NCBI GenBank assembly: GCA_002269645.1
Contig: NIVC01000462.1
Coordinates: forward strand, 339,516 to 403,515
Length of the DNA: 64,000 nucleotides
Source: Macrostomum lignano
Taxonomy: Eukaryota
Direction of reading: 5' to 3'
The notes beneath the pieces were generated by a model. It was not told the origin of the DNA. It worked only from the letters and a program-made list of their open reading frames with translations, and did not search any database. The translations under genes and the position numbers were made by a program. Below are positions 1-64,000 of this stretch, in pieces. Positions within the stretch are counted from its first letter, which is position 1. Every line of letters begins with the position of its first letter.

Positions 1-607
1 CTCTGCGTTCTTCTTGGACTTTAATACACAGCTTTAATAAAGCTACAAGTGTCATAGCGACTTGTTAAAAGCACAAGACAAGAGGAAGTACGAGCTATTT
101 TCACACAGAAGCATCCAAGACATCACACAGATGTATGTCTATGGACGAAACCCCGAAGAAGCGCTTGTAATTTGTCAAATCTCGCTTGTCACTTGTCACT
201 TGTCGATTTTACAAAAAAGAAGAGAAGCCGAGAAAAAAGCGGAAAGTAGAGAGAGATAGAGAATTCTGTTAAAGGTGATCGATCAATATTGAAAACGTAT
301 TAAGCTAGGAACTCAACAAAATAGTGTTGGAATTCTTTGGAAATAGGAATCTTGGGTACATAAAAGACCTCACCTGGTAAACAACTGTAGGCGCACTCAG
401 AGAAAAACAAATAATCAACTATTGCCCAAGAAGTAGTAAGTTAGTTACCTGTGCAGAAAATTAATTGAAAACACTTTAAAAAAGTCGCTCCACACTCGTG
501 AGTATGAATACTATTTAAACACCATTTTCACTACTGTCGTTGAGGCCATCAATTCCCCAATCAGACAGTCTATTTCTCCGTCGGTCTGTTTAGCAGGGCC
601 ATCTCGT

Positions 608-991
608 TCATGTTATTTCTGGGTGAATCCGCTTCTGCAATAAATAATTTATGGAATTAATCAAATTTGGATCAGCATATTCAAAACACTCTACTTCTAT
701 ATAGTAGAATGGTATGATTGCATGCATTAAATTGTAAAAGAATAAAGCTTTTCGTTTTTCGTGTTGAACAACACAAATAAGTTTAAAAAAATTTAAGACA
801 AACTACTAGGCCATTGATTATAGTTACACAGAAGGCTGCTTAAAGCACAACATGCCAAGTGGTAAGGCTGCAGTTGTCTCGGAGTAAGTGCTAATCGTAC
901 AGATTTAATATTTGTTATAACATCAGCCGTAAAAGTGCTCTTACGCCGTGACTCACGTTCATACGGGAGAGTGCCTCGACCTCGTATCTGT
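608..991 (-). CDS. Candidate extra 3' exons of the PLPP gene (991-957 and 634-608)
   Basis: 35-nt exon flanked by GTACCAG| and |GTGAGT, then acceptor TTATTGCAG| at 634. Using the donor GCAG|GTGATG at 2392 gives an open join, D-RYEVEALSRMN-KRIHPEIT*. That donor is weak and there is no transcript evidence. Confidence 0.35.
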
Positions 992-1076
992 CTGGTACGA
1001 TGCGGCATTGGATTAGTGGGAGGCTGGCGTAGGTGGGAAAAACAATTGAAAAAAACAAATGCGCTAAATCTCAGTG

Positions 1077-1957
1077 AGGTTGAAGGGCGATTCTCAATGA
1101 TGTTGAAGGGCGATTCTCAATGATGTTGAAGGGCGATTCTCAAGGATGTTGGAGGGCGATTCTCAATGATGTTGAAGGGCGATTCTCAATGATGTTGAAG
1201 GGCGATTCTCAAGGATGTTGGAGGGCGATTCTCAATGATGTAAGGGCGATTCTCAATGATGTTGAAGGGCGATTCTCAATGTGGGTTGGGGAGGGCGACT
1301 CTCAATGTGGGTTGGGGAGGGCGATTCTCAATGTGGGTTGGGGAGGGCGATTCTCAATGTGGGTTGGGGAGGGCGATTCTCAATGTGGGTTGGGGAGGGC
1401 GATTCTCAATGTGGGTTGGGGAGGGCGATTCTCAATGTGGGTTGGGGAGGGCGATTCTCAATGTGGGTTGGGGAGGGCGATTCTCAATGTGGGTTGGGGA
1501 GGGCGATTCTCAATGTGGGTTGGGGAGGGCGATTCTCAATGTGGGTTGGGGAGGGCGATTCTCAATGTGGGTTGGGGAGGGCGATTCTCAATGTGGGTTG
1601 GGGAGGGCGATTCTCAATGTGGGTTGGGGAGGGCGATTCTCAATGTGGGTTGGGGAGGGCGATTATCAATGTGGGTTGGGGAGGGCGATTCTCAATGTGG
1701 GTTGGGGAGGGCGATTATCAATGTGGGTTGGGGAGGGCGATTCTCAATGTGGGTTGGGGAGGGCGATTCTCAATGTGGGTTGGGGAGGGCGATTCTCAAT
1801 GTGGGTTGGGGGAGGCGATTCTCAATGTGGGTTGGGGGGGGCGATTCTCAATGTGGGTTGGGGAGGGCGATTCTCAATGTGGGTTGGGGAGGGCGATTCT
1901 CAATGTGGGTTGGGAAGGGCGACTCTCAATGTGGGTTGGGGAGGGCGATTCTCAATG
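1077..1957. repeat. Minisatellite; 23-bp units (GGGCGATTCTCAATGATGTTGAA) grading into 26-bp G-rich units (GATTCTCAATGTGGGTTGGGGAGGGC)
   Basis: Read directly; the 26-aa periodicity of ORFs in all three + frames matches. Confidence 0.97.
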
Positions 1958-2142
1958 GGAATCGAAGCTTGCGAAAAAATTCAAGTTAGATTTAATGGTT
2001 GAAAATCCTTGAAATCAGAAGACTGAATTAGGTAATTCACTTTTAGTTATATAAAAAAACAATGGACCGAGCAACATTTAAAAACAGAATAAAAAATTAA
2101 TTCTTAGGTCCTTAACACCACTTAGAAGATGTTCACAGTCAA

Positions 2143-2312
2143 ACACACTAATCACCATCAGACACACACTAATCACCATCAGACACACACTAATCACCAT
2201 CAGACACACACTAATCACCATCAGACACACACTAATCACCATCAGACACACACTAATCACCATCAGACACACACTAATCACCATCAGACACACACTAATC
2301 AGCATCAGACAC
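2143..2312. repeat. 21-bp minisatellite (CACACTAATCACCATCAGACA), about 8 copies
   Basis: Read directly; 7-aa periodic ORFs. Confidence 0.95.
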
Positions 2313-2317
2313 TATTC

Positions 2318-4884
2318 CTAGTCGAATACACAAGCCCTGAAGACAATATTCACGGAGACATGACAATAACTGCCCCATACCCCTGCATCACCTGCATCTC
2401 CATTGTTATTGTTGGCTGCTCCGGCGGCTCCGCCAGCTTCCACATCGCTAGCGCAGCCTCCGTCAACATCCCCGGTGACGAAGCCGCAGGCTGAGCAGGC
2501 CTCAGTGTAGCTGGGCCGCAGGTACAGGCACACAAGGAGAGCCACGGCAGCTCCGATGAGGCCACCGCCAAGCACGTCGCTCCAGTGATGCTTGTAGTCG
2601 CTAACCCGGCTGGCGCACACGGCCAGGCCCCACACCAGCACAAATGACTGCAGCAGCCATTTCACTGCGTGACCCTTGGCAAACGTGAATCTGGACTGCA
2701 TGTACAGCGCGGCGAACAGCGTCATGTAGATGCTGTGCGACGAGTGACCGGATGGGAAGGACAGCATGGCCTCTCTGAACTGTTTTGAGTCGACCGGATG
2801 GCACACCGACGGCGACAGAGGCTGGTGAGAGGCGCAGGCTGTGAGGTACTCAGGCGAGCTCGTGTTGGCGCGGCACACAGCCAGGAAGTGCGGCCGGTGA
2901 CGCCCGATGATGGTCTTGACAGTCACCGTGACCACCTGGGTAAGGGCGAGTGCGAGTGTTGTTGCTGTGAATTGTGTCTTTGACTGTGAATTGTGTCTTT
3001 GACTGTGAATTGTGTGTGTCTTTGACTGTGAATTGTGTGTCTTTGACTGTGAATTGTGTGTCTTTGACTGTGAATGGTGTGTGTCTTTGACTGTGAATTG
3101 TGTCTTTGACTGTGAATTGTGTGTGTCTTTGACTGTGAATTGTGTGTCTTTGACTGTGAATTGTGTGTCTTTGACTGTGAATGGTGTGTGTCTTTGACTG
3201 TGAATTGTGTGTCTTTGACTGTGAATTGTGACTTTGACTGTGAATTATGTGTGTCTTTGACTGTGAATTGTGTGACTTTGACTGTGAATTGTGTGTGTCT
3301 TTGACTGTGAATTGTGTGTGTCTTTGACTGTGAATTGTGTGTCTTTGACTGTGAATGGTGTGTGTCTTTGACTGTGAATTGTGTCTTTGACTGTGAATTG
3401 TGTGTGTCTTTGACTGTGAATTGTGTGTCTTTGACTGTGAATTGTGTGTCTTTGACTGTGAATGGTGTGTGTCTTTGACTGTGAATTGTGTGTCTTTGAC
3501 TGTGAATTGTGACTTTGACTGTGAATTATGTGTGTCTTTGACTGTGAATTGTGTGACTTTGACTGTGAATTGTGTGTGTCTTTGACTGTGAATTGTGTGT
3601 GTCTTTGACTGTGAATTGTGTGACTTTGACTGTGAATTGTGTGTCTTTGACTGTGAATTGTGTCTTTGACTGTGAATTGTGTGTGTCTTTGACTGTGAAT
3701 TGTGTGTCCTTGACTGTGAATTATGTGTGTCTTTGACTGTGAATTGTGTGTCTTTGACTGTGAATTATGTGTGTCTTTGACTGTGAATTGTGACTATGTG
3801 AATTGTGAATTAGACACACAGTCAAAGTGAATTGTGTGTGTTTTTGACTGTGAATTGTGTGTGTCTTTGACTGTGAATTGTGTCTTTGACTGTGAATTGT
3901 GTGTCTTTGACTGTGAATTATGTGTGTCTTTGACTGTGAATTGTGTGTGTCTTTGACTGTGAATTGTGTGTGTCTTTGACTGTGAATTGTGTGTGTCTTT
4001 GACTGTGAATTATGTGTGTCTTTGACTGTGAATTATGTGTCTTTGACTGTGAATTATGTGTGTCTTTGACTGTGAATTGTGTGTGTCTTTGACTGTGAAT
4101 TGTGTGTGTCTTTGACTGTGAATTGTGTGTGTCTTTGACTGTGAATTATGTGTGTCTTTGACTGTGAATTATGTGTCTTTGACTGTGAATTATGTGTGTC
4201 TTTGACTGTGAATTGTGTGTGTCTTTGACTGTGAATTGTGTGTGTCTTTGACTGTGAATTGTGTGTGTCTTTGACTGTGAATTGTGTGTGTCTTTGACTG
4301 TGAATTATGTGTGTCTTTGACTGTGAATTGTGTGTGTCTTTGACTGTGAATTGTGTGTGTCTTTGACTGTGAATTGTGTGTGTCTTTGACTGTGAATTAT
4401 GTGTGTCTTTGACTGTGAATTGTCTTTGACTGTGACTTGACTTTGACTGTGACTTGTTCAGACAGGCTATAAACAACCAACGAACCTCCGTGATGAGGGT
4501 GCCTAAGGCGGCCAACAGCAGGCCCCTGAAGATGGCCACAGTGGCTCGAGTACAACGGGACTCCGGCTTGAGCCCGCAGCTGCCCAGACAGTTAGCATAG
4601 GTCCGATCCGACTCGCTAGCCCTACAGTTGCTGCGCATAGCGTGCCGGACAATCTCTATGATTACTACTGTCAGTAGGATGATAGCAGCGCCAACCACTG
4701 CCGCTACAATTATGGTGACAGTGTCCGGCTTGTACGGATAGCTGATGCTCTCGTCGTTGCAAAAGAAATGACGCTGAAACGGCTGCACGCCGAAATGGAA
4801 AATGCAGACATAGGCGCCAAGGATGATGATGACGGAGACTGCGGTGAGCAGGTTGGCAATCTCACTGCCAGGCAGGCAGCCCAT
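2318..4884 (-). CDS. PLPP: Phospholipid phosphatase (PAP2/LPP, wunen/PLPP-like); exons 4884-4486 and 2935-2318 (3' end may instead splice on, see next feature)
   Basis: Exon 1 has FQRHFFCNDESISYPYKPDTV and TM segments and ends GAG|GTTCG (phase 0). Exon 2 starts after CCCAG| and has all three PAP2 catalytic motifs: KTIIGRHRP, PSGH, SRVSDYKHHWSDV. Joined length about 338 aa. The exact paralog cannot be assigned. Confidence 0.93.
2962..4452. repeat. 19-23-bp minisatellite (TGTGAATTG(TG)nTCTTTGAC) filling the PLPP intron
   Basis: Read directly; occupies nearly all of intron 2936-4485. Confidence 0.97.
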
Positions 4885-5170
4885 TACGATGCTGCGACTG
4901 TTGCTCTTAAGGAATTTAATAAATTAACAAACTTATATTAACGGTCACGACTGCGAAGCTCTTTATGGCTGAGTCTTTGCTGAAATTTGTATAAATACCA
5001 AATATTTTTATTGTGTTAATCTGAAGAGAATAACAGGTAACAGCTAATCAAAACCTACTCATAATCTACATCTGTTTGTGTTATCCTGTGCTAAACTTGT
5101 TTTCATTTTTATCCCTAAAATCTTACTCCTCTCCACTCCTTTCCTCCTATCCTTCTCTATCATCTTAGTC

Positions 5171-5642
5171 CATCCTTATCTCCCCTCTACTCTGATCCTT
5201 ATCTCCCCTCAAATCTGATCCTTATCTCCCCTCTACTCTGATCCTTTTCTCCCCTCTAATCTGATCCTTATCTCCCCTCTACTCTGATCCTTATCTCCCC
5301 TCTACTCTGATCCTTATCTCCCCTCTACTCTGATCCTTATCTCCCCTCTACTCTGATCCTTATCTCCCCTCTACTCTGATCCTTATCTCCCCTCTACTCT
5401 GATCCTTATCTCCCCTCTACTCTGATCCTTATCTCCCCTCTACTCTGATCCTTATCTCCCCTCTACTCTGATCCTTATCTTCCCTCTACTCTGATCCTTA
5501 TCTTCCCTCTAATCTGATTGTTATCTCCTCTCTACTCTGATCCTTATCTTCCCTCTAATCTGATTGTTATCTCCTCTCTACTCTGATCCTTATCTCCCTC
5601 TAATCTGATCCTTATCTCCCTCTAATCTGATCCTTATCTCTC
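5171..5642. repeat. 23-bp pyrimidine-rich minisatellite (CTACTCTGATCCTTATCTCCCCT)
   Basis: Read directly. Confidence 0.95.
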
Positions 5643-6317
5643 CTCTTCTCTACCTCATTACCTACCTTCACTCCTTTCAAATAATTCTTAGATCTAAATG
5701 CCTCGCAGCAGTTTTAAAAAGCCACTGTTTTGTAACCAAATGCCACGATACGCTTTGCTGCTGCTTCTGCTGCTGTTCTCAATTTTTAAAACAGTCCTAG
5801 TGTTTCATTTTCGCTATTATAAAAGAGAAATGTAACACTGAGAAAAATAGACGCAGTGACAGAAGATAATTGTACGCCAGTGAAGCTATTAGCGTATTTG
5901 AGCCCATATGTACATTGTCTTCTTTCAAAAAAGCGCACAATGCCCAACACCATTAACCAGCAGAGGAGCAGAAAAATGAAACAAAAAGCATGCAAACAGA
6001 AACTTGGGAGTCGAATGCTTTAACATAAGGTGTAAACACTTTTTTTGCAACTTAGTCAACTCACGGAAATATATGGTAATATGACGATAAATTAAAAAAA
6101 CCCAAAATACTAATTGACCACAATAAATAAAATAGTATGCTCTAATGCCCCATACGAGCATATGAGTAAGCATGAGTTTACACTCAGACTGAATAACAGA
6201 CATACCAGATAAAATGAGGACAAGCGCAACGTAAATTATAAATTAACTCTTTTTACCAGGGGTATCCAGAATTAGTTTCGACACTTTTGATACCAGAACA
6301 AAATCTGTGTCCGACAA

Positions 6318-7030
6318 TGTGTCCGTAGAGTGAGTGTCCATAGGGTGAGTGTCCGTAGGGTGAGTAACCGTAGGTTGAGTGTCCATAGGATGAGTGTCCA
6401 TAGGGTGAGTGTCCGTAGGGTGAGTGTCAATAGGGTGAGTGTCCGTAGAGTCCATAGGGTGAGTGTCCATAAGGTGAGTGTCCTTAGGACGAGTGTCCAT
6501 AGGGTGAGTGTCCATAAGGTGAGTGTCCTTAGGACGAGTGTCCCTAGGGCGTGTCCGTAGGGTGAGTGTCAATAGGGTGAGTGTCAATAGGGTGAGTGTC
6601 CATAGGGTGAGTGTCCGTAGGATGAGTGTCCATAGGGCGGGTGTCCATAGGGTTGAGTGTCCATAGGGTGAGTGTCCATAGGGTGAGTGTCCATAGGGTG
6701 AGTGTCCATAGGGTGAGTGTCCGTAGGGTGAGTCCGTAGGGTGAGTGTCCATAGGGTGAGTGTCCATAGGGTGAGTGTCCGTAGGGTGAGTCCGTAGGGT
6801 GAGTGTCCATAGGGTGAGTGTCCATAGGGTGTGTCCATAGGGTGAGTGTCCATAGGGTGAGTGTCCATAGGGTGAGTGTCCATAGGGTGAGTGTCCATAG
6901 GGTGAGTGTCCGTAGGGTGAGTGTCCGTAGGGTGAGTCCGTAGGGTGAGTCTCCATAGGGCGTGTCCATAGGGTGAGTGTCCGTAGGGTGAGTCTCCATA
7001 GGATGAGTATCCATACGGTGTGTCCACAGG
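6318..7030. repeat. 15-bp minisatellite (GGGTGAGTGTCCATA) with deletion variants
   Basis: Read directly; source of the DTHPM/HSPYG periodic ORFs. Confidence 0.95.
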
Positions 7031-7186
7031 GTGATTGTCTCCTAAATTAAGAGACGGACATCAGGCATCTAAACCTCAGTCATACGCTCGTAGAATAAGC
7101 TTCAGATAATGAGAATCTGAATTACCGATGAGCTTCAGTCAAATGAAAACAGATAAGATGATTAGCTTCATTATAAACAAAATTAG

Positions 7187-9094
7187 TTAATTAAATCCAG
7201 CCACAGATACAGCAGCAGCTTGGGCCTTTATTGCAGGGCCATTCTGGTCACGCCTGTGGTAACTGCGAGACTTCCAGTTCCCATTGGGGTAGAAGTGACG
7301 ACCGTCCTTGGGGTAGCGGCCAGACGATTGATGATGCTGAGACTTCTCGTGACGCCTCTGAGGCAAGTCTTTGCTCTCCGGCCTGGGACTGCCGTTCTGA
7401 CTGGCTTCAGGCTGCAAACTCTCATGCCCGTTGCTGCTCTGTTGCGGCCCAGCTGCACTCTCGGCGTGTTCTCGGTTTGGTTGGTTGCGCTGCCGATTGG
7501 CATTGCGATTGTTCTGGCGTCGCTGCTGTTGATTGCCGCTTTGATCCTGCCGCGGCTGTAAAGAGTCGCTTTGATCCTGCCGCGGCGGTAAATGATCCTT
7601 TTGATCTCGCCGCCGACGAGAATCACTTTGCTGATCTTGCTGATGCATCTGATTAACGCTTTGATCTTGCCGCTGTAAAGAATCACTTTGATGTTGCTGA
7701 TACTTTTGATTAGCGCTTTGGTCTTTCCGCCGACGAGAATCAGTTTGATCTTGCCGCCGCAGATAATCGCTTTGATCTTGCCGCCGACGAGAATCGCTTT
7801 GATCCTGCCGCGGCTGTAAAGAGTCACTTTGATCCTGCCACGTCTGTAAAGAGTCGCTTTGATCCTGCCGCGGCGGTAAATGATCCTTTTGATCTCGCCG
7901 CCGACGAGAATCACTTTGCTGATCTTGCTTATGCATCTGATTAACGCTTTGATCTTGCCGCTGTATAGAATCACCTTGATGTTGCTGATACTTTTGATTA
8001 GCGCTTTGGTCTTTCCGCCGACGAGAATCAGTTTGATCTTGCCGCCGCAGAAAATCGCTTTGATCTTGCCGCCGACGAGAATCACTTTGATCTTGGCGCC
8101 GCAGAGAATCGCTTTGATCTTGCCTGTGATAAGTGCTTTGCTCTTGCCGCCACTGACTGTCGCTTTGATGTTGCCGCCATTGTTGATTCGACCATTGGTT
8201 TTGCCACCATTGATAAGGTCGTTGATCTTGCCAATTTCGATAAGTACCTTGATACTGTCTGTATTGACGATTGCCTTGATCTTGCCACCGCCTATGGTTA
8301 CCACTTTGATGCTGTTGCCCGTTGCTAGAGCTTTGATCTTGACGCACCTGTTTGGCACTTTGATTATGTCGCCCCTGGTTAGCGCTTTGATCTTTCCGCC
8401 CCTGGTTGGCACTTTGACCTTGCCGCTCCTGGTTAGAGCTTTGATCTTGCCGCTCCTGGTTAGAGCTTTGATCTTGCCGCTCGTCAGCAACTGGTAACTC
8501 TGCTGGTTCAGGGCGAACACCTTGCGCAAGGCCGACAGGCTCAACAGCAGCTGGAGTAGCATTCGCTGAGCAGCCCTTCTTATCTTCATCAGCCACAATG
8601 GGTTCGCAGACGAAGTCTCCGCTATCAGAGTCGAATCCCACCCGGCACTGGCGGCAGACCGGGCAGGCAACGACAAGCTGCGGTAGGCTGCGACAGTGCG
8701 GGTCGCTGGCCAGAATCTCTCGAACTTGGCGCTGGTGCTCCGACTGGCGATGCCGGACAAAATGGCGCAGACAGTCCGCGTGGAAGTAGTGGTAGCAGTC
8801 CGTTACCAGCAGGCCAGCCTCGGTGTCGAATGACTCAAGACAGATTGAGCACTGCTCATCTGGCAGATGCTGCTGAGTCAGCGAATCCTTCACCAGCTGA
8901 AGCGGTTGGTCATGGGAAGAGGTAGTGGATAGACAGACAGGGTGACAGATAGACACTGAGACACTATAAGACAGACACTAATAGACACACTAAGGACAGG
9001 CAGACAAACAGACAGGTGGACAGACAGACAGACAGACAGACAGAAAGACAGACAAACACTAAGACAGACCAGACAGAAACACAGACAGACAGAA

Positions 9095-9182
<88 letters not shown>

Positions 9183-9897
9183 GGACAGACAGACAGACAG
9201 ACCCGCTCACCTCAACCAGATGCATAAGCATGAAGTCGCCCCTCAGCTGCTCTGCCTCGGCCCTCACGGTGGCCAGCAGATGCTCCAGCCGCTCTTCTAC
9301 CAGGCCTCGAGGGCACCGCAGATCAACCTGCGGCGGTTCGTCAGGATAGCCAGGTGGGCAGGTGGCCACCAGGCTGACGCTGATGAACTGCTTGCTCTGT
9401 ACGTCGGCTGTTGCTGGGCGAATGTCCACCGTGATGATGGTGGTACCATTGGGGTTGCTAGAGACGAGGGTTGGACAATAGGAATAATGCACGATAGTAA
9501 GCTGTGATCAATGCATACCTTTTGTTATTATCAATATCAATGGGTGAGTAGATGGGTAGGCAGATAAGTAGGTAAGTAGGTAGGTAGGTAGGTAGGTAGG
9601 TAGGTAGGTAGGTAGGTAGGTAGGTAGGTAGGTAGGTAGGTAGGTAGGTAGGTAGGTAGTAAGTAGGTAGGTAGGTTTTAGGTAGAAAAGCTTGATTAAT
9701 TTTTAGATAAATAAATATATATTACATGCTCATATTTATTTGGTTAATACGAGTAGAGTATATTTTAGCTTTAAAAAATAGCAATGCTTGTTTATAAATA
9801 AAGGGATCTTAAACTGAGAAACAGGAACCACTTACCTGGAAATGTCTTTTAATTCTTTGCAATAAATTTCTTTAAGAATAATTATTTCTTCCTCCAT
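7187..9897 (-). CDS. RNF25: E3 ubiquitin ligase RNF25/AO7 (RWD + RING-H2) with a long Q/R/D/S-rich repetitive tail; exons 9897-9836, 9457-9211, 8896-7187; about 672 aa
   Basis: Spliced frame MEEEIIILKEIY...IRPATADVQSKQFISVSLVATCPPGYPDEPPQVDLRCPRGL...LVE|LVKDSLTQQHLPDEQCSICLESF...TDCYHYFHADCL...CPVCR matches the RNF25 pattern recalled from knowledge (HPATA, YPxExP, PRGL, CxICL, CYHYFH). Canonical sites AG|GTAAG, TAG|C, GAG|GTGAG and CAG|CTG, with matching phases 2 and 0. Confidence 0.92.
8930..9200. repeat. (GACA)n microsatellite in RNF25 intron 2
   Basis: Read directly. Confidence 0.97.
9565..9676. repeat. (GGTA)n microsatellite in RNF25 intron 1
   Basis: Read directly. Confidence 0.97.
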
Positions 9898-12204
9898 TTT
9901 GCAGCAATTGCAAGGGAATAAGGATTCAGCTGCAATGTATACAAAGGAAGTTAATAAAGCACATCTATGTTGCTTGTAATGAACTATTGAGAAAAAATTT
10001 TACTTACTAAATGTGCTAATGATTTTATATCATTAGAAATCATACCTTCTACACTTTAAGTTAGGGTTAAGTTAGGGTTGGGTTGCTAGGGTGTCAGCAA
10101 AATTTTCATTTTGAATTTCATTTAGAGTTTCAACTTTTAGTATGCAAAAATTTTTCTTGATTTTGTAGAAGAATTCAATTGCATTGTTGTATATAATATG
10201 CTTGTAATACTTATATTGACTTTTAAAAGTAAAAAAAAATTATAAATGCTACAAGTAATACCTAAAAATCTAGGAGATTGAATCCTAGACCTCATTATCA
10301 GCTAAAACTGATGCTCCATTGACAATTTATGATTGCTCACTAGTTGGACGTATTAAAGTCAAATATCCATTTTGTTTGCAAAAAATAGATCTTTTCAAAC
10401 TAAGTGCTTGAAAGGTTCTGATGATTCTTATCTCTAATATTATGATATAGAAAGAAAAGACTTGTCAAAGCAATTTAATGCTAGTTGATCAACAATCAAA
10501 ATGGAAAGTATAGAAAGTAATATTGCTTTTTTCATAGGCCACTGAAAATTGACTTTTTAGAGCCAAGTGCTATTGTCAATTTTGACTACTACTAGGCCTA
10601 TTTTGATTTACTAAAGAAACTAAGTAAGGATCTCCCAAACAAGTGAAGAACTCCAATAGAGCCAGCCAATACTCAATACAATACCAGCCAACTAAGACAG
10701 AAAGAAGAATTTATATTGAATTGACACAATATTTATATTTATCAATTCCAAAAATTATAATTTTTATTCTTATATTTTGCTTTTTATTTCAAGTAACTAG
10801 AATATGTAGGTCAATCTACAATTTATCATTCCACTATACTGCAGATTCTATATTTTACAATGTATGCTATTCTATTTTGATAATGCTATAGCTTATAGAT
10901 TCTGCATTCAACTGTGTACCATGCGGTAAGGGAAGCTTCTATTCTTTCTTCTACAGACTATTCTATGGTAGAATTTCTACCAATACCAATGTTGTGAAAG
11001 GGTCTATGCTTGACTGATTAAATACCACTATTAAGCTATCAATGCTGTCCTAAGGCTTTCTTTTATCTTATCAAAAAAATTCTAAAGGCAGTCACCTAGT
11101 TGTTCTAGGGGAAACATTTTACCTTCTAAAATGATTTTATTGCTAATACCAAAATTGTTACAGGGTTCATTTCTAACTAATATTTTGATGTGCTTTTGAT
11201 ACTACACTTTATATTGGTAGCATATCATATAAATTTGGTAGTATACTATATATTACTGGCCTAAATAGTCCTATGCCACTTGTGTTGTATCCCCCTATTG
11301 AAATAAATATATAAAACCTGTAGATGTTAAGCACAGGGCCTAAAATTGTAGTCAAAAATTCAAGATGACATAGAACATGTTAACTTTTGCACCAAATACA
11401 GGCATAGTTCTAATTAGATGATGAGGCATTTAGCCTTAATAAGACAGTCATAGTTACTCTTGCTGTTTACCCAAAACTGCACCAAGCCACAATATTATCT
11501 GATTTGACTTCAGCCACAACAACACTGGAAAATTTCAAAATTGTAACAGATGGTCAGACACCCTTTGTCCACAAATTCCAATTGGGCTTTATCCCATCCT
11601 ATGGCTCTTTAATTAGGGTTTTTTTTCTCTTAGTCCTGGGCATTCCCAAGATCAGAAGGTCATGGCTTATATTGTAGTAGCTTTTTTGCCCTTAGACATA
11701 TTTTTAGACCTTGGTCTGGATATTCTTAGCCTTTAGTAGATATTCTCTTAAATAATGCTCTTAAATAACAAAGATAGAAAGTAGTATTTGTGCAATACTT
11801 TTTATACTTAGCAACATTAAAATGTTGCCATCACAAAATATTCTATCTGTGGTTGCCTAGTTAGATAAATCAAAGCCATCTCTCAGTTTTTTAAATCTTT
11901 TATTTAAGAATAGTCCAAGGGAAATTGCTCTTTAGGGCGTAGAGTGGCAATTTTTCAATGTTGCTAAATATATATATATAAACTTAAAAGAAGTAAAAAA
12001 GTGCACACAGAGTTGATTTTTCTTGTTAATGGCTCCTGTATCTAGTATTGGTTTTTTAACTGCAATTTAAAGCAAAGGAGATTATAAAGTATTCATAATA
12101 TTTACAATATTTTCAATATTATATAAATATGATTAAACAAATTTAAATGGCAACCACAAGAAAATAATTCATCACACATTTGTACATCAGAATTTTTGGC
12201 ATAT

Positions 12205-14562
12205 CCCTCTGGAATTTTTTTCTTGGCAAAATATTGCCTTTGGAGATTTTAAATGATGTGTTTCATGAAAAAAATTGTCATTTCATTTTTCTTTGTTTTA
12301 AAACTATTGGTGATTCAGTGGCGATTTGGTGACAAGTAATTGCCAGAAAATAATTGCTAGCGAATACCAATCAAATTGCTAGTCATTTTTTATAAGAAAA
12401 TATTTTTTTTCCATATTAAATGATTAAAAATGAAATTACAATTGAGAAAACAGACTAAAACAATGAAAAAATGCTTGTTAGTAGCATTTAGATTTAGTCG
12501 CAAATGAGTGGCAAAAATTCACTACCTACCTGTATCATTTTTTAAATTTTATTAAAATGTAAAATCTATATGTACATAATATTGCTATGCAGTTTAAAAA
12601 AACATGAGTAAAACTTTTTTGCAATTAACAGCAAGGGCTTAAAAATATTCCTTTATGTGCACTTTGTTATAGTTGCAAAAAATAAAAATGGCTGACTTTA
12701 CATTACCTCACACTGGCTCATAGCAAGCCACTACAAATGCGGGCTCTCTATACATAGTTGGAGCATCTAAAGGGGCTAAATTTAGTCATTCTCAATATAC
12801 CCACTTTTCTTTGCTGGAGTTGATTGGCATACTTCTGAAAATGGGGCTTTTAATTTGTGCTACACCACTAAAGAGATTTTGCTGTCTCTTTTGATCAATG
12901 TGGATGGGCCTGCCACTTTTCTCTGGCTCAAGTTTTGGTCTATGGCCTATTCTTGTGCTTGTCAATTGTAAGGGACCTTACCCCTTAGGATTTTTCTTAT
13001 ACATAGGAGTTGGAAACCAGATCTTAAAAAACTGACGTCACCTGTATTGGATATGATTTTGGACCTTCAAAGAAGAGTTCTTCATTCTGCAGAACTGCAG
13101 GTTTCATTTAGACAAAACTGTTTTTTGTGATGCTTCTGCTCAGGCCTTTTTACAGTGCATCAAATCTTATATTGGTTACTATGGATGTGGCTATTGCAAG
13201 CAGAAAGGTGAATATATTCTAAACTGGATCTCCTTTGTTGGACCGCAGGGTGCAGACCATTGGTGGTTGAGTTTTCTAACTGTTTGCCTTCAATATTTTT
13301 CAGAAAATTGTGCTCATTTTCTGAAATGCAAAACTTTAAGGCTCTTGAATTTTGCACCTTGCTTTTGTGTGCTGGGCCTTGGATTTTTAATTGCGTCCTT
13401 CCCAATAAATATTTTATCCATTTTTGCACTTTCATTTTGCAATTTATTGTATGTGCTCTAAGAATCTGTTGATGCATTGTGAAGCTGCTAAAGCATGTCA
13501 GAATTTTTTTGCATGACATTCCTTTGCTCTATGGTATACATACAGTTTCTTATAATGTTCACTGTCTTTTGCATTTGTCAGAGTATGTTAAACAGCTTGG
13601 GTGCTTGGATATGTTTTCATTGTTTCTATTTGAGAATTTTCTAGGGGTTCTTCAAAGACAAATAGCTGGCAGGCATCATGCGTTTAAGCGAGCAATAAAC
13701 TAGTTGCAAAATAAGTGAAGTACTTTAAGTAGCAACTTCACTGCATCAAATGTTACTATTTCCTGCCAGTCACCCAACAACTATATTTTATTGACTAATG
13801 GCTTTGTTGTTAAAGTGATTCACTACAACAATAGCATTGTTAAAGGGCATGTTCTTTCTTTCACTTGAAATCTGTATACTCTTCCATTTGAGTTGAAATC
13901 CCTAGCAATAGGATTTTACCAGATGTTGAAAACCATTGTTTCTAGAAGGCCACTACAGCCTTGCATATGCATTCCTTGAAAAGGAGAATATCTTGGCATT
14001 CCTGTTATTAGCAACTAGCCAATTGCTTAATTTTATATGGCGTGTATTAACCTTATTATAATCCTTTGTAAAAAAATTTTTATGCTAAAAAATTGTATAC
14101 TAGCTAATTATAAAAATTACAAGAAGTTGCTATATCTAGTTTTGAGTATCTTATCTAATCATATTTGCTTTTCATATCTGATAAATCGAAAACTATAGAT
14201 TTGTCATGCAAAATAAGTTTTAAATGGATGGTTAATGTTGCTAGCAATAAATGATATGTTTTGCAAGATTTTTTGGCTTATACTTTGTATTTGTAAGTTT
14301 TGCATTATCGGGGATTTATAAAATGAAATATGCCTTTAAGTGATCATAATAGGATGCTTTATAGCTTTAAGACCTGTAACATGGTTTTTTTAATCTGCAT
14401 TAATTATAAAATAGTAAAATTCATTTCAAGACATATAGCAAAATGTGGCAAATGGCTGGCAAAATTCTACTTGTGGCATGTTGCTGGCAAATCACTGGCA
14501 AAAAATGCGATCAAAAGTTGCTGGCAATTTACTGGCGCACTAGTGACATTTTTTCCAGAGGG
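12205..14562 (+). mobile_element. Degenerate EnSpm/CACTA (CMC)-like DNA transposon with transposase remnant (about 12890-14010)
   Basis: Frameshifted motifs in the correct order: INVDG/LPLFSGSSFGLWPIL, CDASAQAFLQCIKSYIGYYGCGYCKQKG, LPSIFFRK...FKALEFCTLLLCAGP, YNVHCLLHL...FLFENFLG, NNYILLTNG, LYTLPF. 10-bp TIR CCCTCTGGAA (12205) / TTCCAGAGGG (14553-14562). Subterminal TTGCCAG/CTGGCAA repeats. No clean TSD. Confidence 0.85.
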
Positions 14563-14996
14563 TAAAGATATAGTGTAATTTGTAAGATGGTAAGCTAAAT
14601 TGGATTATAGTCATTTTAATGATACATGATATTTCAGTAATAATTGTTTTAGTGATAAGCAAAAGTCATTTTGATGACAAGAAAAATACCCTTGGCCTTT
14701 GATAATAGGCATTTTATTTTTAAACAGTAAATTACTTTGCAAATCTTAAGGGATACTATTAAAATGACTATACCCATAAAATATTTAATTTTTTATAAAA
14801 AAATAGTGTTTCTATAACAAAAGCTACTTGTTAACAAAACAAATATTTGTCATCAAAATGTCTGTTACCAAAATGACTTGTCCGGGAAATGATTAGTACC
14901 CAGCTAAATTTTATTTTTGTCAAAGTAAACTTAAACTTTTATTAAAAATAGGCCTAGTACTTTGAATAAAAATAATATGCAACTTAGGCCTATAGG

Positions 14997-17009
14997 TAGG
15001 GACTCCAGTGAGATTTTGAAACTTTAAAATTTATATATTTTCAGACATGTATCTGATAGAGGACAATAACAGCATCACAAAATGGCTTCACTTATTAAAT
15101 TTGGTTGAGTAATAAAAAAGTTATAGCATTTTTTGTGCCCAAAAAATTACGTTTTTTAGATAGGAAAAATACATTATAGATTGTTGCCATTAGATGTACG
15201 AAAACAAAATTTTTCACTTTTTGTTGTCATATCTTTTTTGCTATTCAACATACAATATTGAGTCTGGTATCATTTTAAAGACCAAGCAGTTCTACATAAG
15301 ATTAACAAATTGTTTTTATTCTTTCTAATGTATCTTTCTTGGGGTTTGCATTTGAATTTTTAAAAAGTGAAAAATGCACATCAAAAATAGAGCAAAATTA
15401 AAATTTCAAATGACTATTATTTAAAAGTTAATTGCTTTTTCTGAAATCTTTTTTATTTGTTTACTCCACAACATATAAAAGTATATATTTTTATACCATT
15501 TTTTCCTATATATTGACAAAGGTTAAAAAATTCACCAATTTTGTGACTTTTTTGCTACTGGAACTTGATAGCATATCTTAAAATTGCACATTTTTCAACT
15601 TTGAATGGTTATATTTTTTAGACTAATGAATTATATATATAAAGTTTGATTTGTTTTTTAATGAAAAACATATGAAAATGTTTTTTTTGTGTACTTTGGT
15701 TTATTTAAAAGCTCTTGTTCTTTTTTTTCCAATATTATTGCTTGTTGAGTAGCTGCAACTGAAGACTGAAGTTAGCATATTTTTAATGCTTATTGTCTTT
15801 ACACACATAATGTATATTGTCTGCTTTGCTTTTTAACTGTAAAACATATAGGTAAATAATTGTTGATACTATTGTCTTGTATATTTTTTGATTGAGCCTA
15901 TCATTATTGTAAAATTGTATATTGTGAATAAAGTTACCAATGAACATTTCTGTAAGTAAACAAGTGTAAAGAAGTATTTAAAAATATATTGTACTTAAAA
16001 TTGTATATTGTGAAGTTGCTTATTAAACTTACAAATGGAATAAACACAATTTCTTATGAAATTCAGTTCATTTTTATGGGAGTTTGAATTGCAGACCAAG
16101 GTTACGTGCATTCAAGGGGTCATTTATTGGGATTGCAATTGCTATAGCTCAATAAGCTAAAGCATACATTTATTTGTATTATTTTGCCTTCAAAACTAAT
16201 TTGCAATGGTAAAACGTCTTCTTTTTGGTTAAGAAAAGCCATAATAAGCCACTTTTTATATAAGTAGTATGTAAGTAGTATCGCTACTAAAAAGCAAACA
16301 TTGCTGCTGCTCCTCGGCGGATGTATGTGGAAAGATATAAAAGTGCTGTGAAGAATTCCTATAAGTTCCTCTATTAAATGCAGTAGAAGAATAGTCTTCG
16401 GAAATTACTGCTAGAAAAAAATTTAAATTTTCTGTTTTATCCGTCTATTTTACACTGAAGAGATAGGCAAAAAACAGGCTTCAATAACTTTTTGGCGGAT
16501 GTAGATAGACATGTGCGGTTTTTTTTTAATGTAATCATATTACGGAGTAGCATTCATTTCCGGGTTTTACTAAGCTTCGGAAATACGGGTACGATTTTTA
16601 TTCAACTTTAATTTTTTTATACTGTCTAAATAGAGAGAAAAGAAAAAAAATTTCTTCTCAAAATGTCAAAAAATGTTTGTAAATATAGTTGTTTGTATCA
16701 ATAAATAGTTATATTTTGTTAAAATAATTGCTTTCCAACAAAAAAACGAACTTTCGAAAGTCACTTTTTTTGGCAACAAAACGAGTGTATTAAAAAAAAG
16801 ACGAAGTTCAGTGGGACATTACTCGGCATACAATGTATATATTTTTTGTTTCTTTATCTCATTAAAAAGAATAGAAACTCTTCTTTAACATGTATATTTT
16901 GTTTTTACTATAAACATTTTCTATGCATGGCAATTTCATTTTTAAAAAACATTATTTTACGATTTTTCGTGTAATTATCAGCTTTACGGTAACCTCACTG
17001 GAGTCCCTA
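14997..17009. mobile_element. Non-autonomous hAT-like DNA transposon, 2013 bp
   Basis: Perfect 16-bp TIRs TAGGGACTCCAGTGAG / CTCACTGGAGTCCCTA. Direct repeat CTATAGG immediately flanks both ends (14990-14996 and 17010-17016). AT-rich non-coding interior. Confidence 0.8.
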
Positions 17010-17398
17010 CTATAGGAGTAAAAAAATAGCAAAAATTTTGAAAAAAATTAAATAGTTCAAAATTCAAAAACAATAAAACTCTTTTGTTTTTAGAAGAATA
17101 AAAAGTAGACATAAGGGATAAGACTTGTTTATAATTATAAAAGTAAATTCATTTTTGACATTTTCCTTTTTAATATTAGGCCCCCCTACATTGGTATAAA
17201 AAATTGGGAAATCCTATATAATTTCACCTACAACCAAGTACCTACACACTTAAATTTCAATGCCAACTAAATTCCAAGTTTAGATTCAAATGCACTCTTA
17301 TTCTTATTTGTGTTTTAATGTGTCAATGGCAGTGACACTAGCAGTAACTCCCACCAAGTCCCACCATTACACTTACAGGTATAATAAGAATGCATAAC

Positions 17399-17791
17399 AA
17401 AGGGCCTGTCAACTTAAGCTCATAAAGTGGAACCCAAGTTACCTATGTACACAAATGATATGTCTGCTCACAGTGACAGTGACACCAGGCACCAGGAAGG
17501 TGTCACTGCATTGGGCAACAAAAGTTACAAAAATTGGACCTGGGATAGAAGAGAACAAGTAAGGGGATAATAAGGGACTCAACGTTATGAGCTTAAGTTA
17601 ACATAATAGTCCCTAATTATCCTCTTGCTTTTTCTCTCCTATCCTACGTCCAATTTTTGGTAACTTTTGTTGCTAAATGCAGCTTCCTGGTGAGTGGTGG
17701 TGACTGGTGACACTGTGAGCAGAATGACGTATTATTTGTGTATATAGGTCATTCAGGGTTCACTTAATGAGCTAAAGTTGACAGGCCCTTT
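17399..17791. mobile_element. Foldback/MITE element with imperfect inverted arms of about 180 bp
   Basis: AAAGGGCCTGTCAACTT...GGGACT pairs along its whole length with AGTCCC...AAGTTGACAGGCCCTTT, around a spacer of about 30 nt. GGGCC termini resemble PIF/Harbinger, but no matched TSD. Confidence 0.8.
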
Positions 17792-18230
17792 AAAAAAGTT
17801 ATATATTCATTGAAAGGATACTACGATAGCGCGTTGCGCCAGATAGAGAAATATTTCACAAAACTCACAATTAAGCTGTAGTGTAGTTGACTTGTATTTA
17901 TCCCCATTTCCTGGAATTCTCAGTTCGAAAGCAACCTTTTTTAAACCGAAAAAACCACAGACAAGTATAAAGTCCAAACAAGGAAAATAGTCTGATTATT
18001 AAATATTAAATCAGTGCTTGTCTGGGCTTTTCTTTATAAGCAACTTTCACACTTTTGTTTAAACTTTAATAAAAAGTATTCGCAAAAAGTTTCTCAAATC
18101 GTGACAAATCCGACAGTTATGAGTGTTGAATGATTAGATCTATTGGTCTACATGTGAGTTATTGGTAAGCTATAACATCGACATTTTACCCGCTTTTCGG
18201 TGTTCATTTGCATTTTAGAAACATTCCTTG

Positions 18231-18419
18231 CAGTGGCGCAACCACTGCAGGGTGCGGGCCTGCGGGGGCGGTCGCCCCCCCTTAGGCGGAGACCCCAAAA
18301 AAATCAAAGGGGGGACCAAGCGAATTTTCGCCAAAAACAGAGCCACCCCTCCGCCCCCCTCCCGGGACTTTACCCTCCAGAATCCGCCCCCCCTCAAAAA
18401 ATTTCTGGTTGCGCTACTG
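18231..18419. mobile_element. hAT-type MITE, 189 bp
   Basis: TIR CAGTGGCGCAACCA / TGGTTGCGCTACTG; 8-bp TSD ATTCCTTG / ATTCATTG (7/8 match); GC-rich island in AT-rich DNA. Confidence 0.85.
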
Positions 18420-19963
18420 ATTCATTGGGCTACACATTATTTGTACTCGAAAAATATAATTCCGGCCGCGTGCCCCGTTACTCTTGGTAGTTTTTATTCC
18501 GCTTCCGAATCTGATACTCGATGCATAACTGTGGTCATTTTATGTTGCCCAAAAGAAAGTTTCGTGTAATTTAATTGTTGTTTTTTAGTATTTTCTCGTT
18601 TCGTGCTTGAATTTCAAAAAACAAAAGTCAAATAAATTTAACAGCATGCTAGTGCAAGCTAAAAAGTTCTTTTACAAGCACTTGAGTTTTTTTTTAGGAT
18701 GGATATATTTCTACTCGGGACGTGTCTTCATTCCAGGAGTTACGAGTTATAAAGCTACGAAAGTTCGCGTAAAAAAATTAACGATGGATTTTATTCTTTT
18801 TCACTTTTGAAGATCGTAGCTAGCTAGATCCTATACCCTAGTTTTACTACTAACCTTGCTACAAGTAGTGCATACACGGCATGTTAGTTAAGCAAAATAT
18901 TTTTGTAGGCACGTTAGCACACACAACAATTAAACATTTATCGGCTTATCGCTCTTAATTTTCGGTGTATACAGCTTTCAATGTAATTTTATGCTTTATA
19001 TATGGTAAAAATATATAGCAAACAATATTGATAAATACAAAAATACGCTCGTATATTCAATATATGCCCTATTTGCACGTAAATGTACGTGACGCAATCC
19101 GAAAACATTTCTCTGTAAATCTCCTTTTAATCACTGTTTCGAATTATTGAATCAGCTCTCGGCTCAGCTCATACCGTCAATTCGCGGCTAAAAGCAAAGC
19201 AAACTCATTGCCTTGCTGATGTGCATGAACTGCAGAACTGCATGACCTTTTACTACTTTTAAGCTAGCTCGCGAAACCTCAAGCTAGCAGCAGCAGCAGG
19301 AAATCGGGCAGACACGCGATTTTGCTTGACTAAATGTGACTCAAATGGCGCAGACACCTTTTGATGCCGCTCATGCCTCACACTTACAACTATACATAGG
19401 TATTCTCATCTGATAGATTTGCTACATTTCTAGATCCTATTGCTGAAGTTAGTAAATATTAGTCTCAAATCGAGGGCCAGGTGCTTAAAGCTTTCTTGTG
19501 GAGCACTTATTCGCGCTGCGAGTCTTGTCACTTTTTATCGATTAAGAGTCCAAAAAGTAAGCATTCATCTGGGAACATTGTATTTACATGCCAAAGAAAT
19601 AGTGCTGTATAGGCTTCGCATGCTATCCAAGCAACATGGATCGAGTTTGTGTGCAGTGAGTGTATTGTGCGTTCTTCGTTATCGTTACTGACGCCGCCGC
19701 TGTGTGTGTTCAGTCTAATTTCGTCCTTAAACTATCGCTCATTTATTATTTCTCCCTTCTTCTTGCGGCCGCGACCCTAAGTTAAACTGGCTTCTCGCTT
19801 TACACTTTGGAAATAGAGAGAGAGACAGAGAGCCTTATATGTGAGTGGGCGCGCTGCCCTGTGTAAGAAACAGGCGGCGCGGCTTTACTATATGGAGTGG
19901 GGGGGGGCAGCCAGCCACAGCCCGCAGTGAGTGGGTAAAGGCAAGGAAGGCCAGCGGCGGCGG

Positions 19964-19990
19964 TGGCGGCGGCGGCGGCTAAGATCAAAG
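19964..19990. promoter_or_regulatory. Candidate Wnt-response element: Helper site plus TCF/LEF site upstream of Axin
   Basis: TGGCGGC (reverse complement of GCCGCCA) at 19964-19970, within a GGC run, lies next to AGATCAAAG at 19982-19990. Confidence 0.5.
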
Positions 19991-20208
19991 AGCTTTTGCT
20001 TCACCCCTCCCAGCACGCAACCTCAACTCCAGAAAAGGCCCGGCCGTGCCGGGGGGGTGACTTGTGATCTTGGATTGGGACCGCCCCCTGCGCCAGCCAC
20101 AAGCAACTCGCTGTGTCAGAATTATTCTCTTTCAAGCCTGCCTGCCCCCCGTTCAAACCGGGGTTTATAACTCGCTAAAGTGAATACTTATTACACATCT
20201 CGGCCTAG

Positions 20209-20523
20209 CCAATGGGACTGGCCAATCCAGCCAATCGGTGATGAGCCACCCCTCTACCCCTCCCAAACATGGGGGACAAGCGCACACTCACGTCAAAACC
20301 CACCACCCCATTTCCCTCCAGGCGCACGCAATACTCGGGCACATTTGCACGCAAAGCGGAGGGTGGTGGGGAGAGAGAGTGGGGAATGGTGGCCGCCCAA
20401 GGGGGTTGGCCCGACCTTAAAGAGCTAAAAAGACGTATATATAAATTTTTTAACTTCGCGTCGCTACCACAACGATACGAACCGCAAATCAGAGTTGCTA
20501 TAGGCCTGCAATTTTTATAAAAG
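20209..20523 (+). promoter_or_regulatory. Probable Axin core promoter: three CCAAT boxes and a TATA box
   Basis: CCAAT at 20209, 20222 and 20231; TATAAAAG at 20516-20523; about 400 bp upstream of the ATG|GTAAG first exon. Confidence 0.5.
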
Positions 20524-20926
20524 CAGACTATTTCTGCGACTTTTTTCTGTTTCTCCAAATATATTTGCCTTTTTGTTTCACCACTTTCAACGCTCCAAAA
20601 CCAAACCGATTCGAGCGCGACTTTCTGTTTTTTTGCCGGCAAGTGGTGCGCTTCCGTTTTGTTTGGAGAATGGTCCTATTATTGTAGGAGAAGAAAACTC
20701 GCCAGCAATTAATTGTAAAGCAATTCTTCTCTTCGACCGTACGCAGTTCGATAAAAAAATTCTGACACTAATTTCGGCATTGACTGCTTAGTGCAGTCCT
20801 GTCTCCAGACTCCTGTCCTGAGTCCACACCAGAGATACCGTTGTTGCTTGAATCCCAGAGGATCAGACTTTCAAACCATTTCTAGATTGGCGTCTGCATC
20901 TGCATTTACTTGAATTCGAGTAGAAA

Positions 20927-23900
20927 ATGGTAAGTTTGTACTTTTATTTATTTTTAGTTTATAAATAGTTGACAGCACAGTCTTCAATTCATCTTTATTA
21001 ATTTACGATACACAACATTATTCTAACTGGACTCATTTTATTGGCTAATCAGTAATCGCATTGGTTGACCCTTGACAGTTAGTGAAGTAATAAATGATAT
21101 CGCTGGTAGGACTGAAGCTTTCATATTGTATGCAATGTACACTGATCCTTACTAAGGTAGCTCAGCCCAGATGTACATGCTTGGATGACCGTCTCACATC
21201 TGCATATCTCAAAGTTGAGTTAGGCTGCAGCCCATAAACTTCAAAGCTCTTACAATGCACGAGTTTGACCCCTGAGCCGAGGCACACAATTCAGCGCCTT
21301 CATTCTCTCTAGGCCTAATAATATGGATATGGACTTGTCATTAATCCCTTAGTCAGTGGGTGGGAAAATTATTAAGAAGCGGCTCTTCTTGTGCCCTGTC
21401 CGACCCTCTCAGGCCTCCTGTGTATGCCATTACTACTACAAATCTACAATACTAGCTCTTATTATTCTTCTATATAGGCATATTGGTTGTGCAGGCAGCT
21501 GTGGGGTCTGTGAGCGCGCACGAATGCACAGCACTATAAGCCTGGCTTGATTGACAGCTGATAAGGAAACACTCTGTTTGAAGCGGGTTGGGGGAGAATA
21601 TAAAGGGCCGACAGAACAGAAGACTGGTCTGCCAGGTCTGGCTGTCCCACCTCCCCTTTTATCTGTTATCTTTTTTCAGAGGCTTAATAAGTGCCAGTTT
21701 GAGTGGTTTGATTGCTTTGATATAGTAGCATGTGCCTATAGTGCAAATTAAAGCTAAGCTTCAAGCTCTGTTCCTGGGATATTCAAATAGCTTTCTAAAC
21801 GTTCAGCTGTAGGCTATACATGCTGCATAGAAATTGTAGGGTAAGGTAAGCAATTCCCAATCCCAGGAGATGTTAGCGCGTGTATCTATCTGGTCTAGCC
21901 TACCTGTTAATGTACCAATACCAATCTAAGAAGCAATGGCGCCGCTTTCTCTGAATCTCGAATCCCTGCGAATTTCCCAAAAATAATAATAAATTGTCTA
22001 TAATAGTCTAGATTCCGGCCTCCATTTCTGCAGCACGAACAGGGAAGTTGCCCGCGATGTGCGCAATTGAAATTTTCGAAACTTCATTCAGCCGGTTGAA
22101 TTATAAAACTTCGTGCACCGAGCTTAGTAGTAGACAAAGACGTAGATTATAGGAGTTGAAGAGATGGCACTGGTTATAGATGCTGCCGCCTTGGCGCCCG
22201 TCTGACTGCCTGTCCGTGCGCCGGCTGCTTTTACTTCGCATTATTATTCAGCAGAATTGCGAAATAAAGTCTGTAATGAAAAGTCATTAAACGTGCTTCT
22301 AAATTCGAAGGCCTAAAAGTTTTTAAAAGCTGCATGCTGTAGGGGCAGCCACAAGCGTATAGTTGTGAAAACGTTACAGTTACCAGCGCCATTTAAAGCC
22401 TGCCGCTGGAAGTAAAAGTCGTAAAACCGAAACCAAATTGTCCCTTCTTTATAAATTGTCTTTAATAGTGTTTTGCACTGACACTAACCTGACCCGCGCC
22501 CAGTGGTTTAAGACTAAAATGGTTGGAGAGCTTTTCCCCTGTTTTATTGCCCCTCCCTCCAGCCAACCGAAATCGAAGCCAAAGCCATTCCACTCGGTGT
22601 TAAAATATTATGCCTACCTACTGTACGCGTGCGATAAGCTTATAAAAGCGCTTAAAATTGTTGGTAAAGTTGAAATGTCTTCCTCACTGAGTTTTAGGAC
22701 CCAATCCGCCCGCTCACCCCCAACTCTCTCGCCAACCCACCCACTACAACTTTTGGCGCCCTGGCGAAAAGCTGTTAGACGAGCGAAGGGTCCAAGGCTG
22801 TTGTTAAAATCGTGTTGATGGCCCCCCGACCCTCCGACTTGTTTTAAAGCTTCTCTCGCGGCGCTGCTTGACAAACTTACGCAAGATTGCTTGTGCCAGC
22901 CTGATACTTAAACCCAACCAAAACAGTTCCCCTAGGCCGGGGGGGGGGGCGCAAAACAGGACAGCCACTTAATGACTTTATAGCCTCCTGCGCGCGCGAT
23001 GGCTTATAACAGCAGTCAGTAAACTTTTATACGACCCCACCCGGGTCTCGCTCAATTTTATGCCGGCTAAGTTGTCCAACCAAACTGAACCAACCCCCCT
23101 TCCTCCACTTTATTGTTATTGTTTTCGCTATTATTGCCTCCTACAGTACTATATCTACCTAACATTAGTCCAAGTCGCAGCGTTTAAAATTTTAAGTATT
23201 GGTTTTATTATTGAAAATTCTGCTGCTAATTTTGGCATGAATTTGGAAACTGCTGTTGTTAAGAAGAGAGATATTGTAAAACTTTATCTAAACTTGGCTG
23301 AAATTCTGGCGGGAAGTTGTCTGTCGAGTTTCGAATAACTAATTCTCTATGATCTTGAATGTTAATTTCTTTGATTTTCTGGCTAATTGTTTTTCCAGAA
23401 AGTGGACATAGCATAGCAAGCCCAGCAGGCTGCCTGGCCCTTATATACGGGCGAGCTGTTTGCGCATCCCGAATGGAATCAATAAAGGGGCCATAACAAT
23501 CCAATACAATAATGCCTAATGAAGCCCAAGCGAAGCGGCCTCAGTTATAAGAAAAACCTATAAAACTTATTGCTCCCCGCAGCACTCATCGTATTTTATG
23601 ACCGCATTATAGCCATATAAGCCAAATAATAGACATACTTGGAATTAAAAGGCCGTGCATGCATACGGAGAGGCAAGGGAAATCTCGCGTTATTATATTT
23701 TACAAGATTTATATAGTTTATTGCCCCCTTCGACCGATAACTTTTTTTCCTTTCTCTCTCTCTCTCGGTGCGCATGCCGCAGCAGCATTGGTCAAATCTC
23801 TCACAGGAACCCCCGTTTTCTACCCGTCTCTAATTCTTTTTACTCTAATTTATATATCCGTCTCATTCGCTTAGTTAGCCGCCATATTATCAGGGCAGAA

Positions 23901-26900
23901 GGCGCAAGCTATGCCTTTTTGCTAGCTGGCTTGGTTAGCTCTGGCTGTATTAGTCTCTGTTGTTTTTTTGAAGAGTGGAGCTCTATATTACTTACTTATG
24001 CTATATATATATATACCGTGTAGTCGGGGCAGCACAGAGGGAATTATCAATATCAGCCGCACAGGCACCCACTCTGTCTCTCTCTCTCTCTCTCTTGATT
24101 GCGAGTGAAGCCGCCGCCACCCTCACCTCTCACTCTATAGAGCCCTAAGTAGTACCCCACCTCGCTCTCTCCCCTCCCCTCTCTCTCCTCTCTCTCATCT
24201 TCAAAGCCACCGCCGGCTGGCGGCGGTTTTGGGGTGGATCATTTCCGCCTGTCTATTTATTTGACCCGCTCTCGTATATATGCCAGCTTAGAGCTGTTGT
24301 GTGTGTGTGTCTGTGCTCTAGCTGTGCGATCTAGCTTACTACTACCTACCTACTTACTTGTTTAGCGTTAGGCCATATATAATACGTACCCCCTCCCTCC
24401 CTCCTGCTGAGCCCCAACTCAACTTCATCTCCATCACTGCCAGCTTCTCTACTCTACTCTCCTAGACAGGCCTCAAATACGCACTGACACTCGCTTACCT
24501 TAACCTCCTTCTTTGCGATTTTGCCGCCGCTGCCGCAGTCTACGCCTTTGTTCTCATAGAAGATTAAGCATTGAGCGTGTATAGAATGGGGGTTGCCTTA
24601 ATAGAGAGGTAATATATAACTTATACTTTATAGGTTTGCTCAATTCCAGCTATGGCTTATTAAGTTTCTGTCTGAGTAGTTCAGCATCCTCTGCCCCATC
24701 AATTATTTATTTAGGCTACCTAATTCTACTAAACCATAAAGTTGGTCACAGAATCGCAGACAGACAGATGCCGACAAAAGCTGAGCATTGTAGTTTCCTG
24801 TTGAATGGTGTTAGCTTTAACATTTGTTATGTACTTTAAGCTATGGGTGCATTGGGACTTTAGAGGTTGGGAATCTATTGGTGGGATGGGAGATTCTTGC
24901 GCTTGCGGTTGGGAATCTATGCGTGGGATGGGAGATTCTTGAGGTTGGGAATCTATGGGGATGAAAGATTTATGAGGTTGGGAATCTATGGGTGGGATGG
25001 GAGATTCTTGAGGTTGGGAATCTATGGGTGGGATGGGAGATTCTTGAGGTTAGGAATCTATGGGTGGGATGGGAGATTCTTGAGGTTGGGAATCTATGGG
25101 TGGGATGGGAGATTTTCGAGGTTAGGAATCTATGGGTGGGATGGGAGTTTCTTGAGGTTAGGAATCTATGGGTGGGATGGGAGATTTTCGAGGTTAGGAA
25201 TCTATGGGTGGGATGGGAGATTCTTGAGGTTGGGAATCTCTGGGTGGGATAGGATATTCTTGAGGTTGGGAATCTCTGGGTGGGATAGGATATTCTTGAG
25301 GTTGGGAATCTATAAAAGGGATGGGAGATTCTAGAAATTAGAAATCTATGGGTGGGATGGTATTCAATAATCCAGCACTCTAAATAATTCCCTTATTCTC
25401 TCAATCCCATCCCAGACCGCCACAGAGCTCTGCTGTCAACAGCAGTCTCCGGTGAGTCTCACGACTACAGGTGACTCGACAGCTTCGCCAGCCATCGGCC
25501 AGCAGCAGCAGCAGCAACAACAGCAGCAGCAGCTTCAAGATGCCAGTCAGCAACAGTCCTTGAAGTCCCAGCAGAAACATCAGCAGCTGTACATGCTAGC
25601 CGCAGCAGCAGCAGCCGCTGCAGCTGCTTCAACTTCTGACATCCCAGAAGAGGACGACAGCGCGTCATTGACAGCAACGGCCGCCGCGGCAACTGCAGGC
25701 GCCGACGAGCCCGACTTCGCCTCCAACATTGATGGCGTGTCCTCGGCTCCAGTCGGCGTTGACGTCTGGCCGGAAGGCCTTCGCAACCTGCTGGAGGACG
25801 CTGAAGCTGTGCTCACCTTTCGCAACTACCTAGAGGAGGCTTGCGACCCTGCGGCAGCTAGGGCTTTCGATTTCTACTTTGCTGTCAAGGGACTGAAGTC
25901 TGGCCAGCTGCAGATGGAGCAGTCAGCTGGGGACGCTGGCACTTCCAGGTGAGCATTCGGGGTGTTTTTGGATGGATAGGGTTGACTGTATCACCGGGAA
26001 ACTCTATAGAATCGATGGGAGATTCTACAGAATCGATAGGAGATTCTACAGAATCGATAGGAGATATTACAAAATCGATGGGAGATTCTACAGAATCGAT
26101 GGGAGATTCTACAGAATCGATGGAGATTCTACAGAATCGATGGAGATTCTACAGAATCGATAGGAGATCCTACAGAATCGATGGGAGATATTACAGAATC
26201 GATGGGAATCTAGTCATAAATAATCTATTTCCACCAAAAACTCCCTGCCAGACGCTGTCCAAAGCTGATTCGCCTCATCGCCAAGCGGTACATCCTGTCC
26301 GAGGACTCCGCAGTCCCTGTCATTAGCAGCGCCACTCGGCAAGCTGTGCAGTCCAGCTTGCGCTCCGGCTCGCCCGCCGACGCCACCATATTCGACTCGG
26401 CGCTGGCCGAAGCTGCCAGCTACCTGGCCGACACCGCCTATCCGGCTTTCCTGCGCTCGGACAGGTGGCTCGGCTGCGCTGATCGCCTGCCGACTTTGCA
26501 CGAGGATCGCGAGCTGCTGCTCAAAGCTCACGGCTTGCTGCAACAGCAGCAGCAGCAGCAAGGAGGTCCTGTGCTGGTGGGACTGACCAGAGACAACCTG
26601 CTGGCTACGAGGCATCACCGGGGTCGAGGTGGAGGCTCTGACCGACTGATGCCCGCTGGGTGAGTATTTTTGTCTCTCCTGTTACGTTTAGGGGTCTTTA
26701 ATATGTCTAACTAGCTTTTTACCCTTCTTGCGACTTCTACAACAGCGAGAATTTCTATCTTTGGCTTCTGAAGCAGTTCCGAGTTTAGCAATGGAATGGA
26801 AGCATCTATTCTGTTGTCCTTTGCTTGGCTCTTTGACCCAAAACCAACCTCGTGGCCACGCATGGTCCAGCCTTCTGGGGCCGCTGCTGGGAGGGCGGAA

Positions 26901-29900
26901 CCCCCCTGCGCACCCAGCTGTGCTTTCTCAACTGCGCATACGGCTGCTGCGGATTCTCTCTCCCACCCCTTCTAGGCCTGCCGAATTTGGCATTCCTCTC
27001 TGCTGCCTCTTCTCTTCCCTTCTACCAGTCACTTTTTTCTCCTATGTCTTCCCCTGTTTCTCTATCCTATCCCTATACCCAAAGCCCTGCTGCAAAGTGC
27101 GCACACTCGGTGACCCCGGCCGGGCCTCGCACCCAAAATCCGCTGGCTGATCTACTGCTGCTTTATCTCCCTCTTCCCCAAGCGCTTAGGCCGCTTGGAC
27201 TCCGTAATTTGAATTGGGATTCGGGATTCCGCGCTGGGTAGGAGGGGGTGTACTGTTAGGAAGACAGCTCGGTAGAGTTTGCGATCCAACTTTTTATGAT
27301 TATTATTATTGTTGTTGTTTGCAACATTCGAACACAGCCATTCCAAATATGCATGACCTCGTCTATAGTTTTTAGTATCACCGAGAGTCTTAGCTTCCAT
27401 AAAAGGGGGAACAAATGCACTGAAAACGAAGCAGAAAAAATTGGAAAGGTTGAACGTGTTTAAGTGTAAACTGTAAGCATAACTGATCACCTTGCTGCTT
27501 TCGGTTTCCAAGTCTAAAATGGCCTGTATCGGCTTTTACATCACTAGACTTGAACATCTGGGCAGGGAAACTGTTCGGGCCGATTCTTGGAGCTCCAAAC
27601 ACTGTGATATCAGGATCCAGGATGTAGGCAGACTGTTCAGGCCGAGCCGTGGAGGCTCCAGAGACGGTGATATCAGGATCCAGGATGTAGGCAGACTGTT
27701 CAGGCCGAGCCGTAGAGCTCCAGAGACGGTGATATCAGGATCCAGGATGTAGGGAAACTGTTCAGGCCGATTCTTGAAGCTCCAGGCACTGATATCAGGA
27801 TCCAGGATGTAGGGAAACTGTTCAGGCCGATTCTTGAAGCTCCAGACACTGATATCAGGATCCAGGATGTAGGGAAACTGTTCAGGCCGATTCTTGAAGC
27901 TCCAGGCACTGATATCAGGATCCAGGATGTAGGGAAACTGTTCAGGCCGATTCTTGAAGCTCCAGACACTGTGATATCAGGATCCAGGATGTAGGGAAAC
28001 TGTTCAGGCCGATTCTTGAAGCTCCAGACACTGATATCAGGATCCAGGATGTAGGGAAACTGTTCAGGCCGATTCTTGAAGCTCCAGAGACTGTGATATC
28101 AGGGCCCAGGATGTAGGGAAACTGTTCAGGTCGAGCCTAGAAGCTCCAGGCACTGTGATATCAGGATCCAGGATGTAGGGAAACTGTTCAGGCCGATTCT
28201 TGAAGCTCCAGACACTGTGATATCAGGATCCAGGATGTAGGGAAACTGTTCAGGCCGATTCTTGAAGCTCCAGACACTGATATCAGGATCCAGGATGTAG
28301 GGAAACTGTTCAGGCCGATTCTTGAAGCTCCAGAGACTGTGATATCAGGGCCCAGGATGTAGGGAAACTGTTCAGGTCGAGCCTAGAAGCTCCAGGCACT
28401 GTGATATCAGGATCCAGGATGTAGGGAAACTGTTCAGGCCGATTCTTGAAGCTCCAGACACTGATATCAGGATCCAGGATGTAGGGAAACTGTTCAGGCC
28501 GATTCTTGAAGCTCCAGGCACTGTGATATCAGGATCCAGGATGTAGGGAAACTGTTCAGGCCGATTCTTGGAGCTCCAGAGACAGTAATATCAGGATCCA
28601 GGATCCAGGATGTAGGGAAACTTTTCAGGCCGAGGCCGAGCCGTGGAGCTCCAGACACTGTGATATCAGGATCCAGGATGTAGGGATATCAGGCTACATA
28701 ATCTAACCGGCAGGCAGGTAAAATAAATTTAGACCTGGTTAAGCTACCAGTTCCCAATCGAAACCGGGGTTGCAGGCCAACAATACCAGCGTAAAAGCAG
28801 CGGAACAGGAAAGAAGCATGAGAGAAAGTTACGTAGATGATGCGCGGGTTGGGGATGCTGAATTCCTTTGATGCCAGGCCGGTGCCTCCGGCTGCAGGCT
28901 GCTGCATGACCCGCTGCATCCGTTTCGCTACAAACTGTGGATTGGGCTGTTACAAGTGAAACACAGAATTTATATTTTCTCTCCCTGCTGCGCTGCCGTG
29001 TGCTGCCTGCCTTCGCTGCCTCTCCATCCGGGATATAGACACAATATCAAAATCATTTTTTCATTTCCTTTTTTTCATTTCGCTTTGCGCATACGACTAT
29101 GGACTCGGGCCCTCTCTCTCCTCTCCCTTCCGGGATCTGTTTGCTTTTGCCTTTGCTTGTTGAGCAGCCACCCCCCCGCCGGGATCTCCAGGTGAGTGAC
29201 TTGCCCCGCCCACTCTGGCCTCGATATTCCGCCTCGCTCTCTCTCTAGTCTGGAGTGTTAGTCGCTCTCAAAAATCTCCACTTGAGCTGTGTTGAGCATG
29301 CAAAGCGGGGAGAAAGCAACCCTAGGGCGAGTCTCAAGTTTCTCTCTTGCCCTCTTGTCCCACCCGTGTCTTCCAAACCTTTCTCAGTCTGGGCTTGAAC
29401 TAACTGAGCTCTCAACTCTTCTTCAGGGCGACCCGTTCTCCCTCCGCACCTTTCTCCAACCCCCCCCCCACCCAGCCAGCTGTTTGCTCTCGGGCCTTCG
29501 CCTCTACAAATAAATGAATAGAAGATTGATAGATATTGGTTGCGATTATACACATCCCCCATCCCTAGCTGCCTTTGTTGACTCTCTAATGGGGGCGACG
29601 GAGAATATTGGGCGTCGTCAGATCCCCAGCGTTCGGAATTTCTCTCCTATTCACCTTGTTTGCTGACAGCTCCGGAGAAATTCGCTAAATATCCTGTTGC
29701 TCCACCTCCCATCTGCCTGTCCTGTGTTCGATGTGTTATCATGCATATGCCTGTCCCAGCAGCTGCTTCCTGTTCAACAGCAATTCCCGACATCTGCCGC
29801 CCGGTTGATTACGTAATCTGAGATAGATTTGGCCCTGAATTTTCTATAGTTTTTGCGTGCATGTCGGTCTGCTTTTTGTGTCTCGTATTTCTGTCTGCTG

Positions 29901-32900
29901 ACGGCTGTGGCAAACTTATGAATTTGTGACGCCAGATGTGGATCATCATCTGATGCTCATGATGATGGGATCTAGGATCTGGGATCTGGGATCTGAGATC
30001 TAGGATCTGGGATCTAGGATCTGGGATCTAGGATCTGGGATCTAGGATCTGGGATCTAGGATCTGGGATCTAGGATCTGGGATCTAGGATCTGGGATCTA
30101 GGATCTGGGATCTAGGATCTGGGATCTAGGATCTGGGATCTAGGATCTGGGATCTAGGATCTGGGATCTAGGATCTGGGATCTAGGATCTGGGATCTAGG
30201 ATCTGGGATCTAGGATCTGGGATCTAGGATCTGGGATCTAGGATCTGGGATCTAGGATCTGGGATCTAGGATCTGGGATCTAGGATCTGGGATCTAGGAT
30301 CTGGGATCTGGGATCTAGGATCTGGGATCTAGGATCTGGGATCTAGGATCTGGGATCTAGGATCTGGGATCTAGGATCTGGGATCTAGGATCTGGGATCT
30401 AGGATCTGGGATCTAGGATCTGGGATCTAGGATCTGGGATCTAGGATCTGGGATCTAGGATCCGGGATCTAGGATCTGGGATCTAGGATCTGGGATCTAG
30501 GATCTGGGATCTAGGATCTGGGATCTAGGATCTGGGATCTAGGATCTGGGATCTAGGATCTGGGATCTAGGATCTGGGATCTAGGATCTGGGATCTAGGA
30601 TCTGGGATCTAGGATCTGGGATCTAGGATCTGGGATCTAGGATCTGGGATCTAGGATCTGGGATCTAGGATCTGGGATCTAGGATCTGGGATCTAGGATC
30701 TGGGATCTAGGATCTGGGATCTAGGATCTGGGATCTAGGATCTGGGATCTAGGATCTGGGATCTAGGATCTGGGATCTAGGATCTGGGATCTAGGATCTA
30801 GGATCTGGGATCTAGGATCTGGGATCTGGGATCTAGGATCTGGGATCTGGGATCTAGGATCTGGGATCTAGGATCTGGGATCTGGGATCTAGGATCTGGG
30901 ATCTAGGATCTGGGATCTAGGATCTAGGATCTGGGATCTAGGATCTGGGATCTAGGATCTGGGATCTGGGATCTAGGATCTGGGATCTAGGATCTGGGAT
31001 CTAGGATCTAGGATCTGGGATCTAGGATCTGGGATCTAGGATCTGGGATCTAGGATCTGGGATCTAGGATCCGGGATCTAGGATCTGGGATCTAGGATCT
31101 GGGATCTAGGATCTGGGATCTAGGATCTGGGATCTAGGATCTGGGATCTAGGATCTAGGATCTGGGATCTGGGATCTACTATCCGTAAGTCTGAAGACTA
31201 CCGATATTCAAAGCTTAGTACTTTAATAGTTCAGTTAAAAACTTTTTTTCTGATTAAAGTTTCAAAAGATCTTGTGTGCTAGTAAAAAACCGGAAGCATT
31301 CAAAGTCGTGCTGTGCTTGCTTTGAGGAGAGCTTCCAAGACTTGGACTTGTCGCTATCAGTTTGTTGGTTATAAATCTCTGCACTACCGCTTCTAATCCA
31401 GCCACTTCCCCCTCCCTCTCCCCTCTCTTCTTTATCCTTTCTCCTCTCCATCACTGGGTCATAAAATCCCTCTCAGTGTGTTGGCAGTGCAGTCCAGCAC
31501 TGTGCGTGTGTGTGTGTGTGTGTGTCGTTTCAGTTCGAGATTGCATAGCTGCATAGGGTATGAAAGGCTGGGGTTCCCTATAGGCCTGTTGGCCAGTAAA
31601 ATCTTCCTTAGGATGCATACTGCCTCCATGCGTAGCAGCCCTTCCAGTGCTGCTACTACTGCTGCTGTGTATGCATAGCGTACAGTAGGCTCTTAATCTC
31701 CTGTTTGCGGCAGATATTATATGTTAGATTTTGTAACATGTCTTTACTATTGCTCTTAAACATAGACTGCTCACTTCCTGATCCATAGACTGCTCACTCC
31801 CTGATCCATAGACTGCTCACTCCCTGATCCATAGACTGCTCACTCCCTGATCTATAGACTGCTCACTCCCTGATCTATAGACTGCTCACTCCCTGATCCA
31901 TAGACTGCTCACTCTCTGATCCATAGACTGCTCACTCCCTGATCCATAGACTGCTCACTCCCTGACCCATACACTGCTCACTCCCTGAGCCATAGACTGC
32001 TCACTCCCTGACCCATAGACTGCTCACTCCCTGATCCATAGACTGCTCACTCCCTGATCTATAGACTGCTCACTCCCTGACCCATAGACTACTCACTCCT
32101 TGACCCATAGACTGCTCATGACCCATAGTCTGCTCACTCCTTGACCCATAGACTGCTCACTCCCTGACCCATAGTCTGCTCACTCCCTGACCCATAGTCT
32201 GCTCACTCCCTGACCCATAGTCTGCTCACTTCCTGACCCATAGTCTGCTCACTTCCTGACCCATAGACTGCTCACTCCCTGACCCATAGTCTGCTCACTC
32301 CTTGACCCATAGACTGCTCACTCCCTGACCCATAGTCTGCTCACTCCTTGACCCATAGACTGCTCACTCCCTGACCCATAGTCTGCTCACTCCTTGACCC
32401 ATAGACTGCTCACTTCCTGACCCATAGACTGCTCACTCCTTGACCCATAGACTGCTCACTCCCTGACCCATACACTGCTCACTCCCTGACTCATAGACTG
32501 CACACTCCCTGACCTATCTTCTCGATTGACCCATTTCACTGCTACCAAAGCATTCATACAGAACAGACTTATTGTAACTTTTTAGTCTCAAAAGCAGTTC
32601 TCCATCCCGAGACAGAACTCTGCTTTCCAGCCAAGAGTTGTAAATAAAAAAGTGGGGAAAAATTAAGCCAGAGCTTCCTCTTCCCATTTTTTGCAAAATC
32701 CCTCAAAACTCGAGTCACGCACGGGAACTTCGAAGGAGTTTCGAAGAACGGATTCTATAATTATGGCAATAAATTTAAAAGATTATTAATTCTCATTCTC
32801 CAAGCAGCCCAAAGCGCAAGCATTAATAATAATTTGAGCACCCGCTGTGCTCGAGTGGGACAAAAATGGGTGGAGCAGGAAGAGCTCAAGATTACGTAAT

Positions 32901-35613
32901 CAATTGAAGCCAGCTCTCCAGCTGTGAGCCCGGCCTACCTCTAGCCAAAAAACACTGAGACTGGTTTTTGTAAGATTTAGAAATTCCTTCGTATTCAGTC
33001 TGTTTATTGCTATTATTATTTTTATTTCTCAATAATGAAATCGTGCCGTAAATCCGTGACTGTAGGATTTTTATGGCGAACTCGAATTAATATTGCGCTC
33101 GCAAGACGACTCGGTTCTCAATCTTTTTACGATACGAAACCCCCCCCCCGAATTCCCATTTATCTCGGTATCACATCCGTATCGGGTCTGGGCATTGGGG
33201 ATCAAATCCTGCACCAGGGCTGGTCACATTTCACAGTTTGCCCCTGTCAGGCTGGGAAGCTGGGAGCTCCCCAGGGGGAGAGGGAGGGTGGTTTACGATG
33301 AAATTGTGTAGGGTGGGAAGGGAGATTTTAGTGCAGGGAGGGCCGCACATACTGGGAACTTACGGCTTAATTCCCCCCCACCACCCTTCTCTAAAATTCT
33401 TTTTACAACCGAATGAACCTCGGCAGCAGCTCAAAGTTTGAGCAGGGCGATAATAAATTTGTGAACTGCCCTGAGCTTACGAGCGCGTTCACCTTAAAAA
33501 CCATAGGCAAAATAAAATTTGGGCAATAAGCTGCTCAGGGCTTGCTTTTATTTCATTAATGACGCCTATTACAGTTGTTTAGCTGCTAGCACCACCCGAG
33601 CTCAGCCTGTTGGTGAAACTATTATTATTGTTATTATTATTATATCCACCCCCAGCTCTGAAGGGGATTAATGCCCGCGCGTGTTGTGCTGCACAGTTTT
33701 ATAATGCATCATTTTATAGGCTTGTTAATAGCTCAGGGGGGGGGCAGGGCAGGGCTCCAGAGAGCGCGGTGAGCTCTCTCGCGACTACTGCGGCTTGCAA
33801 TATTGGGCTGGGGGCACTCCTTTTATGAGCCGCATCCACCTCTCCCTACCCCCTCTCTCCCCGGTGCGCTTGTAAGCCAATTTTACAATGCTCATTTGGT
33901 CTTTTACTGCTCCTGACTGCAGCTCTGCTACTGCTGCTGCTGCTGCTGCTGCCACCACCAAGGGAAGACGGGGAGAGGTGGGGGCTATACTGCTGCTGAC
34001 CAGTTCAATTCTCCCCTTGCTATAACCCTCCTCCTCCTCCTCTTCCACTGGCTGAGCCGCCGGCTTTTGTGTATATATACACACACCAGATAGATAAGCA
34101 TGGCTATGTAAGGCCAGCAGAGAACTTGTGGGGCTTACATGTTCTGTAACTCTCTCTAGTGACAGTCTGACAGGCTGACAGGACAAGCCACTAAATTCAT
34201 CATTTAGCTCTCCACCTTGTCCAACCTCGCAGGCCATCCTGCTGCACCAGCATGAGCCAGGCCCTGCCTTACTACACCTCCTATGCGCCTGGAAGCCGTC
34301 GCGACTCCGAGCTTCAGTCGTTGCAGTCCTCCGACGCCCTGACTGACGTCGACAATCTGTCCCTGACTGACACGGCCAGCAGTCTGGACGCGGCCAGCTA
34401 CCGGCAACATCATCATCATCACCAGGCTCCGGGCAGTCGCAAAGGCCTCCGCCGGGCGATGCGGTGCGCCGCCTCCGCCAACCGGGACGACCTCGCCAGC
34501 AATGGCGGCGGCAGCGGCGCCAGTAGCAGTTGCCGGCAGCAGCTCCTGCTCAGGCACCAGCTGCAGCAGCACGCCGCCAGCTGCCAGTACGACCGCGACC
34601 TGCCAGTCACCAATCCGGACAAGTTCGCCCGCCTACTGGCCGACCGTCTGCAGTGCCACCAGCGCGAGCAGACCCTGACATCCCGGCCGCCGAGCAGTCT
34701 GTCCTGCGGCAGCGGCGCCGAGCTGCTCAATTCGCCCTGGGCTCAGCGAATCCTTCGAGCCAGCATGAGCAGCCGCGACAGCAACCCGGAGGACATCCTC
34801 ACCGACCACCTGGACCACCTGGATCGGGGCCACTCGTCTCATCCGCAGCCGCTGGCGCCCCCTCCGCCTCAGCAGCTTCCTTCCAGCCAGCCTCCTCCGC
34901 TTCAGCAACAGCTGCATCAAAAGCTTGAAGCATCGGAGCTGGACCAGGAGACTCACGTGCACCATTATCACTATTATCACCACTTCCGCGCCAGCGGCAG
35001 CGGCGCAACCAACAGCTTGATCTGCGGCGGCGCCGGAGCGGCCTCCACAGCGGGTGACAGCGGCTTCGGCACCATCTCCTCCTCTAGTCGATACGGCGGC
35101 ATTCTTCGCTCCTCGTCAGCCACAGCGGCCGCGGCTTCGGTGGCTTCCACTTCAACTGGCGGCTCTGTGCACCGTCAGCAGTTAACGCAGCACGTGTCCA
35201 ATCAGCTTGCCGCTGCCGCCCGTTGTGACCAGCCCCGCCAGCCCTTCATGATCGACAGCAACATGCCCGTGATGGACAAGCCCAACCCCGACACCACCAT
35301 TGTGGAGGCCCGACGTCGTTTAGAAGAGGTCAGCCTGCAGCAGCAGCCACCGCCGCAGCAGCAGCCGCTGACCATCGGCTACTTCCTGTGCGGAGACTCT
35401 GTGCCGTACAGGCACGCGTGGCCGGGCCAGAGCATCACCCTCGGCCAATTCAAGCAGCTCATGGCCAAGAAGGGCAGCTATCGGTATTTCTTCAAGCGGC
35501 GATGCGACGAGTTTGTGGTCGGCGGCGCCGTGCACGAGGAGGTGACGGACGACTCTGAGGTGCTGCCGCTGTGGGAGGGCAAAGTCATCGGCAGGGTGGA
35601 GCGAGTTGAGTAG
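20927..35613 (+). CDS. Axin: Axin; exons 20927-20929 (ATG only), 25416-25948, 26252-26659, 34233-35613; 774 aa (782 with the candidate microexon)
   Basis: RGS domain split across exons 2/3 (WPEGLRNLLED...FYFAVKGLK...KLIRLIAKRYI...AYPAFLRSD). Also LPTLHE, PYYTSYAPGSRRDSELQSL, GSK3-binding NPDKFARLLADRL, beta-catenin-binding NPEDILTDHL, a His tract and a C-terminal DIX (YFLCGDSVPY...YRYFFK...LPLWEGKVIGRVERVE*). All junctions are GT-AG with matching phases (0, 2, 2); total 2325 nt. The first exon is less certain than the rest. Confidence 0.95.
24200..24224. promoter_or_regulatory. Candidate TCF + Helper pair in Axin intron 1
   Basis: TTCAAAG at 24200-24206 followed by TGGCGGC at 24218-24224; another GCCGCCA lies near 24113. 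Confidence 0.4.
24866..25360. repeat. 36-bp G-rich minisatellite (GGGTGGGATGGGAGATTCTTGAGGTTGGGAATCTAT) in Axin intron 1
   Basis: Read directly; 12-aa periodic ORFs. Confidence 0.95.
26003..26207. repeat. 21-bp minisatellite (GATGGGAGATTCTACAGAATC) in Axin intron 2
   Basis: Read directly. Confidence 0.95.
27562..28690. repeat. 60-62-bp minisatellite (GATATCAGGATCCAGGATGTAGGGAAACTGTTCAGGCCGATTCTTGAAGCTCCAGACACT) in Axin intron 3
   Basis: Read directly; 20-aa periodic ORF; variant units recur as higher-order blocks. Confidence 0.95.
29168..29191 (+). CDS. Axin: Candidate 24-nt (or 27-nt) Axin microexon encoding (G)HPPAGISR
   Basis: Long pyrimidine tract, then tandem GAG|CAG| acceptors and a consensus CCAG|GTGAGT donor. 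Phase 2-2, identical to the host intron, with no stop codon. Confidence 0.55.
29967..31178. repeat. 14-bp dimeric satellite of alternating GGATCTA/GGATCTG heptamers
   Basis: Read directly. Confidence 0.97.
31761..32513. repeat. 23-bp minisatellite (CCATAGACTGCTCACTCCCTGAT/C)
   Basis: Read directly; variants change gradually from GATCC to GACCC along the array. Confidence 0.95.
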
Positions 35614-36328
35614 CTCCCCAGTCTGACTGTGACCTCTTGGCAACTTTCCTACAAAATCGATTCTTGTGATCTCTTGTGATCTCTGTCAATCACCTGGCCG
35701 CAGCCCCCCCCCCGCACCTGTGCAATATTCGCCAACCCACCCGCTATTTTCGACGATAAATCTGGCTGGGCCGTTCGACCTCATTTCGAAATACGAACCC
35801 GGGCAAAGCTGGATTTCGCACTTCTACTTTTTACTCTGCCTCTGTTCTACATCTTAGTTTTAAACTTCCTATTGTAGCTCGGCCTGTATATGTAAATGCC
35901 TTTGAAATCTGCTGCTCCAAGCCGCTCTTCTTCCTGAGCAGAAGAAGAGAGGGCGCAAATTTAAAAGCGTTGCAAAGTTCTGAAATATCATTTTGAATAA
36001 TACATTTTTCGACTCACTCTTGTGACCAATATATGATCGGAACTCTGCCGCCGATGCTATGCCCTCATTGAATGCCGCCGCTTGTATTTTTCCTTTTTAT
36101 TTTTTAATTGTTTATTTTTCTCATTGGTGGCATATCTCTCTTGAAAATATTATCCAATGCCCCCTTGCACTGACACCCTTTATCAGCCCGCCTTTGCTCT
36201 TCCCAGCACAATGTTCGAATGTCTACAGAATTGCTCGATCGCTGTTTTATGAAATATATCCTAGCAATCAATATTCAATCTCTGTCGTGTTCACGCTTCC
36301 TGTGATGCCATTCCGCTGCGGAGAGTGC

Positions 36329-38183
36329 TGACTGTGAGACTAGACTGATAGCAGAGAGTCCAGGTGTGACTGTGAGACTAGACTGATAGCGGAGAGTCCA
36401 GGTGTGACTGTGAGACTAGACTGATAGCAGAGAGTCCAGGTGTGACTGTGAGACTAGACTGATAGCAGAGAGTCCAGGTGTGACTGTGAGACTAGACTGA
36501 TAGCAGAGAGTCCAGGTGTGACTGTGAGACTAGACTGATAGCAGAGAGTCCAGGTGTGACTGTGAGAATAGACTGATAGCAGAGAGTCCAGGTGTGACTG
36601 TGAGACTAGACTGATAGCAGAGAGTCCAGGTGTGACTGTGAGACTAGACTGATAGCAGAGAGTCCAGGTGTGACTGTGAGAATAGACTGATAGCAGAGAG
36701 TCCAGGTGTGACTGTGAGACTAGACTGATAGCGGAGAGTCCACGTGTGACTGTGAGACTAGACTGATAGCAGAGAGTCCAGGTGTGACTGTGAGACTAGA
36801 CTGATAACAGAGAGTCCAGGTGTGACTGTGAGACTAGACTGATAGCAGAGAGTCCACGTGTGACTGTGAGACTAGACTGATAGCAGAGAGTCCAGGTGTG
36901 ACTGTGAGACTAGACTCTGATTGTAGAGAGTCCATGTGTGACTGTGAGACTAGACTGATAACAGAGAATCCAGGTGTGACTGTGAGACTAGACTGATAAC
37001 AGAGAGTCCAGGTGTGACTGTGAGACTAGACTGATAGCAGAGAGTCCAGGTGTGACTGTGAGACTAGACTGATAGCAGAGAGTCCAGGTGTGACTGTGAG
37101 ACTAGACTGATAACAGAGAATCCAGGTGTGACTGTGAGACTAGACTGATAACAGAGAGTCCAGGTGTGACTGTGAGACTAGACTGATAGCAGAGAGTCCA
37201 GGTGTGACTGTGAGACTAGACTGATAGCAGAGAGTCCAGGTGTGACTGTGAGACTAGACTGATAGCAGAGAGTCCAGGTGTGACTGTGAGACTAGACTCT
37301 GATTGTGGAGAGTCCATGTGTGACTGTGAGACTAGACTGATAGCAGAGAGTCCAGGTGTGACTGTGAGACTAGACTGATAGCAGAGAGTCCAGGTGCGAC
37401 TGTGAGACTAGACTGATAGCAGAGTCCAGGTGTGACTGTGAGACTAGACTGATAGCAGAGAGTCCAGGTGTGACTGTGAGACTAGACTCTGATTGTGGAG
37501 AGTCCATGTGTGACTGTGAGACTAGACTGATAGCAGAGAGTCCAGGTGTGACTGTGAGACTAGACTGATAGCAGAGAGTCCAGGTGTGACTGTGAGACTA
37601 GACTGATAGCAGAGAGTCCAGGTGTGACTGTGAGACTAGACTGATAGCAGAGAGTCCAGGTGTGACTGTGAGACTAGACTGATAGCAGAGAGTCCAGGTG
37701 TGACTGTGAGACTAGACTGATAGCAGAGAGTCCAGGTGTGACTGTGAGACTAGACTGATAGCGGAGAGTCCAGGTGTGACTGTGAGACTAGACTGATAGC
37801 AGAGAGTCCAGGTGTGACTGTGAGACTAGACTGATAGCGGAGAGTCCAGGTGTGACTGTGAGACTAGACTGATAGCGGAGAGTCCAGGTGTGACTGTGAG
37901 ACTAGACTGATAGCAGAGAGTCCAGGTGTGACTGTGAGACTAGAATGATAGCGGAGAGTCCAGGTGTGACTGTGAGACTAGACTGATAGCGGAGAGTCCA
38001 GGTGTGACTGTGAGACTAGACTGATAGCAGAGAGTCCAGGTGTGACTGTGAGACTAGACTGATAGCGGAGAGTCCAGGTGTGACTGTGAGACTAGACTGA
38101 TAGCAGAGAGTCCAGGTGTGACTGTGAGACTAGACTGATAGCGGAGAGTCCAGGTGTGACTGTGAGACTAGACTCTGATTGTG
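36329..38183. repeat. 38-bp minisatellite (GACTGTGAGACTAGACTGATAGCAGAGAGTCCAGGTGT)
   Basis: Read directly, nearly 50 copies. Confidence 0.97.
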
Positions 38184-38939
38184 GAGAGTCCAGTATAAAC
38201 TATACCTGACTTTGATTGAGACTATAGTGTCTGGAGAGATTATACCGGATAATATTGCAATACATTTCATGCAATTTGGCACAAGGCCAACAATTAAAAA
38301 GTAATTAATGCAATATATGGCATAAATTTATTAGGCATTTACTGCCCGGAAATGTTTATCAGGAATTGCTGCAAATAGAAAAAGCAATGAAGCTGTTTTA
38401 CTGACCAATACGGTGATAATATCAAAAATGTTTTTATTGCATTTATGCTTGCCTTGATCTTGAGGTTTATACCAGCAATAGCCAAACAGAATTAATTGCC
38501 AGGCTTTCAGGGGTTTGGAATTGAAAAGTTAAAGTCCGCCCTCAGTATACGCCAGAGAGAAAAGCGGTTTCTTTTGTTTCAGCCAAGGCCTCTTCTTCCA
38601 TTTACAAGCGCAATTGTTGCTGTCGCAAGATGCTAAAGGTTTTGAAAAGCAATTGCTATTGCTGCAAGATTTTAGGGCTAGCAATTTTTGCTTTCGCAGC
38701 AATTTCGAGTTTCTCTGTATTAGCCTTCACTCAGGTCTCGAGAGGACAGTGGGTTAGTGGTTGGGTGGCTGTAGGCCGGCCCCGACTTTACATTAAGAAT
38801 TCTACCATTTTACTGCCAAATAGTATAATAAACTTAAGCTTTTCGTTTATAAGGTTTTAAATGCTTCCAAACTTAAGATTTTAAGCTTTGAACGATGTAT
38901 TTCATGCTTTAGTAACTATATAGCATTCAGTTCAAGTAA

Positions 38940-39272
38940 GCCCCCCTATCCTCTTCTAGCAGCCCCTATCTTCTTCTAGTAGCCTCCATCTTTATAGTAG
39001 CCCCTATCCTCTTCCAGTAGCCCCTATCCTCTTCTAGTAGCCCCCTATCCTCTTCTAGTAGCCCCTATCCTCTTCTAGTAGCCCCTATCCTCTTCTAGTA
39101 GCCCCTATCCTCTTCTAGTAGCCCCTATCCTCTTCTAGTAGCCCCTATCCTCTTCTAGTAGCCCCTATCCTCTTCTAGTAGCCCCTATCTTCTTCTAGTA
39201 GCCCCAATTCTCTTCTAGTAGCCCCTATCTTCTTCTAGTAGCCCCTATCTTCTTCTAGTAGCCCGTATCCTC
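38940..39272. repeat. 20-bp minisatellite (TAGCCCCTATCCTCTTCTAG)
   Basis: Read directly. Confidence 0.95.
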
Positions 39273-39894
39273 CATAGTAGCTTTTATCGCCCTCTCGTAG
39301 CGTCCCAGCAAGCAACCACTATAGTTTCGTTTCCCTTTATCAGTTTTGTCACCCTTAACCGCCTTTACCCAACGCCCCGAATCTCTTTGAAGTTGCCGCC
39401 GCGTTTGCTAAATTTATGCGCTGCATGGTGAACTATAGTGTAGTCTCCACCGTCCTTTGTCGCGCGCTCCGTCTCCTATCCAATTCCTGTTAGATAGTGT
39501 TGCAAGACAACCTATAATAAGCTGCTTAAAATGCATTCCTCTGTGAAGGCCTTGAATGACTTCGGCACCGATTCTAAATATGGCTCGTAAATCGAGCAAA
39601 CTGAACCAAGTGTTACATGTACGTTGTTGCACTTGCTGCGAAAGCTGCACACACAGTCCCAATACCCAAGCTTGGTTGGTAACAAGGAAATCTGTCTTTA
39701 CTCTTTCCATCAGTTTTTTTGGCAGTCACGATATTTTGTGTCACAAGTACATGCTGTCCTGTTTTGGACTGCTTAGTAGACTGTGAGAAGAGGGAGATTG
39801 GGAGAGAAGCATGGAGATAAAGAAAGAAGAGAGGAGAGGATGGGAGAGAGAAAGAGAGAGGGAGAGAGGTCCAGAAGAGAAGGAGACAGTGAGA

Positions 39895-42160
39895 AAGCGT
39901 GGAGAGAGGGAGACAGTGACAGAGGTGGAGAAGAGAGGGAGACAGTGACAGAGGTGTAGAAGAGAGGGAGACAGTGACAGAGGTGGAGAAGAGAGGGAGA
40001 CAGTGACAGAGGTGGAGAAGAGAGGGAGACAGTGACAGAGGTGGAGAAGAGAGGGAGGCAGTGACAGAGGTGGAGAAGAGAGGGAGACAGTGACAGAGGT
40101 GTAGAAGAGAGGGAGACAGTGACAGAGGTGGAGAAGAGAGGGAGACAGTGACAGAGGTGGAGAAGAGAGGGAGACAGTGACAGAGGTGGAGAAGAGAGGG
40201 AGACAGTGACAGAGGTGGAGAAGAGAGGGAGACAGTGACAGAGGTGTAGAAGAGAGGGAGACAGTGACAGAGGTGGAGAAGAGAGGGAGACAGTGACAGA
40301 GGTGTAGAAGAGAGGGAGACAGTGACAGAGGTGTAGAAGAGAGGGAGACAGTGACAGAGGTGGAGAAGAGAGGGAGACAGTGACAGAGGTGAAGAAGAGA
40401 GGGAGACAGTGACAGAGGTGTAGAAGAGAGGGAGACAGTGAGAGAGGTGGAGAAGAGAGGGAGACAGTGACAGAGGTGTAGAAGAGAGGGAGACAGTGAC
40501 AGAGGTGGAGAAGAGAGGGAGACAGTGACAGAGGTGGAGAAGAGAGGGAGACAGTGACAGAGGTGGAGAAGAGAGGGAGACAGTGACAGAGGTGGAGAAG
40601 AGAGGGAGACAGTGACAGAGGTGGAGAAGAGAGGGAGACAGTGACAGAGGTGGAGAAGAGAGGGAGACAGTGACAGAGGTGGAGAAGAGAGGGAGACAGT
40701 GACAGAGGTGGAGAAGAGAGGGAGACAGTGACAGAGGTGGAGAAGAGAGGGAGACAGTGACAGAGGTGGAGAAGAGAGGGAGACAGTGACAGAGGTGGAG
40801 AAGAGAGGGAGACAGTGACAGAGGTGGAGAAGAGAGGGAGACAGTGACAGAGGTGGAGAAGAGAGGGAGACAGTGACAGAGGTGGAGAAGAGAGGGAGAC
40901 AGTGACAGAGGTGGAGAAGAGAGGGAGACAGTGACAGAGGTGGAGAAGAGAGGGAGACAGTGACAGAGGTGGAGAAGAGAGGGAGACAGTGACAGAGGTG
41001 GAGAAGAGAGGGAGACAGTGACAGAGGTGGAGAAGAGAGGGAGACAGTGACAGAGGTGGAGAAGAGAGGGAGACAGTGACAGAGGTGGAGAAGAGAGGGA
41101 GACAGTGACAGAGGTGTAGAAGAGAGGGAGACAGTGACAGAGGTGGAGAAGAGAGGGAGACAGTGACAGAGGTGGAGAAGAGAGGGAGACAGTGACAGAG
41201 GTGGAGAAGAGAGGGAGACAGTGACAGAGGTGGAGAAGAGAGGGAGACAGTGACAGAGGTGGAGAAGAGAGGGAGACAGTGACAGAGGTGGAGAAGAGAG
41301 GGAGACAGTGACAGAGGTGGAGAAGAGAGGGAGACAGTGACAGAGGTGGAGAAGAGAGGGAGACAGTGACAGAGGTGGAGAAGAGAGGGAGACAGTGACA
41401 GAGGTGGAGAAGAGAGGGAGACAGTGACAGAGGTGGAGAAGAGAGGGAGACAGTGACAGAGGTGGAGAAGAGAGGGAGACAGTGACAGAGGTGGAGAAGA
41501 GAGGGAGGCAGTGACAGAGGTGGAGAAGAGAGGGAGACAGTGACAGAGGTGGAGAAGAGAGGGAGGCAGTGACAGAGGTGGAGAAGAGAGGGAGACAGTG
41601 ACAGAGGTGGAGAAGAGAGGGAGACAGTGAGAGATGTGGAGAAGAGAGGGAGACAGTGACAGAGGTGGAGAAGAGAGGGAGACAGTGACAGAGGTGGAGA
41701 AGAGAGGGAGACAGTGACAGAGGTGGAGAAGAGAGGGAGACAGTGACAGAGGTGGAGAAGAGAGGGAGACAGTGACAGAGGTGGAGAAGAGAGGGAGACA
41801 GTGACAGAGGTGGAGAAGAGAGGGAGACAGTGACAGAGGTGGAGAAGAGAGGGAGACAGTGAGAGAGGTGGAGAAGAGAGGGAGACAGTGACAGAGGTGG
41901 AGAAGAGAGGGAGACAGTGACAGAGGTGGAGAAGAGAGGGAGACAGTGACAGAGGTGGAGAAGAGAGGGAGACAGTGACAGAGGTGGAGAAGAGAGGGAG
42001 ACAGTGACAGAGGTGAAGAAGAGAGGGAGACAGTGACAGAGGTGGAGAAGAGAGGGAGACAGTGACAGAGGTGAAGAAGAGAGGGAGACAGTGACAGAGG
42101 TGGAGAAGAGAGGGAGACAGTGAGAGATGTGGAGAAGAGAGGGAGACAGTGAGAGATGTG
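39895..42160. repeat. 29-bp purine-rich minisatellite (GAGAGGGAGACAGTGACAGAGGTGGAGAA)
   Basis: Read directly; highly homogeneous, about 2.2 kb. Confidence 0.97.
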
Positions 42161-42176
42161 GGGAGAAAGGAATAGA

Positions 42177-42268
42177 AGCCTAGAAGAGACAGGGGGGGGG
42201 AGGAAAGAGCTGAGAAGTAACCAGCCTAGAAGAGACAGGGGGGGGGAGGAAAGAGCTGAGAAGTAGCC
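42177..42268. repeat. 46-bp tandem duplication
   Basis: AGCCTAGAAGAGACAG(G)nAGGAAAGAGCTGAGAAGTA(A/G)CC occurs twice. Confidence 0.85.
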
Positions 42269-42825
42269 AGCCTGGAAGCCAGGCGAGACTGAGGGGAGAG
42301 GGGTGAGCCGCGGAAGAATCCATGAATTCTGAGCCGTTCTGAGCCGGCCTTCTGAAGTGGGTACCCAAGCCGAAGCCCCGCAATGCTAGAAGCAGATCGC
42401 TAATTATTCTGCATGCTTGTGGGCCCGCTTTGCTCTCATTTTCAGAGATAGCTCTTCGTAGATCTATTTTCTTCCACTCGTTGGTTTCGGCCTCTCGAAT
42501 CGGCTTCTCAAAAAAAGGAGCCGTTTTTTTCTCCTTGTCTCTAGTAGTCCGTCTAGCTTTCCCTGTGAAGTTTGCCGCCATGCACGGTATAATGATATAG
42601 GTAGACTGCTTTGATTAGTTAGTATATAGGTGTGTATTGTGGTTTTTTGACTAGCATTATAAAATATACCGTCTCTTTCTGAGAGCGTTCGGTGCGAACT
42701 TTTGCGACTGTGCTTGAGTTCTTGAGTGAATTCTCGCTTCTTTTTATTGCTTGTCGTCTCGGTGTGTCATTGTGTTGGGGTTGTCAGGCGTGATGACGGG
42801 TGGACCTGGAAAAGAAAGGGGGATA

Positions 42826-43300
42826 GGAGAGAAAGAGGGAGAGAAGGAGAGAAGGAGAGAGAAAGAGAGAAAGAGGGAGAGAAGGAGAGAAGGAGAGAAG
42901 GAGGGAAGGAGGGAGAGAAGGAGGGAAGGAGGGAGAGAAGGAGGGAAGGAGGGAGAGAAGGAGGGAAGGAGGGAGAGAAGGAGGGAAGGAGGGAGAGAAG
43001 GAGGGAAGGAGGGAGAGAAGGAGGGAAGGAGGGAAGGAGGAAGAGAAGGAGGGAAGGAGGGAGAGAAGGAGGGAAGGAGGGAGAGAAGGAGGGAAGGAGG
43101 GAGAGAAGGAGGGAAGGAGGGAGAGAAGGAGGGAAGGAGGGAGAGAAGGAGGGAAGGAGGGAGAGAAGGAGGGAAGGAGGGAGAGAAGGAGGGAAGGAGG
43201 GAGAGAAGGAGGGAAGGAGGGAAGGAGGAAGAGAAGGAGGGAAGGAGGGAGAGAAGGAGGGAAGGAGGGAGAGAAGGAGGGAAGGAGAGAGAGAAGGAGA
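42826..43300. repeat. 20-bp all-purine minisatellite (GGAGGGAGAGAAGGAGGGAA)
   Basis: Read directly. Confidence 0.95.
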
Positions 43301-43892
43301 CGGTAGGAGACAGTAGGACAGAGCCAGCAAAAACAAGCGAGAAAGCAGTTGCCGCCAAATACCCCCCAGTGCAGTATTGTTAACGCGCATCAGCGCAAGT
43401 GTGTATTTAAAGATATGCTATCAAATCGAGAAGCGTTCGAGCGAGGAGGTGGCTAGAGGGGTCTAGAAAGAGAGAGAAGCAGGGATCCGCTGTTGTTTGA
43501 TCCTTGCCGCCGCAACCCCCTCCCCGTATTATGCGGAGGTGTAGAGGCGGTTCAGGAAGGGCCGTTTGTTGTAAGCCGCTTGTGTCCCGCTCTCTATCCA
43601 ATCCGACCTGCCTGCCCCCCTGGTTGCGTCAGTGCATTCGATGAAGGCAGGCCCTTTAAAAGGAAGTGCCGCCCAAGCCACCTCATCCGCCCGGGGCGCA
43701 AATCACATCAAAGAGATTCACCGCCGCTGGCCTCGCTATATTTCTCTACATTGAACGGCCAGAACCCGGTTTTCAGACAACTGTAGTCTTGATAATAAGA
43801 TAAGCGAGTTTGAATTCTCCTCGTTTGAGTAAAACTTCTGCACTTTCTTAGCTTGTCGTTGTGAAGTTTCAATTGAATACTCGTAAAAATTG

Positions 43893-44160
43893 ATTACACC
43901 TGCCCCAATTGGGCCAGATGTGCAACCGACAGCTCAGCCGCAGCTATTGCGCGGCGCATCTGAAGGCTGCGTACGGCTGTTCAGTCCAATGACTGGGGGG
44001 GGGGTCGCCACACAGCCTCAATTACCCCCAGCTAATGCTGGCACCCATTTTACAGCTGGGTGAACTGAAGCAATGCAGAGTTAAGTGTCTTGCTCAATGG
44101 GTCGAGAATCGAACCCACGACCTTTTAGTCGTGATTCCGACGCTCTAACTACTAGGCTAT
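43893..44160 (-). mobile_element. tRNA-derived SINE with CORE-like central domain (family A, copy 1)
   Basis: Reverse strand has A-box TAGCCTAGTAG, B-box GGTTCGATTC and central TTGAGCAAGACACTTAACTCTGC...CAGTTCACCCAGCTGTAAAATGGG. Strongly similar to the copy at 55322-55627. Confidence 0.85.
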
Positions 44161-45044
44161 AATTAAAAGCCTAGTATTACAATTTAAATAAATTACATGA
44201 TGTGAAGTATGCTAACTCCAGATCCTGTTTTTGGGCTATCCTTGGGCCACTCTGCACTACTGCCTCAAAAGTTGTTACAACATGGCATGGAAAATGAATT
44301 ATGAATGCAAGTCGCCCTTAGGGCTATATACTCTCTGGTTTTATCTATTCAGATTACTTCGCACCCAAGCAAGGCCCACTTTGTGCGAGTTGGCGAACGG
44401 GCCCGTATATTATACTGTTATGCCTCCCCTGCAAGGTAAACAAAGAGGTGCGATTCAGGCCAGTGACGTAATCAACACCTGTTATAGAGCATGCAGCAGG
44501 GTATGCATTGTGTAAATAACTGACTGTTAAAATTATCTTCTGAATGACACTGTCCGTACTATTCTGCACCGCTTCCTTCCCGTTGGAGCCCCCAACGGGT
44601 CCTAACGATGAGTGAGTTTCCTTTATTCAAATTTTACGGACTACTATAACCATACTACTGTGGCTAGTAGAGATTAAAGAAAAATTAGACTGTAAAAAAA
44701 ATAGACAAATTGGGAAAAAAACCTTACACTGGATTTTTCTTCTAGATAGTCTGTAAAAAAAGTCTGCTAGTGCATTTAGTATGCTATCAAGAAATCGAGA
44801 TTTTTCTTCTGACTCTATAGAGTTGACTCAAACAATTTAACAACATTACCAAATTCTAGCAGTTTCTTTATCTCCTTCATTACAGTGAGTAATGAGTATA
44901 GTTCTCATGAATAAATTTATTCATGAGGGCTTCTTAAGACAGAGTAGTAAATTACTGTACTGTAACTCGTAACAGCTATTAGCAAAAATGGGTCAGATTT
45001 TACAGAAGTTCAGTACATCCAGGTGTGGCGATCAGATTATGATT

Positions 45045-45990
45045 TACTCTCTCTTCTCTTTCCCCTAGTCTCCTCTCCTCTCCTCTCCTCTCCTCTCCTC
45101 TCCTCTCCTCTCCTCTCCTCTCCTCTCCTCTCCCTCCTTTCCTCTCCTCTCCTCTCCTCTCCCCTCCTTTCCTCTCCTCTCCTCTCCTCTCCTCTCCTCT
45201 CCTCTCCTCTCCTCTCCTCTCCTCTCCTCTCCTCTCCTCTCTCTCCCTCTCCCCTCCTCTCCTCTCCTCTCCTCTCCTCTCCCCTCCTTTCCTCTCCTCT
45301 CCTCTCCTCTCCTCTCCTCTCCTCTCCTCTCTCTCTTCTCCTCTCCTCTCCTCTCCCCTCCTTTCCTCTCCTCTCCTCTCCTCTCCTCTCCTCTCCTCTC
45401 CTCTCCTCTCCTCTCCTCTCCTCTCCTCTCCTCTCCTCTCCTCTCCCTCCTTTCCTCTCCTCTCCTCTCCTCTCCTCTCCTCTCCTCTCCTCTCCTCTCC
45501 TCTCCTCTCCTCTCCTCTCCTCTCCTCTCCTCTCCTCTCCTCTCCTCTCCTCTCCTCTCCTCTCCTCTCCTCTCCCCTCCTTTCCTCTCCTCTCCTCTCC
45601 TCTCCTCTCCTCTCCTCTCCTCTCCTCTCCTCTCCTCTCCTCTCCTCTCTCTCCTCTCCTCTCCTCTCCTCTCCCCTCCTCTCCTCTCCTCTCCTCTCCT
45701 CTCCTCTCCTCTCCTCTCCTCTCCTCTCCTCTCCTCTCCTCTCCTCTCCTCTCCTCTCCTCTCCTCTCCTCTCCTCTCCTCTCCTCTCCTCTCCTCTCCT
45801 CTCCTCTCCTCTCCTCTCCTCTCCTCTCCTCTCCTCTCCTCTCCTCTCCTCTCCTCTCCTCTCCTCTCCTCTCCTCTCCTCTCCTCTCCTCTCCTCTCCT
45901 CTCCTCTCCTCTCCTCTCCTTTCCTTTCCTTTTCTTTCCTCTCCTCTCTTCTCTCCTCTCCTATCTCCTATCTCCTATTTTGTTTCTGTC
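45045..45990. repeat. (CTCCT)n polypyrimidine/polypurine microsatellite, about 950 bp
   Basis: Read directly. Confidence 0.97.
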
Positions 45991-47221
45991 CTATCTCCTT
46001 TCCTTTGGCCCGCAGTCATGCTTTAGGTCCTCTCTCTAGTCTTTGAAGTAAAAAGGTTTGCCGGGTCCCGCCCTAGGGTGTGCAGTGATTTTGTCTGCCA
46101 TGCGATAATACCATGGACACGATATTATATTGACTAATTGATAAGGCCCACTCTCGACGTCTGTGACGATCGTGCACTGCCATCAGACGTGTGGCACCAC
46201 ATGTCCAATATATCAACATTTTGAGCGTCCCTAATCGAACCATAGACATCAATTCCATCAGAAACCTGTACTTCGAGTACAGCGCATCGATGAAGAAATA
46301 ACACAAGGTAACCTGGATTGCTCTTCGGCAAAATTTTTGTGGCCCTGACCCAGCCCGAATGAAGCTCCCGACGCGAGTGTTATGGACCGATGGCCGATGA
46401 CCGATGGCAAGCGTATTATCGGTGGCTATACAGTCAGCCGTTTTGCGAGTAGTCAGGTACAGATTGAAGTACAACCGTACATGTATTATGTAAAAAGTCA
46501 TTTTTACTCACAAACATCAGTTTCTGGTAGCTGTATTATAAATATCAGTTATTTATTGAATATATTGTTTGAAATCGACAGAGTCTGTAACGGAATCTGT
46601 AAAATATTTTACGTGTAATAAAAAATATCATAAAAGCGAAAAAATCACGGATAAACAGGAGCTCATAAAAGGCGAGCATTCGATACAAAATGTAGATGTA
46701 ACCATGGGAAAATATTTTCTTATAACACTGGTGACACGGAACGGGATATATACTGCACATAGTTTTTTTCAAATGTACGAGTTGTAATATTCTGTTTTTC
46801 TGTTAAAATATTATAAATCGCGTAGTGCACTGTAAACGCCGAAGTGAATCTACATGTAACTAAAAGCGACTACAGTGAATAAAATAAATTGTGCAGAATA
46901 CACTTAAATAAGCATTGTTTGATTCGGAAGATGCAGTAGAAAATATAAGGACAAAAAATTAATGCGTTGAAAAAAAATAAATGTAGAGCTAAACGTGTTT
47001 TTGTGCGTGCTATATTGCGATTCAACAGTGTTGGATAGAACGTTTTAATATAACAGTTTTAATAGAAGAGAAAAAGAAAAACAACAGAAATATCCGGGAG
47101 ACAGTCCACTGCATGCAAGATGAAGACTATGCAGAGAAGTAAAAAAATGATGGTGAAGATTCAGGAGATTGCTAGTCTACAAGGGCAAAAATATTTTGCT
47201 CTGCATTCTACTTGGCCAGCA

Positions 47222-48238
47222 TCAGTGGCGAGCTGGGCCCGCTGGACTCCGCGCTGTTTCCAGTGCTGCTCGCAGTCGCGTTGTGGTCGCCGCCGGACTC
47301 GGGATGGCCACTGACAGATCGTCGCAGCTCCAGATGCTGTTGTAGTCCGTTTTGAATTGCCACGACAGTTGCGGCTCCGGTTGCTGAAGCTGCTGTTGGT
47401 GCCGAGCACCCCAGGGCATTCCCCAGTACATCATCTGATGCTGCAACTGCTGGTGCTGCTGCCTGAGCATCTGGTGATGCGAATGCGGCCTGCTGTGCGA
47501 TCTGGGTGGCTGACGGAGCTTCTTGCTGCCAAATTTGGTCTGGGCGAATGCGGCGGCCGTGTAGCATTCCTGCTGCTGCTGGCGCTGCTGGAACATCCAC
47601 AGAGGGTCGGGCACGAGTGGCTGAATAGCGCACGGATGCTGCTGCTGCTGCTGCTGCTGCTGTTGTTGTTGTTGCTGTTCGAGAGACTCTGCCGAATCTG
47701 CCGCCGCCGTTTCCGACGAATAGAGCTGGGTCACTGATCCTGTTGGTTTGAGCAATTCAGTGGAAAAGTTGACGTCTTATCAATAAAGTGCATCATTGAC
47801 TGTCAAGATCTTTCTGTATCTACACACGTAGCCTGTCACTACCGACCCTATGAATGAATCAGGCGTTTTAGACTCTTAAATTACGTAATACTAAATATGA
47901 AGATAATATTACCGACCTTTCTCGCCAACCCTGCAGGACACTTCGCCAGGATCAATCCACAGAGTCAGATTCTGCGGCAGGTGCTTCATCAGCTCGCCGA
48001 CGTCTAGCCCAGTCTCCTTGGCCGCCTCCAGTAAGATCGGATCAGACTGTTCGCCAGAAATTTTCAAACAACGAAAAGCGGTGCCCTTCAGCGGCTGGTC
48101 CGGGTACCAGTGACCCTGAAACTTGGCCGTCAGGTTGCAGTCCAGCTGCTCGCCGAACAAGTTCACCCGACGCCTCGGCAGCCGGTTGTACAGGAATGAC
48201 AGGATGAAATTCACTGCGATCGACACTTCGGCGCGCAT
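47222..48238 (-). CDS. Tob: Tob (BTG/Tob antiproliferative, CAF1-binding); exons 48238-47917 and 47739-47222; 279 aa
   Basis: MRAEVSIAVNFILSFLYNRLPRRRVNLFG...GHWYPDQPLKGTAFRC...LPQNLTLWIDPGEVS...GEKG|SVTQLY gives boxes A and B. The Tob-specific YTAAAFAQTKFGSKKL motif and poly-Q follow. Phase-1 junction; the donor GTCGGT is weak but supported by the alignment. Confidence 0.93.
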
Positions 48239-49149
48239 GTTAAAACTTTGCTACCACCGGTCCGATGAGTTAAAACAGTTTTTTTGCCAAACCGCGTGGT
48301 CTGAATTGAGAGTTTCATTCAAAACTGTACCCCATCTTCGCTCCCATATATATATATATATATATAGACTGGCCAGTGTTCGGGAAGGATTTTCACTCTC
48401 GCCAGGTTTGGGAGATGAGAATAATCTCTGGGCCAATGAGCATCCGGGGTGAGAAATTCAGCATTCGGGTGAACGAACTCTTGGAGGTTGATGTTAGCCT
48501 ATTTTTAGCCCGGCCAATGCACGGGACTTCCTGTTCCACTCTTCATCGCATTCAGTTGGGGATGCTAATTAGTCTGAAGAGGCGCGTGGGCAGCGGCGCA
48601 CCACCGCCTGAATTGGATGCCGGATGTGCGACCGCCCGAAGCGGCTGCACTGGCACTGAGGGGGTGGGGGGGGCAGAGCTGAAAATAGTTGCTTGTTTTT
48701 TGTTATTTTTTTCATCAATTTTAAATTTGCAGACGATACAAAAATCTGTTTGCTTAGGGCTGAACCTGCTTGCAATACACATGCATGTACACAGTTAATA
48801 AGACAATGGCACAACCCACCTTCAGTGCATCAGAGCCTACTGTTAATGGATTGAAGACATATGATACACGAGTCTGTGTAGGAGACCCTATCATGCGTGT
48901 AATGCTGTAGGAAGAGGTGGGAATCGGACTGATTGGCTGCCCTGAATTAAGGAAAATAAAAAAGGATTAAATTTCAGAGGGTATTCAGATCGCGGGGGAG
49001 GGAGAGAGGACAGAAAGACAGATACAGCCTCAGGGATTTTGAGAATGCGAGAAATTGCAATCGGGAAGTGTCAGGTGTTAAGAATGAATTAGAACCAAAC
49101 CGCTGAATAGTCAACAGTGGATGAGGTCGATGGAATTAGATCGATGGAT

Positions 49150-49872
49150 GAGAGATAAGAGGGAGATTGAAGAGAGATCAGAAGGAGATTGAAGAGAGAT
49201 CAAAGATGGAAGAGAGATTAGAGATGGAAGAGAGATCAGAGATGGAGGAAAGATTAAAGATGGAAGAGAGATCAGAGATTGAAGAGAGATCAAAGATGGA
49301 GGACAGATCGAGATGGAAGAGAGATCAGAGATGGAAGAGAGATCAGAGATGGAAGAGAGATCAGAGATGGAAGAGAGATCAGAGATGGAAGAGAGACCAG
49401 AGATGGAAGAGAGATCAGAGATGGAAGAGAAATCAGAGATGGAAGAGAGATCAGAGATGGAAGAGAGATCAGAGATGGAAGAGATATCAGAGATGGAAGA
49501 GAGATTAGAGATGGAAGAGAGATTAGAGATGGAAGAGAGATTAGAGATGGAAGAGAGATCAGAGATGGAAGAGAGACCAGAGATGGAAGAGAGATCAGAG
49601 ATGGAAGAGAAATCAGAGATGGAAGAGAGATCAGAGATGGAAGAGAGATCAGAGATGGAAGAGAGATCAGAGATGGAAGAGAGATCAGAGATGGAAGAGA
49701 GATCAGAGATGGAAGAGAGATCAGAGATGGAAGAGAAATCAGAGATGGAAGAGAGATCAGAGATGGAAGAGAGATCAGAGATGGAAGAGATATCAGAGAT
49801 GGAAGAGAGATCAGAGATGGAAGAGAGATTAGAGATGAAGGAGAGATCAGAGATGGAAGAGAGATTAGAGAG
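49150..49872. repeat. 18-bp minisatellite (GAGAGATCAGAGATGGAA)
   Basis: Read directly; 6-aa periodic ORFs. Confidence 0.96.
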
Positions 49873-50904
49873 ATTCCGCAGTAATTTCTTAGCAGCCCCA
49901 ACAGTGCACTGAAGCGATCAAAATACCAAAAAATGATAACTTTCTAAAAGCAAGTCAATAAGCAAACGATACAAACAAAGTTGACTTGGGTTTGATAGTC
50001 ACATAATACTGACGCCAATATTGGAATGAAATTGAAGTACATTTTGCATCTCTGAGAGGCTTCGTGTCGATGGAAAGAGTCCTGAAACTGGGTATTGGGA
50101 GAGGAAAAATCGATCGAGCGGCAGTGCTGACGGAGACCGGGGGCTGTTTGAGAAGCAGTCTGAGCTGCCTGCGTCGGCAGTGAGTCTAAAAATATCCCAG
50201 TCTGTCCTGTTCCTCACGGCACTGCCTGCTCGCGAGTCGCGATTTCATACCCCCCACCCGACCAACCCTTCCCACCCGCAGGCCACCAGGGAAGGAATCT
50301 GAGCAGGGAGTCGGGTGCCCGCCCACACACCAAGCCAGCCCGGGGGGAAGAGAGGCGTGAGAACTCTCTACTCGCTCTCTCTCTCTCTCTCTGGGGCGGG
50401 GGGTTCTGTGCGTAGGCTGCTGGAAGCTGGGACTAATCCAGACATCCTTATCCCTCTTTCATTTCAGCAATGTCGCCCGGCCTATTCTGGGTCCGAATCT
50501 ATTTTTATCTCAAGTCTAAATTTAGACAGTCGCTATTTATTATCCCGCCCTAGCTATGCCCTTTTATTAGAGAGAGAATTGCTTGCAGACTGATTGATTG
50601 GGGTTTGGCAGGCTTTGCGGGACAGAAATAGCGGACCGGCCATGGGCCTGCACTGGGCCTGATAACGGACAATGCAGTCTGCAGCCCAGACAATTCAATG
50701 TCATCCACTCGCCGACGTTAGTACTTGTTTAGTATGTAAATAAGAATTTACAATCTTGCCCCATCCGCGAATATATTTACCATTCAGCGAAGATAATTAA
50801 CCATAGGCAGACGGATGGCCGTTTTCGTCCATTCTGTCTACCTCCAAGCTAGACGGCATAAAATCAATCTCTATGGGCCAGATTTGTTGGATTTTTTACC
50901 ACAG

Positions 50905-51101
50905 CCGTTCCCGACGACTAGAGGCCGAAAACGGCCATATAAATATTATGTATAAGGACTACTGACTGCTATATATAACCATATTTATAATCAATAGAAT
51001 TTCATTCCTTCATCTAGGCGGGAACGGTGGTAGCAGCAACATTTATGATCGTAAATTTGAAAACTGTCTATGGCTGTTTTCGGCCTATCCGTCGGGAACG
51101 G
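50905..51101. mobile_element. MITE-like element with inverted repeats of about 33 bp
   Basis: CCGTTCCCGACGACTAGAGGCCGAAAACGGCCATA vs TATGGCTGTTTTCGGCCTATCCGTCGGGAACGG; a related GGCCGTTTTCG also occurs near 50818; no clear TSD. Confidence 0.6.
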
Positions 51102-51171
51102 ATATAAGCGCCTAAAACTGCAGTCAAATAGAGGTTAACGGCTGGCTTAAACGGGATGTCTGGCTTAAACG

Positions 51172-52242
51172 GGGCGTTTTTTACTGATTCAAAAGGGTCG
51201 TTTCTTACTGATTCAAAAGGGACGTTTCTTACTGATTCAAAAAGGACGCTTCTTACTGATTCAAAAAGGACTCTTCTTACTGATTCAAAAGCGACGTTTC
51301 TTACTGATTCAAAAGGGAAGTTTCTTACTGATTCAAAAGAGAATTTACTTACTGATTCAAAAGGGGCGTTTCTTACTGATTCAAAAGGGACGTTTCTTAC
51401 TGATTCAAAAGGGACGTTTCTTACTGATTCAAAAGGGACATTTCTTACTGATTCAAAAGGGACATTTCTTACTGATTCAAAAGGGACGTTTCTTACTGAT
51501 TCAAAAGGGACGTTTCTTACTGATTCAAAAGGGTCGTTTCTTACTGATTCAAAAGGGACGTTTCTTACTGATTCAAAAGGGTCGTTTCTTACTGATTCAA
51601 AAGGGACGTTTCTTACTGATTCAAAAGGGTCGCTTCTTACTGATTCAAAAAGGACGTTTCTTACTGATTCAAAAGGGTCGTTTCTTACTGATTCAAAAGG
51701 GTCGTTTCTTACTGATTCAAAAGGGACGTTTCTTACTGATTCAAAAGGGTCGCTTCTTACTGATTCAAAAAGGACGTTTCTTACTGATTTAAAAGGGGCG
51801 TTTCTTACTGATTCAAAAGCGACGTTTCTTACTGATTCAAAAGGGGCGTTTCTTACTGATTCAAAAGCGACGTTTCTTACTGATTCAAAAGGGACGTTTC
51901 TTACTGATTCAAAAGCGACGCTTCTTACTGATTCAAAAGCGACGCTTCTTACTGATTCAAAAGGGTCGCTTCTTACTGATTCAAAAAGGACGCTTCTTAC
52001 TGATTCAAAAGGGTCGCTTCTTACTGATTCAAAAAGGACGCTTCTTACTGATTCGAAAGCGACGCTTCTTACTGATTCAAAAAGGACGCTTCTTACTGAT
52101 TCAAAAAGGACGTTTCTTACTGATTCAAAAGCGACTCTTCTTACTGATTCAAAAGGGAAGTTTCTTACTGATTCAAAAGGGAATTTTCTTACTGATTCAA
52201 AAGGGAATTTTCTTACTGATTCAATAGGGACATGTCTTACTT
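51172..52242. repeat. 24-bp minisatellite (TTCTTACTGATTCAAAAGGGACGT)
   Basis: Read directly; source of the LTDSKGTF ORF. Confidence 0.96.
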
Positions 52243-52929
52243 AAATTTAAGTTTTAAATTAAAATTTTATTAATGACGGACAAAATATTCAGATATCATG
52301 ATATCAAGAATAGGTCAGCTCCGGCTTGAGGCTTAAATTCTACACTGCGGTTGTCGACTAAGCTTCTACAGCAATCTATTTTTATTCCCAACCCTGAGGG
52401 ATTTGGGATCAAACAATAGTCGCTCTTCTTGTTTGCTGTGCTCTTGTTCGGCTTTACAGCCTACACTGAGTCAATAATCTTGCACGTCGGACAAATCAAT
52501 AAAAACAGATTTCCAAACCCTGTTTATGCTACTGAACACTAATATGCGAGTAGTGCAGCTGGGATCTAGGCGCCGCAATTTAATCATCGGTGTTTACTCT
52601 AGACCTCTCGTGATGTTGAACAATAGTGGATTGAGAAGAGAAACCGACCCTTGTAACTTCCGGGTCGCAAGTCTCCAAGCTGAGCAGGGCTGAGTAGGCT
52701 GAGCAGACTCAGGGCAGATGCTGAACTTCCGGCAACTAGAAAGCCAAGAAAGCCAGCTGAAAGCAAAGTCCGATTCCCGGATATCTTGCGCTGGCTTCCT
52801 CACAAGGCTTGTGCCTCTGTTCGGCGCCGCACGGCTATTGGACCTATTGGTCCGTTCTCCAAGTATGCCTTGACAAGCGGACTGGCTTATTGACTGATCG
52901 CGGACCTGGGATATCTCTATATAGGGCAC

Positions 52930-53007
52930 TGTTGGATTAGCTCAATGGTTTGGCTTTCATTACACGCGCGGGACAGAGCACTCAGGCTACTGTTGGGCAT
53001 ATTCAAG
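52930..53007 (+). other. Candidate upstream exon of the DDC gene (donor CAAG|GTAAGT at 53007/53008; 5' limit unknown)
   Basis: Consensus donor at the end of a GC-rich region; the matching acceptor TTTGCAG| lies 29 nt before the DDC ATG. Confidence 0.4.
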
Positions 53008-53064
53008 GTAAGTTTGAGAATGTAAACTGCCGATTTTTTGTGTTCAGACAAACCAAAACTTTTT

Positions 53065-54650
53065 TACTGTCACTGATTCCCTCTCTGATCATTCAGTGAG
53101 CTGTCACTGATTCCCTCTCTGATCATTCAGTGAACTGTCACTGATTCCCTCTCTTATCATGCAGTGAACTGTCACTGATTCCCTCTCTGATCATTCAGTG
53201 AACTGTCACTGATTCCATCTCTTATCATGCAGTGAACTGTCACTGATTCCCTCTCTTATCATGCAGTGAACTGTCACTGATTCCCTCTCTGATCATTCAG
53301 TGAGCTGTCACTGATTCCCTCTCTGATCATTCAGTGAACTTTCACTGATTCCCTCTCTTATCATGCAGTGAGCTGTCACTGATTCCCTCTCTGATCATTC
53401 AGTGAACTGTCACTGATTCCCTCTCTGATCATTCAGTGAGCTGTCACTGATTCCCTCTCTTATCATTCAGTGAACTGTCACTGATTCCCTCTCCTATCAT
53501 TCAGTGAGCTGTCACTGATTCCCTCTCTGATCATTCAGTGAACTGTCACTGATTCCCTCTCTTATCATTCAGTGAACTGTCACTGATTCCCTCTCCTATC
53601 ATTCAGTGAGCTGTCACTGATTCCCTCTCTGATCATTCAGTGAACTGTCACTGATTCCCTCTCTTATCATGTAGTGAACTGTCACTGATTCCCTCTCTGA
53701 TCATTCAGTGAACTGTCACTGATTCCCTCTCTTATCATTCAGTGAACTGTCACTGATTCCCTCTCTTATCATGCAGTGAACTGTCACTGATTCCCTCTCT
53801 TATCATGAAGTGAACTGTCACTGATTCCCTCTCTTATCATGCAGTGAACTGTCACTGATTCCCTCTCTGATCATTCAGAGAGCTGTCACTGATTCCCTCT
53901 CTTATCATGTAGTGAACTGTCACTAATTCCCTCTCTGATCATTCAGTGAACTGTCACTGATTCCCTCTCTGATCATTCAGTGAGCTGTCACTGATTCCCT
54001 CTCTTATCATGCAGTGAACTGTCACTGATTCCCTCTCTGATCATTCAGTGAACTGTCACTGATTCCCTCTCTTATCATGCAGTGAACTGTCACTGATTCC
54101 CTCTCTGATCATTCAGTGAACTGTCACTGATTCCCTCTCTGATCATTCAGTGAACTGTCACTGATTCCCTCTCTGATCATTCAGTGAACTGTCACTGATT
54201 CCCTCTCTGATCATTCAGTGAACTGTCACTGATTCCCTCCCTGATCATTCAGTGAACTGTCACTGATTGCCTTTCTGATTATTCAGTGAACTGTCACTGA
54301 TTCCCTGTCTGATCATTCAGTGAGCTGTCACTGATTGCCTCTCTGATCATTCAGTGAACTGTCACTGATTCCCTCTCTGATCATTCAGTGAACTGTCACT
54401 GATTCCCTCTCTGATCATTCAGTGAACTGTCACTGATTCCCTCTCTTATCATGTAGTGAACTGTCACTGATTCCCTCTCTGATCATTCAGTGAACTGTCA
54501 CTGATTCCCTCTCTGATCATTCAGTGAACTGTCACTGATTCCCTCTCTGATCATTCAGTGAGCTGTCACTGATTCCCTCTCTGATCATTCAGTAAGCTGT
54601 CACTGATTCCCTCTCTGATCATTCAGTGAACTGTCACTGATTCCTTCCCT
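53065..54650. repeat. 34-bp minisatellite (CTGTCACTGATTCCCTCTCTGATCATTCAGTGAA) with an internal inverted repeat
   Basis: Read directly; each unit has TCACTGA...TCAGTGA. Confidence 0.96.
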
Positions 54651-55321
54651 GATGCTGCAGTATATTAGATGAATCGCAAAGTACCAGTAATTAATATTTA
54701 GTCGATAAAGTTAAATGGGAAGGTGAATTGACGCAAGTAAGTAGCGATGTACTGTAGCAGTCCAGGTAGCAAAGCTGGACTGGTCTAGGCCTGTACCGTG
54801 AAGATACTAGTGTGTACTGCAAGCAATTACTATAAGCTAATCAGTTGAAAGAGTGATATTCCGAAAGCCTGTTGGACCCCAATGAGAGACAATTTCTGTA
54901 TCAGTCGGAACAACTTCATGCTGGCTGTTGCAGCTGCGGTAGATAACTTATCACCTCTGCTTTTCTCTAGCCACTCTTTCTTGGCCTTTGCCGATTGTGT
55001 ATGTCAGGCTTTATAGCCGCTTTGGAAACGTTAATGTACCGTAAATGCACGTCCATTCCTTGAACATGTGTCTGGATGTCAATTAAAGCAAGACTAGAGC
55101 GAGAAAATCTCCGAAGCGTATATAAGAAAAGATTTTTCTATAACTCTTCTGCTTCGGCAAAACTAAAACTGCTTTTCTTCGCGGGTGACACTAAAGGTTC
55201 GTTCTGTTGATTTTCAATCTTCTTTTTGCAAAGGTTTTTTCAAGTCATTGTCCCATGTTGTTGCTGACTTGAGTCATTTAATTCTAAACAAAGATATCTT
55301 TTTGAGAAGCATAGAATGACT

Positions 55322-55627
55322 TAATAATAATAATAATTGATAACACCTGCCGGAGTGGGCAGATGTGCAACCGACAGCTCAGCCGCATTTATTGCGCTGC
55401 GCATCTGAAGGCTGCGGACGGCTGTTCAGTCCATGAACTGGGGGGTCGCCACACATGCTCTCAATTACCCCAGCCAATGCTGGAACCCATTTTACAGCTG
55501 GGTGAACTGAAGCATTGCAGAGTTAAGTGTCTTGCTCAAGGACACAAATTGTTTCGAGAGGGTAAAGAATCGAACCCTCGACCTTCAAGTCGTGAGTCCG
55601 ACGCTCTGACCACTAGGACACAACCCC
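55322..55627 (-). mobile_element. tRNA-derived SINE with CORE-like domain (family A, copy 2, near full length)
   Basis: Reverse strand GGGGTTGTGTCCTAGTGGTCAGAGCG...GGTTCGATTC head, GTGTCCTTGAGCAAGACACTTAAC...CTGTAAAATGGG core and (TTA)n tail. Confidence 0.88.
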
Positions 55628-55808
55628 TAGACTTTATGACTTTATGCATGAATAATATTTTTGTTACTGTTCTTAGTAGCATGGTTGAAAAGTTGATATA
55701 TCTCTGATACAAGACCCCGACTCAAGCAAACTCGACCAGAGTAAAATATTGCCCCCTGTAACTCGAAATGACTTTGCAGAGACTAAGGCTCAATCAAATC
55801 CAATCGAA

Positions 55809-58800
55809 ATGGACGGTGAAGAGTTTCGTCAGCGCGGCCGTCAGATGGTTGACCTCATCGTGGACTATGTCAACAGCTTTCGCGACCGTCCCGTAGTGCC
55901 CAACGTGCAGCCCGGCTACCTGAGGCCGCTGATTCCGCCTGAGGCGCCGCAGGAGGGCGAAAGCTTCGATAAAATCCTGGCCGACATTGAGCCCGTAGTG
56001 CTCGCTGGGGTGAGCTTTCAAAAATTGGACTCAAATTTCTTCATCATTGCGTAAGAGTGACTGAAGGGGAAGAAGGGCCTTTAGCGAGACAGTCTCTCGC
56101 ACCACGACCCTTGGCTTGATTCAGCGCGCGGTCGCCTCCATTTTGAGTTTGTGCACGAAAATTGTCCATGGCGTTGTCGTGCGATTTACAGCCATGTGGG
56201 ACGAACCCCCAAGGCACTGAGAGTGTACATGACTGACGATTAGAAAACCGGGGCAGCTGTACACCGCGTGTGAGCGTGTGTATGTCCCCAGGAGTCAGTG
56301 AAATGGGTAGAATTGCCGTCAATGCTGGTTGTGGGACGATGGCGCCGAAGTTGTTACGTCAGGGGGGGGGGCAATAGCCCTGCTAAGATTAGTTAGTAAT
56401 ACTATTATTACAACGGATCAATCTCGAGCAACAAGTTGACGCGGCGCACGCTGGCCTGCTGCGCGCCGCCTTCAAGATCGGCTAAGAGCGAGTGACCAAC
56501 GCGGCTTTGTATCACCGCGCTGGACTGGTCGGTCCAAGCGACCTGTTGCGCCGTCGGCGACTCCAGCTGTCAGACCACATCATCCGCGCCGAGTCGTACT
56601 GCCCAGAGCCGGTGCAGGAGGTGCTGCTGCTAACGCTGCAGGCACCCTACCGGCGGGGACAGGCGCACACTCGGCGTTTCGTCGACTGCCTGCTGGCTGA
56701 CGCCGGCGCCCCGGATTCGGCCGGCAGCGTGGCGTTCATTCGCGACCTGGCCTTGAGGCGCGCCTTGTTACGCTAACTGCGTATTCTGTTGTTGTTGTTG
56801 TTGTTGTTGTTGGACAAATCTTCTTTAACGTCCTGCAGCTTTTTACTTTTAACTTTATGATAAAATATCGCAAAATCTCTCAAAATCTTCACGCGAACTT
56901 TGTCATTCTCAGGTAACCAACCGAAGAAACATATTGTAAGCTGTTGGCTTCAAACTTCTACCCTAAAACCACTTAGCTTTTAGGGTTCGCTTAGCTTTTA
57001 GGGTCCATTCAGTGTGTTTGCTTTGAGTCTTTTAGTTTTAGTTTGAGCTATATTGCTTAAGTCGGGGCTCAGTTGAGGCGCTCAACTTGACATTTGCCTT
57101 TCAAAAGCTTTCACAAAGAAAAGAAAGTGAGGACTTCGTTCCTTAGTGTTTGTTTTGTATATATAATTATAGTCTTAGGAGAGAGGGTCATTTTCATTGC
57201 AATATGCATCTTTGGTGGCCGCCAGTCGGCTATAGTCTAGATCGATTCAAACGGCCGTCAAGTTCTGAAGTTTATTTGAAAATGTTGAAGAACAAAAAAT
57301 CAAATAAAGAGCAAACTCTGGGATCAGTTAAACAAACTATATCTATTTAAATCTACATATGATGAATGTGATTTGTTAATAAGGCTTCGTTAGTTTCTCA
57401 AGGAATCTGTGTCTTGATAGAGGTAGGTAAAATCCTCAGTCTCGTGACATAAGATACGGTTAAAGCTTCTACTAGCTTCTTAATATGCTACTCTTAGTAG
57501 GAAGATAGTAGGAAGAACACTTTTTTCTTTGAAATTTTCATTTCATTCTGGGTTTAAACACCTCCCTGTGGCGGGCAAGTGCAAGCGCACCTGAAGACGG
57601 CCGTTTAGGTGCTCTCGCGCCCACCTGCTCATCACGCCGCGTCTATGCGCCACCCAACCCCGGAGATTAGGAGTGGGGGGGGGGTTCGCCCACCCAGTCT
57701 GAGCTACGTGGGGGTTGGGGTTGACTGACTAACTAGCGCGTTGGCCTACTTAACCTGATTGTGCGCACATGCTTGTAAGAACTTTTTGCTCTCCGCAAAT
57801 ACAATTTCAAGTCTGCACGCAGTAGCTACTGCCCGCTTCATCCCTCCTTAAATTCCTGCTCAAGGTGACCAACTGGCATCACCCGAATTTCCACGCCTAT
57901 TACCCGACCGCCAGCTCGTACCCGGCCATCCTGGGCGACATGCTGAGCGACGCCATCGCTTGTATCGGATTCTCCTGGGTGAGCAGAGCAGATGAGGGAG
58001 AGGCTGAGTTGTCAACGTGAATATTTTTTAGATAGAGTTAATTCCCGGAATCGCGATCCGCTCAGATCGCCAGTCCCGCGTGCACAGAGCTGGAGACTGT
58101 CATGATGGACTGGTTGGCCAAGGCTCTGGGCCTGCCGGACCACTTTCTGTTCAGTTCTGGCGGCCGCGGCGGCGGCGTCATCCAGGGCACAGCTAGCGAG
58201 GCCTCGCTGATGGTCTTCCTGGGTGCAAGGAACGACGCCATCGCCAAGCTGCAGGCAGCTGAGCCTCAGGGCGAGCCCTGCGAACTGCTCGCCAGGCTGG
58301 TGGCTTACACCTCCGAAGAGGTGAGTGCGGCTTGTTGACACTTTCTAGGAGTTTCATTGGATCTAGATTGACTGCTAGGGGAGGGGGGTAGGATGGGTGG
58401 GCAGAGTGTATGTAATAACGCGATAATAACCCCAAAAATACCTAAGTTTGTGCTCGGCTTTTCATGCGTGTACCTACCTATCTATACGTGAAGTATGAAT
58501 GTTCATAACTACTTGCTGGATGCGGGGTCAACTGTTGCCTTGATTTCTGTCTGCCACCTGCGAAGTAAGTAAGTACATGTAAGATATTGAGTTGACTTTG
58601 CTTCCAGGCTCACAGCTCCGTGGAACGCGCCGCCAAGCTGGCCTTCGTTCGCATTCGATCGCTTAAAACTGACGAGAAGCACTCGCTCCGTGGCGACGCT
58701 CTCAAACAGGCAATCGCTGAGGACAGAGCCAAAGGTCTCGTTCCGATACTGGTAGGTGTTTTCCAGCTAAACACTGGTTTCTGTGAGAATGAGCTCAACA

Positions 58801-60621
58801 GAATTCCAATGTCAATGTTGCCTCTCTCGTCCATAGTGCATCGCCACGTTGGGCACTACGAGTTCCTGCGCATTCGACAACGTTAGAGAACTGGGACAAA
58901 TCTGTGAGACCTACTTCTCAGTTAACTTGGTGGGAAGTGGCTTTTATACATGATCCAATTTTCACTTTTATAGGTAATCGGGAGGGACTATGGTGTCACG
59001 TTGACGCCGCATATGCTGGATCGGCCCTGCTGTGCCCTGAGCTGAGGAACTTTGCCGATGGAATCGAGGTAAACAATAACGCTCGGATATTGAAATTCCG
59101 TACACAGATTATCTTGTATCTTCGCAATGAACACATTTGACCCATTTGATTCACAGCTGGCAGATTCGTTCAACTTCAATCCGCACAAGTGGATGCTGGT
59201 CACATTCGACTGTTCGGCTCTGTTTCTGCGAGATGCCAGCAAAATTGTGGAAATTTTCTCTGCAGATCCAATCTACCTTAAGCACGAGTTCACTGGTCAG
59301 CCTGACTACAGGGTAAAGTGGTTTCTATGCGATTTTGAGCAACAGAAATCTTTAATAAATCTGTACCTCATACATATTTTGGCCTAGGAATCATCCAAGT
59401 GCTTCATAGTCACCTCTATAGTGTCCACTAATGTAACACCATTGCACACTCATCTCTACAATGTCCACTAATGTATCGCCGTTGCACATTTACCTTTACA
59501 ACATCCGTCACCAGTACACAGTCACCTCTCCAATGTTCATCAGTATATCGCGATAATATTATTTACCTCGCAAAAAACTGCCACATATGAAACTTACAAA
59601 AACTGAAGCGAGACAACAGGTAATAACGTAATGCAAATAATATTGTTTGTTGAAGGACGGTTTCAACGTAGGTCCAAAAAATATATTCATTCGTCAGTGA
59701 AGCATAATTTTAATTAGCCAGATGAATTTTCAAATTCATTTTTACCGGTCTGTACGACACCACTGAGCCACTTATGATGCAGGCTTCTTCGTTGATGATA
59801 TGATGAAATCTCAATGAAACAATGGATAAGCATGCATTTCATAAATCCCATTGTCGAGCCGAGCTTACGACATCAAATTCAATTCAATTGTTTGCTTTAA
59901 CTTACTAATTCAGATTAATCGGAATTGCAGCAAAACCACCTGGGACTGTCAGTTTGCAAGTCGTGACAAAATTAATTACGATTTTTTTTTATATTCAGCA
60001 CTGGCAAATTCCGTTGGGGCGTCGATTCCGCTCCCTGAAGATCTGGTTCGTCATGAGGTGCTTCGGCATCAGCGGGCTTCAGGCCTACATAAGAAAGGTG
60101 AGTTTGAAGATCAACAGTCCGGCAAAACTGGTTCAAAAGTGTTAGAATTTCTAATATTCGCTAATTCCAGCACGTCTCTCTGGCCAAGGAGTTTGAAGCT
60201 CTGATTCTGGCCGATGGTCGCTTTGAAGTTGTCGAAGAGGTTACGCTTGGTCTCGTGTGCTTCCGGCTAAAGGTATGCACACTGTTTGCATACACGTTGG
60301 TATGCGTATTGTTAGAGTCCGATTGGATGAATAAAATTTAAATGAGATGGGTTCAGAGAGAGCTGTTTGACTTCTCTGAGTTCTGACACTGCATAAAAGC
60401 AAGTCAGCGTTATCACCAAATCACAGGGCACCAACGAAGCCACGGAGGCGCTGTACCGAACTCTACGCGAGGACCAACGAATTCACCTGGTGGCGTCCAA
60501 GTTTCACTCCAGTGGCGTGTACTTTCTTCGCTTTGTAGTGTGCTCCAGCCAGTGCGAGTCAAAGGACATCCGCTTTGCCCACAGCGTCATCATGGAGGCT
60601 GCCAATAAGCTGGCTAAATAG
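55809..60621 (+). CDS. DDC: Aromatic L-amino-acid (DOPA) decarboxylase, group II PLP enzyme; exons 55809-56009, 57865-57978, 58066-58320, 58608-58751, 58837-58903, 58974-59068, 59157-59312, 59999-60097, 60171-60272, 60427-60621; 475 aa
   Basis: Ten GT-AG exons join into one 1428-nt frame: [58 protein letters not shown] (PLP lysine), [24 protein letters not shown]. Gly in IPLGRR favours DDC over HDC/TDC. Confidence 0.95.
56065..56340 (+). mobile_element. Degenerate SINE (family B) in DDC intron 1
   Basis: Shares AACCCCCAAGGC, AGTGTACATG, GCTGTACAC, GTGTGAG and GGAGTC.GTG.AATGGG blocks in the same order with 63006-63367; boundaries approximate. Confidence 0.6.
56425..56811 (+). mobile_element. 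5'-truncated RTE-type non-LTR retrotransposon tail
   Basis: Translation [29 protein letters not shown]...[13 protein letters not shown]...[14 protein letters not shown] resembles the post-RT C-terminus of RTE elements. (GTT)n tail; possible degenerate TSD GGATCAATCT / GGACAAATCT. Confidence 0.75.
57558..57700 (-). mobile_element. Diverged 3' fragment related to SINE family A
   Basis: ACACCT..., GGGCAAGTGCAA, GCGCACCTGAAG and GGGGGGTTCGCC echo the tail of the copies at 43.9 and 55.3 kb. Confidence 0.45.
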
Positions 60622-62584
60622 ACGATCAGATCGGAGAGCTGATTGCAGATGTGAAAATTGACTGCAGAAGCGGAGGGTGACGTTTGATTCTGGGTGTGGA
60701 GGGTGATTGTAGATGCTGTCCTAAAGTCATCCGTCAATATTCGCTATTATATTTGCATATTTAATGATAGTTTATTAACACTATTTATTACTATTTGTTA
60801 ACAAAACGAAGCTTAACGCCATATATTATCATGTTCTAGTAAACTGTGGCAAATAGTTTCATTCGCATAAATATTACTAGATTTCTGCATGTAAGTCTTG
60901 CGATGCGAGAAAACACGAACATTGGATGCTTTTGTGTGGCAGAAAAGGGCAGGTGGCAGCAGATAGAAGTTCCCGATTTAGCCATCTGTTTGGACTAGAA
61001 ATTATCTTGATTTTGAATAGACGTTTTCTCCTCGGAAAATTTTCGTGATTAACTATTCTCTTATTCGTTTGTCGCCCCTCTCAAAGCAGAATAGTTAGGG
61101 TAATTAAACACATCGGAAAAACACAGAGGCAGTTTGGCTTGATTGTCTAGCTCTCAAACGACGGAGGCAGTTGTTGAAGTCTGCCTTTTTTGCCTATTTG
61201 GTTCTTTTTTCCTCGGTGATTTGACGATGAAATCAAGGCTTCGGCGAAAAAGCGAACGGCAATTTAGGATTTGGAGGTGGAAAGATTTTGCATGATAATA
61301 AAGCAAAATTTACATCGGAGGCAGGTGCGACAAAGAAGCAAACGGTGAAGACAACATTACAGCATCTGTGTGCGCGCGCGGAAACTGCAGCACGTCAAAG
61401 GAACTGAACGATATCAAAATCATCTCAGAAGGAGCAGTGCGCGCACGGGAGGTTGAGTTCAGTTGAAAACAGCTCACCGAATTTCACGTCTAGCTCGTGC
61501 GTTCTTCGAACTGATGTTATTCGAACTTGTAAAACAGCTTAATCAATCGATTTGCCGTAATGAAACGACGATTTTGGAATTTTAGAACAACAGATTAAAG
61601 GTGCGCACAAACTGAAAAATACATTGTGTAAATTTTTTGCAGTATCAGTCAATATATGCGTGGATTAGGGACAAATCGGTATCTAATGACGTCAGAAGCA
61701 CTCCAGTACGGCACGATTATAATAAAGAAGCGCACAGCAAAGTAAAAATATTTCGTTATAAAACGAAAAAAAATGCTCACAAAACAACTCCACTCATAGA
61801 CACAACATGAAGACCAAAGAGGAAATTACGCAAACTTACAATGCGAACAACTGAGGGCGATATAGTTTGTACGTTAGAAGTACGTACTAAAATATTGTAG
61901 AACAATTTTCGTCACAAAAATACGGTAATCTAGATGCCTAGATTCTGGTTGAACTTCCTTCTTCTAACTGTATCCCATCTGTAATACGCTAATTCACAGA
62001 GATTCGTCTGCTGGCTTCAGTTTTTGCTATTTGAAAGGTTTTGTGACGAAATTTGCTCCTGTGGAGTCCAATGAACAGCTGATGCAGAAGGACGCTGCAT
62101 TCGAAAATCTCAAATTAATCGAGCACGTGTTCCGTTCGGTCAGTTATGCTGCTAAGTTTATATAGAGAAAATGTTTTTTTAAACAGATTTTGAGAAGATT
62201 TGCTTTTTTGCATGAGCACTAAATGGGGCTTCCCGATGGGACAAATTAGGGATGAAAAAATCTGTATAGAAAAAAACACACTGAAAGAGACAGGAGCAGC
62301 TGAAACTTTGGTTGTTTGCCGGTCTCCGATGGCATTTCAGGAAGAAAAATACCTTGATAAAATTGTGAGGTTTTTGAGCGAGTTTTGAGTGCAGCGTCCT
62401 TGAACTTCAGTTGTCCATGTAGCGTTTTTATACCAGAGCAAAAAGTAGGGAAAGGACTGTTTTGCAAAAAGATCACAAAAAAACGTGAGCCACTCAGGCG
62501 CAGGGCTCTCCAGCATCCTGGTCGGAGGATGAAGCTGGCGACAGCTCAGACAGGCTGTAGTTGGCTACAGCCAACTAGCTGATT

Positions 62585-63621
62585 TTAGCGCGACGCTTTG
62601 GAGACCGCGGGACTGGCAGCAGCAGCTGCAGCCTCCCGGAACTGCCCACCATCATTGCTGATGTCGGGCCTGAGGTGCAACAGCTGGCTGCGTTGCTCGG
62701 TCAGGTTCTGCTTGCGCCACTTAATACGGCGATTCTGCGGGGATCAGGTAGAAGAGCTGATGACTCAAATTCCCGAAGTGTTCTGCCAAGTAGCTTAATC
62801 TCCTACTTGAAGATTTTGAACAGGTTTTAAACTCGATGGAATTTGTGGAAATTTGAGTGCTCATCCCGCCGACCCCCCGCCGCCTGAGGACGCACAGGCT
62901 CTCACAATCGCAGATCTATCTATCCCTAGATGGGCTCCGACCATAGACTGTAGCTTCTGCCGCTCTCAATAATCAGCAGCAGCTGTTGTCTATGGCCCAA
63001 ACCCAGGGGGGCCGTAGCCCAGCGGTAGCGCAGCTGCTCTGGTGTGCCAGCGACCCAAGCTCGATTCCAAGTGCAGTCAAATTAATTTGGGGCTGAATTG
63101 GAATCTCGGCTTGGCTCTGCTCGTGCAATTAACGGCCTTGAGAGCCAACCCCCCAAGGCGCAGTGAAGTGTACATGCCTAACGATAATATAAAGTTAGGG
63201 CCGCTGTACACTCCTGTGTGAGTGTGTGCCTGCGTACGTATCCGCGCGCTTGTATGCCTGCTCAGGGGAGTCGGTGGAATGGGCAGTAATGCCTCTCGCC
63301 AGTTGTGTGCCAATGTCGCTTAAAGTGCGCCAGGGTGCACACAACCCCCCTGCCTCTAATAAAAAAATGGCCCAAACCCCGTGGTTTTCGGGGCCTCGGA
63401 GCCAGCATCTGCCCCCAACATTCATTAATTAGCACTTACCTGGAACCACACCTTCACCTGGGCCTCGGTGAGATCTAGCTCCGCAGCCAGGTAGAACCGC
63501 TCCGAGCCAACCATATACTGCTGCCTCTCGAACTCAGCCTCGAGTCGTTCAAGCTGGTCAGGTGTAAAAATGGTGCGGATTCGCTTGCTTCTACCTGTAG
63601 GCTGGTGCTGCAGCTGCAAAC
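62585..63621 (-). CDS. Not: Not-class (floating head/Noto) homeobox gene, 3' exons 63621-63440 and 62734-62585; N-terminal exon(s) unresolved or outside the window
   Basis: Homeodomain [49 protein letters not shown]|NRRIKWRKQ, with the intron at WFQ|[12 protein letters not shown] and RRIKWRKQ are Not-type rather than Emx/Vax. Confidence 0.9.
63006..63367 (+). mobile_element. tRNA-derived SINE (family B) in the homeobox intron
   Basis: GGGGGGCCGTAGCCCAGCGGTAG A-box head, GCTCGATTCC B-box-like motif, A-rich tail; homologous to 56065-56340. Confidence 0.7.
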
Positions 63622-64000
63622 CTGGTTGTTGATTGGAAAAGCAGGGGTAATGGCAATTCATGTTTTGACGAGCAGGTGTTGAATAAACAAACGACGATTA
63701 TTATCTTAAAGAGACCAATTTTTTTCTGCTCCTGTGCAATTGGAGCCACAGCTATTGTGTGCCTGAGCGATGGGCCACTGCAATTTCTGTTATTGAATGC
63801 AATGACCGAAAAAATTACAGAAATTATCTAAAAATATACCGCTCAGACACCTATCGTGCAATCATGTAGCTATCTAGAGAAATTCTAAAACATCCGAGTC
63901 ACCGGAGAAAGAGCTGGCGCGACTTTAAGACTGCGGATGGTTTCCTTCGCTGGCACATGGCGATATCCGCGGACAACCAAAGTAGAGGTAGTGGTGTTCG

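What the first reader, a model, noticed from the sequence alone, without database searches (positions are those of the whole stretch)
7539..8480. RNF25 coding repeat doubles as a dense TCF/LEF(+Helper) site array about 12 kb from the Axin promoter: possible exonic Wnt enhancer
Seen: the RQDQS repeat (CGG CAA GAT CAA AGC) reads GCTTTGATCTTGCCGCC on the + strand. I count 19 exact CTTTGAT cores in about 930 bp (e.g. 7539, 7569, 7659, 7770, 7857, 8058, 8163, 8439, 8466). Many are followed within 2-3 bp by GCCGC(C); 8163 has a perfect GCCGCCA. Known: SCTTTGATS is the TCF HMG site, GCCGCCR is the C-clamp Helper site, and Axin genes are common Wnt feedback targets. Inference: this exon could work like a natural TOPflash/TH multimer for the neighbouring Axin and/or RNF25. 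Caveat: the copies come from tandem duplication, so they are not independent evidence of selection.
Basis: partly seen in the sequence, partly recalled or inferred. Interest (0 to 1): 0.72.

Follow-up and report, generated by a model that had tools for sequence, protein, structure and literature searches.

The report
TCF-site array inside RNF25 coding repeat
A young tandem repeat that encodes the disordered tail of an RNF25-like ubiquitin ligase happens to spell near-ideal TCF (Wnt) binding sites on the opposite strand; nothing found here shows this is more than a by-product of repeat amplification, but only a bench test can rule out enhancer activity.

Summary
There are exactly 19 CTTTGAT cores on the + strand between 7539 and 8472. 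Ten are perfect 11-bp HMG sites. [quoted passage not shown]

The gene names also hold. The repeat lies in the last exon of an RWD+RING (RNF25-like) gene on the minus strand. An RGS+DIX (Axin) gene lies downstream on the + strand.

The enhancer reading has no support beyond the motif match:
- All 19 cores are one codon string (xAT CAA AGy = D/H/N-Q-S) copied by tandem duplication, including a 277-bp duplication that is 96% identical.
- The 11 differences between those two copies fall inside the TCF footprints at least as often as chance predicts.
- The synonymous sites that the core depends on are not significantly more conserved than neighbouring ones.
- 28% of the window is minisatellite, and 6.5% of all 7-mers occur at least 19 times.
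- No protein among 1.84 billion representatives carries this repeat, so no orthologue test was possible.

Most likely this is a lineage-specific coding minisatellite whose TCF sites are incidental. Separately, three single-copy bipartite TCF-like sites flank Axin; these are more conventional candidates for Wnt feedback.

The parts
7535..8482 (-). Coding tandem repeat: about 34 units of 21-36 nt encoding R-Q-D-Q-S-x-x-x-x. On the + strand it reads GCTTTGATCTTGCCGCC and carries all 19 CTTTGAT cores.
   Evidence: TRF periods of 27, 30, 54, 57 and 288. Unit table. Unit lengths are 27 (x17), 30 (x11), 21, 24 and 36, all multiples of 3. Every core is in one frame.
7535..7811 (-). Higher-order repeat, copy A (277 bp)
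   Evidence: Period 288, 96.0% identical to copy B, 11 differences.
7823..8099 (-). Higher-order repeat, copy B (277 bp)
   Evidence: pN/pS is 0.43, not different from 1 (p=0.23).
7769..7786 (+). Perfect bipartite TCF-type site: GCTTTGATCTT + GCCGCCG (HMG and Helper, spacing 0). It is the reverse complement of CGG CGG CAA GAT CAA AGC (RRQDQS).
   Evidence: site definitions from PMC4154663.
8057..8074 (+). Perfect bipartite site, the higher-order-repeat duplicate of 7769-7786
8162..8179 (+). Perfect bipartite site: GCTTTGATGTT + GCCGCCA
7187..8896 (-). RNF25-like last exon: RING finger, repeat and C-terminal tail; stop codon TAA at 7187-7189
   Evidence: ORF. RING families in Pfam. Splice model. 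Solved structure of the RNF25 RING, 5d1k, 6e-12.
9211..9457 (-). RNF25-like exon 2 (RWD domain)
   Evidence: Pfam RWD 1.6e-11. Solved RNF25 RWD structure 2dmf, 1e-15. Splice sites read, model built.
9836..9897 (-). RNF25-like exon 1, with the start codon at 9897
   Evidence: the inferred model gives an uninterrupted 672-aa product.
25452..35613 (+). Axin gene: RGS domain encoded by 25452-25948 plus 26252-26663, DIX domain in 34252-35613
   Evidence: The nearest relatives retrieved are flatworm Axins.

Best explanation
The feature is a lineage-specific coding minisatellite in the last exon of an RNF25-like (RWD + RING) E3 ligase gene. A founder unit, CGG CAA GAT CAA AGC + 4-5 codons (R-Q-D-Q-S-x-x-x-x), was amplified by unequal exchange or slippage to about 34 in-frame units. 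The most recent step was a 277-bp block duplication. The product is a polar, charged, presumably disordered tail: 88% of its residues are R/Q/D/S/N/K/E/H/G/P/T.

Read on the other strand, the founder codons spell GCTTTGATCTT GCCGCC, which matches the HMG + Helper site of C-clamp TCFs. Amplification copied that string along with the codons. The dense 'TCF array' is therefore a by-product of coding-repeat expansion and is not maintained for transcription-factor binding.

Shown here: the motif match, the frame relationship, the duplication structure, the gene identities and the lack of detectable constraint on the sites. Inferred: the disorder and role of the tail, the amplification mechanism, and the absence of regulatory function. 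The isolated fragment would quite possibly respond to beta-catenin/TCF in a reporter assay, but that alone would not show a native role.
For: - All 19 cores sit in one codon frame, as [D/H/N]-Q-S.
- The perfect bipartite sites are the reverse complement of RRQDQS codons.
- Every unit length is a multiple of 3 despite several independent indels.
- TRF finds nested periods, including a 288-bp period at 96% identity.
- The two 277-bp copies differ at 11 positions. Seven lie inside the 18-bp TCF footprints (38% of positions, 4.2 expected), one destroys a core and several degrade Helpers.
- pN/pS is 0.43, p=0.23, so the peptide is only weakly constrained.
- Core-critical synonymous positions are not significantly more uniform than neighbouring ones. 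Codon 4 is CAG in 4/34 units against codon 2 in 7/26 (p=0.18). Pooled, the minority codons are 6/59 against 17/73, and these counts are not independent.
- The repeat's unusual codon use (GAT 84%, CAA 71%, CGG 64%, against 30%, 25% and 17% in the rest of the gene) extends to positions outside the core, as a founder effect predicts.
- Tandem arrays cover 28% of the window (24 arrays), and 6.5% of all 7-mers occur at least 19 times.
- No protein among 1.84 billion representatives matches the repeat; all 171 hits match the RING part, and no hit scored above 57 bits.
- Other RNF25 homologues carry unrelated tandem repeats of their own in the same tail, for example about 15 units of SRGQHHDRPS in the crinoid protein P0008.
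Against: - The unit matches an 18-bp bipartite consensus far better than a random unit would. I estimate a perfect FF0 pair at about 2e-9 per position under equal base frequencies. Three are present (two independent), plus ten near-perfect ones.
- The neighbouring gene is Axin, a Wnt-pathway component that is a feedback target in several animals.
- Axin is also flanked by three single-copy bipartite TCF-like sites (0.46 expected, P=0.011).
- Given the peptide, local codon use predicts 0.36 cores. Even shuffling the repeat's own synonymous codons gives only 7.8 +/- 1.9, against 19 observed. Common descent explains this, but selection is not excluded.
- Core-critical synonymous sites show a non-significant deficit of variants.
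- Two FF0 pairs suffice to drive Wnt-dependent reporters in fly cells and discs (PMC4154663).
Confidence: 0.8

Rival explanations
1. The exon doubles as a Wnt-responsive enhancer: TCF with its C-clamp occupies the array, recruits beta-catenin when Wnt is on, and raises transcription of Axin (about 12-17 kb away) and/or RNF25, giving negative feedback.
For: - There are 10 perfect HMG sites, 3 perfect pairs and 13 near-perfect pairs in the FF0 layout, one of the two layouts TCF/Pan binds most tightly.
- Synthetic reporters with only two such pairs are active.
- Axin is the next gene on that side. Its putative promoter region and flanks carry three further bipartite sites.
- Exonic enhancers are an accepted class (PMC3371700, PMC13216554).
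- There is a weak, non-significant deficit of variants at core-critical synonymous sites.
Against: - The copies share descent, so they amount to few independent events.
- Differences between the two 277-bp copies hit the footprints at or above the chance rate, and most Helpers carry a mismatch.
- The array lies inside a transcribed exon of a gene on the opposite strand, and that gene's own 5' end lies between the array and Axin.
- The repeat is absent from every RNF25 homologue that could be retrieved, so any such function would be recent.
- Natural modules do not look like this.
- Axin is not among the Wg targets named in the main text of a genome-wide fly study.
- The host's TCF and its C-clamp have not been seen.
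Confidence: 0.08
2. TCF binds the array in vivo but without an adaptive enhancer role. It could act as a neutral or mildly deleterious decoy or sink, or as a site where TCF/Groucho dampens RNF25 transcription. Its effect would scale with repeat copy number.
For: Predicted affinity is high and the copy number is high. No constraint on the sites was detected, which fits binding that is not under selection.
Against: No binding data exist. Gene-body chromatin of an expressed gene is usually a poor substrate for such factors (general knowledge). About twenty sites is small against the genome-wide pool of TCF sites.
Confidence: 0.08
3. The uniform GAT-CAA-AGC/CGG codons are held by something other than TCF, for example mRNA structure, an RNA-binding-protein site (GAUCAAAG), or codon-dependent translation speed in the repeat.
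For: One 288-nt repeat block folds more stably than shuffles do (z=-2.85; 2 of 200 shuffles fold as well). Codon use in the repeat is the reverse of that in the rest of the gene.
Against: The fold has no defined structure: the minimum-energy structure has ensemble frequency 0, and the centroid is -29 against -87 kcal/mol. Repeats with CGG/CCG runs pair trivially. No Rfam family matches. A founder effect explains the codon use more simply. No significant synonymous constraint was found.
Confidence: 0.04

Closest known systems
Synthetic TCF reporters: TOPflash-type HMG multimers and the HMG-Helper 'FF0' reporters of Archbold et al. 2014 (PMC4154663)
   Same: They are head-to-tail, same-orientation copies of high-affinity HMG sites (GCTTTGATCTT). 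In three units a GCCGCCR Helper abuts the HMG site, exactly the FF0 layout that gave the tightest binding and strong reporter activity.
   Different: This array is natural, lies inside a coding exon, and is spaced 27-30 bp by codons. Most of its Helpers carry a mismatch, there is no adjacent minimal promoter, and no activity has been measured.
Natural Wnt-responsive cis-regulatory modules of Drosophila (nkd-IntE, nkd-UpE, Notum, fd96C)
   Same: They use HMG + Helper pairs recognised by a TCF that has a C-clamp.
   Different: They are non-coding, with a handful of sites in mixed orientations and spacings, and are not tandem repeats. [quoted passage not shown] Their function was shown by mutagenesis; nothing comparable exists here.
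Exonic enhancers ('eExons'; Birnbaum et al. 2012, PMC3371700; PMC13216554)
   Same: They are coding exons proposed to regulate the host gene or a nearby gene.
   Different: They were defined by chromatin marks, factor occupancy and reporter assays, none of which is available here. They are generally not recent tandem repeats.
Lineage-specific coding tandem repeats in disordered protein tails, including the tails of other RNF25 homologues
   Same: They are in-frame units of 9-10 residues, polar and charged in composition, placed C-terminal to the RING, and evolve fast. The crinoid homologue P0008 has about 15 SRGQHHDRPS units, and P0021 has QRRSGG-type units.
   Different: The unit sequence is unrelated to those. 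Only here does the antisense reading match a known bipartite transcription-factor site.

Membership tests
Wnt-responsive cis-regulatory module (TCF/beta-catenin enhancer) | HMG-domain sites fitting SCTTTGWWSWW | tested here: met
   10 perfect 11-bp sites and 19 CTTTGAT cores.
Wnt-responsive cis-regulatory module (TCF/beta-catenin enhancer) | Helper (GCCGCCR) sites close to HMG sites in a productive layout | tested here: met
   3 perfect FF0 pairs, and 13 with at most 1 mismatch per half.
Wnt-responsive cis-regulatory module (TCF/beta-catenin enhancer) | Sites conserved or constrained beyond neutral expectation | tested here: inconclusive
   No orthologue with the repeat is available. Within the array, differences between the two 277-bp copies do not avoid the footprints, and the deficit of synonymous variants is not significant.
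Wnt-responsive cis-regulatory module (TCF/beta-catenin enhancer) | TCF/beta-catenin occupancy, and Wnt-dependent, site-dependent transcriptional activity | not testable with these tools
   Needs ChIP or CUT&RUN, ATAC-seq and reporter or genome-editing experiments.
Wnt-responsive cis-regulatory module (TCF/beta-catenin enhancer) | Host TCF carries a C-clamp (needed for the Helper sites to matter) | not testable with these tools
   The TCF gene is not in the window and the host species is unidentified. The literature says most invertebrate TCFs have a C-clamp. Flatworms have several TCF paralogues.
RNF25 (RWD + RING E3 ligase) | N-terminal RWD domain | tested here: met
   Pfam PF05773 1.6e-11. 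Best solved-structure matches are the RNF25 RWD domains 2dmf and 2day, 1e-15 and 1e-13.
RNF25 (RWD + RING E3 ligase) | RING finger following the RWD domain, with the TDCYHYFH motif | tested here: met
   Pfam RING families. Solved RNF25 RING structure 5d1k, 6e-12. Homologues named RNF25 align over this part. The motif was used as a search pattern.
Axin | N-terminal RGS domain and C-terminal DIX domain in one gene | tested here: met
   RGS: PF00615 2.9e-11, and solved Axin structure 1dk8 2e-10, on an inferred splice. DIX: PF00778 4.8e-27. Homologues are named Axin-1.
Coding minisatellite (in-frame tandem repeat) | Tandem units whose lengths stay multiples of 3 within an uninterrupted reading frame | tested here: met
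   33 spacings of 21, 24, 27, 30 or 36 nt. A 589-aa ORF runs through the array. Translation itself was not shown, as no RNA or protein data are available.

The most novel reading that the evidence does not exclude
A recently expanded coding minisatellite has been co-opted as a natural multimer of optimal bipartite TCF sites. On this reading it is an exonic, copy-number-tunable Wnt enhancer feeding back on the adjacent Axin gene (and/or RNF25), working alongside the single-copy TCF sites at Axin's putative promoter.
Probability: 0.07. Interest if true: 0.7.

Novelty: new member of a known kind. Interest (0 to 1): 0.3.

Why it matters
If the by-product reading holds, the case is mainly a caution. 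In a genome where more than a quarter of the sequence is tandem array, a dense cluster of any short motif is expected. Copy number is then not evidence of function, even when the motif fits an 18-bp bipartite consensus and the neighbouring gene suits the story.

If the enhancer reading were true, this would be a natural counterpart of TOPflash-type reporters inside a coding exon. It would be an example of regulatory sequence born through coding-repeat expansion, with repeat length as a possible dial on Wnt feedback. That would interest people working on Wnt transcription and on dual-use codons.

Tried and rejected
- Homologue search with the full 672-aa protein returned nothing, because low-complexity words filled the candidate list. 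The N-terminal 242 aa gave only two distant hits.
The exon-3 ORF is not on record.
- The exhaustive HMMER search of 1.84 billion representatives found only RING-level relatives of at most 57 bits. No close orthologue is therefore available, and the orthologue codon test could not be run.
- The metagenome scan found only distant RING matches.
- I checked synteny in Taenia solium. No RNF25 lies within 10 kb upstream of its Axin.
- By eye, codon 4 (CAA) looked invariant across units, which would hint at DNA-level constraint. When counted it is not: CAG occurs in 4/34 units, and the comparison with codon 2 gives p=0.18. I dropped the idea.
- The mRNA-structure explanation gave z=-2.85 but no defined fold, and Rfam finds nothing in the window. 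I rated it unlikely.
- I started by assuming the host was an insect, from the short introns, polyQ and GC3-rich codons. I withdrew this after the only Axin relatives retrieved were from flatworms. The species remains unidentified.
- Literature searches for a C-clamp in flatworm TCFs and for tapeworm Axin gave nothing decisive.

Full report
**1. The observation**

The region 7539-8472 contains exactly 19 CTTTGAT heptamers, all on the + strand. The other 63 kb contain 12. Dinucleotide-preserving shuffles of the window give 15.4 +/- 3.7 in total, against 31 observed. Eleven of the 19 cores are followed after three bases by GCCGC. The site at 8163 carries GCCGCCA, and those at 7770 and 8058 carry GCCGCCG.

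I then scored the region against the definitions used for Drosophila TCF/Pangolin by Archbold et al. 2014 (PMC4154663). The HMG site is SCTTTGWWSWW and the Helper is GCCGCCR. The two best-bound layouts are a Helper 6 bp upstream ('AK6') and a Helper immediately downstream ('FF0'). By these definitions the region holds:
- 10 perfect 11-bp HMG sites;
- 3 perfect FF0 pairs (7769-7786, 8057-8074, 8162-8179);
- 13 pairs with at most one mismatch in each half at spacing 0.

No perfect pair occurs elsewhere in the window.

**2. What the sequence is**

The repeat lies in a 589-codon ORF on the minus strand. With two upstream exons, whose splice sites I read from the sequence, I built a 672-aa model: 9897-9836, 9457-9211 and 8896-7187. 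The product has an RWD domain and a RING finger. The best solved-structure matches for both domains are human RNF25 (2dmf 1.2e-15, 5d1k 5.7e-12), and the homologues are named RNF25. The RNF25 assignment holds.

On the + strand an RGS domain is encoded by 25452-25948 plus 26252 onward (inferred splice). Pfam gives 2.9e-11, and the best solved-structure match is the Axin RGS domain 1dk8 at 2.2e-10. A DIX domain ends the ORF 34252-35613 (4.8e-27). The Axin assignment also holds.

About 12 kb from the array there are three CCAAT boxes (20209-20235) and TATATATAAA (20436-20445). It is only a consensus look-alike. The first recognisable Axin coding exon is 17 kb from the array.

**3. Anatomy of the repeat**

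Tandem Repeats Finder reports nested periods of 27, 30, 54, 57 and 288. Parsed in frame, there are about 34 units that start with R-Q-D-Q-S (CGG CAA GAT CAA AGC), followed by four or five variable residues. Unit lengths are 27 (x17), 30 (x11), 21 (x2), 36 (x2) and 24 (x1). All are multiples of three, which indicates that the reading frame has been kept.

All 19 cores fall in the same frame, as xAT CAA AGy, which is [D/H/N]-Q-S. The perfect FF0 pair is the reverse complement of CGG CGG CAA GAT CAA AGC, which is RRQDQS. The encoded tail is 27% Q, 15% R, 13.5% D and 13.5% S. Polar, charged or small residues make up 88% of it, so it is presumably disordered; this is an inference.

The most recent event is a 277-bp block duplication (7535-7811 and 7823-8099) at 96.0% identity.

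**4. Is there evidence that the sites, rather than the peptide or nothing, are maintained?**

(a) Codon statistics. If the peptide is recoded using the codon use of the non-repeat part of RNF25 plus the Axin exons, 0.36 +/- 0.59 cores are expected. Permuting the repeat's own synonymous codons gives 7.8 +/- 1.9. The observed number is 19. The repeat prefers GAT (84%), CAA (71%) and CGG (64%), whereas the rest of the gene prefers GAC, CAG and CGC. This looks striking, but it is exactly what amplification of one founder unit produces, and the bias also affects Q codons outside the core.

(b) Differences between the two 277-bp copies. There are 11. Seven lie within the 18-bp bipartite footprints, which cover 38% of positions, so 4.2 are expected. 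One destroys a core (7975), and several weaken an HMG flank or a Helper. The substitutions do not avoid the sites. pN/pS is 0.43 and is not distinguishable from 1 (p=0.23), so even the peptide is only weakly constrained.

(c) Synonymous sites across units. The two positions whose change would break the core (the third bases of codons 3 and 4) carry the minority codon in 6 of 59 cases. Codons 1, 2 and 5 carry it in 17 of 73. For the like-for-like comparison of CAA with CAG, codon 4 (4/34) does not differ from codon 2 (7/26): p=0.18, or p=0.21 after removing one of the two copies. Because the units share descent, the real number of events is smaller still. A first impression that codon 4 was invariant did not survive counting.

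(d) Orthologues. An exhaustive HMMER search of 1.84 billion representative proteins found 171 hits. All match the RING part, and no hit scored above 57 bits. None matches the repeat. Word-indexed searches and a metagenome scan agree.

Other RNF25 homologues have unrelated tandem repeats of their own in the same tail. Examples are about 15 units of SRGQHHDRPS in the crinoid protein P0008 and QRRSGG-type units in P0021. This tail appears prone to repeat expansion in general.

**5. Genomic background**

Twenty-four tandem arrays cover 28% of the window. They occur in both RNF25 introns and in the first Axin intron. In this window 531 of the 8192 strand-collapsed heptamers occur at least 19 times, and CTTTGAT ranks 241st. 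Multiplicity of a heptamer is therefore ordinary here.

What is not ordinary is that the unit fits an 18-bp bipartite consensus. By my estimate a perfect FF0 pair is expected at about 2e-9 per position under equal base frequencies. Against that must be set the number of arrays in such a genome, the number of known factor motifs, and the number of windows scanned. I cannot quantify this look-elsewhere correction exactly.

**6. Context that bears on the Axin idea**

Outside the array, 3 of 22 HMG-like sites have a Helper in a favoured position. Using the real sequence as the null, 0.46 are expected (P=0.011). All three flank Axin:
- 19973-19991 (minus strand): TCTTTGATCTT, one spacer base, then GCCGCCG within a GCC run. 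It lies about 450 bp upstream of the TATA/CCAAT region.
- 24197-24215 (minus strand): a perfect HMG site, GCTTTGAAGAT, with ACCGCCG one base away.
- 39384-39401 (+ strand): TCTTTGAAGTT followed by GCCGCCG.

This is a post hoc observation. If Axin is a TCF target in this animal, these single-copy sites are the conventional candidates, and the exon array is not needed to explain feedback.

On the literature side:
- Two FF0 pairs suffice for Wnt-dependent reporter activity in fly cells and discs.
- Axin is not among the Wg targets named in the main text of a genome-wide fly study.
- Exonic enhancers are an accepted class.

**7. The host**

The only Axin relatives I could retrieve are from flatworms: Taenia solium, T. 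asiatica and Protopolystoma. Their DIX domains are 60-69% identical to this one and share the C-terminal ending LPLWEGKV..VERVE. Neither RNF25 nor Axin has a close relative in the collections.

The host is thus a poorly sampled lineage. It may be a platyhelminth and is not demonstrably an insect. Most invertebrate TCFs have a C-clamp, and flatworms have several TCF paralogues. The host's TCF was not seen, so the relevance of the Helper half of the site is assumed. T. solium has no RNF25 within 10 kb upstream of its Axin.

**8. Verdict**

The array is real, and it is a very good sequence match to the optimal TCF/Pangolin site. Every property I could test is accounted for by amplification of a coding unit in a minisatellite-rich genome, and no test showed constraint on the sites.

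I put about 0.8 on 'incidental by-product'. I put about 0.08 on a genuine Wnt enhancer, about 0.08 on binding without an adaptive role, and about 0.04 on some other nucleotide-level constraint. The isolated fragment may well score positive in a reporter assay. Only occupancy data together with recoding in place would establish a native function.

Noticed in passing
window 19973-19991 (-), 24197-24215 (-), 39384-39401 (+): Three single-copy HMG+Helper pairs flank the Axin gene: TCTTTGATCTT-n-GCCGCCG in a GCC run; a perfect GCTTTGAAGAT with ACCGCCG one base away; and TCTTTGAAGTT+GCCGCCG. Of 22 HMG-like sites outside the array, 3 have a Helper, where 0.46 are expected (P=0.011). These are more conventional candidates for Wnt-responsive elements of Axin than the exon array.
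   Followed up: partly
window 20209-20235 and 20436-20445 (+): Three CCAAT boxes within 27 bp, and a TATATATAAA about 200 bp downstream. This is a promoter-like stretch about 5 kb upstream of the first recognisable Axin coding exon and about 450 bp downstream of the 19973-19991 TCF-like site. No transcript evidence is available.
   Followed up: no
whole window (e.g. 1084-1957, 2973-4437, 6319-7039, 27564-28686, 29966-31178, 36329-38174, 39843-42161, 45069-45962, 53066-54653): The window is saturated with minisatellites: 24 tandem arrays cover 28% of it. Unit lengths run from 4 to 62 bp and copy numbers up to about 180. Both RNF25 introns and the first Axin intron each contain an array.
   Followed up: partly
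window 25452-35613 (Axin); loci and proteins P0155-P0157, L008: The only Axin relatives retrieved are from flatworms (Taenia, Protopolystoma): the DIX domain is 60-69% identical and has the same C-terminal ending. Those Taenia proteins show no RGS domain in Pfam, whereas this Axin has one. The host is unidentified and may be a platyhelminth or another poorly sampled lineage.
   Followed up: partly
proteins P0008 (Antedon mediterranea) and P0021: Other RNF25 homologues carry independent, unrelated tandem repeats in the tail after the RING: about 15 units of SRGQHHDRPS in P0008 and QRRSGG-type units in P0021. Repeat expansion seems to recur in this tail.
   Followed up: no
window 2318-2935 and 4054-4884 (-), array 2973-4437: A PAP2-family (lipid phosphate phosphatase-like) gene lies downstream of RNF25 (Pfam 1.8e-24). 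The sequence between its two ORFs is a 23-mer array of about 66 copies that contains 63 CTTTGAC, a near-miss of the TCF core amplified in non-coding DNA.
   Followed up: no
window 7535-7822 (-): Folded as RNA, one repeat block is more stable than its shuffles (z=-2.85), but no dominant structure emerges. The likely cause is pairing between CGG and CCG codon runs.
   Followed up: partly
window 47222-47755 (-): A Q-rich 177-aa ORF with no Pfam match. It may be an exon of an unidentified gene.
   Followed up: no
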